DNA from: Candidatus Poriferihabitaceae bacterium
Lineage (GTDB): Bacteria > Pseudomonadota > Gammaproteobacteria > Arenicellales > Poriferihabitantaceae
Direction of reading: 5' to 3'
Length of the DNA stretch: 64,000 nt
Assembly (NCBI GenBank): GCA_965237485.1
Contig: CBDEFQ010000003.1
Location: forward strand, 6,554-70,553
Part shown: positions 1-64,000 of the stretch, one piece after another
Layout of the letters: each line of letters opens with the position of its first letter
Numbering within the stretch: the first letter of the stretch is position 1
The notes under the pieces: generated by a model
The model's input: the letters and a program-made list of their open reading frames with translations, nothing else
Databases searched by the model: none
What the model was told of the DNA's origin: nothing
Program-made: the position numbers and the translations under genes

Positions 1-899
1 CGTGGTGTAGTGTCTGAACTTACTGAATCAAGAAAGTGTTGGCACTCATTTTTCAGCGGCTCGGACTGCGGTAATTCAATATATTCCGGCTCAGCTTTTA
101 TAGCTACTGGCCTTGTATCCTGCCAATCGACCGAGTGGGCGTATCTAGTTAGTTTTTGCTCCCATGGCAAGGTGTCATCGAAAACCAACATCGCCGATTC
201 ACCAACGATCACCAGTTTTTGCTCCTTAAATGGGTTAAGCCAAGATACGAAAATATGTGCACTAACATTATTTTCAAACCGCATTAGGCCTACCGCTTGA
301 TCAGCAATATTCGGGTTTAAATGATTGGCACCTTGGGCACTAACAGATAGTGGCTCTGAGCCAACTATACCTAAAATCATTGAGATATCATGTGGCGCAA
401 AAGACCACAAAACATTTTCTTCGCTTCGCAACAGACCCATATTGAGCCTATTAGAATACAAATAGCGCAATGCTCCTAGCTCACCAGCGTGAACCGTACG
501 CTTAATCTCAAGCACCATAGGGTGGTACCAAAGCAAATGCCCTACCATCAAAGTCAAACCTAAACTCTGCGCCAGCTCAATACATTTATGAGCATGAATA
601 TCATCCAGACACAAAGGTTTTTCTACATAAACATGTTTTCCTGCATTCAGCACTTGAACTATCAGTTCGAAATGAGTTTCTGCTGGTGTTGCGATAGAAA
701 CTGCTTCAATAGACAGTTCGGCCAAAACGTCCTCTAAATTAGCACACGTTTGCACTTCAGGATATTGCTCCTTGAAACTATCAAGTACCGTCTGACTTGC
801 ATCACAAATGGTGTGCAGAGCGCCCAACTGATGAAAATTTCGAATTAGATTTTTGCCCCAATAACCTACTCCAATACAGGCGATATTTCTCTTTCCCAT
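1..899 (-). CDS. Gfo/Idh/MocA-family NAD(P)-dependent sugar oxidoreductase (start in window, 3' end runs off the left edge)
   Basis: Reverse translation from ATG at 899-897 reads MGKRNIACIGVGYWGKNLIRNFHQLGALHTICD...VLNAGKHVYVEKPLCLD (Rossmann N-terminus plus EKP motif). I translated it open for about 100 codons. It is absent from the ORF track, which fits an ORF with no stop inside the window. Confidence 0.7.
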   Translation of the reverse strand, partial: MGKRNIACIGVGYWGKNLIRNFHQLGALHTICDASQTVLDSFKEQYPEVQTCANLEDVLAELSIEAVSIATPAETHFELIVQVLNAGKHVYVEKPLCLDDIHAHKCIELAQSLGLTLMVGHLLWYHPMVLEIKRTVHAGELGALRYLYSNRLNMGLLRSEENVLWSFAPHDISMILGIVGSEPLSVSAQGANHLNPNIADQAVGLMRFENNVSAHIFVSWLNPFKEQKLVIVGESAMLVFDDTLPWEQKLTRYAHSVDWQDTRPVAIKAEPEYIELPQSEPLKNECQHFLDSVSSDTTP

Positions 900-1192
900 T
901 TAGGTTTTATGCTTGTGTTATTTCGCGCGGGAAGGTACTAATTTCATGCAATCATGTCAAGACAAATAAAGGCAACCTAGAGTATTATGTCCCCCTCAAA
1001 CTTGACCGTTCTTTGAATCACAGCATGCCGTCCTATCTATACCCTAACATCACAGTTTTGATCCCGACCTTCAATGAAGAAGGATATATTACAGAGTGCT
1101 TGAATGAAGTGGACCCCATGATTAGGACAGGTTGAAGGCCAAAATAAGGAGTTATTTTCTGTTTTATAATTGTTCAAAACGAGGAACAGAAA

Positions 1193-1474
1193 ATGAGTAA
1201 AAAGCGTAGAAACCATGCCCCACAATTCAAAGCCAAAGTTGCTCTTGCAGCAATCAAAGGTGATGAAACATTAAGCAATCTTGCTAGTCGTTATGACATC
1301 AATGCAAATCTTATCGTCAAGTGGAAGAAACAATTGCTCGATAGCTCAGCTGAAGTCTTTGCATCAGGCACAGGCTTATCTCCAAACCGAGAATCAGAGA
1401 TTAAATCATTACAGGCAAAGATCGGTGAAATCACCATGGAAAACGATTTTTTATCAAAAGTGCTCGGTCATTAA
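1193..1474 (+). CDS. IS3-family transposase OrfA (HTH)
   Basis: 93 aa, MSKKRRNHAPQFKAKVALAAIKGDETLSNLASRYDINANLIVKWKKQL..., a typical IS3 OrfA with a leucine-zipper-like C-terminus. Confidence 0.85.
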   Translation: MSKKRRNHAPQFKAKVALAAIKGDETLSNLASRYDINANLIVKWKKQLLDSSAEVFASGTGLSPNRESEIKSLQAKIGEITMENDFLSKVLGH

Positions 1475-1494
1475 ACAGACCTGAGCGCAAAACT

Positions 1495-2319
1495 ATGATT
1501 AATAAAAGCAATAAACTATCGTTAGTTCGTCAGTGTAAATTGTTGAAGATTCATCGTTCCCATGTTTATTACAAAACCTCACCTGCTAATGAGGATGACT
1601 TGGAACTGATGCATCTGATTGATCGCATTCACCTCAATCGGCCCTTTCTTGGCAGTAGACGCATTCGTGATGTGTTGCAAGATGTAGGCCACCGAGTTGA
1701 CCGTAAACATGTGCGACGCTTAATGCGTAAGATGGGCATTAAAGCCATCTATCCTAGGCCTAACACCAGCAAGAAGAAGGCGGGGCACAAGATTTATCCT
1801 TATCTGCTAGGTGGGTTGGCCATCAATCAACCCAATCAAGCTTGGTGTACCGATATAACTTATATCCCGATGCCTAAGGGCTTTGCTTATCTTACCGTTG
1901 TGATGGATTGGTATTCTCGTAAAGTGCTGTCATGGCGGCTTAGCAACAGCATGGATAGCGCATTCTGCGTAGATGCTTTGGAAGAGGCACTGCATTACTA
2001 CGGCAAGCCTGATATCTTTAACAGCGATCAAGGTGCGCAATTTACCAGTGAGGCGTTTACCGGTGTACTCAAAGACAATGGTATTCGCATCAGCATGGAT
2101 GGCAAAGGTGCTTGGCGTGACAATGTATTTGTTGAGCGCTTATGGCGCAGCGTGAAATATGAGGAAGTCTATTTGCAAGCCTACCAATCGATGAAAGAGG
2201 CAAAAGACGGCATTGGCTCCTGGATAAACTATTACAACCAAGAGCGTAAACATCAAACATTGGGCATGGTCCCTGACATGATGTATGATCCATGTCGCGG
2301 CCTGAAATTGGCTGCTTAA
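1495..2319 (+). CDS. IS3-family transposase OrfB (DDE/rve catalytic core)
   Basis: 274 aa with NQAWCTDITYIP, FNSDQGAQFTS and RDNVFVERLWRSVKYEEVY motifs. It lies in the -1 frame relative to orfA. Confidence 0.9.
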   Translation: MINKSNKLSLVRQCKLLKIHRSHVYYKTSPANEDDLELMHLIDRIHLNRPFLGSRRIRDVLQDVGHRVDRKHVRRLMRKMGIKAIYPRPNTSKKKAGHKIYPYLLGGLAINQPNQAWCTDITYIPMPKGFAYLTVVMDWYSRKVLSWRLSNSMDSAFCVDALEEALHYYGKPDIFNSDQGAQFTSEAFTGVLKDNGIRISMDGKGAWRDNVFVERLWRSVKYEEVYLQAYQSMKEAKDGIGSWINYYNQERKHQTLGMVPDMMYDPCRGLKLAA

Positions 2320-3363
2320 TCAGCTGAAAATAACTCCTAAGCCATCTGTCCTAAAAAGCGGGTCCACTTCTGAATTCAATTCTTGGTGGCAACTATCCAC
2401 TTGAGAAAATGCAAATTTTTGTAATTGATGGTGGCAGTTTAGATAACACGGCACAAGAAGTCAAAAATCTATGTAACAAGCATTCTGAAATTGAGTTGCT
2501 ATTGAATCCAAAGAAAATAGTCCCAGTGGCAATGAATATTGGCGTCAACTCAGCTAGCCACTCTATCATCTTATGGCTAGGTGCACATGCAATATACGAT
2601 GAAGACTATATCACCAATTCTGTTCAGATTTTGATTTCAGAAAAGAGTGCATCTGTAGGTGGTGTTATCTCACCGCGCGGAAAGACAACTGTAGGTAAAG
2701 CCATAGCCGCTGCGACAACAAGTAAGTTTGGTATAGGAAATGCAAAATATAGACATGCGACACGGCGACAAAAAGTTGACACCGTATTTGGGGGATGCTG
2801 GTTAAAGACAAATATCGAAGCTATTGGAGGGTTTAACGAAGCTTGGGTTCGCAATCAGGACTATGAATTTAATTGTAGATTGCGCGAGAAAGTAGGACCC
2901 ATCATTTTAGATCCTAATATCCAGTGTAAATACTATTGTCGAGAAACCATTCAGTCACTAGGTAAACAGTATTTTCAGTACGGCTTTGGGCGATTCAATA
3001 CGCTTGTTCTACATCCTAACTCCTTTACTCTTCGCCAAAGTGCTCCTGTCACTTTATTTTTGGGCCTTATAGCTTCATTTGTGATGTACATATTGAATAT
3101 TGGCTACCCAACGATTCTACCCATAATTTATCTTACCGCTATCGTACTAGTCACGCTAAAATTAACCGTTATTAAAAGGAAACCTAGCTTTTTACTTTGG
3201 CTCCCTCTCATATTTCCCACAATTCATCTTTCCTGGGCTTGTGGCTTTATCGGAAATGCTTTCAAGCATCTATATAAAAATAAGCCAGGTCAAAAAAAGT
3301 CTGTAAATATTGAACTTTAAGCTTGCCTAAAGTAGTTCAACTACTATATCTTACCCTCCGCGT

Positions 3364-3450
3364 GCCGGGGTGGCGAAACTGGTAGACGCACTGGATTCAA
3401 AATCCAGTAGTAGAAATACTGTGCCGGTTCGATTCCGGCCCTCGGTACCA
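3364..3450 (+). tRNA. tRNA-Leu (anticodon CAA), CCA encoded
   Basis: GCCGGGGTGGCGAAACTGGTAGACGC... has anticodon stem CTGGA/TCCAG with loop TTCAAAA, a long variable arm, T-arm GCCGG-TTCGATT-CCGGC and acceptor 3' CCTCGGT-A-CCA. It closely parallels E. coli-type tRNA-Leu. The acceptor stem has G1-U72 and G5-U68 wobbles. Confidence 0.85.
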
Positions 3451-3603
3451 TATACCAGACAGTGTCTAACTCTTTAGAAACAACTAATCGTAAGACCACC
3501 AGTTTCACAATAATTGAAATTTTTCATGCGCGAACTTCATACCATTGATCTACACAACTCAGCTCCGTCTGGTCTAGAGATTAGGTGCCTAGCATATGTA
3601 TCA

Positions 3604-4997
3604 GAGTTATGCCTGAAAGTGGTGTATGGAGTAGTTGACTAAAAGCGGCGTATCGGGATGAGTTGAGTTTACAACAACTTAAACTTCCACAGACATACGC
3701 CACTATGAAACAGAATAAAATTATTTCCTTTGAAAAGCCAGAGCAAAGCATCGATCCGCTGCAAGAATTGATTCGCAATGGCGCTAGGCAACTCATTCAA
3801 ACCGCGGTCGAGAGTGAGTTATCTGAACTGCTGTATCGCAATTGTGACAAAGTCTCAGATTCAGGACACGCTGGTGTCGTTCGTAACGGCTATTTGCCAG
3901 AACGTGAACTGCAAACCGGGATCGGCCCAGTCAAAGTACGTATCCCCAAGGTGCGCTCCCGCACTGGAGTACCGATCACCTTTCGGTCTGCTTTAGTGCC
4001 GCCGTATGTGCGTAAAACGAGAACACTAGAAGCGGCCTTGCCTTGGCTGTATCTCAAGGGTGTCAGCACTGGAGAAATGGGGGATGCACTGAGCGTGCTA
4101 GTGGGTCAATCAGCGACTGGGTTATCATCAAGCACAGTGAGTAAGCTCAAAGCAACGTGGTCTCAGGAGTACAAGGATTGGAATAGAGAAGGTTTAGATC
4201 GAGATCGATGGGTTTATCTATGGGCGGACGGGATACACAGCGGCCTGCGCGGCGATGAGGGCCGGCTCTGTGCCTTAGTTGTCATCGGAGTGAATGAGCG
4301 CGGTCACAAGAAATTACTGGCGATTGAAGACGGTGAGCGAGAGTCTACGCAGAGTTGGCGAGAGGTGTTGTTGGCACTCAAGGAGCGAGGCCTGAATCAA
4401 CCAGAGCTGGGCATCGGTGATGGTGCTTTAGGCTTTTGGAATGCCCTGGAAGAAGTCTATCCTGGCACTAAACATCAACGGTGCCGGGTGCATAAAACGG
4501 CCAACGTGCTGAACAAGCTGCCTAAATCGGTGCAGCCCAAAGCAAAAGCAGCTCTGCATAACATTTGGCAGGAAGAAACCAAAGAAGCGGCGCAAAGCAC
4601 CTATCAATTATTCATTAAAACCTGTCAAGACAAGTATCCAAAAGCCACGCAGTGCTTGGAAAAAGATCGCGAAGAGTTAATGACGTTCTACTCGTTCCCT
4701 GCCAAGCACTGGATGAGCATAGGTACTACGAATCCAATTGAATCAACATTCGCGACTATCCGACACCGTACCAAACGATGCAAGGGATGTCTTAGCCGTG
4801 ATGGCATGTTAAGTATGATGTTCAAGCTGGGTCAGTGCGCAGAGAAAAAGTGGAACCGAATACGCGGGTTCGCCTATCTAGCAAAAGTGATTCAAGGGGT
4901 TCCATTTAAAGATGGAATAGAGCAAACTAATGACTACTCAGATCAAACCGAGGCCGCTTGAAGAAAATGCCTCATACACCAGATTCGGGCATAACTC
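3604..4997 (+). mobile_element. IS256-family element (IS256-a), copy 1, 1394 bp
   Basis: IRs GAGTTATGCCTGAAAGTGGTGTATG / revcomp GAGTTATGCCCGAATCTGGTGTATG. 9-bp direct repeat TATGTATCA at 3595-3603 and 4998-5006. It lies 153 bp downstream of tRNA-Leu. Confidence 0.9.
3663..4961 (+). CDS. IS256-family (Mutator-type) transposase
   Basis: 432-aa ORF; the true start is probably MKQNK at 3705. It carries family-typical blocks LYLKGVSTGEM, YLWADGI and QRCxVHKTANVLNKLPK. Confidence 0.9.
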   Translation: MSLQQLKLPQTYATMKQNKIISFEKPEQSIDPLQELIRNGARQLIQTAVESELSELLYRNCDKVSDSGHAGVVRNGYLPERELQTGIGPVKVRIPKVRSRTGVPITFRSALVPPYVRKTRTLEAALPWLYLKGVSTGEMGDALSVLVGQSATGLSSSTVSKLKATWSQEYKDWNREGLDRDRWVYLWADGIHSGLRGDEGRLCALVVIGVNERGHKKLLAIEDGERESTQSWREVLLALKERGLNQPELGIGDGALGFWNALEEVYPGTKHQRCRVHKTANVLNKLPKSVQPKAKAALHNIWQEETKEAAQSTYQLFIKTCQDKYPKATQCLEKDREELMTFYSFPAKHWMSIGTTNPIESTFATIRHRTKRCKGCLSRDGMLSMMFKLGQCAEKKWNRIRGFAYLAKVIQGVPFKDGIEQTNDYSDQTEAA

Positions 4998-5092
4998 TAT
5001 GTATCATTCCCGAGCCAGATTAGAAGTACACCAAACTTCAAGGCGCGATAATATTGATGATGACCTAGGCTTTCTTACACTCAAATTGTCCG

Positions 5093-5410
5093 CTAGTGCC
5101 TTTTAACTCTGGGCGAAATGGGTCGAAGCACGCGCCCATTGATGGCTTGTCTGAAAAAAAGTACCACATCTTGATTTTCATTTTTATCTAATGAAAACCT
5201 TTGATTAGTCGAAGATTCAAGTACGTTAATTTTCTTATTGCAGCTATTAACGACATTGTGCCGATAACCACCCGATATTTTTACTGCCGTTCCGAATGCT
5301 AAACAGTCAGTCGCAACTTTATCGGCTCCGCCAGACGAAGAGGAACTTGAATCACCGCACCCACCTGCACTTATTAGCACTGCTGCTAAGAATACTCTTC
5401 TCATAATCAT
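5093..5410 (-). CDS. Hypothetical lipoprotein
   Basis: 105 aa. The signal peptide has a lipobox-like LISAGGC followed by a Ser/Gly-rich linker. Confidence 0.5.
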   Translation of the reverse strand: MIMRRVFLAAVLISAGGCGDSSSSSSGGADKVATDCLAFGTAVKISGGYRHNVVNSCNKKINVLESSTNQRFSLDKNENQDVVLFFRQAINGRVLRPISPRVKRH

Positions 5411-5415
5411 CTTTA

Positions 5416-6786
5416 TTAGTTGGGCATACCGGGGAAGCCGCCTCCCCCTCCTAAACCCTTCATTTGTTGCATCATTTGGCGCATCCCGCCCTTTTTCTTC
5501 ATTCTCTTCATCATTTTTTGCATTTGAGTAAACTGTTTCAACATTCGGTTGACATCTTGAACTTGGCTCCCTGAGCCAGCCGCAATACGTTGTTTTCTAG
5601 AAGCTTTGATCACGGCAGGGAATACGCGTTCTTGCGCTGTCATCGAATTGATGATCGCAACGATACGACCAAATTCTTTTTCGCCCTGACCGATTGCCAC
5701 TTCTGGCACTTTATTCATACCGGGCATTTTTTCGATCATGCTGCTCATGCCGCCCATCTGTTCCATTTGCAGTAACTGATCTCTAAAATCATTTAGATCA
5801 AAACCCTTTCCTTTAACGACTTTTTTCGCTAAACGTTCGGCTTTCTTTTTATCAACTTTGCGCTCAACCTCTTCAACTAAGGTGAGTACGTCACCCATTC
5901 CTAATATGCGTGAAGCTACGCGGTCGGGGTGGAACGGTTCTAATGAATCAATTGCCTCACCTATACCTAAAAATTTGATCGGCTTACCTGTAACCTGCCG
6001 TATCGAAAGTGCTGCGCCGCCTCTGGCATCACCGTCTGTTTTGGTCAACACGATACCCGTTAAACTAAGGGCTTCATCAAAGGCTTTAGCACTGTTTACC
6101 GCATCTTGCCCGGTTAAGCTGTCCACTACAAATAAGGTTTCCGTGGGTTGCGTTGCGGCGTGTATCGCCTGCACTTCGGCCATTAGCTTTTCATCTACGT
6201 GCAAGCGGCCTGCCGTATCAACAATCAGTACATCCGCGCCATGGCACTTCGCTTGTTCAATCGCATTTTTAGCAATGGCAACGGGCTGCTGAGACTGCTC
6301 GCTTTCTACGAAATGGGCATCTACGGTGCTGGCGAGTTGTCTAAGCTGTTCTATCGCCGCAGGTCGGTAAATATCTGCGCTAACCACCGCCACTTTCTTT
6401 TTGTGTCTTTCCTTGAGCAAATACGCGAGTTTTGCAACTGTAGTAGTTTTACCTGCGCCTTGCAGGCCTGCAACTAGCACGACAACTGGTGCGCGCGCTG
6501 CTAAATTAAGTTCGCTATTTTCTTCACCCATGGTGTTGACTAATTCGTCATGCACCACTTTCACCATTGCCTCTCCCGGTGTTAGGCTATCAACCACTTC
6601 ATGACCGATAGCGCGCTCACGTACTTGTGTAATGAACGACTTAACGACGGGCAAGGCTACATCTGCCTCAAGCAAGGCTATACGCACTTCACGCATAGCT
6701 TGCTGGATATTATCTTCCGTTAAGCGCCCACGTCCGCGTATAGTTTTAAAGGTTTGCTTTAAGCGGTCACCGAGTTGATCAAACAT
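5416..6786 (-). CDS. ffh: Signal recognition particle protein Ffh
   Basis: 456 aa with an NG domain (GLQGAGKTTT, DTAGR, TKTDGDARGG) and a Met-rich M domain at the C-terminus. Confidence 0.97.
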   Translation of the reverse strand: MFDQLGDRLKQTFKTIRGRGRLTEDNIQQAMREVRIALLEADVALPVVKSFITQVRERAIGHEVVDSLTPGEAMVKVVHDELVNTMGEENSELNLAARAPVVVLVAGLQGAGKTTTVAKLAYLLKERHKKKVAVVSADIYRPAAIEQLRQLASTVDAHFVESEQSQQPVAIAKNAIEQAKCHGADVLIVDTAGRLHVDEKLMAEVQAIHAATQPTETLFVVDSLTGQDAVNSAKAFDEALSLTGIVLTKTDGDARGGAALSIRQVTGKPIKFLGIGEAIDSLEPFHPDRVASRILGMGDVLTLVEEVERKVDKKKAERLAKKVVKGKGFDLNDFRDQLLQMEQMGGMSSMIEKMPGMNKVPEVAIGQGEKEFGRIVAIINSMTAQERVFPAVIKASRKQRIAAGSGSQVQDVNRMLKQFTQMQKMMKRMKKKGGMRQMMQQMKGLGGGGGFPGMPN

Positions 6787-6860
6787 AGATTCGTTTTTTA
6801 CTGACTTAGTTAATTTAAGTTAAAAATAGTATACTGTCATTTGTTCGAGCAGTATTTCAA

Positions 6861-7685
6861 TTGATGCAAATTTCTCTTTCTTGGTTGTCCGCAGCAGTGT
6901 ATGCCGTCGCCTTATTTTGCCTTTGGCACCACACCGCTGATAACGCTGAAAAAAAGCCGCAGCTACGTGCGTTGGTCATTTCTTCAACGGTCATCGCCGC
7001 TGTCTTGCATGGTGCTGCATTATACTCAAACTCAACTTCAATTCAGGAGATTAGCCAATCTTTGACTGGGTCTTTTTCATTAGTTACATTAGCGGCGACT
7101 ATTGCGTTTATAGTGATCTCATTATTTACAAGAACGATCACATTAGGTTTAGCCATACTTCCGCTAACCATTTTAGCAATACTGGCTAACCTCTTGCTGA
7201 ATTTAGATTTTAATGAAGCGACCGTCCTCAACGCTAGCTTAAATTTACATTTGCTAGTTGCGACACTTACTTTTGCAGTACTAAGCGTTGCAGCCGCACA
7301 AGCTCTAATTATGATCATCCAGGAGCGCAGAATAAAGCAACCGAGTGCTCTAAACACCAATAGGCTATCCCTAAAGGCCTTCCCGCCTCTGCAAAGTATG
7401 GATAGCCAGCTATTTCAATTGCTATTTATTGGCTTTTGCTTACTTACAATCAGTTTATACCTCGGCGTAACCTCAAATATTAAGCTGCACGGACAAGCCC
7501 TTGTTTTTAGCCACCACATTATTCTCACTTTGCTTGCTTGGCTAGGCTTTGCCACTTTACTACTAAGCAGAGGCATATGGGGTTGGCGCGGGCACAAGGC
7601 CGCTAAAATGACATTGATAACCTATGTATTTTTAGTTTTAGGCTATTTTGGGACCCGCTTTGTACGCGAACTTATTTTGAGTTAA
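6861..7685 (+). CDS. Cytochrome c assembly-family inner membrane protein (YpjD-like)
   Basis: 274-aa polytopic membrane protein, divergent from ffh as ypjD is in E. coli. Confidence 0.6.
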   Translation: MMQISLSWLSAAVYAVALFCLWHHTADNAEKKPQLRALVISSTVIAAVLHGAALYSNSTSIQEISQSLTGSFSLVTLAATIAFIVISLFTRTITLGLAILPLTILAILANLLLNLDFNEATVLNASLNLHLLVATLTFAVLSVAAAQALIMIIQERRIKQPSALNTNRLSLKAFPPLQSMDSQLFQLLFIGFCLLTISLYLGVTSNIKLHGQALVFSHHIILTLLAWLGFATLLLSRGIWGWRGHKAAKMTLITYVFLVLGYFGTRFVRELILS

Positions 7686-7736
7686 GCGCTTAATGGCGTG
7701 CAGAGTTAATATTCTAGACAGCGAATATCACTACAA

Positions 7737-8228
7737 TTGAATACTATGGAACTAAAACAAAAAAACAGCAGCTTAACTTTGCTTTCTTTCATTGTACTAA
7801 CCTTGTGCGTCGTGCAATCGAGTACTGCAGCTAAACTTACATCGGAAGTTACAAGCTATTTAACAGCCAAGCAGATAGAAGGCGTGCCGGGTTACGAAAA
7901 CCAAAAAGATTTCACTTGCAGCGATCAAGTGTACTTAGTGATTGAAACTGCTGCTAATGAAGCCACAACAGCCACAGACCATCAGCTTTCGGTGATCTGG
8001 CACAACCCACACGGCAAAGTTGAACAACGCACCTTATATGACTTCACCCATTTTCGAGGCGGCTCAAGAGTGTGGGCATGGCTACGATTATCTGGCCCAC
8101 CTAGCGCAGCCATTGCGCGCTTATTTGACCCTGCTTTTGGCATGGGCGAATTTATAGGTACTTGGAGCGCAGAGGTTAAGATAGATCGAAAAAAGGTGGC
8201 GACCCATGAGTTTGAAGTGCTGTGTTGA
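7737..8228 (+). CDS. Hypothetical secreted protein
   Basis: 163 aa with an N-terminal signal peptide (LTLLSFIVLTLCVVQSSTA). No recognisable domain. Confidence 0.5.
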   Translation: MNTMELKQKNSSLTLLSFIVLTLCVVQSSTAAKLTSEVTSYLTAKQIEGVPGYENQKDFTCSDQVYLVIETAANEATTATDHQLSVIWHNPHGKVEQRTLYDFTHFRGGSRVWAWLRLSGPPSAAIARLFDPAFGMGEFIGTWSAEVKIDRKKVATHEFEVLC

Positions 8229-8242
8229 ACAAATCTTTATAT

Positions 8243-8929
8243 TTATAAAAGCGCTTTGGTGCTGACATTCGCCACATTGTCTCGCAAATAAACCGGCGCT
8301 ATGGTCGCGGCCGTCTTATAAAACTTGGTATCTACCCTCGCCGCCAATTCAGCCAATTGCTCCGCAGCAGGATATGCGTCCCAAATTATAGTTTGTGCTG
8401 TTACTTCAATCGGTAGTTGATTTTTGTAACTGTCACAACCACAGCTTACAACATCCATTCCATCTGATTCATTACCTACTTTGATTAATTCTGGGTTGGT
8501 CAAAAACAGTTGTATTCTCTGCCATTCACTGGGCTCGAGGTGTAGTGGGTTGCCAGAGTAGACCGCCCAATATATCTGCTTCATGCGGGCATCAATCATT
8601 GATAGCACGGGGCCACGTGCAGTAGTTTGTGCAGCCAATACCGCGAGAGAGTTAATACCTAAGATAGGAATGTTATCGCCGTACGCCAAGCCCTGCGCCA
8701 CGCCTACACCAATGCGAATTCCAGTAAACGACCCTGGGCCATTGTTAACCGCGATAAGGTTAATGTCAGACAAGGATAGTTTACTTTCGGCTAACACTTC
8801 ATCCACCATGTTGAGCAGCAACGCAGAGTGCTGATTGCCTTGAATCTTCATTCTTTGAACGCGTTCTTCAGCACACAGCAGCGCAACTGAGCAAGCTTGG
8901 GTAACCGTATCGATCGCCAAAATATTCAT
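8243..8929 (-). CDS. tsaB: tRNA threonylcarbamoyladenosine biosynthesis protein TsaB (YeaZ)
   Basis: 228 aa, MNILAIDTVTQACSVALL...VNNGPGSFTGIRIGVGVAQGLAYG. It is adjacent to yoaA as in enterobacteria. Confidence 0.9.
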   Translation of the reverse strand: MNILAIDTVTQACSVALLCAEERVQRMKIQGNQHSALLLNMVDEVLAESKLSLSDINLIAVNNGPGSFTGIRIGVGVAQGLAYGDNIPILGINSLAVLAAQTTARGPVLSMIDARMKQIYWAVYSGNPLHLEPSEWQRIQLFLTNPELIKVGNESDGMDVVSCGCDSYKNQLPIEVTAQTIIWDAYPAAEQLAELAARVDTKFYKTAATIAPVYLRDNVANVSTKALL

Positions 8930-10848
8930 TATGCTATCTGTGTTAAGAACCGTTGAGTTTGTTGCAAAGAATCAGTTTGTCGCATCGGCGGCAGGCTGCT
9001 TAGAAATTGCTTTCCATAGCCCTTAGAAAGCAATCGAGTATCACACAGCATCAGTACGCCCTTATCCTCTTCGTCGCGAATAAGTCGGCCTGCTCCTTGT
9101 TTTAGACTAATGATGGCTTCAGGAATTTGCAGCCCAGTAAACGGGTTCTCACCGCGCTCTTGCATTTGACGCATTTTTGCCCGCATCACGGGGTCATTTG
9201 GTGGAGTAAATGGTAATTTATCTATGATCACGCAGGATAACGCTTCACCTTTTACATCCACACCTTCCCAAAATGAGGCCGTACCCAATAACACCACGTT
9301 AGTTCCTGCTTTAAATCTGTCGATCAACTCACTGCGAGGCGCGCGACCCTGTACGAGTAGAGTCCACCTACTTTGCGCATCCATTCGGTCAGCAATTTGA
9401 TACAGCATCGCATAAGAAGTAAACAATAAAAATGCGCGGCCTTTGCTCGCTTCTAACACGGGCTCGATTACCTTCATCATCGCGTCAGGAAATGAGCGCT
9501 CATTGGGCTCGGGTAAGCCAGCAGGTAAATACATCAATGCATTGTTAGCGTAATCAAATGGGCTATGCAGCTGCAAGGTCTGCACTTCACCACAACCCAG
9601 CTTATTAAGATAATGTCCAAAATCATTTCCTGCGGCCAAGGTTGCCGAAGTTAAAATGGCGCTGGTTTCGGGCTTATTTAAAATATGCTGCATCTGCTTG
9701 CCGATATTCAGCGGCGTGCCCGTTAAGCGCGTATTACTGCGCGAGGTCTCAAACCAGCAAACCAACTCTCCAGTGCGATGCGCACTTTCTATCCATTGCA
9801 TTAAAAAACCCTGCAATTGCATGGCGCGGCCATGGCAACGCTGTAAACCTTCTCCAGCCACTGCCCCTTGCGATAAGGCCAACTCCAAATCGGCCAGTAC
9901 ATCCAATAAAGCATTAATGGCCACTAACCGTTTAGGGTCTTGGATCGCCTCCTGACTTTCACCACGAGCACTCCCAGACATCGCCAAATCGAATTGAGAT
10001 ATGCAAGCGTTCATTGCATCCACACATTCATTTAGCTCTATGCCGCTTTGTTCCTTAGCTTCAGCCACTTTAATATCTCGACCCAAATCTTTAAGTTGCA
10101 AGCTTGAAAGGCTAAAACCAAAAAATCGTGAGGCAATGTCAGGCAATTGGTGTGCTTCGTCAAAAATTACCACATCATATGGTGGCAATAACTCTCCAAA
10201 CCCCTCTTCCTTTAAGCTGGCATCGGAGAAAAATAAGTGATGATTCACGACCACCATTTGCGACTTAAGTGCGCGTTGTCGCGCTTTGTTGACATAGCAC
10301 GCTTTAAAATCAGGGCATTCTCTGCCCAAGCAATTATCAGTAGTTGAAGTCACCGCGCGCCAAACCGGGTCTCGCTCATCTAATTCTGATACTTCTGATA
10401 TTTCGCCGCGACGTGTCTGTCGACTCCAGTTAGACAGAATCTCTCTCTTTGACTGCAGGTCTTTGCTATACCGCAAAGCAGGGTCTTGGCCTAATTGATT
10501 AAGCCTAAATTGACATAAATAGTTGGCGCGCCCTTTTAATAGCGCCACATCAACCGAAACCCCCAGCACTTTTAACACTGACGGCAAATCTCGAAAATAG
10601 AGCTGGTCTTGAAGATGGCGTGTGCCCGTTGAAATCACTACGCGTTTACCGGACAGTAACGCCGGCACCAAATAAGCATAAGTTTTACCCGTCCCTGTTC
10701 CAGATTCAGTTACCAACACCCCGCCCAATTCGATTGCTTGCTCCACCTCAGTAGCCATGCGCAACTGACCTTCACGCACCTTAAATTGATCGATAGCTTG
10801 GCTAAATACGCCTCCTTCTCCTAAGGCCTGCGCACTTTGCGAAAACAC
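8929..10848 (-). CDS. yoaA: DinG-family ATP-dependent DNA helicase YoaA
   Basis: 639 aa with Walker A SGTGTGKT, DEAH box (VIFDEAHQL) and Fe-S cluster cysteines (CLGRECPDFKACY). Confidence 0.85.
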   Translation of the reverse strand: MFSQSAQALGEGGVFSQAIDQFKVREGQLRMATEVEQAIELGGVLVTESGTGTGKTYAYLVPALLSGKRVVISTGTRHLQDQLYFRDLPSVLKVLGVSVDVALLKGRANYLCQFRLNQLGQDPALRYSKDLQSKREILSNWSRQTRRGEISEVSELDERDPVWRAVTSTTDNCLGRECPDFKACYVNKARQRALKSQMVVVNHHLFFSDASLKEEGFGELLPPYDVVIFDEAHQLPDIASRFFGFSLSSLQLKDLGRDIKVAEAKEQSGIELNECVDAMNACISQFDLAMSGSARGESQEAIQDPKRLVAINALLDVLADLELALSQGAVAGEGLQRCHGRAMQLQGFLMQWIESAHRTGELVCWFETSRSNTRLTGTPLNIGKQMQHILNKPETSAILTSATLAAGNDFGHYLNKLGCGEVQTLQLHSPFDYANNALMYLPAGLPEPNERSFPDAMMKVIEPVLEASKGRAFLLFTSYAMLYQIADRMDAQSRWTLLVQGRAPRSELIDRFKAGTNVVLLGTASFWEGVDVKGEALSCVIIDKLPFTPPNDPVMRAKMRQMQERGENPFTGLQIPEAIISLKQGAGRLIRDEEDKGVLMLCDTRLLSKGYGKQFLSSLPPMRQTDSLQQTQRFLTQIA

Positions 10849-10851
10849 GGT

Positions 10852-11703
10852 TTAACTGAGTGTTTGTTTTAAAGCCGCTTCCCATTCGGGCAAAGCAATA
10901 TTAAAGGTATCTTTCAATTTCTGGTTCGATAATACCGAAAACTGGGGCCGTTTCGCTGCTGTGGGATAGGCGGAAGTAGCAACTGGCTTTAAGGCAATCT
11001 TATCATTCCCGACGAGCTCAAATATTTTCTGCGCAAATCCGTACCAACTAGTATTTCCGCTGCCTGTAGCGTGGTAAACCCCTGCATACCTTGAAACTTG
11101 ACTCGGCGGAGTTTGCTCAATTATTTTAGCAGTTGCTGCCGCCAAATCAGAAGCCAGCGTGGGTGAACCAAACTGATCATCTACTACATTCAAAGATTCC
11201 CTTTCTGATCCTAAACGCAGCATGGTATTGACAAAATTTGCACCCTGTTGCGCGTACACCCAGGCTGTTCGTAAAATAATTGCGTTGGGTTGAGCACTTA
11301 AAACCGCCCGCTCGCCCGCCAGTTTAGTGTGCCCATATACGCTTTGTGGTTTGGTTATATCAGATTCTAAGTAGGGGGTTTGCCCGCTACCATCAAATAC
11401 ATAGTCGGTGGAATAATGAATCATAGGGCAAGCAATCTCGTAGCAGGCTTTGGCCATAGCCAGCGGTGCTAAATGATTAATTGCATTGGCTGCTATTTCG
11501 TTGTCTTGCGCCAAATCAACTGCAGTATACGCCGAAGCGTTAATTAGCCAATCTGGAGAATGAGTGTGGATTACCTCACTGATAGCCTGCAAATCGGTCA
11601 GATCGAGGTCTTCTTTATCTAGCGCAATGATCTCTTCATTGCTCAGTAACTTAACTAACGCACTACCGACTTGACCATTCTTGCCGAAAATTAAGATTTT
11701 CAT
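10852..11703 (-). CDS. rfbD: dTDP-4-dehydrorhamnose reductase
   Basis: 283 aa, MKILIFGKNGQVG...STDYVFDG...YGHTKLAGE. It lies next to rfbC. Confidence 0.9.
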   Translation of the reverse strand: MKILIFGKNGQVGSALVKLLSNEEIIALDKEDLDLTDLQAISEVIHTHSPDWLINASAYTAVDLAQDNEIAANAINHLAPLAMAKACYEIACPMIHYSTDYVFDGSGQTPYLESDITKPQSVYGHTKLAGERAVLSAQPNAIILRTAWVYAQQGANFVNTMLRLGSERESLNVVDDQFGSPTLASDLAAATAKIIEQTPPSQVSRYAGVYHATGSGNTSWYGFAQKIFELVGNDKIALKPVATSAYPTAAKRPQFSVLSNQKLKDTFNIALPEWEAALKQTLS

Positions 11704-11706
11704 CGT

Positions 11707-12249
11707 TTATGAGGTGATCACGATATCCCGCAATTGCGGTGCAGCGGCGTCCTTTTCAGAGATAATCGGGTCGTCAACTGGCCATTGAACGCCGATATCT
11801 GGATCATTCCAAGAAATGCCCGCATCATCTTCTGCCTTGTATGCTGTGGTGCATTTGTAGGCAATTTCAGCCACGTCACTCAGCGTAGCAAAGCCGTGAG
11901 CAAAGCCGGGGGGCACGTACAACTGTATACGATTTTCATCACTCAGCTCGATCCCAAACCACTGCCCACGGGTAGTCGAGTCTGGGCGAATATCTACCGC
12001 CACATCATATATTACACCGCGTAGAGCGCGCACCAGCTTTCCTTGCCATTGCGGATATTGGTAATGCAGGCCCCGTATAACTCCTTTGGTTGACCGAGAG
12101 TGATTGTCCTGCACAAAATCACCGGGCAAACCGACCGACTCAAAGCGATATTTATTATAGGTTTCCATAAAAAACCCGCGTTCATCTTCAAATATGCGAT
12201 TTTTTACAATCACAACACCTGCAAGCGGTGTTTTGGTAATTTCGATCAA
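11707..12249 (-). CDS. rfbC: dTDP-4-dehydrorhamnose 3,5-epimerase
   Basis: 180 aa with the RmlC cupin motifs RGLHYQ and GFAHGF. Confidence 0.92.
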   Translation of the reverse strand: MIEITKTPLAGVVIVKNRIFEDERGFFMETYNKYRFESVGLPGDFVQDNHSRSTKGVIRGLHYQYPQWQGKLVRALRGVIYDVAVDIRPDSTTRGQWFGIELSDENRIQLYVPPGFAHGFATLSDVAEIAYKCTTAYKAEDDAGISWNDPDIGVQWPVDDPIISEKDAAAPQLRDIVITS

Positions 12250-12262
12250 TTGGAATTGCGAG

Positions 12263-12523
12263 TGTAGTGTATTAAATAGATCGTATGTATCAGCGAGACA
12301 AGAAACCGCCAGATACTAGGCGCGTTTCGCTGTGAATGGCCAGTCCTTTGCAAGAAATGCAACGACGTAGATGGCGGTTTCTTGTCTCGCCCGCTGGGAG
12401 CCCTCCAAATGACCCAATACTGCATTACAGTCCTTGTTAAGGGAACACCATTCACTGCGGACTGTGCCTTGTCTTGGATCATTTTGGGGGCTCTGATATA
12501 TACGATCTATTTAATACACTACA
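12263..12523 (+). repeat. Unclassified TIR-bounded structured element A (261 bp)
   Basis: 33-bp terminal inverted repeat, 31/33 matching (TGTAGTGTATTAAATAGATCGTATGTATCAGCG). Internal perfect 18-bp stem at 12293-12310 / 12373-12390. A second long stem AGCCCTCCAAATGA / TCATTTTGGGGGCT. It shares two collinear sequence blocks with element B. Confidence 0.6.
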
Positions 12524-12525
12524 TT

Positions 12526-12797
12526 AGTACTCTTTCAAAGTAATATTGCCTAATTCAGCGTCAACGCGCTGTTTCACAGCAAGACGTATTACGCAATGAA
12601 TGGTCATTCCCTTCATAAGCGATACAACGCGGCTGCGGGACAGCGCGTTGTTGGTGCCCTTTGGGTGAGCCTGTCCGCGCCCCCCCTGGGCTGCGTTGCC
12701 GCTTTTGCAAAGGGAGCGACCATTTCCTGCAAGCGACGCCTTGCCAGGCACGCGGACAGACTCACTGAATTAAGCAATATCACTTTGAAAGAGTACT
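12526..12797 (-). repeat. Unclassified TIR-bounded structured element B (about 270 bp), homolog of A in opposite orientation
   Basis: 35-bp TIR, 32/35 matching (AGTACTCTTTCAAAGTAATATTGCCTAATTCAGCG). Internal stems CAACGCGCTGT/ACAGCGCGTTG and CTGTCCGCG/CGCGGACAG. If bounded at 12527-12796 it is flanked by TA on both sides. It overlaps the dnaJ stop codon. Confidence 0.6.
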
Positions 12798-13920
12798 AGG
12801 TAACAAAATCATCAAAGAACGATTTTATCTTATCTTTCCACCCACTGCTTTGCGGACTATGGCGTTTCCCGCCTTTATCTAAGCTTTTTTGTAGTTGATC
12901 GAGCAATTCTTTCTGCTCAGTGGTGAGATTAATTGGAGTCTCTGTGTTAACCCTAATATACAAATCCCCAACCTGTGAAGAACGCACATTTTTTACCCCT
13001 TTGCCGCGTAGCCTAAACACCTTTGCTGATTGGGTTCCAGCAGGCACCTTAATATTTGCGCGGCCCGTTAAAGTGGGCACTTCAAGTTCTCCGCCCGCCG
13101 CCATCACGGCAAAGCTAACCGGCATTACGCAATGCAAATTATCACCGTCACGCTCAAATATTTCATGTTCTAGCAAATGTACTTGAACGTATAAATCACC
13201 GGGCACTACACCGGCGCCACCCCCTTCGCCTTCGCCGCTCAAACGTACTTGATCACCTTCGTCCACACCGGCAGGGATTTTAACTTTGAGGGTCTTCTCG
13301 GTGCGAACGTGCCCTTGGCCGCTGCATTCATCACATGGGTCTTTTATCTGTTTTCCAGAACCCTGGCATTGTGGGCACGCCTGTTGAATGGAGGAAAAGC
13401 CCTGTTGCATCCGCACTTGGCCTTGTCCAGCACAGGTTTGGCAGGTGACAGGAGACGAACCTTTTTTAGCGCCGCTGCCATCGCAAGTGCCGCAAGCTGT
13501 ATTGCGCGGTACGCGAATTTTCTTCTCAATGCCCGCGACCGCCTCTTCCAAAGTGAGCTTAACGTGAATCCGTAGATCTGAACCTCGGGCCTGTCGACGA
13601 CCACCCTGACGTGCGCCGCCAAATATATCGCCGAACATATCGCCAAAAATATCGCCGAAACCAGTACCCGCATCACCCATTCCAGCTGACGGATTAACTC
13701 CGGCATGACCGAATTGGTCGTAAGCCGCTTTCTTGTCAGCATCGCTTAATACCACGTAGGCTTCTTGCACTTCCTTAAATTGTGCCTCTGTATCCGGTTT
13801 ATCTTGATTGCGGTCAGGATGGTATTTCATCGCCATCTTGCGATAGGCCTTTTTTATTTCGGGTCCTGTAGCCGTTTTACTGGCACCCAGTACTTCGTAG
13901 TAATCTCGCTTTGACATCAA
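12796..13920 (-). CDS. dnaJ: Molecular chaperone DnaJ
   Basis: 374 aa with a J domain (HPDRNQ), a G/F-rich region and four CxxCxGxG zinc-finger repeats. Confidence 0.97.
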
Positions 13921-13961
13921 TATTTACTGCTTAAGCTGTGCTATCTCTAACCTTTTTTATC

Positions 13962-13994
13962 AATAAAAAGGGTGAGCCGTAACCCACCCTTTTG
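13962..13994 (-). terminator. Rho-independent terminator/attenuator between dnaK and dnaJ
   Basis: The minus strand reads AAAAGGGTGGGTTACGGCTCACCCTTTTTATT, a GC-containing hairpin followed by a T-run. Confidence 0.55.
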
Positions 13995-14066
13995 TAGTTT
14001 AACCTGCGCCGTAAAGGGCTTATATAAGGACACCATTGAACTTAGGTACTAACATTTTTTTCTGGC

Positions 14067-15983
14067 TTAACTAGGCTTCTGATCGTCGTCCATTTCTTCA
14101 AATTCAGCATCGACGATATCATCGTCTGCGTTAGCATCACCTGCTTCGCTTGCGCCCTCTTCAGCTGCCGCTTCAGAATAGGCCTGTTCAGCTATTTTTT
14201 GACTTGCTTCAGCCAATACTTGGGTTTTAGCGTCAATATCTGCTTTGTCATCGGTCTTTACCGATTCTTCCAAATCAGCAATAGCGCTTTCCACCTTCAC
14301 CTTGGTATCATCATCTACCTTATCGGCTAAATCAGTTAGCGACTTTTTAGATTGATGAATTAAGCCTTCTGCTTGGTTCTTGGCATCAACTAATTCACGA
14401 ATCTCACGGTCGCTGTCTGCATTTTCTTCGGCTTCGCGTACCATTTTTTCTATCTCTTCGTCAGACAAACCACTACCGGCTTTGATCACAATTTTGTTCT
14501 CTTTGCCTGTAGCTTTGTCTTTCGCCGACACATGCAAGATTCCGTTGGCGTCAATATCAAATGTTACTTCAATTTGCGGTGTACCGCGTGGTGCTGGCGG
14601 TATGTCCGACAAATCAAATCGCCCTAATGACTTATTATCCGCCACCATCTGCCGCTCGCCTTGACAAACATGAACGGTTACCGCTGGTTGATTGTCATCC
14701 GCTGTTGAAAATACTTGGCTAGCCTTGGTTGGAATCGTCGTGTTCTTCTCAATAAGCTTGGTCATCACGTTGCCCAAAGTCTCGATACCTAGAGACAATG
14801 GCGTCACATCTAGAAGCAATACGTCTTTAACCTCACCAGACAATACGCCGCCTTGCACAGAAGCCCCCACCGCAACCGCTTCATCGGGGTTTACGTCGCG
14901 ACGCACTTCTTTACCGAAGAACTCAGTCACCGCCGCTTGTACTTTAGGCATACGTGTTTGACCACCGACCAAAATAACGTCATCAATTTCACTTGCGCTC
15001 ATGCCAGCATCTTTAAGCGCGATGCGGCAAGGTTCAATGGAACGCTTAATTAAATCTTCAACTAAGGCTTCTAACTTGGCGCGAGATAGCTTGATGTTTA
15101 GGTGCTTAGGGCCACTGGCATCGGCCGTAATATAGGGTAAATTAATTTCTGTTTGCGAGGCAGTAGACAATTCAATTTTCGCTTTTTCCACCGCTTCTTT
15201 TAAACGCTGCAAAGCCAATGGGTCATTTTTGAGATCAAAAGCTTGATCCTTTTTAAATTCATCAGCCACATAGTCGATTAAACGGTTATCAAAGTCTTCG
15301 CCACCGAGGAAAGTGTCACCGTTAGTAGAAAGCACTTCAAATTGTTGCTCGCCATCTAGATCAGCAATTTCGATGACTGACACGTCAAACGTACCGCCGC
15401 CTAAGTCATAAACCACAATTGTCTTGTCCCCAGTCACCTTATCCAAGCCAAAGGCTAAGGCTGCTGCTGTAGGTTCGTTGATGATGCGCTTTACTTTCAA
15501 CCCGGCAATTTTACCCGCATCTTTTGTAGCCTGGCGCTGCGAGTCGTTAAAGTAAGCCGGGACGGTGATGACCGCTTCGGTTACTTCTTCACCCAAATAG
15601 TCTTCGGCAGTGGACTTCATCTTCTGCAAAATCTTCGCCGAGATCTCTTGCGGAGACATTTGCTTACCATTGACTTCAATCCAAGCATCGCCATTTTTGG
15701 CCTTAACTATTTTATAAGGCATCAAATCAATATCGCGCTGCACCACTTCTTCATCAAACTTTCGGCCGATTAAACGCTTAACCGCAAAAATAGTCTTTTC
15801 TGGATTAGTGACTGCTTGGCGCTTGGCCGCATCGCCAACCAATACTTGGTCGTCTGCAAATGCAACCACCGAAGGCGTTGTTCTACGACCTTCAACGTTC
15901 TCAATGACCTTTGGTGTGTCCCCTTCCATTAAGGCAACACAAGAGTTAGTTGTGCCTAAATCGATTCCAATTACTTTAGCCAT
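14067..15983 (-). CDS. dnaK: Molecular chaperone DnaK (Hsp70)
   Basis: 638 aa, [17 protein letters not shown]...[10 protein letters not shown]..., with an acidic C-terminus. Confidence 0.98.
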
Positions 15984-16027
15984 GTTAAATAACCTCTTAA
16001 ATATTCTGTAGTGTTAATCTGTTTACA

Positions 16028-16055
16028 ATATGGGAGTGCTTTAAGTGTTTTAAAG
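16028..16055 (-). promoter_or_regulatory. Putative sigma32 (RpoH) heat-shock promoter of dnaK
   Basis: The minus strand reads CTTTAAA-N13-TCCCATAT, against the consensus CTTGAAA-N13-15-CCCCATnT. It lies about 45 nt upstream of the dnaK ATG. Confidence 0.5.
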
Positions 16056-16062
16056 CCCTTTT

Positions 16063-16704
16063 CTAACTCTTTTGTGGTCCGCTAGACACCACCACCATCG
16101 CGGGGCGCAATAAACGTGAATTCAAGCGATAACCAGTTTGAATAAGCGCAATTATTTTATTCGCCTCAACTTCCTCAGAAGGCTGCATGGTCATTGCTTG
16201 ATGCAATTCAGGATCGACCGATTCACCTACCTCGGGTTTTAATTCCTCAATATTAAATCGGTCAAAAATTGTACTTAGCTGGCGGGTGGTTAGCGCCAAG
16301 CCTTCGTTCATTTGCTTTACAATTTGCTCACCGCTGTCTGCCTGCAAATCAACTTGGGTTGCTTGGTCTAAACTGTCTTTAACTTGAAGTAGTTCCTTGG
16401 CAAAACTTTCAAGCGCAAACTTCCTGGCTTTTTCAACCTCTTTAGAAGAGATGCGTCGGGTGTTATCTGTTTCGGCCTTCGCGCGCACATATTGATCAGC
16501 TAGATTGGCATTACTGGCTTCTAACACCAATATGCGCTCTTGTAACTCATCCGGGTCTAATTCTTCCGCGGTTAATTCTTCAGCCTCTGCGCTATCATCA
16601 AATTCAGACGCTTCAGCATTTTCGGTAACATCTGCTTCATCCACTAAAGGTTCTTCTTGTTCTCCTACCTCTGACTGTGGTTTTTTATCACTTTTATTCA
16701 TCAC
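16063..16704 (-). CDS. grpE: Nucleotide exchange factor GrpE
   Basis: 213 aa with an acidic N-terminus, coiled coil and C-terminal beta domain (GYRLNSRLLRPAMV). Confidence 0.93.
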   Translation of the reverse strand: MMNKSDKKPQSEVGEQEEPLVDEADVTENAEASEFDDSAEAEELTAEELDPDELQERILVLEASNANLADQYVRAKAETDNTRRISSKEVEKARKFALESFAKELLQVKDSLDQATQVDLQADSGEQIVKQMNEGLALTTRQLSTIFDRFNIEELKPEVGESVDPELHQAMTMQPSEEVEANKIIALIQTGYRLNSRLLRPAMVVVSSGPQKS

Positions 16705-16754
16705 TCTTTTCTAGATTTTGCAAGCGCATTATTAGACAATAAACTGTGCGAAAA

Positions 16755-16783
16755 TAAGTGGGGGTGGCTCACTTGAATACAAG
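16755..16783 (-). promoter_or_regulatory. Putative sigma32 promoter of grpE
   Basis: The minus strand reads CTTGTAT-N13-CCCCACTTA, about 50 nt upstream of the grpE start. Confidence 0.4.
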
Positions 16784-16940
16784 TCAGAACTAATAGAATT
16801 TGAATAGTTTTGCACCGCAAATCGATCAGCAAAGGTGCATTCATGCCAACCTTTAGAAAAAAAACTTACAAAATCGTGCATATTTCAAGCAGTTTATCCT
16901 ACACAAACCTAACTTTTTACTACTATTATCAGTAAAAAAT

Positions 16941-18334
16941 GATACTGTAACTTCAGGTATGGACTTTTATATTAGATAGAGCAGTATTGCCTTTTCCCCC
17001 CTAAGGGGAATTTTTCCGAATTTTTGATTTATTCAAATTTTCTATCTTGGTGTCTTGTAAGTTGAACCATTTGTGCGTTCCCTGTTTTAAGCAATTAAAA
17101 TACTGGAGACACCCAAATGACCCAATCAAACAATAACGTATTTGACGTAATAGTGGAACACACATCTCAGAAGGCCCCGATGCCATGCGCCCCGTGCTCA
17201 CCGCACTGCTCAATGAGGCGATGAAGATTGAAAGAGAGCCGTTTCCAGGCGCATCACACTATGAGCATAGTCAAGACCGGCCAGGGTTTGCCCATGGCTA
17301 CCAGGATAAGCGTATCGATACGCAAGCCGGTACGCTCAATCTGCGTATCCCAAAGACCGCTCAACACGTTGATGAACCTTTTTACCCTCAATCGCCAGAA
17401 CGCGGCTTACGCAGCCAACGTGCGATGCTGCTGACCGTTGCTGAAATGTACGTGACGGGCGTTAGCACGCGCCGAGTCGAAAAAGTCATGCAGAGCATGG
17501 GTATTGAAAGCATCTCCTCTACACCGGTCTCACGGGCTAACCAGAGCATGGATGAGGCGTTAAAAGTCTGGCGTGATCGTCCTTTGGGTAAAGTCTCTTA
17601 CCTAATCCTTGATGCGCGTTATGAAAAGGTGCGTGAGGGCCACCAAGTGATTGATATGGCGGTGTTGAGTGCGGTGGGTGTATTGCCTTGTGGACGGCGT
17701 TGCGTATTAGGAACGGCAATGGCACTTAATGAAGCCGAGGTTAACTGGCGAGCGTTCCTCAAAGGCTTGGTTGACCGGGGCATACATGGTATTGAGTTTA
17801 TTGTCAGTGATGATCACAGTGGCTTAAAAGCCGCTAGAAAGGCAGTGTTCCCAGGTATACCTTGGCAGCGTTGCCAGTTTCATCTGGCGCAGAATGCAAT
17901 GCATCATGCCCCCAATCACAAGATCAAGCAGCGCATTGGTGGTGAGCTGCGTAGTGTTTGGAATGCACCCAATATGGCAGCTGCTCAGGTTAATCTAAAA
18001 GTCCTTGTGAGCCAGTACCAGGAAAAGCATGCTCACTGGGCGCAGTGGCTAGAAAACAATGTGCCTGAAGGGTTAAATGTGTTTGCCTTGCCAGATAGAC
18101 ACCAAAAGAAAATGCGAACCTCCAACCGCATTGAACGGACGGTTCAACAAGAACTTAAGCGGCGAACCCGCTTGGTCAGAGTCTTTCCTAACCGAGAGGC
18201 TTGGTTACGATTAGTCAGTGCCATTCTGATTGAAATTGACGACGAATGGGCTAATGCTAATCATCGATATATCGTGTGGAACGACAATGAGTCAACTTGC
18301 TAGACAAAAAGTCCATACCAAATGTTGCGTAATC
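16941..18334 (+). mobile_element. Second IS256-family element (IS256-b), 1394 bp
   Basis: 8-bp direct repeat TAAAAAAT at 16933-16940 and 18335-18342. Imperfect IRs share GGTATGGACTTTT. A 93-bp right-end relic of the same element lies at 45802-45894. Confidence 0.8.
17185..18303 (+). CDS. IS256-family transposase (N-terminus probably frameshifted)
   Basis: 372 aa (MYVTGVSTRRVEKV, ILDARYEKVRE, WQRCQFHLAQN). A likely true start, MTQSNNNVFD at 17117, is in another frame, which suggests a frameshift near 17170-17185. Confidence 0.75.
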   Translation: MRPVLTALLNEAMKIEREPFPGASHYEHSQDRPGFAHGYQDKRIDTQAGTLNLRIPKTAQHVDEPFYPQSPERGLRSQRAMLLTVAEMYVTGVSTRRVEKVMQSMGIESISSTPVSRANQSMDEALKVWRDRPLGKVSYLILDARYEKVREGHQVIDMAVLSAVGVLPCGRRCVLGTAMALNEAEVNWRAFLKGLVDRGIHGIEFIVSDDHSGLKAARKAVFPGIPWQRCQFHLAQNAMHHAPNHKIKQRIGGELRSVWNAPNMAAAQVNLKVLVSQYQEKHAHWAQWLENNVPEGLNVFALPDRHQKKMRTSNRIERTVQQELKRRTRLVRVFPNREAWLRLVSAILIEIDDEWANANHRYIVWNDNESTC

Positions 18335-18380
18335 TAAAAAATACGCTAGAATTACACTATCAATTCAAATATTTAGTGCC

Positions 18381-19025
18381 ATGACTTACCAAAATCGATT
18401 AAATACTAAAATTCTGACGCTTTTAACTGCACTTTATCTTGTAGCGGGTTGCAGTAGTGGAAGTGCTGGCGGTGGAGCGGGTGCGGCCAATACCGGGATT
18501 ACTGACGACGGTGTCATTTTTTCTGCCACAGTCAACCCCGACGGAATTAGTGTAGATACAGTTTTAGGTATTTGTACACCCGGTTCCGTTTCAGGCACCG
18601 GTGTCGTTACCTTGCCAGTAATTGAACCTGGCCTTTTTACCAAAATTGGCACACTGACGATTTCAGCGCAAAGTACGACCGCCTTAGTAGATCCCTCCTT
18701 GTTTCCTTCAGGTGTAACGTTTAATGGTTATACCGTTTCTTACGCCAAGCAGTCGGGTTCTCAAGCACCTACGTTGTCGCCTCGACAACACGCACAATCA
18801 ATTACTTTGATATCTGGCACCAGCAGTGTAACAGCGCAGGTGACATTGTTTGATTTGGGCACTGCATTGCGAGAATTTAGAACTCAAAACCCCACCGGGA
18901 ACGTCTATAGTTATAGGGTATCCGTCACCGCAAATGGTCAAACCTTAGCTGGCAAGCCAATTATCTTGACTGCAACTACCTTCCTAGAAATTGGTAATTT
19001 TAATTTGTGTACAAGCACGGCCTAA
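18381..19025 (+). CDS. Hypothetical lipoprotein
   Basis: 214 aa with lipobox LVAGC followed by a Gly/Ser linker. Confidence 0.55.
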   Translation: MTYQNRLNTKILTLLTALYLVAGCSSGSAGGGAGAANTGITDDGVIFSATVNPDGISVDTVLGICTPGSVSGTGVVTLPVIEPGLFTKIGTLTISAQSTTALVDPSLFPSGVTFNGYTVSYAKQSGSQAPTLSPRQHAQSITLISGTSSVTAQVTLFDLGTALREFRTQNPTGNVYSYRVSVTANGQTLAGKPIILTATTFLEIGNFNLCTSTA

Positions 19026-19406
19026 TTAAATTAAAACTAATCACTTAATGCACTAGATAATAACTTAGAAGTCACGTCAACAACAGATACCACCTGTTCA
19101 TACGGCATGCGTGTCGGCCCAACCACGCCTAACACACCCACCCGCTGCCCTTCTTTTTCATAGGGCATCGCCACCACGGAACAAGCCTCTAGGGCTTCGT
19201 AGCCCGACTCTTCGCCTATATAAATACTGACTCCTTCTCCGTCTAGGCTTTTGCTTACTAAGTCTAATAGTACCCGCTTGGTGTGAAATGTATCGAGCAC
19301 TCCTTTTAATTGGGAATTATATACATAAATCCGTGAGGCAGATTCTAGCACCTGAGTCTGAATTGTGGTATAATAATCCGTATAGAAATTAACCGATAGA
19401 TTAAAC

Positions 19407-20333
19407 ATGAAAAAGAAGCCAGTCAAAACAATCAGCATATTAGATTTACTCAATATGTTTTCAACCGAAGAAAAGGCGGTTGAGTGGTTAGAATGTGTAC
19501 GCTGGGGTGAATCTCCTATCTGTGCTCATTGCGGCTGTGTTGAAAATATAAATGAAGCCAAAACAAAAAGGTTTACCTATTGGTGCTGTAATTGTCACAA
19601 GCAGTTTACAGTCAAAACAAATACAATCATGCACTCTTCAAAGTTGTCTATGCAAAAATGGGTGGTTGCTATATATTATCTTTTAACAGCTAGAAAAGGC
19701 ATATCAAGTATGCAGTTATCAAAAGAGTTAGGCATCACACAAAAGTCGGCGTGGTTCATGCTACAACGTATTCGTGAGTCTTGTAGTCAAGGTGACTTTA
19801 AGCTATCAAAAGTAGTTGAAGTTGATGAAACTTATATCGGTGGTAAAGAAAAAAACAAACACAGTAATAAGAAGCTAAACGGTGGGCGAGGCGCAGTGGG
19901 TAAAGCTGCTGTATTCGGTATGCGCGAAAGAGAAGGAAAAGTTAAAGCTATGGTAGTGACAACTACTACTAAGGAGTCGCTACAAGGAACGATTACCGAT
20001 AATGTAGAAAAAGGTTCAACAGTTTACACAGACGATCGTAGATCATATTTAGGATTACAAGGCTACGGTCACAGCACAGTCAATCATTCAGCTAAAGAAT
20101 ACGTCAATGGTATGGCTCACACTAATGGTATTGAGAGCGTTTGGGCAGTGCTTAAACGTGGTTATAATGGCGTTTATCACAACATGAGCGTTAAGCACTT
20201 GGGGCGTTATGTTAATGAGTTCACCTTTAGATTGAATGAAGGCAATGTAGGAATTGATACTATTGATCGGATGGCGGCATTGGGTAAGTCTGTAGGCAAT
20301 AAGAGATTAACCTATGCGGAGTTAATAAGATGA
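19407..20333 (+). CDS. IS1595-family (ISXO2-like) DDE transposase with N-terminal zinc ribbon
   Basis: 308 aa. Zinc ribbon CAHCG...CCNCH. Family-typical blocks VEVDETYIGG, VYTDDRRSY and HTNGIESVWAVLKRG. Confidence 0.85.
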   Translation: MKKKPVKTISILDLLNMFSTEEKAVEWLECVRWGESPICAHCGCVENINEAKTKRFTYWCCNCHKQFTVKTNTIMHSSKLSMQKWVVAIYYLLTARKGISSMQLSKELGITQKSAWFMLQRIRESCSQGDFKLSKVVEVDETYIGGKEKNKHSNKKLNGGRGAVGKAAVFGMREREGKVKAMVVTTTTKESLQGTITDNVEKGSTVYTDDRRSYLGLQGYGHSTVNHSAKEYVNGMAHTNGIESVWAVLKRGYNGVYHNMSVKHLGRYVNEFTFRLNEGNVGIDTIDRMAALGKSVGNKRLTYAELIR

Positions 20334-21277
20334 ACACTATATGTTTACAATCTCTAGCAACTATAAATAGAAATATTGCTTGGCGGAATAACCCTTCAAT
20401 ACCAAAATGGGTTGATATTGAAGAAGTTGGGCTTGACCAATTTTTCACGGCGCCCAAAATCGCCGAATATTGCCATCAGAGCATGATTTCAATTATGGGT
20501 AATGATGGGGCAAATGAGGATCACTACAAATTCATAGAGCCTTCTGCCGGGTCGTGTGTATTTCTTGATTTATTGCCAGAAGACCGAAGAATAGGAATAG
20601 ATATCATGCCGCTACGATCAGACGTGATTGAGCACGACTTTTTAGAATGGAGAATACAACCAAATTGCTTGAGTTACGCGACAATTGGAAACCCGCCTTT
20701 TGGGTATAGAGCATGGCTTGCTCTTGCATTTATGAACCATGCTGCAACTTTCTCGGATTATGTAGGTATGATATTGCCCATGGCGTTCCAGAGTGATGGA
20801 AAAGGTAGTCCAAAGCATCGAGTGAAAGGTTTACAGTTATTGCATTCAGAAACTTTGCCACAAGATAGCTTTACGGATTTCCATGGTAAATCCGTAAAGA
20901 TTAATGGACTTTGGCAAGTATGGAAGCGTGGCGTTAATAACAAACAGCCCGTTAAAAAATGCTCTGATTGGGTGGAGCTACTTACAGTAGACCAAAGGAA
21001 AGAGAGATTATGCGGTCATAACAGAATGAATGAGGCTGACTTCTTTTTACAAAGAACTTTCTACAAAGAGCCTCCAAAGCCCGTTAAATGCTTTTCTGAT
21101 GTGAAATATGTATGCGGTTATGGGATTGTAATAAAAAAATCCAAGGATAAGATAATAAAGCTTCTAAATGAAACTGACTGGCGGATGTATAGTAATCTAG
21201 CCGCCCATAACTGTAGGCATATTAGTATGTACCATATTGAAAAAGTATTAACAGACAATGGTTATTTAAATGATTAA
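20330..21277 (+). CDS. N6-adenine DNA methyltransferase (gamma-type motif order)
   Basis: 315 aa. The AdoMet motif FIEPSAGSCVF lies upstream of the catalytic motif IGNPPFG. Its ATGA start overlaps the transposase stop. Confidence 0.75.
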   Translation: MNTICLQSLATINRNIAWRNNPSIPKWVDIEEVGLDQFFTAPKIAEYCHQSMISIMGNDGANEDHYKFIEPSAGSCVFLDLLPEDRRIGIDIMPLRSDVIEHDFLEWRIQPNCLSYATIGNPPFGYRAWLALAFMNHAATFSDYVGMILPMAFQSDGKGSPKHRVKGLQLLHSETLPQDSFTDFHGKSVKINGLWQVWKRGVNNKQPVKKCSDWVELLTVDQRKERLCGHNRMNEADFFLQRTFYKEPPKPVKCFSDVKYVCGYGIVIKKSKDKIIKLLNETDWRMYSNLAAHNCRHISMYHIEKVLTDNGYLND

Positions 21278-21804
21278 CCCTAAAGAAATACTATTGGAAG
21301 TACTCAGCAATCATGGTGATGCAAACAAGTGGAATGAAGCCACTTTTGAGCATATAAAGCGGGTATCCAATACTAAAGTAGGTGAAGTTGGGCAAGACTT
21401 TGTTGAAAAGCTCTGTGCTGACCTTGGTTATGAGTGTATTTTCCCACTCAATAAAAAAAGGTGTTCGTGCAAAACAAAATCCTTGGGATATTCAGATCAA
21501 TGGTGTTCAACTTGAACTTAAGACAGCTACAGAAGATGTGAGCGGTTCGTTTCAATTCAATCACATTAAATATCATAGGCCGTATCATGGGGTTATGTGC
21601 ATAGGCGTTGCTCCACATGAAATATTTTTCAATGTCTGGTCGAAAGCAGATATTTCAACAGGCGCGGCAGGGACATTGGTATCAATGGAGAAAAATGCTA
21701 ATGCTAGTTATAAGCTAACTAAAAAGCCTAAAGGTCTACACCCTATTGACGATTTCGATAGGAAATTGAGAGTTTTTTTGGCTAGCTTTGTAAACCAAGA
21801 GTGA
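21270..21804 (+). pseudogene. PD-(D/E)xK-type restriction endonuclease candidate, frameshifted in an A7 tract
   Basis: Two overlapping ORFs (21270-21515 and 21382-21804) join if the A7 run at 21453-21459 loses one A: ...GYECIFPLNKKGVRAKQNPWDIQINGVQLELKTATED (a D-x9-ExK pattern). The start overlaps the methyltransferase stop by 8 nt. Confidence 0.6.
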
Positions 21805-22840
21805 GCAAGCTGCCCATGAAACAACCAACAAAAAAGCAGCTTGAGAAAGCAGTTAAAACCACTCTATTCAGCATCCCCGAAAAGAAGGCTGAATACCAGA
21901 ACAAGAAGCCGACCAAAGAGCAGCTAAATCAAAAATTTAAACTTGAGAAGCGCAGGTAATAAAACTGGCCCCACGGATTTATGTATATAATTCCCTTTTA
22001 ATTGATCGGTTTGCTCAAAGTCGGGTAAGTTGATCAACTGATCTTCACCACTGACTAAAACTTCAGAATGCTGCCCGTCTTTATCTTCAAGCAAACCTTG
22101 TGCCATCTCAACTGCGGTCTGCATAGCTTGGTGCATCGAGCTTGAGTCCATTTTCATTTTATCGAGTAAATCAAGGCGGACTTCCGACATTGATCTTCTA
22201 GCATAAGCGTCATTGAAATAATTTGCCGCTTGAACCAACTCAGAATCAGAGTAATCTTGTTCGACCTTAATCACTTTATTTTCTACCAAACCATCTTCGT
22301 AACCAATATAGCGAGGATTCGCTGATGGCTTAGGCGCAGAAACTCTATTTGCTTAAAATGGCTGTATTCGCTGTTGGGCATCGACACCACGCCCGCGAAT
22401 GACGTCAGCTTCGATAATATCTTTGATGCGTTTTAAATCAGTTCTTTAGGATCATTATATTGTCCCAACACTTGTTGAATTTGATTGCTGGCAGCGGCTT
22501 CAAGTGGCTGGCTGTTTAACATACTGTTGATGTAAACCCTATAACCTGCGCAAGTGGGAATACGCCCCGCTGAAGTATGCGGTGCGCGAATGAGTCCAAT
22601 CTGTTCCAAATCTGCCCTCACATTGCGCACCGTTGCTGAGCTCACTTGCAACTCCTGTGATTTTGCTAAGGTGGTTGAGCCAACCGGTGTGCCTGACTCA
22701 ACATAATGCCGAATCAATTGATTGAGCACGGTACCAGCACGATCAGAGATATTATTTAAGTTATCAACCAAAGTGTTCAATATACGCAGTTTGCTTTGAA
22801 GGTTATAATACCAAAGTGTCTAAGAATCTGCTTGCTCTGA

Positions 22841-23701
22841 ATGGATAAAAAAACGGTTGGCCTGTTTGGCAAATATGCCTCAAATAGTGTTGAAGTGTCA
22901 TTACTTAAGGTAAAGGCGCTTCTTGAAGGCTATGGGGAAACTGTTTTGATGGGCGATAGCACTTCATCTGATCTCACGGACCTACAACTACTTGCCACAC
23001 CTGAAGATTACAAGAGCTTGGACTATGCCGTGGTGGTGGGTGGTGACGGTACTTTATTGCACGCAGCGCGCGCATTAGCACCTTACTCGGTACCAGTTGT
23101 TGGAATCAATTTGGGAAGGCTTGGTTTTCTCACTGACATTCCTGCAGACGAAATTGAAGAGGGTATCAAAGCGATTCGTGAAGGCAATTTTAGCCTCGAA
23201 AACCGCACTATGTTGCAAACCGAAGTGATTAACGATGGTAAAACATCGAGCCAATACACTTCACTTAATGATGTCGTAATTAGCAAGGGTGGCACCGGAC
23301 GCTTAATAGAAGTAGATATTCACGTCAACGGCATGTTTGTATCTCGCACCCGTAGCGACGGCATGATCATTGCAACACCCACTGGATCAACCGCTTATGC
23401 ACTATCGGCTGGAGGCCCAATTGTCGAACCAACCCTGCGCGTATTGACCATTGTTCCAATCAGCCCTCACACATTGAGCCACCGCCCTATTATCATTAAT
23501 CAAAATAGTGTGATAGATATATCCCTAGTGGATATGGAAGACAACCTAGCCACTATGACCACCGACGGGATCGTCCATCGTCGCCTGCAGCATGACGACA
23601 CAATCCGCATACAAAATGCGGAAGTAGAGTTACAGCTTATGCGCATCCATAACCACAGCCACTTTGAAGCTCTGCGCTCAAAACTGGGCTGGTCATATTA
23701 G
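22841..23701 (+). CDS. nadK: NAD kinase
   Basis: 286 aa with GGDGT(LL), NLGRLGFLTD and TPTGSTAYALSAGGPIV. Confidence 0.93.
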   Translation: MDKKTVGLFGKYASNSVEVSLLKVKALLEGYGETVLMGDSTSSDLTDLQLLATPEDYKSLDYAVVVGGDGTLLHAARALAPYSVPVVGINLGRLGFLTDIPADEIEEGIKAIREGNFSLENRTMLQTEVINDGKTSSQYTSLNDVVISKGGTGRLIEVDIHVNGMFVSRTRSDGMIIATPTGSTAYALSAGGPIVEPTLRVLTIVPISPHTLSHRPIIINQNSVIDISLVDMEDNLATMTTDGIVHRRLQHDDTIRIQNAEVELQLMRIHNHSHFEALRSKLGWSY

Positions 23702-23717
23702 ACTCAATTAGCTGACG

Positions 23718-25388
23718 GTGCTTGACTGGATAGATATCAAAGACTTCGCTATTGCCAAGCACGTTGAACTGGATTTTGATGCTGGGCTTAGTGTTATAAC
23801 CGGTGAAACTGGAGCGGGAAAATCGATCTTTATTAACGCATTGAGCGTTGTTTTAGGCAATCGTGCTGATAGCGCGATGGTGCGCCACGGCCAAACTAAG
23901 GCTGAAATACAGGCTAGGTTTAGTTTGCCGGAGGGGCACAAGGCGATTGAGTGGCTAAATCAACAAGAACTGTTAGATGACGATCAATGCATCTTAAGGC
24001 GCGTGCTGCACACAGATAAAAGCAGTAAAGCCTTTGTCAATGGCCGAGCTGTTTCTGCCTCGCAAATGAAACAACTGGGGAGTATGTTGGTAGATATTCA
24101 TGGTCAACACGAACACCAATCTCTGCTCAAACCACAAGCCCAGCAAGAGTTACTGGATCAATACGGGAACTGCACTCAAACTGCTGCTGAACTTAGGGGT
24201 GAATATAAAGCCCTAAATCAAGCGCAAGAGGAGTTAGCCGATATTACAAGGCAGGAGACAGATCTTCGTGACCGCTTGGAATTGGTTAACTTTCAATTGC
24301 AAGAGCTACAAAGCTTTGCACCTGAAGAAAACGAATGGCCTGCGCTAGAAAGTGACCATAAGTGCTTGCACCATCTAGCCCAAGTGCAGCATGCCGGACG
24401 AGCGGCTAAGGGACTATTGTCAGGTAACAATGCTGAAGAGAGCAGTGCAACTGACAAGGTAGCCAACGCACGGCATCAATTGGACTCTATTGTTGACTAT
24501 GTTCCCGAACTAAAAGATGTTATTAGCACTTTGGCAGAAACGGAAATTTTACTCAATGATAGCGTTAGCAATTTGGACCGCTTATTAAATAACTCTGAAC
24601 TAGATGAGCAAACATTAGCTGCCGTTGAAGCACGTTTTTCTGAATTTCATGTGCTAGCGCGCAAATACCAAACTTCTCCAGAAAAGTTATCCGACACGCT
24701 GACTAAATTGCAGGAGACTCAACGAGCTTTATCTAACCCTGAAGCTGAAAAAACACTGTTGATAGCGAAGATCCAGGCCCATACAGAGAAATACCATAAA
24801 ATCGCGAAGCGACTAACTAGCCAGCGCGAAAAAGCCGCAGAAAAGCTGTCGAAGAGCGTGACCAATTCGATGCAACACCTGGGTTTAAAAGGTGGCAGTT
24901 TTCATATTAAATTAGTATTGGTAGCCTCAGAAAATGGCTCAGCACACGGAAATGAATCCGTGTCGTTTGAAGTAGTCACCAATCCAGGTTTCCCCGCTCA
25001 AAGCTTGGCGCGGGTTGCGTCTGGCGGCGAACTATCGAGAATATCGTTGGCCATTCAAGTGTTACTTGCAGAGAACAAAACCAGTTCGAGCATGGTATTT
25101 GACGAAGTTGACGTGGGGGTTGGCGGGCAAACTGCTGCAATCGTAGGTAAATTATTAAGTGAATTGGCAGCGCATAGTCAAATATTATGCATCACCCATC
25201 TTGCGCAAGTTGCTGCTCACGGGCACGCGCATTACAAAGTGCAGAAAAATAATGATGACGAAACCAATACTCAGATACAAGCACTCGACCAAAATGATAG
25301 AGTTGTCGAAATTGCACGCATGGTCGGCGGAGAACAATTGACTGATGAATCCATGGCCCACGCAAAGAGCTTATTAAAGCAAGCTTAA
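23718..25388 (+). CDS. recN: DNA repair protein RecN
   Basis: 556 aa with N-terminal Walker A GETGAGKS, a central coiled coil, and C-terminal signature ASGGELSRISLA plus Walker B FDEVDVG. Confidence 0.95.
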   Translation: MLDWIDIKDFAIAKHVELDFDAGLSVITGETGAGKSIFINALSVVLGNRADSAMVRHGQTKAEIQARFSLPEGHKAIEWLNQQELLDDDQCILRRVLHTDKSSKAFVNGRAVSASQMKQLGSMLVDIHGQHEHQSLLKPQAQQELLDQYGNCTQTAAELRGEYKALNQAQEELADITRQETDLRDRLELVNFQLQELQSFAPEENEWPALESDHKCLHHLAQVQHAGRAAKGLLSGNNAEESSATDKVANARHQLDSIVDYVPELKDVISTLAETEILLNDSVSNLDRLLNNSELDEQTLAAVEARFSEFHVLARKYQTSPEKLSDTLTKLQETQRALSNPEAEKTLLIAKIQAHTEKYHKIAKRLTSQREKAAEKLSKSVTNSMQHLGLKGGSFHIKLVLVASENGSAHGNESVSFEVVTNPGFPAQSLARVASGGELSRISLAIQVLLAENKTSSSMVFDEVDVGVGGQTAAIVGKLLSELAAHSQILCITHLAQVAAHGHAHYKVQKNNDDETNTQIQALDQNDRVVEIARMVGGEQLTDESMAHAKSLLKQA

Positions 25389-25862
25389 ATGAACTTTAGT
25401 ATACGACCAGCGCTCGCGAGCGACGCAAAAGGCATCCACACCCTGTTACTTAAATACAGTCAACAGGAAGTGCTTTTACCGCGACCGTTAAGTGAAATTT
25501 ACGCCCTTATTCCGCAGTTCTTCATCGCCGAAGTGGATGATAAGCTCGTTGGTTGCAGTGCTCTCGAAGTGTTCACCTCTGAATTAGGCGAGGTCAGAAG
25601 CCTTGCTGTTGACCCGCAATACAAAGGCTACAAAATTGGTGAGGGCTTGCTAACGGAGGTTGAAGGCTATGCAAAGAACATTGGCTTATCTAAAATAATG
25701 GCCTTAACGTATGTTGATAAGTTCTTCCACAAATTCGGTTATAAAACCGTTATGATGACACAATTACCTGAAAAAGTTTGGGGCGTATGTGTAAAATGCC
25801 CGAAGTTCAATAATTGCGATGAAGTCGCCGTGTTAAAACGCTTACCTCAGTCTAACCTATGA
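25389..25862 (+). CDS. GNAT-family N-acetyltransferase
   Basis: 157 aa with an acetyl-CoA binding-like segment VRSLAVDPQYKGYKIGEGLL. Confidence 0.65.
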   Translation: MNFSIRPALASDAKGIHTLLLKYSQQEVLLPRPLSEIYALIPQFFIAEVDDKLVGCSALEVFTSELGEVRSLAVDPQYKGYKIGEGLLTEVEGYAKNIGLSKIMALTYVDKFFHKFGYKTVMMTQLPEKVWGVCVKCPKFNNCDEVAVLKRLPQSNL

Positions 25863-26149
25863 AATTTTTTGTTATTGGTGTTTTGTTATTGATATCAACC
25901 GGCTGCATCTACAAAACAGATGTTCATCAAGGAAATGTCATTAGCAATGAAAGCCTAGAAAAACTTGAAACGGGTATGACGCAAGACCAAGTGCTTTCCT
26001 TATTAGGCTCACCGCTTATAACGGACGCCTTTCATAGCAATCGCTGGGATTATTATAGTTATTCTAAAACTGGCAAAAAACGCCTGGTAGATCAGAAGCT
26101 GGTCACGCTAAACTTTTCTGATGGGCTGCTCACATCGATAGCAAGATAA
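25859..26149 (+). CDS. bamE: Outer membrane protein assembly factor BamE (SmpA/OmlA)
   Basis: 96-aa lipoprotein (LISTGC) containing DVHQGNVISNESLEKLETGMTQDQVLSLLGSP. It lies downstream of recN as in E. coli. Confidence 0.85.
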   Translation: MKFFVIGVLLLISTGCIYKTDVHQGNVISNESLEKLETGMTQDQVLSLLGSPLITDAFHSNRWDYYSYSKTGKKRLVDQKLVTLNFSDGLLTSIAR

Positions 26150-26172
26150 GTAAAAAAGTGGTTTTGAGCGAC

Positions 26173-26200
26173 AAAAAAGCCGGCGAGAAGCCGGCTTTTT
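26173..26200 (+). terminator. Rho-independent (bidirectional-type) terminator after bamE
   Basis: AAAAAAGCCGGCGAGAAGCCGGCTTTTT. Confidence 0.8.
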
Positions 26201-26447
26201 CGTTAGCGTAGTGCTGTCGAATCAACCTTAGTCAATAACTTCGTAACCTTCTGAAAAAGTCACTCCAGCTAGGCTTCTCTACCGGTTCTTCTGCCATTCC
26301 TGGGGTTTCCGCTAAACGGCCTCCGCTTCTTCAGCTATTTCGACTTCTTCAATAACTTTCGCGTCAACAATTACTATCTCTTCTTCAAAACTAGCGGTAA
26401 AGGAAAACAGGCCGGAACCTATCCATATTCCAACATAATGATTCCTT

Positions 26448-27650
26448 GAGAGCGCAGCGTAACTCACGATTTTAGTTTGATATTTTCGAAGCACTCATTT
26501 TTTGAGCTATATTTGCCCAGTTTCGCGTATTCGATCATCATTTAGTCACTATTTTATCAATTCGAGCACCTAAGCCATATTAAAGGCACAACTATCCAGC
26601 ATAGTGCCAATCAGGCAAGCCATACAAGCTTAAGAACTTAGCACCTTTACGGATATTCGCTGCCATCGCCGCTAGGCCGTAAACAGTCTGGTTCTTCGCT
26701 AGCCCCATGAACCGAGTGCGAGCTAAACCATAATGCTGCTTGTAAGTCGCAAAGAGCCGTTCGCCACCTGCTCGCGTTACCGCAATAACTGCATTACGGG
26801 TACGGTCTGCATCTGACAACGGATTACCTCGATAGCCCTTGCGTTGAACCTGATCATCAATTCCAAGTTGCTCCAGTTTATCTCGCGTCTCCTCAGAACT
26901 ATACGCCGCATCAGCATATAGGGCAGTCTCATCGCCCAACAGCAATTCATCGCGCAGTTGGCTGTCATGAACATGCCCTGGCGTCACATTCTGGTGCTGA
27001 ACAAACCCATCCTCATCAACTCCCGTATGCACTGAGTAGCCATAGGTAGACTTCTTTCGACCTCGGCTGTCATTTTTGACATGCCAGCTCGCTTCAGGGT
27101 CTCGCTTAGGCGTCCCGTCTTTGCCGTTACCATTTCCAGAACGAGCCGCTTCTATAGGTGTTGCATCTATAATGTTGATGCGCCCCTTGCTCATAATAAC
27201 GTTCTTCGCTTCAAGTTGACGATTGATCTCACCTAGCAAGCGGTCCCACAGTTCGTGCTCCATTAACTGGTTACGAAAGCGCCCAAGGGTCGAAGCTTCA
27301 GGTACATCGCCGCCTAACTCAAAGCGGCAAAACTTACGAAACAATAAATCTCTAAATAAGCACTGTGCTAACTCCCTATCCGACAGTTCATACCAAATTC
27401 CCAGCATCAAGCTGCGGAACAAACTAAGTAATGGATAACTAGGGCGGCCAGTAGTGCCAGCATAAATAGATGAAAGCAGTGTCTCTATTTCGCTCCAATC
27501 TAATAGTGCTTCTGTATCATCAAGACTATGCAGAATTGGATGATCCAAATCTGATCTTGATACTAATAAATCTCGTTGGGTGGCGAATGGTTTTTGCATG
27601 CCTAATTTTAACAAATTATGTAGATACTCGATGAGTTATGCTGCACTCTC
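26448..27650 (-). mobile_element. IS5-family element (IS5-a), copy A, 1203 bp
   Basis: IRs GAGAGTGCAGCATAACTCATCGAG / GAGAGCGCAGCGTAACTCACGATT. Direct repeat TCCTT at 26443-26447 and 27651-27655. Two further copies lie at 44334-45536 and 56031-57233. Confidence 0.9.
26592..27614 (-). CDS. IS5-family transposase
   Basis: 340 aa with an InsH-like N-terminal region (LSLFRSLMLGIWYELSDRELA) and a DDE core (IIDATPIEA, YADAAYSS). Confidence 0.9.
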   Translation of the reverse strand: MLKLGMQKPFATQRDLLVSRSDLDHPILHSLDDTEALLDWSEIETLLSSIYAGTTGRPSYPLLSLFRSLMLGIWYELSDRELAQCLFRDLLFRKFCRFELGGDVPEASTLGRFRNQLMEHELWDRLLGEINRQLEAKNVIMSKGRINIIDATPIEAARSGNGNGKDGTPKRDPEASWHVKNDSRGRKKSTYGYSVHTGVDEDGFVQHQNVTPGHVHDSQLRDELLLGDETALYADAAYSSEETRDKLEQLGIDDQVQRKGYRGNPLSDADRTRNAVIAVTRAGGERLFATYKQHYGLARTRFMGLAKNQTVYGLAAMAANIRKGAKFLSLYGLPDWHYAG

Positions 27651-28305
27651 TCCTTATGAAAAACTTAAATCATTGCCTAATGCCAATGTATTTCTCAAGG
27701 CTCAAATCTCGTTTTCACTGCTCGACGATATTGTTTATAAAATAAGCGATGACGATGCTACAAAACAACTTAACCAAGAAAAATCTAAACGCTATAAAGA
27801 ACTCGGCAGCAAGCTACCGAGTTTTAGAGTAATCCCAACTGACGACTCATAGATTCATGTTCATCCAACTCCAAAAGTTGATTCTGTACATAAACCCGCA
27901 TCGTATCTTCATTCGCGTTTCCTATCGTTTCGACAAAACAGCTCTAAGACCGCAACTACCTCCCCAAAAATATCACTTATTAATCTCCGGATAAAGCCTA
28001 AAAAATCTCGAGTCGATAAACATGATGCGCATTTCTTTGAATATCCATAAGCGAAACAGCCAAAATGGGATAAATCCCATTTTAAGCTATTCAGCTCGGG
28101 GGCAAGCCCCCGAGATTTTCGCTAATCGAGTTAAAACCACCTTATGAACAGAACTGGTAAATCACTTTCTCGATATCATTTCAGTATTGGAATAGACTCG
28201 GAGAAATATACCATTGTCTAGAAAATTAGCCTGTAGAAAATAACAAAATGTATCAATTCTCCATCAACCTACATTTATCAAACTTCATCAAACTTAACTA
28301 AAATT

Positions 28306-28656
28306 ATGGCCCAAGACTTACTGTTTACCAAAATTATTAACGGCGATCTGCCTGCAGATATTGTGTTTAGCAATGAGCGCGTAACTGCTTTTAGAGACGT
28401 TCATCCGCAAGCACCTACGCACATTTTGATCATTCCCAATAAACGAATTCCAACAGTCAATGATATTGAAAAAGAGGACGAAGCAGTAATCGGCGAATTA
28501 TTCAGCGTCGCTAAACGATTGGCTAAGCAAGAAGGTTTGAGTGAGGATGGATTTCGACTAATTGTTAATTGTAATCAACACGGCGGGCAAGAAGTTTACC
28601 ACCTGCATATGCACTTATTAGGGGGCAAGCCGTTGGGTCCAATGCTTAGCGCTTGA
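28306..28656 (+). CDS. HIT-family (HinT-like) nucleotide hydrolase
   Basis: 116 aa with the histidine triad HLHMHLLGG. Confidence 0.85.
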
Positions 28657-28657
28657 G

Positions 28658-29143
28658 CTAGGCCTTTTCGTAGCGTACATCAACCACTTCAAATTGACGT
28701 AATCCACCCGGTGCTTGAAACTTAACTTCATCGTCAACTTCTTTTCCGATTAATGCGCGCGCAATGGGTGAATTAACTGATATTTTACCTTGTTCCACAT
28801 TGCTTTCTAAATCACCAACAATTTGGTAGGTCACTTCTTCTTCCGACTCAATATCAAATAACACAACATAAGCCCCAAATATTACTTTGCCTTGCACTGC
28901 AGTTTTTGACGCATCGATAACTTCCGCAACCGATAGCTTGGACTCCAACTCCTTAATTCTGCCTTCGATAAAAGAGTGTTGCTCCCTAGCCGCATGATAT
29001 TCAGCATTTTCAGATAAATCACCGTGAGTGCGGGCTTCAGCCACAGCAGTCACGATATTAGGGCGTTCAACGCTCTTTAAATTCTTTAACTCGGCTCGCA
29101 AAGCGACTTCACCACTTGGAGTTAATAGAATACGTTCGACCAT
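28658..29143 (-). CDS. greA: Transcription elongation factor GreA
   Basis: 161 aa with [16 protein letters not shown] and a C-terminal FKBP-like domain. Confidence 0.93.
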
Positions 29144-29149
29144 GATAAT

Positions 29150-32100
29150 TTATAACTGATTAATAGATAATGTTTGATGCAGGTTTTGTACACTGTTTAC
29201 CAATATTTTTTCACCCGAACGGTGCGCTTCCACACATGCCCTTGCTCCAGCAAGAGTAGTGTAATACGTGACTTTACGCAATAAAGCTTCGCGACGGATG
29301 GTATAAGAATCGCGCAAGCTTTCTTTACCTGCGGTAGTGTTAAACACCAAATCAAAATCATTATTCTTTATTCGGTCAACCACATTTGGCCGGCCTTCTT
29401 TTACCTTGTTCACCACTTGTGCACTAATTCCATGCTCATTCAAAATGCGCGCGGTGCCTTCGGTCGAAACAATGGTGTACCCTTGTGAGTCAAAGTATTT
29501 GGCCACTGGGATTACGCCAAGTTGATCAGCCTTTTTCATGCTAATCAGCACCGTTCCTTTGCACTTTATGCGCGCGCCGATGGCCAACTGAGACTTTCTA
29601 AACGCCTCTCCAAAGGTAGCACCTATGCCCATCACCTCGCCTGTTGATTTCATTTCAGGCCCGAGCACGGTATCAACTCCAGGGAACTTATTAAATGGAA
29701 ATATCGCTTCTTTTACTGAATAATAGGGCGGGTAAATCTCACCCGAAACACCCTGCTTAGCCAGTGACTGGCCCGCCATGCAACGTGCGGCAATCTTTGC
29801 GAGTGAGCGTCCAGTAGCCTTAGAGACAAACGGCACAGTACGTGACGCGCGGGGGTTCACTTCCAACACATAAATATCTTCACCCTTTATTGCAAATTGC
29901 ACATTCATCAATCCTATCACACCAATAGCCAATGCCATTTCTCGTGTTTGGCGCTTGAGTTCTTCTTGCACCTCGTCACTCAAACTAAAGGGCGGTATAG
30001 AGCAAGCCGAATCACCCGAGTGCACACCTGCTTCTTCTATATGTTCCATAATGCCGCCGATGACCACGCTTTCGCCATCACAAATCGCATCAACGTCCAC
30101 TTCAATCGCATCATTTAAGAAGCGGTCAAGTAAGACAGGTGATTTATTTGAGACATCAATCGCATTTTTCATATAACGCGCCAAGTCTTCAGCCGAATGT
30201 ACGATTTCCATCGCACGCCCGCCTAAAACATAGGATGGACGCACCACCAGCGGGTAGCCGATCTCTTCCGCCAACTCCAAAGCTTGCTCTGCATTACTTG
30301 CGGTGCGGTTGGGTGGTTGCAGTAAATTAAGGTCGTTAAGTAACCTTTGAAAAAACTCTCGGTCTTCGGCTTTATGAATTGAGTCCGGTGAAGTGCCAAT
30401 TATCGGCACGCCTGCAGCCTCGAGCTGACGCGCTAAGTTCAAAGGTGTTTGGCCACCATATTGCACAATGACCCCATGTGGTTTTTCAATATGAGCAATT
30501 TCTAGTACATCTTCAAGTGTTAGCGGTTCAAAATACAGGCGGTCTGAGGTATCGTAATCAGTAGATACCGTTTCTGGGTTGCAGTTAACCATGATGGTTT
30601 CATAGCCGTCATTGCGTAAGGCAAAAGCAGCGTGCACACAGCAATAATCAAACTCAATGCCTTGGCCTATGCGGTTCGGCCCACCACCTAGCACCATGAT
30701 TTTTTTACGTTCGCTAGGCTTGGCTTCGCATTCTTGCTCGTAACTCGAATACATATAGGCGGTGGAGGTATCAAACTCAGCCGCGCAAGAATCTACGCGC
30801 TTGTATACAGGGTGGATATTTTCTGTATGCCGGCGCGAACGAACTGTGTGTTCATCAGTGCCCATTAAATTCGCTAATCGTTTATCTGAAAATCCTTTGC
30901 GTTTTATTTGTCGTAGGCTTTCCGCGCTGATCTGATCGATTGATTGATCAAGCAATGATTGTTCGGTGTCGATCAAATCCTTTATTTCGCATAAAAACCA
31001 TGGGTCGATCATGCAACGGTCATATACTTGTTCAACGCTCATTCCACTGCGAAAAGCCTCACCTACGAACCACAAGCGATCCGATTCGGGCGTGCGCAAA
31101 CGCGCGCTAATAAAATCTTCTAGCTCTGCGCCTTGTAAGTTCGGATCAACTACAGAATCAAAACCCGTGCGGCCAATCTCCAAACCGCGCATTGCCTTTT
31201 GCAATGACTCTTGGAAAGTTCGGCCAATCGCCATCACTTCGCCAACAGATTTCATTTGCGTGGTTAAGGTTGCATCAGCCTGCGGGAATTTAACAAAATC
31301 AAATCGAGGAATTTTAGTAACGACGTAATCAATACTAGGCTCAAAGGAAGCCGGGGTCTGCCCGCCCGTAATTTCATTGCGCAGCTCGTCAAGTGTGTAA
31401 CCTATTGCCAGCTTTGCTGCTACCTTGGCGATTGGAAAACCAGTGGCTTTAGACGCCAAAGCTGAAGAGCGCGATACGCGCGGATTCATCTCGATAACGA
31501 TCATCCGACCATCTACGGGGTTAACCGCAAACTGCACGTTTGAACCACCTGTATCAACCCCAATTTCACGCAACACCGCAATGCTGGCGTTACGCATAAT
31601 TTGGTATTCTTTATCTGTCAATGTTTGCGCAGGTGCCACCGTGATCGAGTCACCCGTGTGCACGCCCATCGGATCTAGATTTTCTATAGAGCAAATGATA
31701 ATGCAATTGTCTTTATGGTCTCGAACCACTTCCATTTCGTATTCTTTCCAACCGATAATGCTCTCCTCAATTAATAGCTCATTGGTTGGCGAAGCGTCCA
31801 AGCCGCGCTCACAAATATCGTTAAACTCATCGATGTTGTAAGCGATACCACCCCCCGTCCCGCCCATTGTAAAGGAAGGCCGAATGATTGCTGGCAGACC
31901 CACATCTTTAAGAATTTTATGCGCTTGTTCCATCGAGTGAGCGACGTCACCATGAACCGATTCAAGGCCGATCTTGTTCATCGCTAACTTGAATTTCTCA
32001 CGGTCCTCAGCTTTATCGATGGCAACCCGCGAAGCCCCGATCATTTGCACGTCAAACTCTTTAAGTACGCCTTCGCGGTCTAAGTCTAAGGCACAATTCA

Positions 32101-32386
32101 ACGCTGTCTGACCGCCCATAGTTGGCAGCAATACATCGGGGCGTTCTTTCTTAATAATCTGAGCAACTGTTTGCCATTCTATCGGTTCGATATAAGTGGC
32201 ATCGGCAAACCCTGGGTCGGTCATGATGGTCGCGGGGTTTGAGTTCACTAATACAACGCGATAACCTTCTTCTTGTAATGCCTTGCAAGCTTGCACGCCA
32301 GAGTAATCAAACTCGCAAGCTTGGCCGATAATAATCGGGCCAGCGCCAATGATAAGAACGGTTTTTATGTCGGTTCTCTTAGGCAT
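29150..32386 (-). CDS. carB: Carbamoyl-phosphate synthase large subunit
   Basis: 1078 aa, [30 protein letters not shown]..., with duplicated ATP-grasp halves. Confidence 0.98.
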
Positions 32387-33533
32387 AGTTTGCCCCCTTA
32401 TTCTCGCGCATCAACTCTACAAACTGATCGAATAAGCCAAGAATATCTTGTGGCCCGGGGCTGGCTTCGGGGTGCCCTTGGAAAGAAAACGCTGGTTTAT
32501 CCTTTCTTCTTACTCCTTGAATGGTCCCGTCGAATAATGACGTGTAGGTGATCTCAAGGTTTTCCGGCAAACTGGCCTCGTCCACAGCAAAGCCATGATT
32601 CTGACTGGTGATAAATACTCTATTACTTGCATGATCTTTAACCGGGTGATTCGCACCATGATGACCCGTTTTCATTTTAAAAGATTGGGCACCGCTGGCA
32701 ATCGAAAGCAGTTGATGACCTAAGCAGATTCCAAACAATGGCACGCCCGCCTCTAAGAAAGATCGGATTGCATCGATAGCGTAATCACAAGGCTCTGGAT
32801 CCCCTGGGCCATTCGACAAAAAAATGCCATCAGGCTGCAGCGCCATGGCTGCTTCAAAAGAAGTTGTAGCTGGAACGACCGTTAGCTGACAGCCTCGATC
32901 CGCCAACAGTCTTAAAATATTTCGCTTGATACCAAAGTCATAAGCCACAACTTTAAATTCTGCATTATCCGCTGGAATAATTGACGCTCCTTCGTCCAAG
33001 CTCCAAGTGCTCTCTGTCCATCCGTATGGCTCGGCTGTACTTACCTCTTTAGCCAAGTCTAGGCCGCTTAAGCCCCCAAAACCCTGCGCGAGCTTTAATG
33101 CTTCTTCGGTAGAAACTTGGCCGCCTGCCATCAAGCACGCTGATTGGGCGCCCTTCTCGCGCAAGCACCTAGTCAATGCACGGGTGTCGATATCCGCGAT
33201 ACCGACTATATTACGTTTAATCAAATAATCTGAAAGGCTCTCTTGCGCTCTGAAGTTGCTATGGGTTTTAGGTAAATCTCGAATCACTAAACCCTTTGAG
33301 AAAATTTCACTGGCTTCTTCATCTTCACTTGTGCAACCCACATTACCGATATGGGGGTATGTTAAGGTGATTATTTGCTCTGCATACGACGGGTCGGTGA
33401 GTATTTCCTGATATCCTGTCATCGAAGTGTTAAATACAATTTCACCTACGCGATGCCCCTGCGCACCGATCGACTTGCCGGCAAAAACTGACCCATCAGC
33501 TAATACTAAAATTGCCTCTAACAAACCTTTCAC
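32379..33533 (-). CDS. carA: Carbamoyl-phosphate synthase small (glutaminase) subunit
   Basis: 384 aa with the GATase active site GICLGHQLL. It overlaps the carB start. Confidence 0.96.
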
Positions 33534-33636
33534 CTTTACAAAATCACCACTTAATTTGCCTAAAAAAAGGGCGAAGCGAAGCGCTTCTCCCCTGTGTTCG
33601 ATTGAGGATGTATTTTATTCTTTACCGTTGAAGTTA

Positions 33637-34434
33637 TCAATCAAAACCCAACAAGTCATTCATACCATACAGGCCAGGGGGTTTCATTGCCAACCACTTG
33701 GCAGCGCGCAAAGCGCCCTGCGCAAAAATCTTTCTATCGCTAGCACGGTGGGTGATTTCAATACGTTCTGCTTCCCCAATAAACATAACCATGTGCTCCC
33801 CTGCAATATCGCCACCTCGTATCGCAGAAAAACCAATACTGCCGGCTTTTCTTTCGCCGGTAATGCCGTGACGCGCAAAAACGCCATCTTGTTGCAAATC
33901 TTTTCCCAGCGATTGCGCTAAGACTTCGCCCATCTTTAGCGCGGTACCGGAAGGTGCATCTACTTTATGCTTGTGGTGGGCTTCAATTACTTCAATATCA
34001 GTGTGTTCACCCAGTGCTTTTGCGGCGAGTTCTAGTAACTTTAAAGTGACATTCACTCCTACGCTCATATTTGCAGCGAAAAATACTGGAATGTGTTTAG
34101 CAGTTTCGTTCAGGTTTTCCACTTGCTCGGCGGTCATTCCGGTTGTACCAACTACAATGGCTTTACCCAAATCCATACAAGATTGAAGGTTATGTGCTGT
34201 GGCTTCAGGCGTTGAAAAGTCGATCATCACATCAAATTCCGCGCCGCCTAGTGAGCTGGAAATAGATAAACCTTTTTCACCAACACCCGCAAGCAACCCC
34301 GCATCCTTGCCTAATGCTGGCGAACTGGCGTGCTCTAAGGCCGCGCCAATATTTAATGATGAATCACGAGATGCTTCATGAACAAGCGCGCGACCCATCC
34401 GTCCAGCGGAACCAATAATAGCTAGTTTTGTCAC
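33637..34434 (-). CDS. dapB: 4-hydroxy-tetrahydrodipicolinate reductase
   Basis: 265 aa with N-terminal GSAGRMG and EAHHKHKVDAPSGTA. The dapB-carAB-greA order matches E. coli. Confidence 0.95.
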   Translation of the reverse strand: MTKLAIIGSAGRMGRALVHEASRDSSLNIGAALEHASSPALGKDAGLLAGVGEKGLSISSSLGGAEFDVMIDFSTPEATAHNLQSCMDLGKAIVVGTTGMTAEQVENLNETAKHIPVFFAANMSVGVNVTLKLLELAAKALGEHTDIEVIEAHHKHKVDAPSGTALKMGEVLAQSLGKDLQQDGVFARHGITGERKAGSIGFSAIRGGDIAGEHMVMFIGEAERIEITHRASDRKIFAQGALRAAKWLAMKPPGLYGMNDLLGFD

Positions 34435-34840
34435 AGTTGTAATAGTGATAGTAGACTAAGTATTGAGATTAACCTGTTCACACAAATATATCTAACCTGG
34501 AAATACTGAAAACAGCCTTTTGGTTGAAAACATAAATAGGTAAGATAATGGCTTGGGGCGAGCGGACGTAACTTCTCAATAACCCGTGGCAGGTAAAATA
34601 AAACAAAATATTTCTTGACCGGGTTTTACGCTAAAAGGAAGGTGATTCAACGTGGTCGAGTGACTCTATTTAGGTTGAGTTCCAGGGTGGTTGTAGGCCC
34701 CTTTACGCTAATAACAAAGATCGCTTAAGGAACGAGGGGTGTCTTCTTAACGTTCGTTGTGGCGCAGTTGAGAAGGCAAAATTGGACTTTCAAAACCGAT
34801 GGTACACTAAGGTCTATCCAGTTAACGGACGTTTAAGACC

Positions 34841-36630
34841 TTGAGTAAGCTACCCTCTATTCCCGACATTCCTGAACAAGAACAAACCCCCGCAGTAAAA
34901 ATGTTGCGGGTGCTAGTGGAGCAGCTGTTGGTGCGAGTTCAACAACAGGACGAAGAAATAGCATTGCTTAAAGATGAAATCAATATCCTTAAGGGGCAGA
35001 AGAGGCGGCCTACTTTTAAGGGCGGTAATATGGATAAGAAAACAGAGCCAAAACGTTCATCTTCTAGCGACAAACCTAAGCAGCGAGCTGGGTCGAACAA
35101 GGCAAAGAAAACACCAAGGCTGTCAATTGACCTAAATCTGGTTATTGAACCAGCGAAGTCCGTGCCCGAAGGTTCTCGCTTTAAAGGCTATCGGGATTTT
35201 GTAGTGCAAGATTTGCTTATCAAGGTTCATACCACCCGCTATCGTTTAGCGCATTGGGTAACGCCAGACAATAAAAAGCTCAAAGGCCAGTTACCGACAT
35301 CCGTGGCAGGGCGACATTATGGGCCTCGTCTGGTCAGTTATATTCTCTATCAATATCATCATTGTCAAACCACGCAACCACTCTTGTTGGAACAGTTGCG
35401 AGAGTGGGGAATTGATATTTCTTCGGGACAAATTAACCCAATACTGATCAGCACTAAAGAGCCCTTTCATGCTGAGAAAGAGGCGTTACTAAGCGTTGCT
35501 CTGAGCGCATCGTCTTACGTGACCGTGGACGATAGTGGTGCTCGCCATCAGGGCAAAAATGGCGATGTAACGCACATTGGTAATGACTTGTTTGCGTGGT
35601 TTAAAAGTACTCAATCAAAAAGTCGAATTAACTTCCTACCGCTATTAAGGGCTGGCAATACGGATTATCGTTTGAGTCAAAGTGCGTTGAATTATAGGCA
35701 ACAACATGGATTGCCAAAGCAAGCCTTAGCCGCTGTAACTGAGCACCGGGAACGCCGTATTGCCAACGAGGATGACTGGCTTGAAATGCTCGATAGCCTG
35801 TTGATCATTAAGGCACGTCACCGACGTATCACCACCGAAGGGGCATTACTTGGTAGTATTTTGCATCATGGTCTGTGTGATGACATCGTTGTCGTCAGTG
35901 ATGATGCAGGGCAATTTAACATTTTGGCTCATGCCTTGTGTTGGATACACACCGAGCACTTAATCCATAAGTTGATACCGCTGAACGAGGGACACCGGCA
36001 GGGCATGGCTAAAATACGCGACCAAGTCTGGTGCTTTTATCGGGCGTTAAAGAGTATAAAACCCCGCCTTGCGAGAACCAACGTAAAATACTTGAGCAGC
36101 GTTTCGATGAAATCTTCACTCAACAGACATGCTACCAAACATTAAATCAGACGCTCAAACGAATCCATGCGAATAAAGCAGAATGACTGTTGGTGCTAGA
36201 TCGACCAGATATTCCGTTACACACCAATGGCAGTGAAACAGACATTCGCGATTACGTGAAAAAACGAAAAGTGAGTGGCTCCACCCGCAGCGATGCTGGC
36301 CAGCAGTGTCGGGACACGTTTGCCAGTTTGAAAAAGACCTGCCGAAAACTGGATATATCGTTCTGGCACTACCTGACCCATCGACTTGGTATCGGTGAGC
36401 AACATATTGATCCTCTGCCAGATATCATTATCCTAGATAAATCAGTTAAAACACGAAAGTCCATGCAAGCTCTTGATGCACCTAGCAAAATCAAAAAAAA
36501 CCTTATCACCAATAAGGTGACCGCGACTTTTTTGATTTCACTATGCACTTCAATTGCTTACATGTCTTTTCCGCGTTTAACTGATTTATCTAGGATTATG
36601 GAACGCGCCAGCTTTGCCACGGGTTATTGA
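34841..36630 (+). pseudogene. IS66-family transposase, inactivated
   Basis: Motifs VTVDDSGARHQGKNG, SDDAGQFNILAHALCWIHTE and PLHTNGSETDIRDYVKKRKVSG are present. There is a frameshift near 36060, an in-frame TGA near 36184 and a MITE at 36432-36594. Confidence 0.75.
36432..36594 (+). mobile_element. MITE copy 1 (163 bp)
   Basis: TIR CCTAGATAAATCAGTTAAA. 5-bp duplication ATTAT at 36427-36431 and 36595-36599. Confidence 0.9.
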
Positions 36631-37199
36631 GAAGTTACCGATGCAGCTTTCAAAATAAAGCTATTTTGCTCCTACTTAGCTATGAATAAAGTAACATCTA
36701 ATTTAATAACAACATAATTGGCGCAATAGGAATTTTTGAAGCCGTTGGATTGGAAATAAAAGACATTTGCATATTGCTGTAGTTATTGTTGCCAGGAAAA
36801 ATAAACAAAGCCCCTTCGGTTAAAGTCATCGGATTTCCGGTTGCCTTAGTTGGATAGTGATTTTCCGACTTAATGTCGCCATTACATTCGTTGCAAATCA
36901 TCTCCAACTTCCAGTTAGTGGTACCCTCCGGCACTCCTAGAGTGTATGTCCAACTCGTAGAGCCCGCTTGGGGATAAATATAATGGGTGTAACTATCCAA
37001 ACTTAAAAAATAAGTTGAACTAGCCCTTAATACAACTTGCTCATTGCCACTAGCGGAAAAGTCAGATGGAAATTTAATCGCCCCAGAAAAAACATCTGCT
37101 GTCTCGAGCTGTGAAGTGGACCCCATGATTAGGACAGGTTGAAGGCCAAAATAAGGAGTTATTTTCTGTTTTATAATTGTTCAAAACGAGGAACAGAAA

Positions 37200-37481
37200 A
37201 TGAGTAAAAAGCGTAGAAACCATGCCCCACCATTCAAAGCCAAAGTTGCTCTTGCAGCAATCAAAGGTGATGAAACATTAAGCAATCTTGCTAGTCGTTA
37301 TGACATCAATGCAAATCTTATCGTCAAGTGGAAGAAACAATTGCTCGATAGCTCAGCTGAAGTCTTTGCATCAGGCACAGGCTTATCTCCAAACCGAGAA
37401 TCAGAGATTAAATCATTACAGGCAAAGATCGGTGAAATCACCATGGGAAACGATTTTTTATCAAAAGCGCTCGGTCGTTAA
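37200..37481 (+). CDS. IS3-family transposase OrfA
   Basis: 93 aa, near-identical to ORF 1193-1474. Confidence 0.85.
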   Translation: MSKKRRNHAPPFKAKVALAAIKGDETLSNLASRYDINANLIVKWKKQLLDSSAEVFASGTGLSPNRESEIKSLQAKIGEITMGNDFLSKALGR

Positions 37482-37501
37482 ACAGACCTGAGCGCAAAAC
37501 T

Positions 37502-38326
37502 ATGATTAATAAAAGCAATAAACTATCGTTAGTTCGTCAGTGTAAATTGTTGAAGATTCATCGTTCCCATGTTTATTACAAAACCTCACCTGCTAATGAG
37601 GATGACTTGGAACTGATGCATCTGATTGATCGCATTCACCTCAATCGGCCCTTTCTTGGCAGTAGACGCATTCGTGATGTGTTGCAAGATGTAGGCCACC
37701 GAGTTGACCGTAAACATGTGCGACGCTTAATGCGTAAGATGGGCATTAAAGCCATCTATCCTAGGCCTAACACCAGCAAGAAGAAGGCGGGGCACAAGAT
37801 TTATCCTTATCTGCTAGGTGGGTTGGCCATCAATCAACCCAATCAAGCTTGGTGTACCGATATAACTTATATCCCGATGCCTAAGGGCTTTGCTTATCTT
37901 ACCGTTGTGATGGATTGGTATTCTCGTAAAGTGCTGTCATGGCGGCTTAGCAACAGCATGGATAGCGCATTCTGCGTAGATGCTTTGGAAGAGGCACTGC
38001 ATTACTACGGCAAGCCTGATATCTTTAACAGCGATCAAGGTGCGCAATTTACCAGTGAGGCGTTTACCGGTGTACTCAAAGACAATGGTATTCGCATCAG
38101 CATGGATGGCAAAGGTGCTTGGCGTGACAATGTATTTGTTGAGCGCTTATGGCGCAGCGTGAAATATGAGGAAGTCTATTTGCAAGCCTACCAATCGATG
38201 AAAGAGGCAAAAGACGGCATTGGCTCCTGGATAAACTATTACAACCAAGAGCGTAAACATCAAACATTGGGCATGGTCCCTGACATGATGTATGATCCAT
38301 GTCGCGGCCTGAAATTGGCTGCTTAA
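37502..38326 (+). CDS. IS3-family transposase OrfB
   Basis: 274 aa, identical to ORF 1495-2319. Confidence 0.9.
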   Translation: MINKSNKLSLVRQCKLLKIHRSHVYYKTSPANEDDLELMHLIDRIHLNRPFLGSRRIRDVLQDVGHRVDRKHVRRLMRKMGIKAIYPRPNTSKKKAGHKIYPYLLGGLAINQPNQAWCTDITYIPMPKGFAYLTVVMDWYSRKVLSWRLSNSMDSAFCVDALEEALHYYGKPDIFNSDQGAQFTSEAFTGVLKDNGIRISMDGKGAWRDNVFVERLWRSVKYEEVYLQAYQSMKEAKDGIGSWINYYNQERKHQTLGMVPDMMYDPCRGLKLAA

Positions 38327-38378
38327 TCAGCTGAAAATAACTCCTAAGCCATCTGTCCTAAAAAGCGGGTCCACTTCT

Positions 38379-38614
38379 CCGTTGTGATGGATTGGTATTC
38401 TCGTAAAGTGCTGTCATGGCGGCTTAGCAACAGCATGGATAGCGCATTCTGCGTAGATGCTTTGGAAGAGGCACTGCATTACTACGGCAAGCCTGATATC
38501 TTTAACAGCGATCAAGGTGCGCAATTTACCAGTGAGGCGTTTACCGGTGTACTCAAAGACAATGGTATTCGCATCAGCATGGATGGCAAAGGTGCTTGGC
38601 GTGACAATGTATTT
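38379..38614 (+). mobile_element. Internal fragment of IS3-a orfB (236 bp) abutting copy 2
   Basis: CCGTTGTGATGGATTGGTATTC...GACAATGTATTT matches 1893-2128 of copy 1. Neither fragment end is an IS terminus. Confidence 0.85.
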
Positions 38615-38956
38615 CAGGAAAAGTCCGTACTTCAAACGTGGCACCACCCGCCTTAGCATTTACCGTGGCTGGCAAAGAAATAACACCCTGATAGGTATTA
38701 GCCGTACTTGTCACACTGAATAAAACTAGGGCGACTCCAATAATCAGTTTAACCATACCTACGCATCAAATCATATTTCCTTAGATGGTATAAGAGTACT
38801 TAAAATAAAGAACTATTTCTAGCTTTATCGATATCCCTTAGCTCAGGCCATTTGAGATTTAGTAAACCCGTCAAACCAGCAGCCAAATACTGGTAAACCG
38901 GCAATGTTCAGCTTAATTGCATTATAATCGGCGACTGAATTAATTCAGTCCTAATC

Positions 38957-39955
38957 ATGCCTTATAGCGAAGATGGCCAGCAAGTTTTAGACATTGAAAT
39001 CGAAGCGCTAATTGCGTTGCGAGATCGCTTGTCTAGCGACCCAGCGGCTTCGGTGTTGTTTGATCAGGCGTGCGATACGATTCGTGCATGCGCAGGTCGA
39101 GTGGTGGTCATTGGCATGGGTAAATCAGGCCACATTTCAAGCAAAATTGCTGCTTCATTGGCTAGCACGGGCACCCCAGCATTTTTTGTGCACCCAGGAG
39201 AGGCGAGTCACGGTGACTTAGGTATGATCACTCCACAAGATTGCGTGATTGCTTTGTCTAATTCTGGGAACACACCTGAAATCTTAAGCATTGTTCCGAT
39301 CGTTAAGCGGATGGGTGTAAGTCTGATTTGCTTGACTGGAAAACCTGATTCAGAGCTCGCCCGCGCTGCAGATATTCATATTAACGTAGAAGTTGATCGC
39401 GAGGCCTGCCCGCATAATTTGGCCCCAACCGCTAGCACAACCGCTGCGCTGGCGATGGGCGATGCATTGGCCGTTGCCATATTAAAATCACGCGGCTTTA
39501 GCACCGATGATTTTGCGCGAACTCACCCCGGCGGTATGCTTGGAAAACGTTTGTTGTTATACGTTAGCGATTTAATGCATACAGATGACGAACTACCGCT
39601 GGTGCACTGTGACGCCACATTTGAAGAATTATTGATTGAGATGACATCAAAATCCCTCGGTATGGCGGGCATAGTGAATGCAGAAAATAAGTTGTTGGGC
39701 ATATTTACGGACGGCGATATCCGCCGAACCTTAGCGCAACCTATTAATGCACATACCACATTGGCACGCGATGTAATGACCGCGTCACCGTACACTGTCT
39801 CAGCTGATACTTTGGCTGCAGAGCTGGTAAAAGACATGCGCGAACATGCGGTGCAGGGCAAACATGCAATTAACGGAGTTTTCGTCACTGATGAATCTGG
39901 TCAGGTGTTAGGTGCCCTAAATACACACGATTTACTTCGCGCAGGCGTAGTGTAA
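38957..39955 (+). CDS. kdsD: Arabinose-5-phosphate isomerase KdsD
   Basis: 332 aa with a SIS domain (GMGKSGHI) and tandem CBS domains. Confidence 0.9.
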   Translation: MPYSEDGQQVLDIEIEALIALRDRLSSDPAASVLFDQACDTIRACAGRVVVIGMGKSGHISSKIAASLASTGTPAFFVHPGEASHGDLGMITPQDCVIALSNSGNTPEILSIVPIVKRMGVSLICLTGKPDSELARAADIHINVEVDREACPHNLAPTASTTAALAMGDALAVAILKSRGFSTDDFARTHPGGMLGKRLLLYVSDLMHTDDELPLVHCDATFEELLIEMTSKSLGMAGIVNAENKLLGIFTDGDIRRTLAQPINAHTTLARDVMTASPYTVSADTLAAELVKDMREHAVQGKHAINGVFVTDESGQVLGALNTHDLLRAGVV

Positions 39956-39957
39956 AT

Positions 39958-40395
39958 ATGCAATTGGATCGCCACAATGTCGTCATGATGTGCGTACTGG
40001 CCTTTTTGGTTTTGCTCACTTTATGGATGCAATTTATACTGTTTGAAAAGCCGGGTTCTGAGGAACAACAAAATGCCAGCAATGACCCCGATTACTATAT
40101 TGAGTATTTCACCTCATTTGGCGTTGACGCCGAAGGCAAGCAATATCAGTTAGAAGCAGACCGTCTAGTGCACTACCCTCTCGATAACAAAGCCTTGATC
40201 GACCGGCCGCACATTACCCAATATGACGAAAACGGCAACCCAGTACATATTTATGCCGATTCCGGTTGGTTATTTTCCGATGGAACTGAGATACTATTGA
40301 CCGATAACGTCAAAGTAATTCAAAGTCAAGGCACTGGCCTAGGTGGTGCATCCAAAGCCAAGCGACTGCGCATTAAACTTAAACCCAAAGAATAA
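39958..40395 (+). CDS. lptC: LPS export system protein LptC
   Basis: 145 aa with an N-terminal TM anchor and OstA-like fold. It sits between kdsD and lptA. Confidence 0.75.
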   Translation: MQLDRHNVVMMCVLAFLVLLTLWMQFILFEKPGSEEQQNASNDPDYYIEYFTSFGVDAEGKQYQLEADRLVHYPLDNKALIDRPHITQYDENGNPVHIYADSGWLFSDGTEILLTDNVKVIQSQGTGLGGASKAKRLRIKLKPKE

Positions 40396-40405
40396 TAAAT
40401 TGACT

Positions 40406-41047
40406 ATGGTTTCCTCCTTCTCTAATAAACTTTGTTTAATCTTTATTGGCATTTTAGTGTGCTGTTTTTCTTTAAGTTTCTCAGCGACCGCTTTGGATAG
40501 CGATCAAGAACAACCCGCCACCTTAGATGCCGATGAATTCGACATAGACCTGCAAACTGGCGTGCGAACCTATCGGGGCAATGTGGTATATCGCCAAGGC
40601 TCCATTAAGCTTACTGCCGACGAAATTGTGGCCTATTTAAATGACGGCGCCCTAGAGCGGGCAATCGCCAGAGGCAATCCGGCGCGTTTTAGCCAACGAC
40701 CTGAGGGTAAAGATACAGATACGGTTGGGACAGCCTTGCGGATTGAATTGGATGATGTGAAAGGCTTTGTAGTGCTGCAAAATAAAGCCAAAGTCATCCA
40801 AGATAATAACCAAATTACCGGAAAGAAAATCACCTACGATTTAAATACCGAGAAAGTCAAAGTCACCAGCGGGCCACGCAAAAAACCAGAAGAAGATAAA
40901 GCTACGCAAACGGTAGGTGGCACTGAATCTGGTGATGAAACTGGGGAGACTAAGCCCGCAGTAGAGGAAGAATCTTCCCGACCACGCTTGGTGATTCCAC
41001 CACGGAAAAAGAAAAAAGAACCTAAAGCGGAAACAGACAGCCAGTAA
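40406..41047 (+). CDS. lptA: LPS transport periplasmic protein LptA
   Basis: Start chosen at MVSSFSNKLCLIFIG (signal peptide). OstA_N-type repeats (RTYRGNVVYRQGSIKLTADEI). Lys/Glu-rich C-terminal tail. Confidence 0.85.
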   Translation: MVSSFSNKLCLIFIGILVCCFSLSFSATALDSDQEQPATLDADEFDIDLQTGVRTYRGNVVYRQGSIKLTADEIVAYLNDGALERAIARGNPARFSQRPEGKDTDTVGTALRIELDDVKGFVVLQNKAKVIQDNNQITGKKITYDLNTEKVKVTSGPRKKPEEDKATQTVGGTESGDETGETKPAVEEESSRPRLVIPPRKKKKEPKAETDSQ

Positions 41048-41817
41048 TGACTGAAGCAGCATCAACGGCGACCGCCAATACACGGTCTGCCGTAAGTACC
41101 CTACAGGGCAAAGATCTTGTAAAGAAAATACGCGGCAAAACTATTGTCGACGGGGTTAGCGTAAAAGTGAGCAGCGGCGAAGTGGTGGGCTTACTCGGCC
41201 CCAACGGCGCGGGGAAAACCACCACTTTTAATATGATAATTGGCTTAATTCGCCACAACGAAGGCCAAGTATTATTCAACAACACGTCCATTGGCACGTT
41301 GGCGATGCATGATCGAGCCAGACTTGGAATTGGCTACCTACCGCAAGAACCTTCTATTTTCAGACGCCTTACCGTCGAAGAAAATATACTAGCCGTGCTG
41401 GAAGCAACCAACAAAGGCAACCCAGAATCTCGCAATAAGTTTGCCATGGCTATGCTCAAGGAATTTGGAGTGGACCATAAACAACATGCCATGGGTGTGA
41501 CGCTATCGGGCGGGGAACGACGACGCGTTGAGATTGCTAGAGCTGTGGCATTGGAGCCTTCTTTTATCCTACTTGATGAACCCTTTGCCGGCATCGACCC
41601 CTTGTCGGTAAAAGACATCCAAAGGGTGATTCGGGTGCTACAAAAGCGCGGAATTGGTGTCTTAATCACCGATCATAATGTGCGAGAAACACTGGGCATT
41701 TGTAATCGCGCATATATCCTAACCGACGGCAAAGTTTTGATCGGCGGCACGCCTGAACAAATCTTAAGCGATGAACGCGCCCGGCGCGCTTATTTAGGAG
41801 ACGATTTCACGCTCTAG
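41047..41817 (+). CDS. lptB: LPS export ABC transporter ATPase LptB
   Basis: 256 aa with Walker A GPNGAGKTT, signature LSGGERRR and Walker B ILLDEP. Confidence 0.95.
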   Translation: MTEAASTATANTRSAVSTLQGKDLVKKIRGKTIVDGVSVKVSSGEVVGLLGPNGAGKTTTFNMIIGLIRHNEGQVLFNNTSIGTLAMHDRARLGIGYLPQEPSIFRRLTVEENILAVLEATNKGNPESRNKFAMAMLKEFGVDHKQHAMGVTLSGGERRRVEIARAVALEPSFILLDEPFAGIDPLSVKDIQRVIRVLQKRGIGVLITDHNVRETLGICNRAYILTDGKVLIGGTPEQILSDERARRAYLGDDFTL

Positions 41818-42008
41818 CAATCATTCAAATGATTGCCCGCTATTCCCTTTAGTTAGCAAGACACAAATTCCGCCTTACGTTTAAGCCAGTAGTGTTGAAC
41901 AGCGTGCAAAAATGAACAGTTTCGTGGGTGATCAGCGTACAAAACTGAACACCTTTATTGTTAACTGTCTCGGAGCCATTAATCCGAGGAAACTGTCAGG
42001 TGATTTGT

Positions 42009-43507
42009 ATGCCTATATGTACCAAGATACGACGTTTGTGTTTAGTAGAAGGTCGCAAAGTAAGCGAGGTGTCGCGTGAATTCAATTTATCACGCACCAC
42101 TATTTATAAATATTTAAACAACGCGCCAAGCGAACCTGAATATCAGCGGTCGGTGCCAATAGTCTGTCCGAAGCTGGATAAGTTCAAACCTCAGTTGATC
42201 AATTTGCTTGAAGTGGACGCAGCTCGCTCAGTGCGAGAAAGACGTAATGCAGTTCAACTGTATGAAGAGATTGAGTTGCAAGGGTATCGAGGGGCTTATG
42301 ACAGCGTTCAACGGTCTGTCAAAGCGTGGAAGGATCACTCGCGGTCATGTATTAAACAAGCATTTGTGCCATTGGTTTTTGCACCAGGTGAAGCCTGTCG
42401 TTTGATTGGTCACATGAACAAGTCATTCTGGGTGGGTTTGGTGTCAAGATCAAACTAGCCCACTTTCGTTTATGTCATTCGCGTAAATCATATCTTAGGG
42501 CCTATCCCAGAGAAACACAGGAGAGGGTGTTTGATGCACATATTCGGGCGTTTGATTTCTTTGAGGGCTTACCTCAGAAGATGATATACGATCACCCTAA
42601 GACCATAGTCAGTGCATTGTTTAAGGGTAAGCGGCGTGAGTTTAATCGCCGCTTTCTAAGCCGGATGAATCATTATCTGATTGAACCGATTGCCTGTACA
42701 CCGGCAGCGGGTTGGGAGAAAGGCCAGGTTGAACGTCAGGTCGGTGTTATGCGCCAAAGGCTGTTTGTTCCACGGGTGCGCTTTGCTGATTTAGATGAAT
42801 TAAACCAATGGCTGGAGCAACGTTGTGCTCGACTTGGTGAACGCCCACACCCGACTGACAAATCAAGATTAATTGATGAAGTGTTTGCCGAGGAGCAGCC
42901 GAGCTTACGTCCCGCGATGGTAGCCTTTGATGGATATTATGAGCGTTTGGCGCGTGTGCATAAAACCTGTGTGGTGCACTACGACCGCAATCAATACTCC
43001 GTACCCTGTCGGTATGTTGGCCAAGCTGTTTCTGTTAGAGCCTATGCAGATAGGATTAAAGTCGTGGTTGACGATGTGGAAGTGACTTCACATGCTCGCT
43101 GTTTCGGTCGTCATCAAATGATCTTTGATCCTTGGCATTATCTGCCCGTACTGGAGATTAAACCTGGCGCATTACGCAATGGCGCACCGTTTGTTGATTG
43201 GGATTTACCCAAGGCACTGCTAACACTCAAAAAACAGTACCTCAAACGTGATGGCGGTGACCGAGAGTTTGTACCATTGTTACTATTGATTCACCAGCAT
43301 GGCTTGGAAACAGTCACGGTGGCCTGTGAGCGGGCATTAGATGCCAATACGACTCAGCTATCAGTCATTACCAATTTGGTGCATCGGTTAACGGAACCTG
43401 ATTCGGCCCAAGTGATGACAATTACCAATGCGCCTGTATTAGCTGTCCCCTCGGCAGCGAACGTGACCCGCTATGACCCGCTGTGCGCGGAGGTGAGCCA
43501 TGCTTGA
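42009..43507 (+). pseudogene. istA: IS21-family transposase IstA, frameshifted
   Basis: One base is missing near 42399 relative to copy 2 (CCTGTCGTTTGATTGG against CCTGTCAGTTTGATTGG). This splits the gene into ORFs 41958-42458 and 42527-43507. Confidence 0.85.
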
Positions 43508-44252
43508 ACTTGTTGATGATCTTAAAGCCCTTAAACTACACGGTATGGCACCATGCTTACCTGAGTTGATAGATTCGCCTCGTTCTAAAGTAACGTTGCA
43601 ATCTGGGTTAATTAAATTGATGGATGCCGAGCGAACGGACCGAGAAGTGAGGCGGCTTAACTACCCAATGAAGGTGGCTAAATTCCCTCATCACCGTGAT
43701 TTACAGCAATTTGACTTTACCCAGAGCGAAGTTGAACCCGCGCTCATCGAGGATTTGTCTCAGGCTGACTATATGGACAGAGCCCATAACCTCATCTTTG
43801 TCGGTGGCACTGGAACAGGCAAAACCCATTTAGCTACGGCCTTAGGCATTAAAGCCATTCATTCAGGTCATCGGGTTCGGTTTTACAATGTGGTGGACCT
43901 GGTTAATCTGCTGATCAAAGAACAGCAGGATGAGAAGCAGGGGCGGCTAGCACGAATTATGCAACCGTTAGATGCGGTGATATTCGATGAGCTGGGATAT
44001 TTACCCTTCCCCGCATCGGGTGGCGCACTATTATTCCACCTGATCAGCAAGCTATACGAGAAAACCTCCATCGTGTTTACCACCAAGCTTAATGTCAGTG
44101 AATGGGTGCAGGTATTTGGCGACGAGAAAATGACCACGGCTTTGCTCGACAGAGTGACTCATCATTGCTCAATTATTGAAACGGGTAACGACTCATATCG
44201 ATTCAAGCAGTCTAGTGCTAAAGCAAAGCTCAAGACTGTCACTAAAAAATAA
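43500..44252 (+). CDS. istB: IS21-family helper ATPase IstB
   Basis: 250 aa with Walker A GGTGTGKTHLA and Walker B VIFDELGY. Confidence 0.9.
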   Translation: MLELVDDLKALKLHGMAPCLPELIDSPRSKVTLQSGLIKLMDAERTDREVRRLNYPMKVAKFPHHRDLQQFDFTQSEVEPALIEDLSQADYMDRAHNLIFVGGTGTGKTHLATALGIKAIHSGHRVRFYNVVDLVNLLIKEQQDEKQGRLARIMQPLDAVIFDELGYLPFPASGGALLFHLISKLYEKTSIVFTTKLNVSEWVQVFGDEKMTTALLDRVTHHCSIIETGNDSYRFKQSSAKAKLKTVTKK

Positions 44253-44333
44253 CATCGCAAGAAAGCAGGATTGATTCATCAACTCAAGTTTCGCTACGCT
44301 TCACTTGAGTTGATGATAAAGAAATATTATTGT

Positions 44334-45536
44334 GAGAGTGCAGCATAACTCATCGAGTATCTACATAATTTGTTAAAATTAGGCATGCAAAAACCATTCG
44401 CCACCCAACGAGATTTATTAGTATCAAGATCAGATTTGGATCATCCAATTCTGCATAGTCTTGATGATACAGAAGTGCTATTAGATTGGAGCGAAATAGA
44501 GACACTGCTTTCATCTATTTATGCTGGCACTACTGGCCGCCCTAGTTATCCATTACTTAGTTTGTTCCGCAGCTTGATGCTGGGAATTTGGTATGAACTG
44601 TCGGATAGGGAGTTAGCACAGTGCTTATTTAGAGATTTATTGTTTCGTAAGTTTTGCCGCTTTGAGTTAGGCGGCGATGTACCTGAAGCTTCGACCCTTG
44701 GGCGCTTTCGTAACCAGTTAATGGAGCACGAACTGTGGGATCGCTTGCTAGGTGAGATCAATCGTCAACTTGAAGCGAAGAACATTATTATGAGCAAGGG
44801 GCGCATCAACATTATAGATGCAACACCTATAGAAGCGGCTCGTTCTGGAAATGGTAACGGCAAAGACGGGACGCCTAAGCGAGACCCTGAAGCGAGCTGG
44901 CATGTCAAAAATGACAGCCGAGGTCGAAAGAAGTCTACCTATGGCTACTCAGTGCATACGGGAGTTGATGAGGATGGGTTTGTTCAGCGCCAGAATGTGA
45001 CGCCAGGGCATGTTCATGACAGCCAACTGCGCGATGAATTGCTGTTGGGCGATGAGACTGCCCTATATGCTGATGCGGCGTATAGTTCTGAGGAGACGCG
45101 AGATAAACTGGAGCAACTTGGAATTGATGATCAGGTTCAACGCAAGGGCTATCGAGGTAATCCGTTGTCAGATGCAGACCGTACCCGTAATGCAGTTATT
45201 GCGGTAACGCGAGCAGGTGGCGAACGGCTCTTTGCGACTTACAAGCAGCATTATGGTTTAGCTCGCACTCGGTTCATGGGGCTAGCGAAGAACCAGACTG
45301 TTTACGGCCTAGCGGCGATGGCAGCGAATATCCGTAAAGGTGCTAAGTTCTTAAGCTTGTATGGCTTGCCTGATTGGCACTATGCTGGATAGTTGTGCCT
45401 TTAATATGGCTTAGGTGCTCGAATTGATAAAATAGTGACTAAATGATGATCGAATACGCGAAACTGGGCAAATATAGCTCAAAAAATGAGTGCTTCGAAA
45501 ATATCAAACTAAAATCGTGAGTTACGCTGCGCTCTC
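44334..45536 (+). mobile_element. IS5-a, copy B, nested in the right arm of IS21-b
   Basis: Same IRs as copy A. Direct repeat ATTGT at 44329-44333 and 45537-45541. Confidence 0.9.
44370..45392 (+). CDS. IS5-family transposase
   Basis: 340 aa, differing from ORF 26592-27614 at a few residues. Confidence 0.9.
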   Translation: MLKLGMQKPFATQRDLLVSRSDLDHPILHSLDDTEVLLDWSEIETLLSSIYAGTTGRPSYPLLSLFRSLMLGIWYELSDRELAQCLFRDLLFRKFCRFELGGDVPEASTLGRFRNQLMEHELWDRLLGEINRQLEAKNIIMSKGRINIIDATPIEAARSGNGNGKDGTPKRDPEASWHVKNDSRGRKKSTYGYSVHTGVDEDGFVQRQNVTPGHVHDSQLRDELLLGDETALYADAAYSSEETRDKLEQLGIDDQVQRKGYRGNPLSDADRTRNAVIAVTRAGGERLFATYKQHYGLARTRFMGLAKNQTVYGLAAMAANIRKGAKFLSLYGLPDWHYAG

Positions 45537-45605
45537 ATTGTATTTAATTGTTCAGTTTTACTCGCTGACAGGTGTCCAGTTTTAAACGCTGATTGACACT
45601 TTAAA

Positions 45606-45767
45606 CCTAGATAAATCAGTTAAACGCGGAAAAGACATGTAAGCAATTGAAGTGCATAGTGAAATCAAAAAAGTCGCGGTCACCTTATTGGTGATAAGTT
45701 TTTTTTGATTTTGCTAGGTGCATCAAGAGCTTGCATGGACTTTCGTGTTTTAACTGATTTATCTAGG
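45606..45767 (-). mobile_element. MITE copy 2 (162 bp)
   Basis: 5-bp duplication TTAAA at 45601-45605 and 45768-45772. Opposite orientation to copies 1 and 3. Confidence 0.9.
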
Positions 45768-45801
45768 TTAAAGGGGTCTGACCCCTTTTGCTACTTTTGC
45801 T

Positions 45802-45894
45802 ACGAATGGGCTAATGCTAATCATCGATATATCGTGTGGAACGACAATGAGTCAACTTGCTAGACAAAAAGTCCATACCCAATGTTGCGTAATC
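45802..45894 (+). mobile_element. Right-end relic of IS256-b (93 bp)
   Basis: ACGAATGGGCTAATGCTAATCATCG...GTTGCGTAATC matches 18242-18334 with one difference. Confidence 0.85.
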
Positions 45895-45924
45895 TTCTTG
45901 TGCTATTTTCGGAGATGCCCTATA

Positions 45925-46029
45925 GTGAAACAACTCACAGATTTGAAAGCAATTTTGCACTCAAAACGAGCTAACATTTATTATCTGGACAAGTGCAGGG
46001 TAATGCAAAAAAGCGGCCGGGTTCTTTGA
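45925..46029 (+). pseudogene. cas1: Relic of a type I-F cas1 N-terminus (about 34 codons)
   Basis: VKQLTDLKAILHSKRANIYYLDKCRVMQKSGRVL* matches the I-F Cas1 N-terminal signature as I recall it from Pseudomonas/Yersinia (LKTILHSKRANLYYLQHCRV..NGGRVEYV). Similarity ends at about 46026. Confidence 0.55.
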
Positions 46030-46062
46030 GTGTCTTTTTATACATCCTTCTTCCGTGGACGT

Positions 46063-46190
46063 AAAAAAGCCCCCAAAAAAAGCCCCCACTGGGAGGGCTC
46101 CGGGAATTGCTTGAAAGCAGAGCCGACGGAAAATTCATTCCATTGGTATGAAAAGCAAGTCAATAGGCCTTGGTCGGTCACACTAAATCT
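46063..46190 (-). ncRNA. tracrRNA candidate, divergent from cas9
   Basis: Anti-repeat at 46163-46184 pairs with 22 nt of the repeat (20 Watson-Crick plus 2 G-U, only if both RNAs come from the minus strand). It is followed by hairpins and an intrinsic terminator GCCCUC-CCAGU-GGGGGC-U7 (46075-46098). The 5' and 3' ends are approximate. Confidence 0.6.
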
Positions 46191-46211
46191 AATTATACAG
46201 GAAAACATATT

Positions 46212-49200
46212 ATGAGTGAACAAAAAACACAAAAAATATTGGGTTTGGATTTAGGCAGCAACTCGATTGGTTGGGCCGTACTGAGGGCAAGCAATAAAAA
46301 ACCCGATTCTATTATTGCTGCAGGTAGTCGAATATTTAATAAGGCAGTTGAAGAGAAAACACCCACCCCCAAGAATGTTAAACGACGAAATAAACGGCTA
46401 GGGCGACGTGTTTTACAACGCAGGGCAAGGCGTAAGCTAAAAATGATGCGTTATTTGATTAAGCTCAACTTACTTCCTGAGGACATTCTAAATTCCCAAC
46501 AACCCGAGGTGATATTAAATGACTTGGGTGACCCTTACCACTTGAGAGCAAAAGGGCTTGATAAAAAACTGAAGCGTTATGAATTAGGCAGAGTTTTACT
46601 TCATCTTGTACAGCGGCGCGGGTTTTTAAGCAATCGAAAGACCGTTTTGGGTAACATGATTGATGACCCTGATGTCCTTGAGATATTGGCAGGGAAAGAC
46701 GACGATGCAAGCAATTTATCCGCAGAGCAGGCAAAAGAAGAAACGACGTTTAAAGCAGACATTTCAACATTAAAAGAAACCATACAAAATGCAAATTGTA
46801 GGACGCTTGGAGAATACCTTGCGTCATTAAGTCATCACGAAAGTCAACGAAATAGAGCACGGGATGGCGGGCATCTACGCACCGACCGTCAAATGTATCG
46901 AGAGGAGTTACGCCTAATCTGGGAAACACAGCAACAATATTCTCCAGCACTGGACGACCAAGTAAAAAAGCAAATTGAAGAAATTATTACTACCCAACGG
47001 CCGTTGAGATTAAGAGCGGATAGAGTCGGAAAATGTTCACTTGAGCACAAAAATAATCGGGCGAGAATGGCGCGACTGGAAGCGCAAAAGTTTCGATATC
47101 TGCAAGACATTAATAATTTAAAATTCTCTTGTCCTCAAACAGGTCGCGAGAGGCCGCTCTCATTGGATGACAAGGCGCGCCTTGTCGAATTATTTGAAAC
47201 TGATCTTAAGGTAAATCTAACTAAAATAAAAAAGATCATCGGCCTGGGAAATCGCTTGAAGCTGAATCTTGAAAGTAAAAACATTAAACCCAACATAACC
47301 GCCTGTAAGATAAGGCAAGTATTACCTGAATGGGATGATTTTGACGAATTAAAGCAATCTGCCTTGGCTGAGGATTTAATCACATTCACCAAAAAATCAA
47401 AACTACAAAAGCGATTAATTAATCACTGGGAGTTTGATATAAACATAGCCATTGAACTATGTTTACTCGAATTTGAACCGGGGCACAGTAACTTATCAAC
47501 CAAGGCAATAAAAAAACTTTTGCCCTTCCTAAAGCAAGGCCAGATATATTCAGATGCTCGAAAAAGTGCGGGCTATGGCTATGAGACAAAAGAACTAGAG
47601 CCGACACAAAGGTTGGGCAGCCCTCGTAAAACATCAAACCCTATTGTCAATAAAGCGTTGCATGAGTTAAGACGCATAATCAATGCTGTTATCAAAGAAT
47701 ACGGCAAACCGGATATTATTCGTATTGAAATGGCGCGCGACTTGGAAATGAATACCAAACGCTACAAACGCCGTATTAGCCAGCAAAATTCGAATGAAAA
47801 GGCCAATCAGGAAGCCACGGATAAATATCGACAAATGGCAAAGATGTATCCACATTTAGGTCTATCTCACTACCCCAGTCAGACGGACAAAGTACGCTAC
47901 AGACTGTGGACAGATCAAAATGAGTGTTGCGCCTACAGTGGCAAGGCAATCAATTTATCCACCCTATTCAGTAGTGGTGAAATCGAGATTGATCATATCG
48001 TGCCATACAGTCAGTCATTAGATGATTCCTACATGAATAAGGTTGTCTGCTATGCCCGCGAGAACCGTTACAAGGGACAACGCACACCCATTGATGCGTT
48101 TGGCGATAATGAAGAAAAATGGAATCAGCTTACCCAGGCAGTAGAGCGATGGGATGAAAGAGCACTGAAAAGTAAAAAAAGGCGCTTTTACTTAACTAAT
48201 GAAGATGTTTTAGAGCGTGACTTTGCGAGTAGCCAATTAAACGATACACGTTATATCAGTCGCCGGGCGTTGGAATATGTTAGTCAATTAGGTGCTGATG
48301 TTAATGTGACCAAAGGAATTTTAGTATCGCAGTTACGGTGGCAATGGGGTTTGAATAGCTTAATTGGTAAAACTCATGAAAAAGAGCGCACAGACCATCG
48401 CCACCATGCCATTGATGCGATTGTAATAGCTTGTGTAGACCGTAATTTCCATAAGCAACTAACACGTATTGCACGAGAAGCTGAAAAGCAAGCAAGCGAA
48501 CTAAAAGTAAGAGACATCCCTATTCCTAAACCATGGAAGCAGCTAAAACAAGATGCGCAAAAAGTAATTGAAAGCATCATCGTGTCACATTCACCGCAGC
48601 GCAAGATTACCGGAGGTTTGCACGAAGAAACCGGTGTGGGGTTCATTGAAAAGCTGGGGGCAACGGTTTACCGCGTTGATTTAAATGGTGATTTCTCATC
48701 CGGTAGAGCAAAGAAAATTGTTGACGAAAATGTAAAAGAAATCATTACCCGACACTTGGCAAAATATGCCAACGATCCAAAAAAGGCTTTTGCAGAAAAT
48801 ATCACGGTTTTCCACAAAGATGGCAAGACCCCGATTAAGCGTGTCCGAATTGTACAATCAAAGACGAATCTGAAAAAACTAGAACAATCCAAGTTTGGCG
48901 TTAAAAATAAGCGCGGCGAGGTGTTCAAGTGGATGGCGTATGGCAACATCCATCATGTCGAAATTATTCGTAACAAATTGACGGGTAAAATCAGAGGAGA
49001 GTTTGTGACAGCGATGGAAGCGAGCAAACGAGCCAAGGGTATCGGCGCACCCAAACAAAACATCGTCAAAACAGACCACGGTGAAAATTTTGAATTCTTA
49101 ATGGTATTGCATACTAATGATTTGGTGGAAATCAACACCAATGGGGGAAAACAAATTTACAGAGTACAAAAAATCTCTCCTGGCACAAATATGGTTTCAT

Positions 49201-49328
49201 TTCGACTTCATACCGCCGCAAATTTAGATAATAAACTCGAGGGTATTAATATAACAGTTAATAATGATTTTTTTGATAAACGGAAGATATCTAAACTTAA
49301 CCTAAATGCGATTGGTATTAAAGTGTGA
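46212..49328 (+). CDS. cas9: Type II-C CRISPR-associated endonuclease Cas9 (1038 aa from the MSEQ start)
   Basis: RuvC-I ILGLDLGSNSIGWA (Asp codon 46248-46250), Arg-rich bridge helix, RuvC-II IIRIEMARDL, HNH EIDHIVPYS...NKV (Asp-His 47991-47996), RuvC-III HHAIDA (48402-48416). The track ORF starts at 46170, but the MSEQKTQKILGLD start at 46212 fits Cas9 N-termini. Confidence 0.95.
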   Translation: MSEQKTQKILGLDLGSNSIGWAVLRASNKKPDSIIAAGSRIFNKAVEEKTPTPKNVKRRNKRLGRRVLQRRARRKLKMMRYLIKLNLLPEDILNSQQPEVILNDLGDPYHLRAKGLDKKLKRYELGRVLLHLVQRRGFLSNRKTVLGNMIDDPDVLEILAGKDDDASNLSAEQAKEETTFKADISTLKETIQNANCRTLGEYLASLSHHESQRNRARDGGHLRTDRQMYREELRLIWETQQQYSPALDDQVKKQIEEIITTQRPLRLRADRVGKCSLEHKNNRARMARLEAQKFRYLQDINNLKFSCPQTGRERPLSLDDKARLVELFETDLKVNLTKIKKIIGLGNRLKLNLESKNIKPNITACKIRQVLPEWDDFDELKQSALAEDLITFTKKSKLQKRLINHWEFDINIAIELCLLEFEPGHSNLSTKAIKKLLPFLKQGQIYSDARKSAGYGYETKELEPTQRLGSPRKTSNPIVNKALHELRRIINAVIKEYGKPDIIRIEMARDLEMNTKRYKRRISQQNSNEKANQEATDKYRQMAKMYPHLGLSHYPSQTDKVRYRLWTDQNECCAYSGKAINLSTLFSSGEIEIDHIVPYSQSLDDSYMNKVVCYARENRYKGQRTPIDAFGDNEEKWNQLTQAVERWDERALKSKKRRFYLTNEDVLERDFASSQLNDTRYISRRALEYVSQLGADVNVTKGILVSQLRWQWGLNSLIGKTHEKERTDHRHHAIDAIVIACVDRNFHKQLTRIAREAEKQASELKVRDIPIPKPWKQLKQDAQKVIESIIVSHSPQRKITGGLHEETGVGFIEKLGATVYRVDLNGDFSSGRAKKIVDENVKEIITRHLAKYANDPKKAFAENITVFHKDGKTPIKRVRIVQSKTNLKKLEQSKFGVKNKRGEVFKWMAYGNIHHVEIIRNKLTGKIRGEFVTAMEASKRAKGIGAPKQNIVKTDHGENFEFLMVLHTNDLVEINTNGGKQIYRVQKISPGTNMVSFRLHTAANLDNKLEGINITVNNDFFDKRKISKLNLNAIGIKV

Positions 49329-50320
49329 TAAAACGTGTCATTGACATCAGCCAGCAATCTTGTCTTTCGCTCACTAACAAACAGTTGTTGGTTAAGCAAG
49401 AGCATGAGGTGACCGCCAAGATTCCTGTCGAAGATGTCGGTGTGTTAATTTTGCAACACCCAGCCATTGTTATCACCCAAGCCGTAATAATCGCATTACA
49501 ACAAAATAACGCCGCCGTTTTGTTTTGTGATGCACGACATTTGCCTTACTCAATTACATTACCTATTTCTGATGGGCACTCTCTGCACAGTAAGATTTTA
49601 CAACAACAAATTCAGGTCAGCTCTCCCACTAAAAAGAGGCTTTGGCAACAAGTGGTGAAGCATAAGATTAGCGCACAGGTTAACACCCTAAAAAGGACGA
49701 TATCAATCGAAGATAAACCCTTATTACGGCTGGCCCAGAATGTGAAATCCGGCGACCCCGAAAACTATGAAGCGCAAGCCGCCCGACGTTATTGGCAACT
49801 ATTATTCGGCAAACAATTCCGCCGGAATACCGAAGCCGAAGGGATAAATTCGTTGCTCAATTATGGCTATGCAATCGTGCGCGGCATTATTGCAAGAGCA
49901 ATTGCCGGTGCTGGTTTGCACCCAGCCATTGGCATTCATCATCGCAATCAATATAACGGTTTAAATCTGGCCGATGACTTGATGGAGCCTTTTCGGCCAT
50001 GGATGGATAAACTGGTATATGACCTGGCCAAACAAGGACAAACGGAAATAAACCAGAAAACAAAGAAAGTCTTACTGGACATACCAAGTAAGAGTGTCCG
50101 ATGGCATCGCGAGGAAATGCCATTAATGGTTGCCAGTCATTATCTACTGGCTGAATTCAAGCGATCTCTATTTTCTTCTGACAAACCAAAATTGAGTTAT
50201 CCGACGTCAATTGAAGAGATGCCTGCATTAAACCTAGATAAATCAGTTAAACACGAAAGTCCATGCAAGCTCTTGATGCACCTAGCAAAATCAAAAAAAA
50301 CCTTATCACCAATAAGGTGA
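49325..50320 (+). CDS. cas1: CRISPR-associated endonuclease Cas1 (type II), C-terminus rewritten by a MITE
   Basis: The GTG start overlaps the cas9 stop (GTGA). Motifs NYGYAIVRG and NLADDLMEPFRP are present. From 50233 the ORF runs into MITE sequence. The native end would be ...MPALNVDT with its stop at 50410-50412. Confidence 0.9.
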   Translation: MIKRVIDISQQSCLSLTNKQLLVKQEHEVTAKIPVEDVGVLILQHPAIVITQAVIIALQQNNAAVLFCDARHLPYSITLPISDGHSLHSKILQQQIQVSSPTKKRLWQQVVKHKISAQVNTLKRTISIEDKPLLRLAQNVKSGDPENYEAQAARRYWQLLFGKQFRRNTEAEGINSLLNYGYAIVRGIIARAIAGAGLHPAIGIHHRNQYNGLNLADDLMEPFRPWMDKLVYDLAKQGQTEINQKTKKVLLDIPSKSVRWHREEMPLMVASHYLLAEFKRSLFSSDKPKLSYPTSIEEMPALNLDKSVKHESPCKLLMHLAKSKKTLSPIR

Positions 50321-50394
50321 CCGCGACTTTTTTGATTTCACTATGCACTTCAATTGCTTACATGTCTTTTCCGCGTTTAACTGATTTATCTAGG
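50233..50394 (+). mobile_element. MITE copy 3 (162 bp) at the cas1/cas2 junction
   Basis: 5-bp duplication TTAAA at 50228-50232 and 50395-50399. It differs from copy 1 by one A. Confidence 0.9.
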
Positions 50395-50415
50395 TTAAAC
50401 GTAGACACCTGATAA

Positions 50416-50745
50416 ATGACATTTGGCGGGTTAAACTCAATGTGGGTAATTGTATTATTCGATTTGCCTACAGACACCAAAAAAGCTCGCCAACAATACA
50501 CGCGATTTCGCAAAAAACTGCTTGATGACGGCTTTGGGATGATGCAATATTCAATATACATGCGTCACAGTTCAAGCGAAGAAAACGCGCAAGTTCACAT
50601 AAAACGTGTCAAAACCACATTACCTGATGATGGTGAAGTAAGAATTATCAAAATCACCGACAAACAATTTGCCAAGATCCAGGTTTATTATGGAAAAAAA
50701 CGTCTGCCAACAGAAAAAACACCCAACCAACTTGAGCTTTTATAA
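50416..50745 (+). CDS. cas2: CRISPR-associated endoribonuclease Cas2 (type II)
   Basis: 109 aa, ...MWVIVLFDLPTDTKKARQQYTRFRKKLLDDGFGMMQYSIYMRH... Confidence 0.9.
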   Translation: MTFGGLNSMWVIVLFDLPTDTKKARQQYTRFRKKLLDDGFGMMQYSIYMRHSSSEENAQVHIKRVKTTLPDDGEVRIIKITDKQFAKIQVYYGKKRLPTEKTPNQLELL

Positions 50746-50796
50746 GGCGCAAGTTGGTTTGTTTCTATTTGATAATCAAGGCTTTACGTGCGAGAT

Positions 50797-51616
50797 AGTA
50801 TAACCGACCAAGGCCTATCCGCAAATCACAACATAACGTCATTACATTGCAGTAATGCATTCAGTATAACCGACCAAGGCCTATCCGCAAATCACAACAG
50901 CGTTATTACCTTTGCAAGTTTTGGTTCAGTATAACCGACCAAGGCCTATCCGCAAATCACAACAGTACATCTTTTATGTCGCTGTAGAGGCTAGTATAAC
51001 CGACCAAGGCCTATCCGCAAATCACAACATACTCGATCATCGGTGATGTGGCCGAATCAGTATAACCGACCAAGGCCTATCCGCAAATCACAACAAGTAA
51101 TCTGACGTTAGTCGTCGTTCCAGAAGTATAACCGACCAAGGCCTATCCGCAAATCACAACTGAAGTCGTAGTGGTATTCGGCGGGTTTAAAGTATAACCG
51201 ACCAAGGCCTATCCGCAAATCACAACTAGTTCTCTAGTACCTGTTTTGTATTGGCTAGTATAACCGACCAAGGCCTATCCGCAAATCACAACTACAGAAG
51301 GCGGAACAACTGATGAAACAACAGTATAACCGACCAAGGCCTATCCGCAAATCACAACTAAGGTCCGTGTAGCGTTTATTCGCTTCATAGTATAACCGAC
51401 CAAGGCCTATCCGCAAATCACAACTAGATTGAACTAATCTAATCAATAACTTCCAGTATAACCGACCAAGGCCTATCCGCAAATCACAACAGTTATTATT
51501 ACTATAGTCGCTTAGAGGGTAGTATAACCGACCAAGGCCTATCCGCAAATCACAACTATTTAGATTATGTTGAGAGGTTAAAAATGAGTATAACCGACCA
51601 AGGCCTATCCGCAAAT
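50797..51616 (-). CRISPR. CRISPR array: 12 full 36-bp repeats plus one 30-bp truncated repeat, 12 spacers of 29-30 bp
   Basis: Plus-strand repeat AGTATAACCGACCAAGGCCTATCCGCAAATCACAAC. Inferred functional orientation GTTGTGATTTGCGGATAGGCCTTGGTCGGTTATACT. Repeat starts: 50797, 50863, 50928, 50993, 51059, 51125, 51191, 51257, 51323, 51389, 51455, 51521 and 51587 (truncated at 51616). Confidence 0.97.
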
Positions 51617-53032
51617 AGCTTTAAAGGGGTCTGACAGTCTTGTCCAACATGAAATGATACTGAGCGAAGGGACTGATTCTAATCGGAAATGATACCGAAC
51701 TAATCTAATTTCTGTTCATGATGGTGAATGAATACCATTATGAATGACCACCATATAGATACCCTTGATAAGGCGCGCTTGTTTCTACAAGGCACTGATG
51801 AAATCGATCTGGCAATCGACGGTAAACGCAATCGCTATGATTTCATCAAACGCACCTTAATGCGTTTCAAATACAGCAAACTGGGTCGAGCCGATAAGGG
51901 TCTTGTGCTGCGTTATATCACACGCATCAGCGGTTACTGCATATTTTTACCAACCGTGGCCAGTTAATTTTACGTAGCGAGGCCACCTAATTTTACCAAC
52001 CGTGGCCACTGATTTTTATCGAAGCGCGGACACTTTTTCGCTTCCGTAAAATTCCTCCACAGCCTTCTTGCGGTTAACACTATAACCGTTAACCTGCCGT
52101 TCTTTTATTTGTATTGGAACAGCTATGAAACCCAAGAAGGTCACTATGTTAAAACTCAAAGACATTCTGCGCTTGCACTATGAGGCGCAACTATCCTCCC
52201 GTAAAATCGCGCTCAGCTTAAACCTGTCACGCAGCGCCGTATCCAAATATCTCGTCAGAGCAACAAATGCCCAATTAAGCTGGCCCCTGCCAGCAGGCAT
52301 GGATGAACAACAGCTGCAGGCGATATTAAAGCCGCCCAAATGCAGAGGCCCTGCCACTGCTTTATTGTGTGAGCCAGACTTTGCACAAATATCAGTTGAA
52401 CGGTCTCGTAAAGGGATGACTCGCCAATTACTGTGGGAAGAATACGCCGAGCATCATCCAGTCAACCATTACAGCTATTCTCGCTTCACGGTGTTGTTCG
52501 GTCAGTGGCGCAAGAAGCAAAGAATCTCGATGCGCCAGACTCATATTGCTGGAGATAAACTGTTTGTTGATTATGCTGGTTTAACCTTAGGTATTATTGA
52601 TGCTCGTACGGGTGAAGCACGCCCTGCCCAAGTATTCGTTTCAGTGCTCGGAGTCAGTTCCTATACCTACGCCGAGGCCACATGGACACAGAGCTTGCCT
52701 GACTGGATAGGCTCACACGTTCGCGCCTTTGAATTTTATGGCGGTGTTACTCAAACAGTGGTGCCCGATAACCTCAAGAGTGCTGTTTCTAAAGCCGGTC
52801 GTTATGACCCCGAACTCAACCCCAGCTATGCACAATTAGCCGCCTATTACGGTGTGGCGGTGATGCCTGCCAGACCTTATAAGCCTAAGGATAAATCTAA
52901 AGCCGAGGTGGGCGTACAGATTGTCGAACGCTGGATCATGATGCGGCTGCGCAAGCTGCAATTGTTTAGTTTGGATGAGGCTAATCAAGCTATTCGAGGA
53001 TTGCTAGATGATCTAAACAATCGCCCCTTTAA

Positions 53033-53195
53033 CCTAGATAAATCAGTTAAACGCGGAAAAGACATGTAAGCAATTGAAGTGCATAGTGAAATCAAAAAAG
53101 TCGCGGTCACCTTATTGGTGATAAGGTTTTTTTTGATTTTGCCAGGTGCATCAAGAGCTTGCATGGACTTTCGTGTTTTAACTGATTTATCTAGG
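53033..53195 (-). mobile_element. MITE copy 4 (163 bp)
   Basis: 5-bp duplication TTTAA at 53028-53032 and 53196-53200. Confidence 0.9.
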
Positions 53196-53543
53196 TTTAA
53201 ACAACGCCCGGGTTCTCGCCGCTCACAGTTTGAATCAATTGATAAGCCTGCTCTTAAATCATTGCCTGGCACGCCTTATAGCTATCGCCATGTAGTAAAA
53301 GCACGGGCGCACATCGATTATCACGTTAGCTATGATGGACATCATTACTCGGTTCCCTATCAATTGCGCGGCGAGGCAGTAATGTTACACGTCGGCGAGC
53401 ACTGTATTGATGTGTTCTACCAAGGCAAGGGTGTCGCGCAACATCCGCGAGCAATGGGCCAAGGCGGACACACAACCCATGTCGCTCACATGCCTAAAGC
53501 TCATGCTAAACACCAAGAGTGGACGCCTGATCGGTTTCTTAAT

Positions 53544-53706
53544 CCTAGATAAATCAGTTAAACGCGGAAAAGACATGTAAGCAATTGAAGTGCATAGTGA
53601 AATCAAAAAAGTCGCGGTCACCTTATTGGTAATAAGGTTTTTTTTGATTTTGCTAGGTGCATCAAGAGCTTGCATGGACTTTCGTGTTTTAACTGATTTA
53701 TCTAGG
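53544..53706 (-). mobile_element. MITE copy 5 (163 bp)
   Basis: 5-bp duplication TTAAT at 53539-53543 and 53707-53711. Confidence 0.9.
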
Positions 53707-54045
53707 TTAATTGGGCAAGTCAGGTCGGTGCGGCGACAGAGCGCGTGGTGCGTTATCAATTAGAAAATCGCCCCCATCCAGAACATGGTTATCGTGCTTG
53801 TTTGGGCATTCTTAACCTTGCCAAGAAATACGGCAAGACGCGTTTAGAGAATGCCTGTTTACGCGCAGAGAAGATTGGCGGCCTGCATTACAAACACCTT
53901 GCATCAATACTACAAACCCGTCTCGACAAGCTACCTACCGAACCCGATAAGCAACAGACTTTGCCAAGCACCCATGCCAATGTGCGCGGAGCCGATTACT
54001 ACCATTAACCCAAACCATTTCATCTATAACCAACAGGAAAATACT

Positions 54046-54792
54046 ATGACTCCACAACAAACCCTTACCCAACTGAATGAATTACGCCTAACGGGCATGG
54101 CCGAGCAACTGTGCTATCAGTTCGACCCACCTAACACTTATGATGAGCTGGGCTTTATCGAACGACTCAGTTTGCTCGTAAACCACGAGGCCACCGTGCG
54201 GGATAACCGCAAAGTCACGCGTTTACTCAAGCAAGCGAAGTTACGATATCGCGCCCAAGCAGACGACATCGATTACCGAACTAGACGAGGTTTACACAAA
54301 GACACGGTAGCGCAGTTACTGGCCCTAGACGGGGTAAACAAAAGCCGCAATGTCATCATCCAGGGCCCTACAGGCACCGGCAAAACCTTCTTGGCCTGTG
54401 TGTTAGGACAAGCGACTTGTGAGCACGGCATTAGCACAAAATATATTCGTGCTAGCCGCTTATTTGAAGCAATGACCTTGAGCCATGGTGATGGCAGTTA
54501 CACCAAGCTACTGGCACAAATAGCAAAAATCAAACTATTGATTATCGATGACTGGGGCTTGGATACACTGACTCAGCAAAACCGTAATGACCGATTAGAA
54601 ATAATAGAAGATCGCCACGGTAATGGTGCCACCTTAATCACCAGTCAATTGCCCACACAACATTGGCATGATGCGATTGGTGAAGCCACTTTGGCTGATG
54701 CGATTCTGGATCGCTTATTACACAACGCGCACAAAATACAATTAGAGGGGGAATCGATGAGAAAAATCCAGTCACAACAGAGCAAAGTGTAG
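54046..54792 (+). CDS. istB: IS21-family helper ATPase IstB
   Basis: Start at MTPQQTLTQLNELRLTGMAEQL. Walker A GPTGTGKTFLA and Walker B LIIDDWG. Confidence 0.88.
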   Translation: MTPQQTLTQLNELRLTGMAEQLCYQFDPPNTYDELGFIERLSLLVNHEATVRDNRKVTRLLKQAKLRYRAQADDIDYRTRRGLHKDTVAQLLALDGVNKSRNVIIQGPTGTGKTFLACVLGQATCEHGISTKYIRASRLFEAMTLSHGDGSYTKLLAQIAKIKLLIIDDWGLDTLTQQNRNDRLEIIEDRHGNGATLITSQLPTQHWHDAIGEATLADAILDRLLHNAHKIQLEGESMRKIQSQQSKV

Positions 54793-56030
54793 CCACTTTA
54801 CGTTAAAATCACTTGACCGTTTGAAGGCTTGGTGCAAGTGGCCACGCTTCGTAAAATTCGGTGGCCACGGTTGTAAAAATACGCAGTTACTCTTATGTGC
54901 AAGTGAAACGCCTGGCTGCCAGCTATCTCAAGCACGGTAGAATCCAGTGGCGACATCGTGCCACAAGGGGCTTTGCTAGACGCTATAGCAATCAAGACAT
55001 TAAGCTTCTAGCAGAGATGGATGAACTCCACGGTACGTTATCAGGCCATGCCACTAAGAAACTCTGTGAGCGCGCCTTGGTTGTCTATGAGCAAACTGAG
55101 TATGCCAACCTGGCACGTATCTCGGTTTCTCATCTATACAATCTACGCCGATCTAAACCCTACCAGAACAATCGCCGTCACTTTGAAAAGACACATTCCA
55201 AGCCTTCTTCTATCGGCCAAAGACGTAAGCCACAGCCAGAAGGTCAACCTGGCTATAGCCGTGTAGATACAGTGCATCAGGGCGATAAGGACAAGGTTAA
55301 AGGGGTCTATCATATCAACGCCGTTGATGAGATCACCCCGTTTGAAGTCGTGTCTTCTACACAGAAAATATCAGAGCCATTCTTGATGCCTATTCTCACT
55401 CAAATGCTAGAGCAATTCCCCTTTGCGATTAAAGGCTTTCATGCCGATAATGGCAGTGAATACATTAACCAATCGGTGGTGCGATTGTTGAATAAGCTAT
55501 TAATCGAGTTGACCCAATCCAGGGCTAGACACCGTAACGACCATGCCTTAGTTGAGTGCAACAATGGGGCCATCGTGCGCAAGCATCTTGGCTTCATGCA
55601 TATCCCGCAAAAATATGCGCCTGAGATTAATCAATTTGCCACCGACTTTCTTAACCCTTATTTGAATTATCACCGACCTTGTTTCTTCCCACAGATCAGC
55701 ACTAACAACAAAGGAAAACAAGTCAAAACCTATCCATATCGAAACATGATGACGCCTTATGAAAAACTCAAATCGTTGACCAATGCACAGTCATATCTTA
55801 AAACTCACATCTCGTTTACAATGCTTGACGATATCGTTTATCAGATGACTGATAATGAGGCAGCAAAACAACTCAATGAGGAAAAAACTAAACTCTTTAA
55901 AAACATCTTTGAACAGAAATGACAATCAACTTCTCGGTATCATTCCTGTATTGGAATAGACTCTCGAAGCTGAGTTTCATTATATTTCGCAGATCGATAG
56001 TAATCTAAATTAGATTCATATTTCTTTATT

Positions 56031-57233
56031 GAGAGTGCAGCATAACTCATCGAGTATCTACATAATTTGTTAAAATTAGGCATGCAAAAACCATTCGCCA
56101 CCCAACGAGATTTATTAGTATCAAGATCAGATTTGGATCATCCAATTCTGCATGGTCTTGATGATACAGAAGCACTATTAGATTGGAGCGAAATAGAGAC
56201 ACTGCTTTCATCTATTTATGCTGGCACTACTGGCCGCCCTAGTTATCCATTACTTAGTTTGTTCCGCAGCTTGATGCTGGGAATTTGGTATGAACTGTCG
56301 GATAGGGAGTTAGCACAGTGCTTATTTAGAGATTTATTGTTTCGTAAGTTTTGCCGCTTTGAGTTAGGCGGCGATGTACCTGAAGCTTCGACCCTTGGGC
56401 GCTTTCGTAACCAGTTAATGGAGCACGAACTGTGGGATCGCTTGCTAGGTGAGATCAATCGTCAACTTGAAGCGAAGAACATTATTATGAGCAAGGGGCG
56501 CATCAACATTATAGATGCAACACCTATAGAAGCGGCTCGTTCTGGAAATGGTAACGGCAAAGATGGGACGCCTAAGCGAGACCCTGAAGCGAGCTGGCAT
56601 GTCAAAAATGACAGCCGAGGTCGAAAGAAGTCTACCTATGGCTACTCAGTGCATACGGGAGTTGATGAGGATGGGTTTGTTCAGCGCCAGAATGTGACGC
56701 CAGGGCATGTTCATGACAGCCAACTGCGCGATGAATTGCTGTTGGGCGATGAGACTGCCCTATATGCTGATGCGGCGTATAGTTCTGAGGAGACGCGAGA
56801 TAAACTGGAGCAACTTGGAATTGATGATCAGGTTCAACGCAAGGGCTATCGAGGTAATCCGTTGTCAGATGCAGACCGTACCCGTAATGCAGTTATTGCG
56901 GTAACGCGAGCAGGTGGCGAACGGCTCTTTGCGACTTACAAGCAGCATTATGGTTTAGCTCGCACTCGGTTCATGGGGCTAGCGAAGAACCAGACTGTTT
57001 ACGGCCTAGCGGCGATGGCAGCGAATATCCGTAAAGGTGCTAAGTTCTTAAGCTTGTATGGCTTGCCTGATTGGCACTATGCTGGATAGTTGTGCCTTTA
57101 ATATGGCTTAGGTGCTCGAATTGATAAAATAGTGACTAAATGATGATCGAATACGCGAAACTGGGCAAATATAGCTCAAAAAATGAGTGCTTCGAAAATA
57201 TCAAACTAAAATCGTGAGTTACGCTGCGCTCTC
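56031..57233 (+). mobile_element. IS5-a, copy C
   Basis: Same IRs as the other copies. Direct repeat TATT at 56027-56030 and 57234-57237. Confidence 0.9.
56067..57089 (+). CDS. IS5-family transposase
   Basis: 340 aa, near-identical to the other two copies. Confidence 0.9.
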   Translation: MLKLGMQKPFATQRDLLVSRSDLDHPILHGLDDTEALLDWSEIETLLSSIYAGTTGRPSYPLLSLFRSLMLGIWYELSDRELAQCLFRDLLFRKFCRFELGGDVPEASTLGRFRNQLMEHELWDRLLGEINRQLEAKNIIMSKGRINIIDATPIEAARSGNGNGKDGTPKRDPEASWHVKNDSRGRKKSTYGYSVHTGVDEDGFVQRQNVTPGHVHDSQLRDELLLGDETALYADAAYSSEETRDKLEQLGIDDQVQRKGYRGNPLSDADRTRNAVIAVTRAGGERLFATYKQHYGLARTRFMGLAKNQTVYGLAAMAANIRKGAKFLSLYGLPDWHYAG

Positions 57234-58847
57234 TATTAGTAATTCAATACTCAAAATATAACTTCCTTTACGGTAGGGCTGAGTTCGAGTTATGCCTGAA
57301 AGTGGTGTATGGAGTAGTTGACTAAAAGCGGCGTATCGGGATGAGTTGAGTTTACAACAACTTAAACTTCCACAGACATACGCCACTATGAAACAGAATA
57401 AAATTATTTCCTTTGAAAAGCCAGAGCAAAGCATCGATCCGCTGCAAGAATTGATTCGCAATGGCGCTAGGCAACTCATTCAAACCGCGGTCGAGAGTGA
57501 GTTATCTGAACTGCTGTATCGCAATTGTGACAAAGTCTCAGATTCAGGACACGCTGGTGTCGTTCGTAACGGCTATTTGCCAGAACGTGAACTGCAAACC
57601 GGGATCGGCCCAGTCAAAGTACGTATCCCCAAGGTGCGCTCCCGCACTGGAGTACCGATCACCTTTCGGTCTGCTTTAGTGCCGCCGTATGTGCGTAAAA
57701 AGAAGTGGACCCGCTTTTTAGGACAGATGGCTTAGGAGTTATTTTCAGCTGATTAAGCAGCCAATTTCAGGCCGCGACATGGATCATACATCATGTCAGG
57801 CACCATGCCTAAGGTTTGATGTTTGCGTTCTTGGTTGTAATAGTTCATCCAATTGCCAATACCGTCTTTTGCTTCTTTCATCGATTGATAGGCTTGCAGA
57901 TAAACTTCCTCATATTTAACACTGCGCCATAAACGCTCAACGAACACATTGTCACGCCAAGCGCCTTTGCCGTCCATACTGATACGAATGTTATTAGCTT
58001 TGAGTACGCCCGTAACCGCCTCACTGGTAAATTGCGCGCCTTGATCGCTGTTAAAGATTTCAGGCTTGCCATAGTAATGCAGGGCCTCTTCCAGAACATC
58101 TACACTGCGCTATCCATACTGTTGCTAAGATGCCATGACAGCACTTTGCGAGAATACCAGTCCATCACAACAGTAAGGTAAGCAAAGCCCTTAGGCATCG
58201 GGATATACGTAATATCGGTAGCCCAAGCTTGATTGGGTCGATTAACTGCTAAACCACCTAGCAGGTAGGGATAAACCTTGTGCCCAGCCTTCTTCTTGCT
58301 GGTGTTAGGCCTAGGATAGATGGCTTTAATGCCCATCTTACGCATTAAACGCCGCACATGCTTACGGTCAACTCGGTGGCCTACATCTTGCAAGGCATCA
58401 CGAATACGCCTACTGCCAAGAAAGGGGCGATTGAGATGAATGCGATCTATCAGATGCATTAGTTCCAAGTCATCTTCATTAGTAGGCGTGGGTTTGTAAT
58501 AAACACTAGACCGATGAATATCCAACAGCTTGCACTGTCGAACTAACGATAGTTTATTGCTTTTATTAATCATTGCTTTGCGCTCGGGTTTGTTTATCGA
58601 CCGAGCACTTTTGACAAAAAATCATTTTCCATGGTGATCTCACCAATCTTTGCCTGTAACGATTTAATCTCTGATTCACGATCCGGAGCCAAGCCTGTGC
58701 CTGAAGCAAAGACATCAGATGAGCTATCGAGCAATTGTTTCTTCCACTTGACGATAAGGTTAGCAGCGACGTCATAACGACTAGCAAGATTGCTTAAGGT
58801 TTCATCTCCTTTGATAGCGGCAATTTTCAGGGTAGTTGCACATTTTC

Positions 58848-59915
58848 CTACGCAGCCAATAATACTTCTTTTTGTGGGTTCAGCGCAACCGCACCACAAG
58901 GCCGCCAATTTCGGGTTTGGCCAGACCACCGATTAGGTTTTGCTGCTTTAGCTTCCTGATAAACAACTTCTCGTTTTGCTAATAGGGCACTATCTTCACC
59001 GCGATAACGCTGGCCAGGTGTAACGTAGCGTATAGCACTGTGACGATGTTCTTCGTTATACCATTGCATAAACTTACCCACCCATTGGCGGGCGGCCTCT
59101 AAGCTATCGAAGCCTTGAGAAGGCCACGCAGGGCAATACTTTACCGTTCTAAACATGGATTCAATATAAGCGTTGTCATTGCTTACTCTTGGCCTTGAGT
59201 AAGAGGGCTTTATTCCTAATGCTTCTAACTTCGCTCTCATTGTGAACGATTTCATTGGGCTGCCATTATCACTGTGTAAGACGGGCATGCCATCGCAGCT
59301 GGCCACTTTTAGAGCCGCCTGAGACATCAACTGCGCACCTAATTCACCGCTTTCAACAGGATGTACTTCCCAGTGAACGCCATAGCGACTGTAAAGGTCT
59401 TCTACCATGTACAGGTAATAATGCTTGCCAATAGTACGCGTCGCCAAATAGGTGATATCCCACATCCACACAGCATTAGGTTTTAGCGCTATATGAGTAT
59501 CGGGTGTTCGGGACTGCTTTTGTTTGGCGCGGCCGCGGCGCTTCAATTGCCCATGCGCCTTGAGAACTCGATAAAAGCTAGACTCGCTGGCCACATAAAT
59601 ACCTTTGTCAGCCAACTGCGGTACTATTTGCGACGGCGGCAAATGATTGTATGCCGATTCATTACATATCGATAAAATGTGTTGCTGCTCTTGCTCGCTT
59701 AGTTTATTGCCAGGTACTGGCTTTTCTACCAAAGGACGTTGATCACTGCGGATACTATCTTCTCCTTTTGGCTTCCAACGTCTAAGCGTAGACTCGGCAA
59801 GGCCAACCAACTCACAAGCACTTGAACGCTTTGAACCTGCGTCTACTGCTTCATTAACATCATTGATTACTTTAATGCGCGTCTGAGTCGTAATCATACT
59901 TCCTCGTCCTCCCAA
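58848..59915 (-). CDS. IS3-family transposase OrfB (DDE/rve)
   Basis: 355 aa with WMWDITYL, LHSDNGSPM and NDNAYIESMFRTVKY. Confidence 0.85.
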   Translation of the reverse strand: MGGRGSMITTQTRIKVINDVNEAVDAGSKRSSACELVGLAESTLRRWKPKGEDSIRSDQRPLVEKPVPGNKLSEQEQQHILSICNESAYNHLPPSQIVPQLADKGIYVASESSFYRVLKAHGQLKRRGRAKQKQSRTPDTHIALKPNAVWMWDITYLATRTIGKHYYLYMVEDLYSRYGVHWEVHPVESGELGAQLMSQAALKVASCDGMPVLHSDNGSPMKSFTMRAKLEALGIKPSYSRPRVSNDNAYIESMFRTVKYCPAWPSQGFDSLEAARQWVGKFMQWYNEEHRHSAIRYVTPGQRYRGEDSALLAKREVVYQEAKAAKPNRWSGQTRNWRPCGAVALNPQKEVLLAA

Positions 59916-60385
59916 AGCGCCTGAAACTTTTTTTGTAATACTAATAATGCGGCCGTTTCAGCCAAGGCTTTATCTTTGCGGCGCAGCTGGGTTTCTAGCT
60001 TCTTCTTGTCTTTTTTTAACGCACGTATTTCATCGCGCGCAACTTTAGGGCTAATGAGAGCCTCATCAACACCATTAATACAAGCTTCTCGCCATTGCGT
60101 TATTTGAGTAGGGTATAGGCCTTTCTCTCGGCAATACGCAGATAATTCTTGTTCATTCATCGCAGCAGTTTCAAGAACTACGGTGAACTTAGTTTGGCAA
60201 TCCCACTGATTAGATGAATCACTATTAGGCATTAAAACTCCTGATCGTCTGGCTTTATTTCGCCAATCATACAAGGTTTGAACACTGATTCCTTCTTCTC
60301 TAGATATTTCTGCGAAGGACTGACTATTTGATGATAATAATTTAGATAAAACAGCTTCTCTTCGTTCTACGCTATATTTCGGCAT
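59894..60385 (-). CDS. IS3-family transposase OrfA
   Basis: 163 aa with an HTH (ISREEGISVQTLYDWRNK) and a coiled-coil C-terminus. It overlaps orfB by 22 nt, typical of -1 frameshifting. Confidence 0.8.
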   Translation of the reverse strand: MPKYSVERREAVLSKLLSSNSQSFAEISREEGISVQTLYDWRNKARRSGVLMPNSDSSNQWDCQTKFTVVLETAAMNEQELSAYCREKGLYPTQITQWREACINGVDEALISPKVARDEIRALKKDKKKLETQLRRKDKALAETAALLVLQKKFQALWEDEEV

Positions 60386-61732
60386 GAGTATTTCTCCGCC
60401 GCCCCTTGTGAATTAAAATGTGTGCAACTACCCTGACGTCTGGGGATAGCTGCAAGTGCTACTTTGGCTTTGAATTGGGGCGAATGATTTCTACGTTTTC
60501 TACTCATTTTCTGTTCCTCGTTTTGAACAATTATAAAACAGAAAATAACTCCTTATTTTGGCCTTCAACCTGTCCTAATCATGGGGTCCACTTCTAAACG
60601 AGAACACTAGAAGCGGCCTTGTCTTGGCTGTATCTCAAGGGTGTCAGCACTGGAGAAATGGGGGATGCACTGAGCGTGCTAGTGGGTCAATCAGCGACTG
60701 GGTTATCATCAAGCACAGTGAGTAAGCTCAAAGCAACGTGGTCTCAGGAGTACAAGGATTGGAATAGAGAAGGTTTAGATCGAGATCGATGGGTTTATCT
60801 ATGGGCGGACGGGATACACAGCGGCCTGCGCGGCGATGAGGGCCGGCTCTGTGCCTTAGTTGTCATCGGAGTGAATGAGCGCGGTCACAAGAAATTACTG
60901 GCGATTGAAGACGGTGAGCGAGAGTCTACGCAGAGTTGGCGAGAGGTGTTGTTGGCACTCAAGGAGCGAGGCCTGAATCAACCAGAGCTGGGCATCGGTG
61001 ATGGTGCTTTAGGCTTTTGGAATGCCCTGGAAGAAGTCTATCCTGGCACTAAACATCAACGGTGTTGGGTGCATAAAACGGCCAACGTGCTGAACAAGCT
61101 GCCTAAATCGGTGCAGCCCAAAGCAAAAGCAGCTCTGCATAACATTTGGCAGGAAGAAACCAAAGAAGCGGCGCAAAGCGCCTATCAATTATTCATTAAA
61201 ACCTGTCAAGACAAGTATCCAAAAGCCACGCAGTGCTTGGAAAAAGATCGCGAAGAGTTAATGACGTTCTACTCGTTCCCTGCCAAGCACTGGATGAGCA
61301 TAGGTACTACGAATCCAATTGAATCAACATTCGCGACTATCCGACACCGTACCAAACGATGCAAGGGATGTCTTAGCCGTGATGGCATGTTAAGTATGAT
61401 GTTCAAGCTGGGTCAGTGCGCAGAGAAAAAGTGGAACCGAATACGCGGGTTCGCCTATCTAGCAAAAGTGATTCAAGGGGTTCCATTTAAAGATGGAATA
61501 GAGCAAACTAATGACTACTCAGATCAAACCGAGGCCGCTTGAAGAAAATGCCTCATACACCAGATTCGGGCATAACTCGAGTTCTCACTCTACTAGGTTA
61601 AAGAATATTAGGACTTTTCTATGCGGATATCCCTCGATACTCATTATTAATCCAATTCATTCACTATTCAAAACACTAATTACATTCTAACTGTGCGAGA
61701 TAATAAGTGCGGACTAGTCACCACACCATCCT

Positions 61733-62815
61733 TCAAACCAGTTCCAACCATTTATCGGAAAGCTCATATTTGCGGGATTTGTTGGCGTTGCCATGTTGGG
61801 TTATAAAATCGCTATCAACCCATTTTTTGCATAAATTTAATGCTGTCCGTATATGGATATTCAATAACTCTGCTATCTCGCGGGTGGTGATATATTTACT
61901 TTTAGTGAACAGGCTCAAGACCTGTTTTTGCCTTTGATCGAGTTCACGCAAAAGTACGCTGTGATCTGTTTTCTTACCCTTGGCTACCTCGCTTGCTTTT
62001 AAGCGAACATTGGCAAATGCATCAGCCATACCCTCACAGAAATAGACAATCCATCCGGTAATATCAGCCTGCTCACGACCCATATAATAGTTGTGAGATT
62101 CACCAACAGTCAGGGCGTTGTAATAAGCTTGTAAATTCGTTGCATAATATTCTTCAAGAGAATAAATCCCTTTTAATCCATAGCCTGATTTGTGTAATAC
62201 CAAATTCGTGAGTAATCGAGCTGTTCGCCCGTTACCGTCATAATATGGATGGATTGTGGCGAATTGGTAATGCGCAATAGCGGCAATAATGGGCACAGGT
62301 AATTCCGCTTTGCTGACCTCATCATTGATCCAGTCAATCAGATTAAGCATGAGGGGTGATACATCTTTAGCTTCCGGCGGCATATAAACAATAGAGCCAC
62401 TTCCGCTGTCTTTAATCACGTTCTGACCATCACGATACGGCGAAGAACGCTTTCTACCATCCATCACTAACCCGTGCAGAGTTTGAATATTAGGTTCAGA
62501 AATTTGAGTAGCTTTGGCCTTTATAAGCGTATCAAGAAAATCTAAGGCTTGATAATAATCTTTAACCTCTCTTTCATCGCGTTCTCGATTGGGGAATGTT
62601 CCGCCATGAAGCACATCCTCCACCTGCTCCTGTGTCAGGCGGTTGCCTTCGATCTGCGTAGAATAATGTGTGGATATAAGGCGTGCGGACTCACGTAAAG
62701 ATGTTAGGACAGGTACAGTTATTGGCAAGCTTGAAACCGCCTGACGAGAGGCCTCAATATCCATCAATAATTTTGTGAGTGCCGCTGTAATTTGGAAATT
62801 AGGCGTAAATACCAT
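61733..62815 (-). CDS. fic: Fic-family protein (class II-type, with C-terminal wHTH)
   Basis: 360 aa with Fic motif HPYYDGNGRTARLL, an N-terminal inhibitory-helix-like STQIEGN and a C-terminal HTH-like tail. Confidence 0.85.
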   Translation of the reverse strand: MVFTPNFQITAALTKLLMDIEASRQAVSSLPITVPVLTSLRESARLISTHYSTQIEGNRLTQEQVEDVLHGGTFPNRERDEREVKDYYQALDFLDTLIKAKATQISEPNIQTLHGLVMDGRKRSSPYRDGQNVIKDSGSGSIVYMPPEAKDVSPLMLNLIDWINDEVSKAELPVPIIAAIAHYQFATIHPYYDGNGRTARLLTNLVLHKSGYGLKGIYSLEEYYATNLQAYYNALTVGESHNYYMGREQADITGWIVYFCEGMADAFANVRLKASEVAKGKKTDHSVLLRELDQRQKQVLSLFTKSKYITTREIAELLNIHIRTALNLCKKWVDSDFITQHGNANKSRKYELSDKWLELV

Positions 62816-63253
62816 TGAATAAGCCTTACGTTTATGATGGTTTCCATTCTAGCAAGATTCGCACAAACTTCCAATAAGATTCCAATAAACTTCGCATCTT
62901 ATAGTGCATCCAAGGGCATGCCTTGGTCGAGATTGAGCGTCGAAACGCTCACGGCATCCAATCCGCGTAGGGTTGGTCATGATTAAACTGTGGCCAGTTT
63001 ACGGTATCCAAACGGCGGACGGTTGGTGCATGGTTCAGCCCAGATGGAGAGGTATATCTCCAAGGTCTGGTCGATGGGGTTTGGGGTAGCGCGAAGGCTC
63101 CCCAATGGTGATAGAACAACCACTTGTTCGCTGGTGCAGCACCCAACTCGATGTTGGTAATGCGCCACTAAGCTCTTGCCCGAGAATGATAATTCGAGGC
63201 TTAGAGCGTCCCCGCAGGATAGAACGGACATGGAATGTCCTTCTCAAGATAGG

Positions 63254-64000
63254 TGTTGAACAGCGTGCAAAAATGAACAGTTTCGTGGGTGATCAGCGTA
63301 CAAAACTGAACACCTTTATTGTTAACTGTCTCGGAGCCATTAATCCGAGGAAACTGTCAGGTGATTTGTATGCCTATATGTACCAAGATACGACGTTTGT
63401 GTTTAGTAGAAGGTCGCAAAGTAAGCGAGGTGTCGCGTGAATTCAATTTATCACGCACCACTATTTATAAATATTTAAACAACGCGCCAAGCGAACCTGA
63501 ATATCAGCGGTCGGTGCCAATAGTCTGTCCGAAGCTGGATAAGTTCAAACCTCAGTTGATCAATTTGCTTGAAGTGGACGCAGCTCGCTCAGTGCGAGAA
63601 AGACGTAATGCAGTTCAACTGTATGAAGAGATTGAGTTGCAAGGGTATCGAGGGGCTTATGACAGCGTTCAACGGTTTGTCAAAGCGTGGAAGGATCACT
63701 CGCGGTCATGTATTAAACAAGCATCTGTGCCATTGGTTTTTGCACCAGGTGAAGCCTGTCAGTTTGATTGGTCACATGAACAAGTCATTCTGGGTGGGTT
63801 TGGTGTCAAGATCAAACTAGCCCACTTTCGTTTATGTCATTCGCGTAAATCATATCTTAGGGCCTATCCCAGAGAAACACAGGAGAGGGTGTTTGATGCA
63901 CATATTCGGGCGTTTGATTTCTTTGAGGGCTTACCTCAGAAGATGATATACGATCACCCTAAGACCATAGTCAGTGCATTGTTTAAGGGTAAGCGGCGTG
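63254..64000 (+). mobile_element. IS21-b, copy 2 (left part; runs off the window)
   Basis: Identical left end TGTTGAACAGCGTGCAAAAATGAACAG.... Confidence 0.85.
63370..64000 (+). CDS. istA: IS21-family transposase IstA (partial, apparently intact here)
   Basis: MPICTKIRRLCLVEGRKVSEVSREFNLSRTTIYKYL...APGEACQFDWSHEQVILGGFGVKIKLAHFRLCHSRKSY... reads through the site that is frameshifted in copy 1. Confidence 0.8.
   Translation, partial: MPICTKIRRLCLVEGRKVSEVSREFNLSRTTIYKYLNNAPSEPEYQRSVPIVCPKLDKFKPQLINLLEVDAARSVRERRNAVQLYEEIELQGYRGAYDSVQRFVKAWKDHSRSCIKQASVPLVFAPGEACQFDWSHEQVILGGFGVKIKLAHFRLCHSRKSYLRAYPRETQERVFDAHIRAFDFFEGLPQKMIYDHPKTIVSALFKGKRR

Follow-up and report, generated by a model that had tools for sequence, protein, structure and literature searches.

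Paired structured elements between dnaJ and rmlC as probable members of an apparently undescribed, TA-duplicating MITE family of marine Gammaproteobacteria

Two structured elements, A and B, lie between dnaJ and rmlC in the window, by which is meant the whole 64-kb stretch of DNA that was analysed, and they are probably members, from different subfamilies, of one TA-duplicating MITE family whose structure is needed for propagation. The family is a MITE family by its size, its TIRs, the TA duplication, its presence or absence at a site, its dispersed copies and its lack of coding capacity. It is apparently an undescribed family, one of marine Gammaproteobacteria in which a Y-shaped fold is conserved rather than the sequences of the ends. 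Six copies of A that have conserved ends and lie at unrelated TA sites, together with empty dnaJ-rmlC sites in relatives, show that the elements are mobile DNA. The earlier note on this DNA had preferred a structured RNA to a MITE, and this preference is contradicted by the six A copies at TA sites, by the empty sites and by the absence of a strand bias. The coordinates of the elements, their parts and the neighbouring genes are collected in Table 1.

Table 1. Positions in the window of elements A and B, their parts, the flanking genes and the copies of the TA target
Feature	Position	Strand	Basis or remark
rmlC (dTDP-4-dehydrorhamnose 3,5-epimerase)	11707-12249	-	546 nt downstream of dnaJ here
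Degenerate third TA copy, adjoins the outer end of A	12260-12261	.	copy flank consensus, empty sites
Element A	12262-12524	+	complete family member, 263 bp
A terminal helix P1, 5' strand (TIR), AT-rich	12262-12293	+	inverted repeat
A arm 1 hairpin	12291-12392	+	arm covariance model 91.2 bits, fold, arm alignment
A dyad centre CCC-GCT-GGG	12390-12398	+	printed sequences
A arm 2 hairpin	12395-12496	-	arm covariance model 92.1 bits (- strand), arm alignment
A terminal helix P1, 3' strand	12493-12524	+	inverted repeat
TA common to A and B, middle target-site copy	12525-12526	.	junction reconstruction
Element B	12527-12796	-	complete member, subfamily other than that of A, 270 bp
B arm 2 (as reverse complement), holds block 2 at 12592-12613	12555-12657	+	covariance model 81.5 bits
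B dyad centre CCC-AAA-GGG	12657-12665	-	sequence, A/B alignment
B arm 1, holds block 1 at 12691-12725	12666-12768	-	covariance model 69.6 bits
TA copy adjoining dnaJ	12797-12798	.	ORF end versus empty sites
dnaJ	12796-13920	-	ORF; homologues have the DnaJ domains of Pfam; its stop-codon TA is the target

In the relatives L033-L037 the site is empty: there dnaJ ends in TAA, and rmlC starts with TTG after 6 nt. Exact matches to the RmlC and DnaJ proteins of the window are not on record. The best homologues of DnaJ have 86-88% identity, and the contigs that carry them are syntenic, with the order grpE-dnaK-dnaJ-rmlC-rmlD-helicase. When the window is read on the dnaJ strand the same junction is GTTACC TA [B: GTACTC...GAGTAC] TA [A: (A)TGTAGTG...CACTACAC] TC GCAATTCCAA TTG, and the present stop codon of dnaJ, TAG, is the complement of positions 12796-12798 and is made up of the duplicated TA and the terminal G of B. 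It had been proposed that B is bounded at 12527-12796 by TA on both sides and that it sits inside the dnaJ stop codon, and both the junction reconstruction and the change from TAA at the empty sites to TAG bear this out. The third copy of TA is now GA on the + strand and TC on the dnaJ strand. At the adjoining end of A, the last base is T where the subfamily consensus is C; on the dnaJ strand, where this base comes first, G has become A. The order TA-[B]-TA-[A]-T(C), taken with the empty sites, shows that the stop-codon TA was entered twice in succession and that TA was duplicated, but the junctions do not tell which of the two elements was inserted first. The first arrival went into the TA of the dnaJ stop codon and the second into one of the two TA copies that resulted, and the terminal G of the element rebuilt a TAG stop codon. 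A and B have pushed rmlC from 6 to 546 nt past dnaJ.

The same target is seen at other copies. The A-type copies have the consensus flanks TA-GTGTAGTG...CACTACAC-TA, and the flanks of the family copies are (C/T)TA-element-TA(G/A), which is a YTAR context and often CTAG. That TA and not a 4-bp sequence is duplicated is favoured by the non-palindromic contexts at L002 (TTAG/CTAG), L008 (TTAA/TTAG) and L017, and these three loci rule out a 4-bp duplication of CTAG or TTAA of the kind made by IS5-, IS701- and piggyBac-like elements. The copies at L002 and L008 are two of the six full-length copies of A described below. The TA flanks are imperfect at some loci, being TG at L004, L012 and L013 and CA at L017. 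The copy at L016 is adjoined by TA-GTGTAC-TA, a possible excision footprint.

Both elements are closed by long and nearly perfect terminal repeats, as the earlier note had described for the pair. The TIRs of A (12263-12293 and 12493-12523) are 31 nt long and 97% complementary and those of B (12525-12558 and 12765-12798) are 34 nt long and 94% complementary, and the terminal helices of A and B are given as 31-34 bp overall. The same note had called the two terminal repeats unrelated to each other. This is correct for most of their length, but the helices of A and B have in common the outermost TA, followed by GT..A.T, and the innermost CAG/CTG. The G+C content of P1 is 0.29 compared to 0.52 in the core. 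Scored against the family profile with nhmmer, A gives 198 bits and B gives 132.8 bits on the - strand, which is the family-forward strand of B and also the strand of dnaJ. The RNA minimum free energy of A is -136.1 kcal/mol, against -68.6 kcal/mol in dinucleotide shuffles (z = -13.5), and that of B is -151.5 kcal/mol, against -87.1 kcal/mol (z = -12.6), and for neither element was any of the 200 shuffles as good. In the fold of A the outer stem of arm 1 is the perfect 18-bp stem (12293-12310 and 12373-12390) that had already been noticed, its internal loop is AGGCG / GCAACG, and its apical motif, GTGAATGGCCAGTCCTTTGCAAG, is block 1 (12334-12367). Arm 2 of A is the homologue of arm 1 once it is reverse-complemented. 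In it lies block 2, AAGGGAAC-ACCATTCACTGCG (12439-12459 on the + strand), and no other block is as well conserved. The stems of B are 19 nt (84%) and 15 nt (93%) long. Blocks 1 and 2 are collinear between A on the + strand and B on the - strand, with 71 and 77 nt between the blocks and with 19 of 22 positions of block 2 matching across one indel; here the alignment of the two elements reproduces what had been read from the sequence.

Within an element, the homology of arm 1 with arm 2 in reverse complement extends over the entire arm, and the alignment is collinear. The order of parts is the same in both arms, namely outer stem, AGGCG, inner stem, GCAGTGAATGGnnnTTCCCTTnACAAG, inner stem, GCAACGnnG and outer stem, and a single motif underlies both block 1 and, reverse-complemented, block 2. 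The two arms are about 65% identical and each has its own local pairing. With a covariance model built for a single arm, both arms are recovered in every element and there are no other matches in 300 kb. Every element also matches the family HMM when it is reverse-complemented. The element is thus a pseudo-dyad, in which a unit of ~135 nt is followed by a CCC-NNN-GGG centre and by the same unit inverted, each unit being one strand of the 26-35-bp AT-rich terminal helix and a hairpin arm of ~100 nt. Two such inverted units give a three-way-junction, that is, a Y-shaped fold. The consensus centre of the A subfamily is CCC-GCA-GGG, which contains a C-GNA-G mini-hairpin, and C-GNA-G is known to form very stable mini-hairpins in DNA. 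Of the 27 listed elements with a centre, 19 have C-GNA-G there when the sequences are read by eye.

An alignment of 18 members was used to examine covariation, by RNAalifold and by counting pairs. RNAalifold predicts both arms from these members. The paired cells amount to 90.8%, compared to 35-41% in controls with the partners shifted by 1-3 columns, and double, that is compensatory, changes are present in 50 of 60 pairs, although the outcome would be identical if the structure were formed by DNA. By type, 903 cells are Watson-Crick, 77 are G.U and 33 are A.C. None of 500 shuffles reached the observed value on any of five measures, and in the 17-pair stem of arm 2 there is variation at every pair. 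The conserved fold is therefore real and its helices hold their position while their sequence changes, which is what the earlier note had seen in two elements and is now seen in 18. What is conserved in sequence across the subfamilies is the outermost few bases, the inner CAG/CTG, the AGGCG / GCAACG internal loop and the apical GTGAATGGnnnTCCCTT. A shared peptide had been considered and rejected before, and rightly so. Both A and B have an ORF that opens at an ATG in block 1 and closes ahead of block 2, but the peptides are unrelated, the stems covary regardless of the reading frame, and ORFs within the elements are not conserved. A translated search with the 78-aa ORF returned a single match of 63 aa, which is not placed on any contig.

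Relatives were gathered from genome and metagenome collections with an exact block-2 pattern, AAGGGAAN{1,2}ACCATTCANTGCG, and the scan returned 32 loci; since the pattern fixes 19 bases exactly, the conservation of block 2 among them is in part a matter of ascertainment. Five of these loci (L003, L005, L023, L025 and L027) are chance matches to the pattern in coding DNA and were discarded. The true relatives are 261-313 bp long, and there are in addition three shorter deletion derivatives and one truncated copy. The architecture of A and B is seen again at about 25 other loci. Six full-length copies of A, which are 90-93% identical and have the same ends, lie at unrelated TA sites of the MAG CBDBQB01, a Candidatus Poriferihabitaceae (Arenicellales) that has at least six A-type copies and one copy of another subfamily. 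About 20 further relatives, whose terminal helices are unrelated, come from marine gammaproteobacterial MAGs and metagenomes, and the other hosts are Lysobacterales, Thiotrichales, Cocleimonas and unclassified gammaproteobacterial MAGs as well as metagenomes. Across the members the TIRs are 26-35 bp long and 85-97% complementary. The mean pairwise identity of the terminal helices between subfamilies is only ~0.4, compared to the self-complementarity of 85-97% within an element, and what the subfamilies have in common is the outermost bases, TA followed by GTGTA.., GTAC.. or AGGAG.., and the innermost CAG/CTG. One further subfamily, at L002:1-285, was found by chance and is without the block-2 motif, which means that the family is wider than the pattern with which it was collected.

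In the window there are no copies beyond A and B by BLAST, nhmmer or the arm covariance model, and the viral and plasmid collections gave no matches. As the earlier note had supposed, no Rfam family corresponds to the elements; cmscan against Rfam gave no match at gathering thresholds and only chance-level matches at E <= 10. A description of the family was found neither in Rfam nor in the plasmid collection or the literature searched. The elements in a paper on MITEs of Thiomargarita (PMC4853749) differ from the A/B family. The insertions lie between genes, often directly at a stop codon on one side or the other, and one insertion splits an S41-peptidase-like gene. Their orientation with respect to the adjacent genes is mixed, and A and B themselves are opposite within one transcription unit. 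Promoter and terminator signals in the elements are at or below the background of shuffled sequences.

The copies of the A type give some indication of whom the structure serves. Among all seven of them there are 6 compensated double changes, some of which are in the terminal helix, whereas ~0.15 would be expected by chance as estimated from the stem substitutions per copy. There are also 17 uncompensated breaks in these copies, which fold with energies between -108 and -137 kcal/mol. This pattern of substitutions suggests that pairing is kept in the lineages that propagate and that copies, once inserted, decay. It would also point to a need of the element itself and not of the host for the structure. 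According to the earlier note, its reading would be refuted by many copies with conserved ends and variable interiors, as in an ordinary MITE family, by a lack of transcription and by a lack of covariation. What is found here goes half of the way, in that the six A copies do have conserved ends and support from covariation is present as well.

Whole elements do not prefer a strand, as 15 of 28 favour one strand and the mean difference is -0.3 kcal/mol, but the arms do. With RNA parameters arm 1 is more stable on the forward strand in 15 of 18 members and arm 2 is more stable on the reverse strand in 14 of 18, and with DNA parameters the trend is the same, in 16 of 18 and 12 of 18 members, respectively. 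Because the member sequences are related to one another, p-values for this strand preference are overstated. When the arms are read from the outside in, there are 40 G.U against 4 A.C in arm 1, and 36 against 7 in arm 2; this count leans towards the outside-in reading because the structure was derived in that orientation, while the energies are free of such a bias. Each arm thus folds better when it is read inward from its own end, and the preference is mirror-symmetric. Since the arms prefer opposite strands, no single transcript can serve both of them, but a single-stranded form that is symmetric with respect to the two ends can.

A and B are probably mobilised in trans, the enzyme being a DDE transposase that duplicates TA and is of the IS630/Tc1-mariner type. 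IS630 prefers CTAG and duplicates TA. In the 64-kb window and in ~240 kb of related loci there was no autonomous element with matching ends or arms, and no IS630-type transposase was noticed there in an unsystematic look at the ORFs of the window. The transposases noticed in the window resemble the IS5, IS3, IS256 and IS21 types when their sequences are judged by eye. The IS5-like element in the window was considered as the partner and rejected, since it differs both in its ends, GAGAGTGCAGC..., and in its duplication, which is non-specific and 5 bp long. Neither solo terminal repeats nor solo arms were found beside a transposase in the window and the related loci. The earlier note had proposed to check whether homologues are accompanied by a reverse transcriptase or nuclease gene. 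An all-against-all comparison of the ORFs at the 32 loci L001-L032 gave no companion gene, be it a reverse transcriptase, a nuclease or a transposase, and the only recurrent ORFs are pseudo-ORFs within the elements and syntenic genes. Transposition of the Tc1/mariner/IS630 kind, as far as it is known, uses double-stranded ends and needs no hairpins, so that the arms are left unexplained by this mechanism. A likely role for the hairpin arms is that the element needs them for propagation, in single-stranded form at each end and on the strand that runs 5' to 3' inward. We also put forward, as a tentative and rather doubtful extension, that the ends are recognised by their shape, with inward-strand hairpins of ~100 nt that carry fixed loop motifs and with a sequence-free panhandle of ~32 bp that joins the TA-flanked ends.

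Other explanations of the same data were weighed. The elements could be genes for a strand-specific structured ncRNA, in which case the Y-shaped fold is the product and mobility is secondary, and the terminal helix could be a processing stem at which RNase III frees a core of ~200 nt from a read-through transcript. RNase III can work on a helix as long as this one, of 26-35 bp, and an RNA would also be in keeping with the strong covariation, with the conserved unpaired blocks and with a U.G pair of arm 2 that 17 of 18 members have on the forward strand. A precedent is bcr1 of the Bacillus cereus group, a transcribed mobile repeat in which a double stem-loop is kept by compensatory changes (PMC3184786). 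However, bcr1 is ~155 bp long, makes a 5-bp duplication, belongs to Firmicutes and has been interpreted as a structure at the RNA level, whereas in the A/B family it is TA that is duplicated, the terminal helix is long, and the strand preference is mirror-symmetric, which speaks against a single RNA. An ncRNA is also difficult to reconcile with whole elements that have no strand asymmetry and arms that favour opposite strands, with the mixed orientation relative to flanking genes and the opposed A and B in one transcription unit, and with the lack of promoter or terminator signals and of an Rfam match. Moreover, the inverted homology of the arms makes their loop motifs complementary, and not identical, on any one transcript. 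We consider an ncRNA gene very unlikely.

It is rather unlikely, too, that the element is a palindrome moved as single-stranded DNA by an enzyme that recognises shape, whether REPIN/RAYT-like, another HUH enzyme or a recombinase that acts on folded DNA in the way integron integrases act on attC, with the apparent TA duplication being a shared cleavage or crossover dinucleotide. Such an enzyme would account for the conservation of structure but not of end sequence, for the mirror-symmetric strand preference, for the mostly C-GNA-G centre and for compensated changes even in recent copies, terminal helix included. The doublet of inverted hairpins is REPIN-like, since REPINs also consist of two inverted hairpin units that form a larger hairpin and also conserve structure more than sequence between families; but they are ~100 bp long, have no TIRs and no target duplication, and are linked to a single-copy RAYT, and none of this applies to the elements seen here. 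In the neighbourhood of the copies there is no gene for a RAYT, a HUH enzyme or a recombinase. There is TA on both sides of the elements and there are three TA copies around two elements, whereas REPINs and IS200/IS605 leave no target duplication, and the ends of IS200/IS605 are direct hairpins on one strand and not inverted ones. That the family is an ordinary MITE with functionless hairpins is unlikely as well. The palindromes would then be maintained by a mutational process, namely template switching or quasi-palindrome correction, or have been inherited from diverged ends of a parent IS, and the TIRs would differ only since each subfamily tracks its own transposase. Co-evolution of TIRs with a cognate transposase is indeed the standard account of subfamily-specific ends, and individual copies do decay and stems are almost purely Watson-Crick. 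What speaks against functionless hairpins is that all the stem positions turn over and yet 90.8% of the cells are paired and the loop motifs are fixed, that arms of only ~65% identity each keep their local pairing, and that the mirror-symmetric excess of G.U over A.C is not expected from undirected correction.

Compared to known MITEs, the A/B family resembles the Correia/NEMIS elements of Neisseria in being small and non-coding, in having TIRs and a TA duplication, in being mostly intergenic and co-transcribed, and in forming long hairpins, and in both cases no cognate transposase is known. Correia elements are simple hairpins of 100-155 bp with conserved 26-bp ends and an IHF site. The members of the A/B family, unlike these, are three-way junctions of ~265 bp with ends that vary between subfamilies and with covarying internal arms, they have no sequence similarity to Correia/NEMIS, and their hosts are marine Gammaproteobacteria. 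MITEs of the IS630/Tc1-mariner kind, such as RUP of Streptococcus pneumoniae and Stowaway of plants, are alike in the TA duplication, the CTAG-like context, the size and the absence of coding sequence. The difference is that their known members are recognised by TIR sequence and have no covarying subterminal hairpins, and for the A/B family no IS630-family partner or matching TIR was found.

The gap of 546 nt between dnaJ and rmlC is therefore to be read as two MITE insertions in series and not as a regulatory RNA locus, and as far as the host is concerned, A and B are probably no more than a structured spacer within the transcript of dnaK, dnaJ and rmlC. When MAGs of Arenicellales, Thiotrichales and related marine groups are annotated, the family should be masked or marked as a repeat. 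It is unusual for a mobile element to keep a three-way junction while its TIRs drift and its arms prefer strands in a mirror-symmetric manner. If recognition by shape were true, it would mean a single-stranded or cruciform three-way-junction route for a TA-duplicating element, and to our knowledge no pathway of this kind has been described for IS630/Tc1-mariner. If, on the other hand, the partner is an ordinary IS630-type transposase, the arms would imply an unrecognised requirement or a host-factor site at the ends. The family thus offers a testable case for the question of whether recognition as a folded single strand occurs among bacterial MITEs.

Several loci outside the window bear on where the Y-shaped elements, which duplicate TA, insert and on what they may leave behind. 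At L031:1-303, a locus matched by the block-2 pattern of the family, the element occupies the TA in the middle of a longer palindrome. Its flanks, ACGACTGTACTTAGCTAT and ATAACTAAGTACAGTCGT, form an inverted repeat, and this suggests that the element was inserted into a different palindromic repeat. At L010:2479-3959 a Y-shaped element (L010:3001-3267) lies between two ORFs, and as judged from their sequence these ORFs resemble the two halves, N-terminal and C-terminal, of a single S41-type peptidase, in which case the element would be an intragenic insertion. Directly 3' of the right TA of the element in L016 there is GTGTAC-TA (L016:2881-2890), which could be a footprint left when an element once in tandem with this one was excised, or could be due to chance; such a putative footprint, GTGTAC, would comprise terminal bases from both ends, enclosed by two TAs. 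The MAG that holds the A-type copies also contains another subfamily of the Y-shaped element, at L002:1-285, with the ends TTAACCCAGGTGACAAATACCCTGCATTCAG; this element keeps the arm 1 motif but has a different sequence in place of the arm 2 apical motif.

The mobile-element density of the window is unusually high (table below). A 1.2-kb insertion sequence with the ends GAGAGTGCAGCATAACTCA is present in three copies that are 99-100% identical; it encodes an IS5-like transposase of 340 aa and the duplications beside it are 5 bp and non-specific. The other repeated insertion sequences were assigned by eye from the sequence as having an IS3-type OrfB, an IS256-type transposase, and an IS21-type IstA. 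There is also a second MITE-like family of about 170 bp, unrelated to the Y-shaped elements, with five copies in the 64-kb window, the ends CCTAGATAAATCAGTTAAA...TTTAACTGATTTATCTAGG, a palindromic interior, and AT-rich 5-bp duplications at its flanks (TTTAA, ATTAA). Two copies of this family flank a CRISPR-like array in which a repeat recurs about 13 times with a period of 66 nt.

Repeated features of the window
Feature	Position in window	Repeat unit
IS5-like insertion sequence, 1.2 kb	26437-27650	
IS5-like insertion sequence, 1.2 kb	44334-45537	
IS5-like insertion sequence, 1.2 kb	56031-57244	
Repeated insertion-sequence segment	1105-2371 = 37112-38614	
Repeated insertion-sequence segments	3604-4961 and 57287-57586 / 60596-60895	
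Repeated insertion-sequence segment	41892-42638 = 63253-64000	
MITE-like family, ~170 bp	36419-36606	
MITE-like family, ~170 bp	45589-45782	
MITE-like family, ~170 bp	50224-50404	
MITE-like family, ~170 bp	53021-53207	
MITE-like family, ~170 bp	53532-53718	
CRISPR-like array	50797-51633	36 nt, AGTATAACCGACCAAGGCCTATCCGCAAATCACAAC

When window 12249-12262 was compared with L033 and L034, the contigs of syntenic relatives in which the dnaJ-rmlC site is empty, the start of rmlC in the relatives was found to be 6 nt past the dnaJ stop. This spacing suggests that dnaJ and rmlC are co-transcribed or translationally coupled in the relatives. In the window the gap between the two genes is 546 nt of very stable hairpins, and thus the expression of rmlC and rmlD in this genome may be altered.

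Follow-up and report, generated by a model that had tools for sequence, protein, structure and literature searches.

Transporter ISs (tISs) of the IS1595 family were reportedly described by Siguier, Gagnevin and Chandler in 2009, with passenger genes in the ISNwi1 and ISPna2 subgroups. The tISs of this family have been summarised in a TnCentral preprint and in the ISsaga paper, and transposon-like restriction-modification (R-M) units with long terminal inverted repeats (TIRs) and 8-bp target duplications were reported by Furuta, Abe and Kobayashi in 2010 (PMC2853133), one being a Type IIP unit in X. oryzae and the other a Type IIG unit in N. gonorrhoeae that includes an ORF with a transposase motif. 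Both concepts, R-M-like cargo in IS1595-family tISs and R-M units bounded by TIRs and a target site duplication (TSD), are already described, so the element analysed here is less surprising than the initial annotation implied. We read it, with a probability of roughly 85%, as an IS1595-family tIS with Type II R-M cargo that is inserted in hrcA.

The element occupies positions 19312-21995 (2,684 bp) of the window, by which we mean the whole 64,000-nucleotide stretch of DNA that was analysed. Its left end is the 24-bp TIR GGGAATTATATACATAAATCCGTG (19312..19335, + strand), matched at the right end by its reverse complement in 24 of 24 positions (21972..21995, - strand), and allowing up to 3 mismatches this 24-mer has just 2 matches in the window, against 0 expected from shuffled sequences. 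Immediately outside the TIRs, the TSD TTTTAATT was read at 19304..19311 and again at 21996..22003. Between the TIRs lie, in this order, a transposase gene (the only one, as in each related element), ORF2, ORF3 and ORF4, with the transposase stop overlapping the ORF2 start as ATGA and the ORF3 start overlapping ORF2 by 8 nt. Perfect ends, a TSD of the 8-bp length expected for the IS1595 family, tight coupling of the ORFs and a 47-codon ORF before the right TIR had all been claimed in the initial annotation; each was reproduced here, and the 8-bp length recurs at the insertion sites of other copies. An extended -10 promoter-like motif, TGgTATAAT (19366..19374, + strand), is located 32 nt 5' of the transposase ATG in a region, GGTATAATAATCCGTA, that is kept in the window element and in the related elements L001, L088 and L098 irrespective of cargo, and it may act as the operon promoter; a generic promoter/terminator scan returned no signal above chance.

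The proposed insertion in hrcA, which codes for the heat-shock repressor, is borne out on both flanks. On the - strand, 19037..19303 holds the 3' part of the gene (HrcA C-terminal domain, profile positions 150-215 of Pfam PF01628, E=1.5e-20) and 22004..22780 the 5' part (winged helix and HrcA profile positions 20-143, Pfam PF03444 and PF01628), and excising the element together with one TSD copy in silico gives a continuous hrcA frame over the junction. Within the 5' part, the PF03444/PF01628 matches fall on three separate frame pieces, and three-frame translation located an extra in-frame stop after ...DPKELI and a 1-nt deletion with a change of frame between ...ILVT and EDGLVENK.

The intact transposase gene (19407..20333, + strand) encodes 308 aa that match the whole Pfam profile PF12762 (positions 1-153, E=6.7e-42) and NCBIfam NF033547 (E=1e-58; 198.5 bits, cutoff 75), in agreement with the earlier call of a zinc-ribbon DDE transposase of the IS1595 family. 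The CxxC...CxxC zinc ribbon is found at the N terminus (C39, C42, C60 and C63); PF12760 scores 22.5 bits on this protein, slightly below its cutoff of 25.4, and near relatives have a precomputed PF12760 match. Invariant across 44 aligned transposases are C39, C42 and C63 as well as D140, D209, E243 and K250, the last four of which are, as in DDE enzymes generally, the presumed catalytic residues, with the lysine placed seven residues past the glutamate. The element ends GGGAATTAT and the DDE+K residues presumably fit the ISNwi1-type consensus of ISfinder (ggnnatTAT, with a DDEK signature). DDE domain, zinc ribbon, triad plus lysine, short TIRs and 8-bp TSD are thus all present as in IS1595-family members, and the transposase is under purifying selection (dN/dS 0.05 versus L098).

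ORF2 (20330..21277, + strand; 315 aa) is a predicted Type II DNA methyltransferase, with FIEPSAGSCVF as motif I and GNPPFG as motif IV, a match of residues 35-309 to the PADLOC model MTase_II PDLC03280 (E=2e-62) and a class-I SAM-methyltransferase fold in its AF2 model (pLDDT 91). ORF3 (21270..21804, + strand; 177 aa if repaired) is a predicted PD-(D/E)XK Type II restriction endonuclease, whose intact orthologue P0122 matches PADLOC REase_II PDLC03515/03498 (E ~4e-8) and whose AF2 model (pLDDT 91.5) has the PD-(D/E)XK fold. The best Foldseek matches, KsgA, PH1948 and BpuSI for ORF2 and NhoI, I-Ssp6803I, Eco15I, DpnI, NaeI and EcoRV for ORF3, indicate fold class only (TM 0.3-0.55), the top methyltransferase matches being RNA enzymes. 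The naming of both proteins rests on PADLOC and structure prediction, because ORF2 had no match in Pfam, NCBIfam or PDB sequence/profile searches and ORF3 nothing significant in Pfam, NCBIfam, PDB phmmer or PDB profile searches. P71, G74, F78, D103 and N121-P-P-F124 of ORF2 are invariant, and D91 is present in at least 90% of sequences. Residues 35-208 are moreover ~33% identical to proteins of 207 phage records, and among the 15 such relatives listed most are annotated as 'putative DNA N6-adenine methyltransferase'. Judging from its sequence, ORF2 probably methylates N6-adenine. For ORF3, 61 aligned sequences revealed invariant D73 and K84 and at least 90% conservation of E46 and E82, all four of which are retained in the window copy.

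The initial annotation had proposed that an N6-adenine methyltransferase and a PD-(D/E)XK-like endonuclease form an R-M pair within the IS. Both families were recognised by profile and fold, but the nuclease gene turned out to be frameshifted in the window copy, where an A7 run with one A too many (21453..21459, + strand; +1) divides ORF3 between two frames (21270-21515 and 21382-21804). The homologous site reads A6 in L001 and A5 in L088, and ORF3 is intact in L001, L088 and L016-18. The R-M system of the window is therefore methylase-only at best. Since the repaired gene has a dN/dS of 0.06-0.12, the lesion is either recent or an artefact, and a homopolymer error in sequencing or assembly, which would make the window R-M system fully functional and mobile, is the rival reading that survives best, if still an unlikely one. 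Such an error would account for a lesion that amounts to one surplus A within a homopolymer, in a gene that shows no relaxed constraint and keeps all its catalytic residues, but not for the two further A7 runs of the same element (in the transposase gene and ORF2) that stay in frame, nor for the nonsense codon and deletion of hrcA, which lie outside homopolymers and argue for real decay at the locus. Moreover, a second contig (1.44 Mb) carries the exact window ORF2 and an ORF3 fragment with the same frameshift and an identical 124-aa product, although a systematic error could repeat it. We favour a genuine, recent frameshift.

As in Type II R-M systems, ORF2 has motifs I and IV on a class-I fold and an endonuclease gene lies adjacent to it in the same orientation, the window copy departing from such systems in its +1 frameshift. 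ORF3 is located directly 3' of ORF2 in 74 of 80 genome loci, and all four genes of the element have dN/dS values of 0.05-0.11. The two protein families are large (>2,300 and >440 clusters), and all source names retrieved with their close relatives read 'hypothetical protein'. That neither protein is named by the general family libraries (Pfam, NCBIfam), and that the structures closest to ORF2 come from rRNA adenine methyltransferases (KsgA) and putative RNA methyltransferases with an NPPF motif, could suggest a different selfish or defence module, such as a toxin-like nuclease partnered by a methyltransferase that acts on RNA or protein, or a nuclease that depends on methylation beside an unrelated methylase. 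The top structural neighbours of ORF3 (NhoI, Eco15I and DpnI), methylation-directed enzymes to judge by their entry titles, point the same way. We nevertheless consider a module of this kind quite improbable: the PADLOC Type II models cover almost the whole of ORF2 (E=2e-62) and match ORF3 at E=4e-8, the phage relatives of ORF2 carry a DNA N6-adenine methyltransferase annotation, and in sister elements the corresponding slot is occupied by textbook R-M pairs (PF01555 with EcoO109I, C5 with NgoBV and PF01555 with a His-Me REase).

The Type II R-M pair also occurs apart from the IS. A transposase or transposase relic was detected 5' of ORF2, always on the same strand, in 19 of the 80 loci, and the other 61 ORF2-ORF3 loci have no trace of transposase or TIRs, so that the pair has vehicles other than the IS, prophage L002 being an example. 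We rejected a single capture event, in which IS-borne ORF2 copies would form one clade, as these copies are scattered in the ORF2 tree. Such scatter fits ancient carriage followed by repeated transposase loss (relics at 19/80), and repeated capture of ORF2-ORF3 by the IS is also compatible with it.

It had further been claimed that enclosure within the TIRs makes the R-M unit itself transposable, and a search for further copies with TIRs and TSD, run on other genomes, confirmed that they recur in independent, diverged copies with 8-bp TSDs of their own. The 24-mer of the window TIR also terminates L001, L088 (with 1 mismatch) and L098, and 8-bp TSDs were found at 17 insertion sites besides that of the window, including AAAAATTA at L001, AATATTTT at L088, TTTCATTA at L017, TTTCAAAA at L018, AATCAAAT at L068 and TATAATAG at L098. 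One MAG holds three copies that are 99.8-100% identical at different sites, the TSD being TTTTACAA and the flanks reciprocally exchanged, and contigs start and end at the TIRs exactly (L063) or nearly (L001 and L016). The window ORF2 recurs unchanged on the 1.44-Mb contig, and the host genes that flank the window element were found on one contig only. The Tnp-M-R(-ORF4) unit is thus present between TIRs at different sites and in different hosts, as befits a transporter IS. We give practically no credence to the notion that the R-M genes are not cargo, whether positioned by chance between separate IS ends or part of a composite that has lost the ability to move as one. The single copy in the window and the lack of any exact TIR match in JGI metagenome contigs might lend themselves to this notion, but it is already contradicted by at least eight diverged elements in which matching TIRs enclose the genes in the same order as here and the 8-bp TSDs differ, by the three near-identical copies at different sites in one MAG, by several contigs that begin and end at or near TIRs, and by the single transposase gene of each element.

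Cargo has also been exchanged in the lineage of this tIS. In L098, which has identical ends and a transposase that is 81% identical, the place of ORF2-ORF3 is taken precisely by another Type II R-M pair. The window element and L098 are homologous at element positions 1-1023 (to the transposase stop) and 2517-2684, the second block beginning 12 nt into ORF4, and unrelated R-M cassettes lie between the two blocks. Four further R-M types were found in more distant relatives, and the R-M types number at least six: NPPF-methyltransferase/PD-(D/E)XK, PF01555/His-Me, PF01555/EcoO109I, C5/NgoBV, a PF01555-Mrr fusion with a Panacea antitoxin, and a MunI relic. Related elements additionally carry SieB and KilA-N genes, and nine of their cargo ORFs gave no identification in Pfam or PADLOC. 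The 395-bp spacer of L100, a 1.6-kb relative, was considered as the remnant of an MT-A70-type methylase ('...IIYADPP*'), a candidate that we rejected as Pfam revealed a MunI restriction-enzyme fragment.

ORF4 (21816..21959, + strand; 47 aa) encodes a conserved basic protein. Among elements bounded by TIRs, its homologues were found in L001, L088, L016-18, L063 and L068, which share the cargo of the window element, and also in L098, with its different R-M cargo, and in L100, with its decayed cargo; dN/dS is 0.05-0.11 in six pairs. ORF4 follows ORF2(-ORF3) in 0 of 64 loci without transposase. Its retention with other cargo and its absence from these 64 loci led us to reject ORF4 as part of the R-M cassette, and from this distribution we assign it to the IS backbone. 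It is missing from the L051-type variant, so that we also rejected its being universal in ORF2-ORF3 tISs. A possible role of ORF4 is that of a new accessory factor, acting in transposition or in the control of the cargo.

We propose that the transposase would recognise the 24-bp inverted ends and insert the 2.7-kb unit into A/T-rich DNA with duplication of 8 bp, the unit having a cargo slot between the transposase stop codon and ORF4 that in the window is filled by a two-gene Type II R-M system. Because the genes overlap (ATGA, then 8 nt), M and then R are probably expressed in one operon, putatively from the extended -10 promoter in the left end. The pair is widespread as a stand-alone module, which the IS moves within genomes and, given the host spread, probably helps to move between phyla. 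The window element has landed in hrcA with transposase and methylase intact and the endonuclease recently frameshifted (+1), this copy therefore being a mobile methylase with a dead nuclease. An intact cargo might confer addiction or a defence benefit, and post-segregational killing, which the initial annotation had raised, is conceivable from the way in which Type II R-M systems generally behave. It is a tentative and rather doubtful possibility that the IS1595 sub-lineage with GGGAAYTATATAC... ends and A/T-rich 8-bp targets constitutes a dedicated shuttle for R-M and anti-phage genes, exchanging unrelated cassettes in a fixed slot; this slot would open at the transposase stop codon and close, in the sub-lineage of the window element, at ORF4. 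The GGGAAYTATATAC sub-lineage may provide a main path along which identical R-M systems reach nine or more phyla, sponge-associated symbionts in particular.

Although horizontal transfer of R-M systems is known, its vehicle is seldom identified; here the vehicle is an intact, multi-copy IS with M and R inside. Interchangeable R-M cassettes on one backbone provide a testable model for the hopping of R-M systems inside a genome and from one genome to another, which also covers the origin of solitary methylases (R dead, the element still mobile) and the gain of stability or host benefit by an IS from its cargo. In addition, a predicted function is attached to a large, otherwise hypothetical family pair. 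R-M systems and transposases are both enriched in sponge microbiomes (PMC5099237), and IS-borne R-M may help to account for this enrichment.

The ORF2-ORF3 pair resembles the small gamma-type N6-adenine Type II methyltransferases with PD-(D/E)XK Type IIP endonucleases (PADLOC PDLC03280 and PDLC03515/03498) in the order of motif I and then IV (NPPF), the C-terminal putative target-recognition domain, the overlapping small PD-(D/E)XK nuclease 3' of the methyltransferase and the full-length profile matches, but differs in that ORF2 and ORF3 belong to no Pfam/NCBIfam family and have no solved structure. With the units of PMC2853133 the element shares an 8-bp duplication and the placement of R-M genes within inverted repeats, and an ORF with a transposase motif is likewise present in the Neisseria unit. 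Those units are single cases without an intact transposase, whose means of movement the authors could not name, whereas here the transposase is intact, its family is identified, multiple copies occupy multiple sites and the R-M family is a different one. Like the described IS1595-family tISs, the element combines a single zinc-ribbon DDE transposase, short TIRs and an 8-bp duplication with extra genes inside the TIRs, yet it differs from them in that one backbone carries at least six unrelated R-M cassettes in one fixed slot and, in the lineage of the window element, a conserved small backbone gene, ORF4.

The 24-bp terminal inverted repeats (TIRs, GGGAATTATATACATAAATCCGTG) of the IS1595-family element lie at 19312-19335 on the plus strand and at 21972-21995 on the minus strand, the only two occurrences in the 64-kb window (none being expected by chance), and both arms are bordered by the 8-bp target-site duplication (TSD) TTTTAATT (19304-19311 and 21996-22003). 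Between them, four co-oriented ORFs encode the transposase (Tnp, 19407-20333), a predicted methyltransferase (ORF2, 20330-21277) whose ATG overlaps the Tnp stop codon (ATGA), a putative PD-(D/E)XK nuclease (ORF3, starting at 21270) that overlaps ORF2 by 8 nt, and a 47-aa basic protein (ORF4, 21816-21959). The GC content of the element is 38.9% versus 44.8% for the window. Its minus-strand flanks are hrcA, and in-silico removal of the element along with one TSD yields an unbroken HrcA frame across the junction (...FEQTDQLKGVLDTFHTK...). Thus, the TIRs, the TSD, the ORF overlaps and the insertion in hrcA claimed in the initial annotation were all reproduced. The same holds for the proposed zinc-ribbon DDE transposase of the IS1595 family: Tnp matches the IS1595 DDE domain of Pfam (E=7e-42) and the NCBIfam IS1595 equivalog domain (198 bits, cutoff 75), carries a CxxC...CxxC zinc ribbon and has D140, D209, E243 and K250, which are invariant in 44 relatives. 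The ends (GGGAATTAT...) appear to fit the ISfinder consensus of the ISNwi1 subgroup. We also observed that AATCCGT occurs twice in the left end (19312-19385), within the TIR (19327-19333) and just past a -10 element (19375-19381); this repeat, kept in the related loci L001, L088 and L098, may be a sub-terminal transposase-binding repeat.

The element is mobile as a unit with its cargo, as several independent copies attest. One is L001, a contig of 2,729 bp assembled from a different sample, in which the four genes are alike (81% nucleotide identity) between identical 24-bp TIRs and a TSD of its own (AAAAATTA). A third close copy, L088, is flanked by AATATTTT, and in more diverged versions from Gammaproteobacteria and Chloroflexota MAGs, whose transposases are 46-58% identical, Tnp, ORF2 and ORF3 still follow one another in this order between GGGAAYTATATA... 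ends, with TSDs that include TTTCATTA, TTTCAAAA and AATCAAAT. Moreover, three copies in one Rhizobiaceae MAG share 99.8-100% identity over ~2.6 kb. The TSD TTTTACAA borders one of them; the other two have reciprocally swapped flanks (TTTGTCAG / GTATTTTG), the trace left when two copies insert and then recombine with each other. Across 17 TSDs the A+T content averages 88%. These independent copies with their own TSDs, and the three in a single MAG, bear out the claim that restriction-modification (R-M) cargo moves inside the TIRs. The exact ORF2 protein of the window and its exact 124-aa ORF3 frameshift product are found on two contigs, of which the longer measures 1.44 Mb, and the flanking host genes recN and nadK on one 76.8-kb contig, which suggests a second copy with the same ORF3 lesion, probably in the same genome. 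A different IS1595-family transposase (P0321, 61% identical) is recorded on four contigs, one of them the 1.44-Mb contig that also holds the second ORF2 record, so the host probably carries more than one IS1595 lineage.

Neither ORF2 nor ORF3 had a match in Pfam, NCBIfam, or sequence and profile searches of the PDB, and their families (>2,300 and 445 clusters, respectively) are tightly conserved, with no Pfam domain in any cluster and with 'hypothetical protein' as every source name given. A PADLOC Type II methyltransferase model matches ORF2 residues 35-309 (E=2e-62), and AlphaFold (pLDDT 91) predicts for it a class-I SAM-methyltransferase fold, closest among known structures to amino-methyltransferases (KsgA, the NPPF-motif PH1948/Ta1320 proteins and type IIG BpuSI). 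Motif I (P71, G74, F78), D103 and motif IV (N-P-P-F, 121-124) are invariant and D91 is present in at least 90% of sequences. Residues 35-208 share ~33% identity with proteins from 207 phage records, the majority of those listed being annotated 'putative DNA N6-adenine methyltransferase', in agreement, at the level of homology, with the activity originally proposed. The C-terminal domain (residues ~225-300), presumably for target recognition, contains a cluster of Cys and His residues, all invariant or nearly so (C228, C262, H293, C295, H297; motif HNCRHISMYH) that may form a metal site. For ORF3, homology likewise favours the proposed PD-(D/E)XK-like endonuclease: two PADLOC models for Type II restriction enzymes recognise an intact orthologue (P0122; E ~4e-8), its AlphaFold model (pLDDT 91.5) adopts a PD-(D/E)XK fold nearest to NhoI, I-Ssp6803I, Eco15I, DpnI, NaeI and EcoRV, and the invariant D73 and K84, along with E46 and E82 (conserved in ≥90% of sequences), occupy the helix-strand-strand elements that such an active site should have. 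The PADLOC models, folds and conserved motifs therefore give good support by homology to ORF2-ORF3 as a Type II R-M pair.

In the window, ORF3 is split over two frames by one extra A in the run 21453-21459, where relatives have A6 or A5; this copy is otherwise whole, with transposase and methylase intact and TIRs and TSD perfect. The +1-frameshifted ORF3 gives no sign that constraint has relaxed (dN/dS 0.06-0.12), and every catalytic residue is still present, so the lesion is recent, or possibly an assembly error. Two further A7 runs in the element stay in frame. Real gene decay is plausible in this genome, since hrcA (22004-22780, minus strand) has, beyond the IS insertion, an in-frame stop after ...DPKELI that arose independently and a 1-nt deletion (ACGGAAGATGG -> ACGAAGATGG) that lies in no homopolymer run. 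The gene is thus a pseudogene with several lesions, and without the HrcA repressor chaperones would be expected to be expressed constitutively. The host genome seems to be full of ISs and in decay: the window holds three IS3-type (rve) copies (1105-2371, 37112-38378, 57701-58823), three IS5/IS4-type (DDE_Tnp_1 and DUF772) copies of >99% identity (26447-27650, 44333-45548, 56030-57248), IS256/Mutator-type copies (3604-4997, 57287-57700 with 60596-61578, and 17185-18303) and a segment containing an HTH ORF that occurs twice (41892-42638, identical to 63253-64000). A self-similar block at 50787-51616 (75-81% identity, offsets in multiples of ~66 bp), in the largest ORF-free gap (50745-52125), suggests a tandem repeat array.

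The slot between transposase stop and ORF4 also accommodates other cargo. L098, reached by transposase search, has the same 24-bp TIR (within a 30-bp perfect inverted repeat), a transposase 81% identical to that of the window, an ORF4 homologue and a TSD not shared with the window (TATAATAG), yet it carries a PF01555 (SPPY-motif) methyltransferase and a His-Me/Endonuclease-VII-type nuclease that matches another PADLOC Type II restriction enzyme model than ORF3 does (E=4e-49). DNA homology between the two elements ends at the transposase stop and resumes 12 nt into ORF4, with the ATGA overlap of transposase and methylase in both. The 1,608-bp multi-copy relatives L100-L104 (3408-5015 in each locus) keep ORF4 and look cargo-less, but what separates the transposase from ORF4 in them is the decayed C-terminal remnant of a MunI-type restriction enzyme (E=4e-24 after replacing one internal stop by W); mismatched flanks of L103 and L104 suggest recombination between copies. 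Distant metagenome relatives (transposase 39-57% identical) can be as small as bare ISs of 1.0-1.2 kb and as large as 4.2 kb. Five of the ~20 that we delimited carry a DNA methyltransferase (PF01555 with an EcoO109I-type enzyme, C5 methylase with an NgoBV-type enzyme, a partial C5 methylase, PF01555 with a 97-aa ORF, and a PF01555-Mrr fusion beside a Panacea-domain antitoxin), SieB, KilA-N or Replic_Relax genes are found in others, and nine have ORFs without Pfam or PADLOC match. The 47-codon ORF noted before the right TIR is present as described and proved to be independent of the cargo: ORF4 (46-55 aa, basic, core ...KPTKEQLNQKFKLEK...; window, L001, L088, L098, L100, L016-18, L063, L068) occurs only in TIR-bounded elements, never behind stand-alone ORF2-ORF3 pairs, and is under purifying selection (dN/dS 0.05-0.11). 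It is missing from L051-type and the more distant L119/L127-type elements and matched no family library. By these sequence comparisons, ORF4 is a backbone gene of the IS, whatever the cargo.

Among 80 genome loci collected with an ORF2 profile, ORF3 directly follows ORF2 in 74, and a transposase or relic lies directly upstream in 19, always on the same strand and grading from full length via truncated forms to short relics; the characteristic ends are absent from the 64 loci without a transposase match. IS-borne copies are dispersed over the ORF2 tree, and divergence of transposase and ORF2 co-varies (Spearman 0.55). By the loci counts, relics, tree and co-variation, ORF2-ORF3 is an autonomous module, long carried by this IS and often outliving its transposase, with repeated capture of the pair by the IS as a possible alternative. 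ORF2 hosts (56-73% protein identity) include Alpha- and Gammaproteobacteria, Acidimicrobiia, Chloroflexota, Poribacteria, Latescibacterota, Vicinamibacteria, Longimicrobiales, Spirochaeta and Sulfurovum, many of these MAGs being sponge- or coral-associated going by record titles; R-M systems and transposases are reported to be enriched in sponge microbiomes (PMC5099237). In L036 (2786-5737), a transposase-fragment/ORF2/partial-ORF3 unit lies between inverted repeats (325 and 180 bp) that have additional matching flanks, and looks to have been inserted into, or captured by, another repeated element. In L002 (a 46.6-kb contig), ORF2 has another downstream partner in a prophage-like region (integrase and terminase near) without transposase. 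The L089-L097 variant (truncated Tnp, ORF2, ORF3 and a 209-aa ORF) recurs in many samples and adjoins a T5orf172/MUG113 gene.

Elements of this type have a DDE transposase, TIRs and 8-bp duplications and have moved repeatedly with cargo aboard. Transcription would start from the extended -10 element TGgTATAAT (19366-19374), which is conserved among relatives; a generic promoter scan gave nothing above chance. Translational coupling, M then R, would allow methylation before restriction in a new host, and general R-M biology suggests that the IS could benefit from its cargo through addiction or defence.

Transporter ISs are an established category, reported in the IS1595 and IS66 families. Furuta et al. 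2010 (PMC2853133) described R-M units between inverted repeats with 8-bp duplications, including an N. gonorrhoeae unit with a transposase-motif ORF, and cite the IS1595 paper among reports of IS-flanked R-M or solitary M genes. The window element resembles these units in having R-M genes within inverted repeats and an 8-bp duplication; with both precedents on record, an R-M-carrying IS1595 element is of a known kind, to which this one adds a well-documented new example. Novelty may lie in the exchange of R-M cassettes at one slot across a whole lineage, in ORF4 as a backbone gene, and in the putative function assigned to two large 'hypothetical' families, ORF2 and ORF3.

What the first reader, a model, noticed from the sequence alone, without database searches (positions are those of the whole stretch)
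50228..50399. MITE inserted in the last codons of cas1, rewriting the Cas1 C-terminus and uncoupling cas2
A 162-bp MITE with a TTAAA target duplication lies 15 nt before the native cas1 stop. The native end reconstructs as ...IEEMPALNVDT-TGA (stop at 50410-50412), 3 nt before the cas2 ATG at 50416. In the present sequence Cas1 reads ...MPALN and then 26 MITE-encoded residues (LDKSVKHESPCKLLMHLAKSKKTLSPIR) before stopping at 50320, about 95 nt upstream of cas2. The MITE also contains the hairpin ACCTTAT-N5-ATAAGGT, which is followed by a T8 run only on the minus strand at this copy. It could therefore terminate antisense transcripts coming from the array toward cas1 and cas9, while the cas operon reads it in the non-terminator sense. 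Whether adaptation (Cas1-Cas2) still works is an open and testable question. I do not recall MITE insertion at this junction being described.
Basis: partly seen in the sequence, partly recalled or inferred. Interest (0 to 1): 0.65.

Follow-up and report, generated by a model that had tools for sequence, protein, structure and literature searches.

The report
Polymorphic MITE in cas1's last codons
A 162-bp non-coding jumping element sits in the last codons of the cas1 gene of a type II-C CRISPR locus. Related bacteria, and part of one sampled population, lack it at this site and carry a 2-base difference there, so this is an ordinary but well-documented case of a mobile element inserted into, and probably later lost from, an immunity gene.

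Summary
A 162-bp MITE lies at 50233-50394. It has perfect 20-nt terminal inverted repeats and a TTAAA target duplication. It is one of five near-identical copies in the window, each with its own 5-bp AT-rich duplication, and read depth suggests about 35-250 copies per genome.

Public runs contain the same locus without the element. One sample carries both forms at roughly 40:60. Every empty allele reads TTAAACCTAGATACC (Cas1 ...ALNLDT). The TSD-based reconstruction predicts TTAAACGTAGACACC (...ALNVDT). The most likely reason is that the empty alleles are secondary losses by slippage between a 13-nt imperfect direct repeat, made of the TSD plus the MITE end on one side and the TSD plus native flank on the other.

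The insertion lies in a variable, probably disordered tail beyond the conserved Cas1 core, so Cas1 is probably still functional. A 31-codon ORF whose start overlaps the new stop (GTGA) runs to the native stop and could relay translational coupling to cas2. The minus-strand terminator is weak. MITE and IS insertions in cas genes are already catalogued. No RNA data were available.

The parts
50233..50394 (.). 162-bp MITE. It is almost fully palindromic, has 20-nt perfect TIRs (CCTAGATAAATCAGTTAAAC), and lies in the opposite orientation to copies 45606, 53033 and 53544.
   Evidence: It folds as one long hairpin: RNA -67.3 kcal/mol on the + strand and -89.2 on the - strand, DNA -44.7, with z about -10 to -14.
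50228..50232 (.). Left copy of the TTAAA target-site duplication.
50395..50399 (.). Right copy of the TTAAA target-site duplication.
50228..50240 (+). R1, TTAAACCTAGATA (TSD plus the first 8 nt of the MITE). It is the left member of a 13-nt imperfect direct repeat, and it is the copy retained in all empty alleles.
   Evidence: 11/13 identity to R2. (empty alleles equal window ..50239/40 joined to 50407/8..).
50395..50407 (+). R2, TTAAACGTAGACA (TSD plus native cas1 flank). It is the right member of the imperfect direct repeat.
   Evidence: The filled right junction 50370-50436 is confirmed without differences in X1 and X2.
49325..50320 (+). cas1 as it now reads: 331 aa, with the last 28 codons (50234-50317) from the MITE and the stop at 50318-50320.
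   Evidence: (PF01867).
50400..50412 (+). Displaced native 3' end of cas1: C GTA GAC ACC TGA, that is ..VDT and the stop.
50317..50412 (+). 31-codon ORF in the native cas1 frame. Its GTG overlaps the new cas1 stop (GTGA). It ends at the native stop, 3 nt before cas2, and is a candidate relay for translational coupling.
   Evidence: The function is inferred.
50293..50333 (-). Central A8 / hairpin / T6 module. On the - strand the hairpin is followed directly by T8, which makes it terminator-like.
   Evidence: single - strand hit, 1.1 expected by chance. (core hairpins -6.0 and -8.4 kcal/mol).
50416..50745 (+). cas2, 109 aa and intact.
   Evidence: PF09827. The N-terminus MTFGGLNSMWVIVLFDLPTD matches the Cas2 of L001, MSFGGLKSMWVIVLFDLPTD.
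46212..49328 (+). cas9, 1038 aa, overlapping the cas1 start.
50797..51622 (-). CRISPR array with 12 perfect 36-nt repeats and one degenerate distal repeat. The crRNA sense is the - strand, so transcription runs towards cas2.
   Evidence: Orientation is inferred from the tracrRNA strand and from type II-C precedent (PMC3737331).
46063..46185 (-). Candidate tracrRNA. The anti-repeat AGTGTGACCGACCAAGGCCTAT lies at 46163-46184. TGTATAAT lies just upstream, and two hairpin/T-run terminators lie downstream.
   Evidence: No Rfam family reached gathering score in this region.

Best explanation
A non-autonomous TIR transposon (MITE) inserted into the last codons of cas1 in a type II-C cas9-cas1-cas2 operon and duplicated TTAAA. 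Its ends and its 5-bp AT-rich target duplication resemble those of IS1380/ISEcp1-type elements. The insertion swaps the last 3 residues of a non-conserved Cas1 tail for 28 unstructured residues. It also moves the cas1 stop 95 nt away from the cas2 start, placing a long RNA/DNA hairpin of about 75 bp between the two genes.

The insertion is polymorphic. Close relatives, and about 60% of one sampled population, lack it. These empty alleles are most likely secondary losses rather than the ancestral state. The TSD plus the first 8 nt of the MITE (TTAAACCTAGATA) and the TSD plus the native flank (TTAAACGTAGACA) form an 11/13 direct repeat at the base of the MITE hairpin. Replication slippage that keeps the left copy removes exactly 167 nt. 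That restores the frame and the cas1-cas2 junction and leaves a 2-nt scar (GTAGAC to CTAGAT, Cas1 V304L).

Functionally the insertion is probably near-neutral for Cas1. It may weaken cas2 expression rather than abolish it. Lost coupling may be relayed by the 31-codon ORF starting at 50317, and the long hairpin might be processed by RNase III.

Shown here: the insertion, its anatomy, the polymorphism and the sequence of the empty alleles. Inferred: the direction of change (that loss is secondary), the slippage mechanism and every expression effect.
For: MITE identity: five copies with TIRs and individual 5-bp TSDs. MITE depth in runs is about 35-250 times the unique flank.

Empty site: P0001, a 306-aa Cas1 identical to the window's over residues 1-303 and ending NLDT. 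X3 and X4 contigs skip 50240-50406 and are otherwise identical over 1240 + 201 nt.

Both alleles in one sample: in X2 the filled branches have depth 1014 and 750, the empty branch 1300, and the flanks 2010 and 1894. Unitigs break exactly at 50240 and 50407, as expected if both alleles are present.

Scar logic: the observed empty allele equals R1 followed by the sequence after R2. No empty allele of the TSD-precise type (GTAGAC) is seen in X1-X4, because the left unitigs do not branch at 50234. The other four copies show only 1-2/8 for this comparison of right flank with left MITE end (0-3/8 counting both ends), against 6/8 here. All four combinations of cas9 background (3-nt deletion at 49224 plus A>G at 49248) and MITE state exist. 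That fits recurrent deterministic loss.

Hairpin. Tail is non-conserved and disordered. Conserved 2-3-nt cas1-cas2 spacing. Relay ORF. ISEcp1 has IRL CCTAGATTCTACGT and 5-bp direct repeats: PMC6061673.
Against: No outgroup carrying the predicted pre-insertion GTAGAC empty site was found. X5 has no coverage there, and the metagenome and genome scans returned nothing. A polymerase stalled at the base of the hairpin would be expected to slip at the 5-bp TSD itself and give the GTAGAC product. The observed product needs 8 nt of synthesis into the stem, followed by re-pairing with two mismatches. The four-haplotype pattern could equally come from homologous recombination between strains. Logan contigs show presence and not absence. 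No RNA data were available, so all expression effects are untested. No autonomous partner IS with these TIRs lies in the window.
Confidence: 0.6

Rival explanations
1. The empty allele (TTAAACCTAGATACC, ALNLDT) is ancestral. The MITE inserted next to a pre-existing 8-nt mimic of its own end, possibly attracted by it. The filled allele then picked up two substitutions (C>G, T>C) in that mimic.
For: The empty allele is the only empty form seen and occurs in three independent data sets. IS1380-type transposases are known to accept degenerate end-like sequences (alternative IRR of ISEcp1, PMC6061673). End-targeting is therefore conceivable. An IRR-TTAAA-pseudo-IRL junction might be selected against.
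Against: It needs an 8/8 chance match (1.5e-5), or a targeting preference that the other four copies do not show (0-3/8). It also needs two substitutions within 7 nt while the surrounding 1441 nt have none.
Confidence: 0.2
2. The MITE has a regulatory function. In this orientation its hairpin plus U8 terminates antisense transcripts that run from the repeat-borne promoters of the array through cas2 into cas1 and cas9. Alternatively, its presence or absence acts as a population-level switch for Cas1-Cas2 adaptation.
For: crRNA and tracrRNA are on the - strand, so array transcription runs towards cas2 (type II-C precedent PMC3737331). A terminator-like site occurs on the - strand only. Both alleles are at intermediate frequency in one sample.
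Against: The stem has 6-7 bp with 3 G-C pairs and -6 to -8 kcal/mol. One hit matches the 1.1 expected in shuffles. The element is a generic high-copy repeat that also disrupts an IS21 transposase gene, so no locus-specific adaptation is evident. Loss by deletion is irreversible, so it is not a true switch. No RNA data exist.
Confidence: 0.1
3. The insertion disables adaptation. cas2 is no longer translated because coupling is lost, there is no Shine-Dalgarno sequence, and the start is separated by a hairpin or by RNase III cleavage. The locus would then keep interference but stop acquiring spacers.
For: No SD-like sequence lies upstream of ATG 50416. The tight stop-start spacing is conserved in a distant relative. 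IS and MITE insertions are a known natural route of CRISPR inactivation (PMC10359306).
Against: A relay ORF ends at the native stop. cas2 and cas1 are intact with no further decay. The filled allele persists on two cas9 backgrounds. The leader-proximal spacer 1 is at about 85-90% of locus depth in X2 and so is shared by both alleles, which is uninformative on this point.
Confidence: 0.25
4. The stretch is a native conserved Cas1 C-terminus and not an insertion.
For: None beyond the continuous ORF.
Against: Five copies exist with TIRs and TSDs. Empty alleles exist. Homologues end 5-25 residues after the conserved YP and share nothing with this tail.
Confidence: 0.01

Closest known systems
Natural IS and MITE insertions in cas genes (Sheng et al. 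2023, Nat Commun, PMC10359306)
   Same: A transposable element is inserted inside a cas gene of an otherwise intact CRISPR-Cas locus. That survey found 163 IS insertions and also screened MITEs in cas genes.
   Different: Those cases are presented as inactivating insertions. Here only the last 3 codons of a variable tail are replaced, the effect is on the cas1-cas2 junction, and empty alleles that differ by 2 nt beside the TSD coexist with the filled one.
ISEcp1 / IS1380-family elements
   Same: The terminal 7 nt CCTAGAT equal the start of the ISEcp1 IRL (CCTAGATTCTACGT). The target duplications are 5 bp and AT-rich (PMC6061673).
   Different: The element is 162 bp and non-coding. No IS1380-type transposase or full-length partner lies in the window. 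Beyond the first 7 nt the TIR differs.
Correia repeat-enclosed elements (CREE) of Neisseria
   Same: Both are small, high-copy TIR elements co-transcribed with neighbouring genes. In Neisseria the RNA hairpin is bound or cleaved by RNase III and changes expression of adjacent genes (PMC2649163). Neisseria also carries type II-C CRISPR with an antisense-oriented array (PMC3737331).
   Different: There is no sequence similarity. The TSD is 5 bp instead of TA. RNase III processing, promoter activity and IHF binding are untested here, and no sigma-70-like promoter was found.
Transposase-independent precise or nearly precise excision of Tn5 and Tn10 (slippage between short direct repeats, stimulated by the inverted repeats; textbook knowledge, not retrieved here)
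   Same: An element with inverted repeats is flanked by short direct repeats. Deletion leaves one repeat copy and restores the reading frame.
   Different: The repeat used would be an extended imperfect one (13 nt, 11/13) that includes 8 nt of the element, so the product carries a 2-nt scar. The mechanism is inferred from sequence only.

Membership tests
Bacterial MITE (non-autonomous TIR transposon) | Small size (under about 300 bp) and no coding capacity of its own | tested here: met
   The element is 162-163 bp. Only chance ORFs that read through from its flanks are present.
Bacterial MITE (non-autonomous TIR transposon) | Terminal inverted repeats | tested here: met
   The TIRs are 20 nt and perfect. 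The whole element folds as one hairpin.
Bacterial MITE (non-autonomous TIR transposon) | Target-site duplication of constant length that differs between copies | tested here: met
   The duplications are ATTAT, TTAAA, TTAAA, TTTAA and TTAAT.
Bacterial MITE (non-autonomous TIR transposon) | Many dispersed copies | tested here: met
   There are 5 copies in 64 kb. MITE depth is 35-250 times the unique flank in four runs. The MITE is also present in runs X5, X6, X7 and X10.
Bacterial MITE (non-autonomous TIR transposon) | Empty site in related genomes | tested here: met
   A 167-nt skip occurs in X3 and X4, an empty branch occurs in X1 and X2, and P0001 lacks the element. The empty site differs by 2 nt from the TSD-precise prediction.
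Bacterial MITE (non-autonomous TIR transposon) | Autonomous partner IS with matching TIRs | tested here: not met
   None of the IS3, IS5, IS21 or IS256 copies in the window has these ends. The rest of the genome could not be searched.
IS1380 family derivative | Ends beginning with CC and resembling those of family members | tested here: met
   CCTAGAT equals the first 7 nt of the ISEcp1 IRL (PMC6061673). That ISEcp1 belongs to the IS1380 family is from my own knowledge.
IS1380 family derivative | Target duplication of 4-5 bp | tested here: met
   All five copies have a 5-bp duplication.
IS1380 family derivative | Mobilised by an IS1380-type DDE transposase | not testable with these tools
Rho-independent terminator (- strand) | Stable G+C-rich stem followed directly by a U-tract | tested here: inconclusive
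   The U8 tract is present. The stem has only 6-7 bp with 3 G-C pairs and -6 to -8.4 kcal/mol. One site was found against 1.1 expected in shuffles.
Type II-C CRISPR-Cas | cas9-cas1-cas2 with no fourth gene, plus a tracrRNA anti-repeat and an array | tested here: met
   The array has 13 repeats and an anti-repeat with 20/22 identity lies upstream of cas9. The nearest Cas1 proteins are named type II Cas1.
Correia-like element (CREE) | TA duplication, 26-bp Correia TIR, RNase III and IHF sites | tested here: not met
   The TSD is 5 bp and the TIR differs. RNase III cleavage is not testable here. The resemblance is functional only.

The most novel reading that the evidence does not exclude
The filled and empty alleles represent a population-level on/off (or high/low) state of spacer acquisition. 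The MITE lowers Cas2 output or adds an antisense terminator. A built-in 13-nt imperfect repeat at the base of the MITE hairpin makes its loss frequent and deterministic. Symbiont or environmental populations would then keep both adaptation-competent and adaptation-damped cells.
Probability: 0.08. Interest if true: 0.7.

Novelty: new member of a known kind. Interest (0 to 1): 0.35.

Why it matters
Insertion of transposable elements into cas genes is a known natural route for modulating or inactivating CRISPR immunity. This case is a useful natural experiment for three reasons. The insertion spares all conserved Cas1 residues and alters only the cas1-cas2 junction. The filled and empty alleles coexist on otherwise identical backgrounds. 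The empty alleles carry a diagnostic 2-nt mark that may reveal how MITEs are lost, through an extended imperfect repeat rather than the TSD itself. If the secondary-loss reading is right, then 'empty sites' used to date MITE insertions can be revertants. The V304L change would then be a footprint of a past insertion.

Tried and rejected
1. I tried to fetch the DNA of the related genome (1.44-Mb contig) through the look-up of encoding contigs with P0001, P0123 and the window's Cas1. None is on record.

2. The genome-contig scan with Cas1 returned only a 56%-identical Spongiihabitans locus, L001. It was useful only for the cas1-cas2 junction.

3. Metagenome scans for the cas2 5' junction and for the MITE TIR found nothing, and neither did a viral-contig scan for the TIR.

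4. I tried run X5 (about 95% related) as an outgroup. It has no coverage of the cas1 3' end.

5. I looked for RNA-seq. All runs have unknown kind. The rising depth from cas2 to the array in X1 looked like RNA at first, but the same excess appears in the other three runs laid there, X2, X3 and X4. I therefore attribute it to extra genomic copies of the cas2 3' part, leader and array, and no transcription conclusion was drawn.

6. I tried to use the neighbouring MITE at 45606 as a second empty-site test. The region is entirely repeats and was uninformative.

7. Alternative registers for the insertion were considered: a unit extended to an alternative right end, or other 5-bp TSDs. None gives matching duplications, and all still need the same two substitutions.

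8. Transposase-mediated excision with a footprint was rejected. The product lacks the second TSD and keeps 7 nt of only one end, while having exactly the empty-site length.

9. The organism could not be named. The nearest DnaK proteins are unnamed gammaproteobacterial MAGs at 93% identity.

10. No literature hit was found for this TIR.

Full report
Observation. A 162-bp element lies at 50233-50394. It begins with CCTAGATAAATCAGTTAAAC, ends with the exact reverse complement, and is flanked by TTAAA on both sides. The 20-mer occurs ten times in the window as five inverted pairs, against none in shuffles. The five copies are at 36432, 45606, 50233, 53033 and 53544. They are about 98% identical, and similarity stops exactly at the CCTAG/CTAGG ends. 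Each copy has its own 5-bp AT-rich duplication: ATTAT, TTAAA, TTAAA, TTTAA and TTAAT. The cas1 copy is inverted relative to three of the others and has a 1-nt deletion. In public runs that hold this locus, the MITE has 35-250 times the depth of the unique flank, so it has on the order of a hundred copies per genome. It is also present in several other samples. This is a bona fide MITE.

Locus context. The window is chromosomal and carries carB, dnaK, recN and ffh. It is extremely rich in insertion sequences of the IS3, IS5, IS21 and IS256 families. The locus is a minimal type II-C system. It has cas9 (46212-49328), cas1 (49325-), cas2 (50416-50745) and 13 repeats (50797-51622). A tracrRNA candidate lies on the minus strand just upstream of cas9. 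Its anti-repeat is at 46163-46184, TGTATAAT lies upstream, and two hairpin/T-run terminators lie downstream. The crRNAs are therefore minus-strand and the array is transcribed towards cas2. N. meningitidis and C. jejuni show the same arrangement (PMC3737331).

Effect on the genes. Cas1 now reads 331 aa. The stop is at 50318-20, 95 nt before the cas2 ATG. Removing the MITE and one TSD gives a 306-aa protein ending ALNVDT, with TGA at 50410-12 three nucleotides before cas2. In an alignment with 15 relatives, the conserved core ends at the YP motif (P293). After that, tails vary from 5 to about 25 residues with no similarity. Solved type II Cas1 structures align only to about residue 272. AlphaFold2 gives residues 299-331 a pLDDT of about 30, while the fold up to residue 298 is modelled normally. 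The rewritten C-terminus is thus a swap within a variable, probably disordered tail, and I expect Cas1 to be functional (inference).

The cas1-cas2 junction. A distant relative (L001) has its cas1 stop 2 nt before the cas2 start, and the same Cas2 N-terminus (MSFGGLKSMWVIVLFDLPTD). ATG 50416 is therefore the real start, and tight stop-start spacing is conserved. No Shine-Dalgarno-like sequence precedes 50416. Loss of translational coupling is a reasonable concern. However, the new stop overlaps a GTG (GTGA, 50317-50320). That GTG opens a 31-codon ORF in the native frame, which ends at the native stop 50410-12. A termination-reinitiation relay could therefore carry ribosomes to cas2. This is an inference from sequence and is testable with reporter fusions.

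RNA and DNA structure. The whole MITE folds into one long imperfect hairpin. As RNA it gives -67.3 kcal/mol on the + strand and -89.2 on the - strand, and as DNA -44.7, all with z below -10. It is weak, though: 6-7 bp, 3 G-C pairs, and -6 to -8.4 kcal/mol. One hit is also what shuffles give (1.1). No sigma-70-like promoter was found in 49900-51000. By analogy with Correia elements, whose transcribed hairpins are RNase III substrates (PMC2649163), the long stem may matter more than the small terminator. Nothing could be tested, because no run could be identified as RNA.

Empty alleles. The reconstructed Cas1 retrieved P0001, a 306-aa protein from a 1.44-Mb contig of a related genome. It is identical over residues 1-303 but ends ALNLDT. 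That genome's Cas9 (P0123) is 98% identical to the window's. In runs X3 and X4 (one sample), a contig identical to the window over 49000-50239 and 50407-50607 skips exactly 167 nt (50240-50406), with no filled allele detected. In runs X1 and X2 (another sample), the unique left unitig stops at 50240 and the right one starts at 50407. Between them are two branches. The filled form is 50211-50257 and 50370-50436, both without differences. The empty form is 50211-50240 followed by CCTGATAAATGACATTTGG.... In X2 the depths are 1014 and 750 (filled), 1300 (empty) and 2010 and 1894 (flanks), so about 40% is filled. The insertion is therefore real, recent and polymorphic, even within one sample.

The 2-nt discrepancy. 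Every empty allele reads GCATTAAACCTAGATACCTGA. The window's right flank predicts GCATTAAACGTAGACACCTGA. Two differences fall within 7 nt directly beside the TSD, while the remaining 1441 nt are identical. No GTAGAC-type empty allele exists in X1-X4, because the left unitigs do not branch at 50234.

The empty sequence equals the window up to 50239/40 joined to 50407/8. It keeps the first 7-8 nt of the MITE (CCTAGATA) in place of the native CGTAGACA. These two octamers match at 6/8. Together with the TSD they form a 13-nt direct repeat with 11/13 identity: R1 at 50228-50240 and R2 at 50395-50407. Slipped-strand deletion between R1 and R2 that retains R1 gives exactly the observed allele. The repeats sit at the base of a very stable hairpin. 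The deletion restores the frame and the cas1-cas2 spacing, at the cost of V304L and a synonymous change.

The alternative is that CCTAGATA is ancestral and the filled allele later mutated twice. That needs an 8/8 chance match (1.5e-5), or an end-targeting preference that the other four copies do not show (0-3/8). It also needs two substitutions in 7 nt against none elsewhere. I therefore favour secondary loss at about 0.6-0.65, against about 0.2 for the alternative.

Two caveats apply. No outgroup could be obtained. Simple hairpin-stalled slippage would be expected to use the TSD itself.

One further observation fits recurrent deterministic loss. All four combinations of cas9 background (3-nt deletion at 49224 and A>G at 49248, fixed in X1/X2 and absent in the window and X3) and MITE state occur. 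Recombination between strains would explain this as well.

Does adaptation still work? This remains unresolved. X3 and X4 share none of the window's 12 spacers despite identical cas genes. X1 and X2 share most of them. Spacer turnover is therefore fast relative to point mutation. Spacer 1 is at about 85-90% of locus depth in X2, so it is common to both alleles, which is uninformative. Phased long reads would settle the question.

Family and novelty. The terminal CCTAGAT and the 5-bp AT-rich duplication match ISEcp1, which has IRL CCTAGATTCTACGT and 5-bp direct repeats (PMC6061673). That ISEcp1 is an IS1380-family element is from my own knowledge. No partner IS is in the window. MITE and IS insertions in cas genes have been surveyed (PMC10359306). 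No paper mentions this TIR.

The finding is a well-documented new member of a known kind. Its one unusual feature is the scar-bearing empty alleles and what they suggest about how MITEs are lost. Interest is moderate to low (0.35).

Noticed in passing
window 46063-46199 (- strand): A candidate tracrRNA lies divergent from cas9. TGTATAAT (extended -10-like) is at 46199-46192, and the anti-repeat AGTGTGACCGACCAAGGCCTAT is at 46184-46163. Hairpins ending in T-runs follow at about 46076 and about 46063. No Rfam family reached gathering score there.
   Followed up: partly
window 50578-50830 (cas2 3' part, leader and first repeat): In all four runs this stretch is 2- to 27-fold deeper than cas9, cas1 and the cas2 5' part. 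It also continues into other contexts. One example is the loose end TATCCCCAAATGGATACAGGGATTATGAGT before 50578 in X2 and X5. Another is an X3 contig that joins a MITE end (50400) to 50578. Extra partial cas2-leader-array copies, possibly orphan arrays, seem to exist elsewhere in these genomes.
   Followed up: partly
window 50833-51586: Runs X3 and X4 have cas9-cas1-cas2 identical to the window but share none of its 12 spacers. X1 and X2 share most of them, at unequal depths, which suggests array variants within one sample. Spacer turnover appears fast relative to point mutation.
   Followed up: partly
window 45802-45895 and 18242-18335: A second short repeat of about 94 nt (99% identical between the two copies) is also present at about 75-fold depth excess in the runs. 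One copy sits between the MITE at 45606 and the tracrRNA.
   Followed up: no
window 52125-54792: An IS21-type element has its istA gene interrupted by two copies of the same MITE (53033-53195 and 53544-53706). IstA reads into the MITE (...NLDKSVKRGKDM*). An intact-looking istB lies at 53851-54792.
   Followed up: partly
window 34841-36145 (+): A 434-aa ORF gives no Pfam or NCBIfam match. It lies about 290 nt upstream of the MITE copy at 36432.
   Followed up: no
window 14067-15983 (dnaK) compared with 46212-50232 (cas9-cas1): The nearest DnaK in the protein collection is only 93% identical, and its relatives are unnamed MAGs. Cas1 and Cas9 have relatives at 100% and 98% identity on a 1.44-Mb contig. 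Either that genome's DnaK was not listed, or the CRISPR locus is more widely shared than the core genome.
   Followed up: no
window 1105-2371, 3604-4997, 26447-27650, 37112-38378, 41892-45548, 56030-58823, 60445-61578: IS density is very high. There are three IS5 copies, three copies of an IS3-like (rve) element, IS256 pieces and several IS21 pieces. Some are nested or truncated, which fits a genome undergoing IS expansion.
   Followed up: partly
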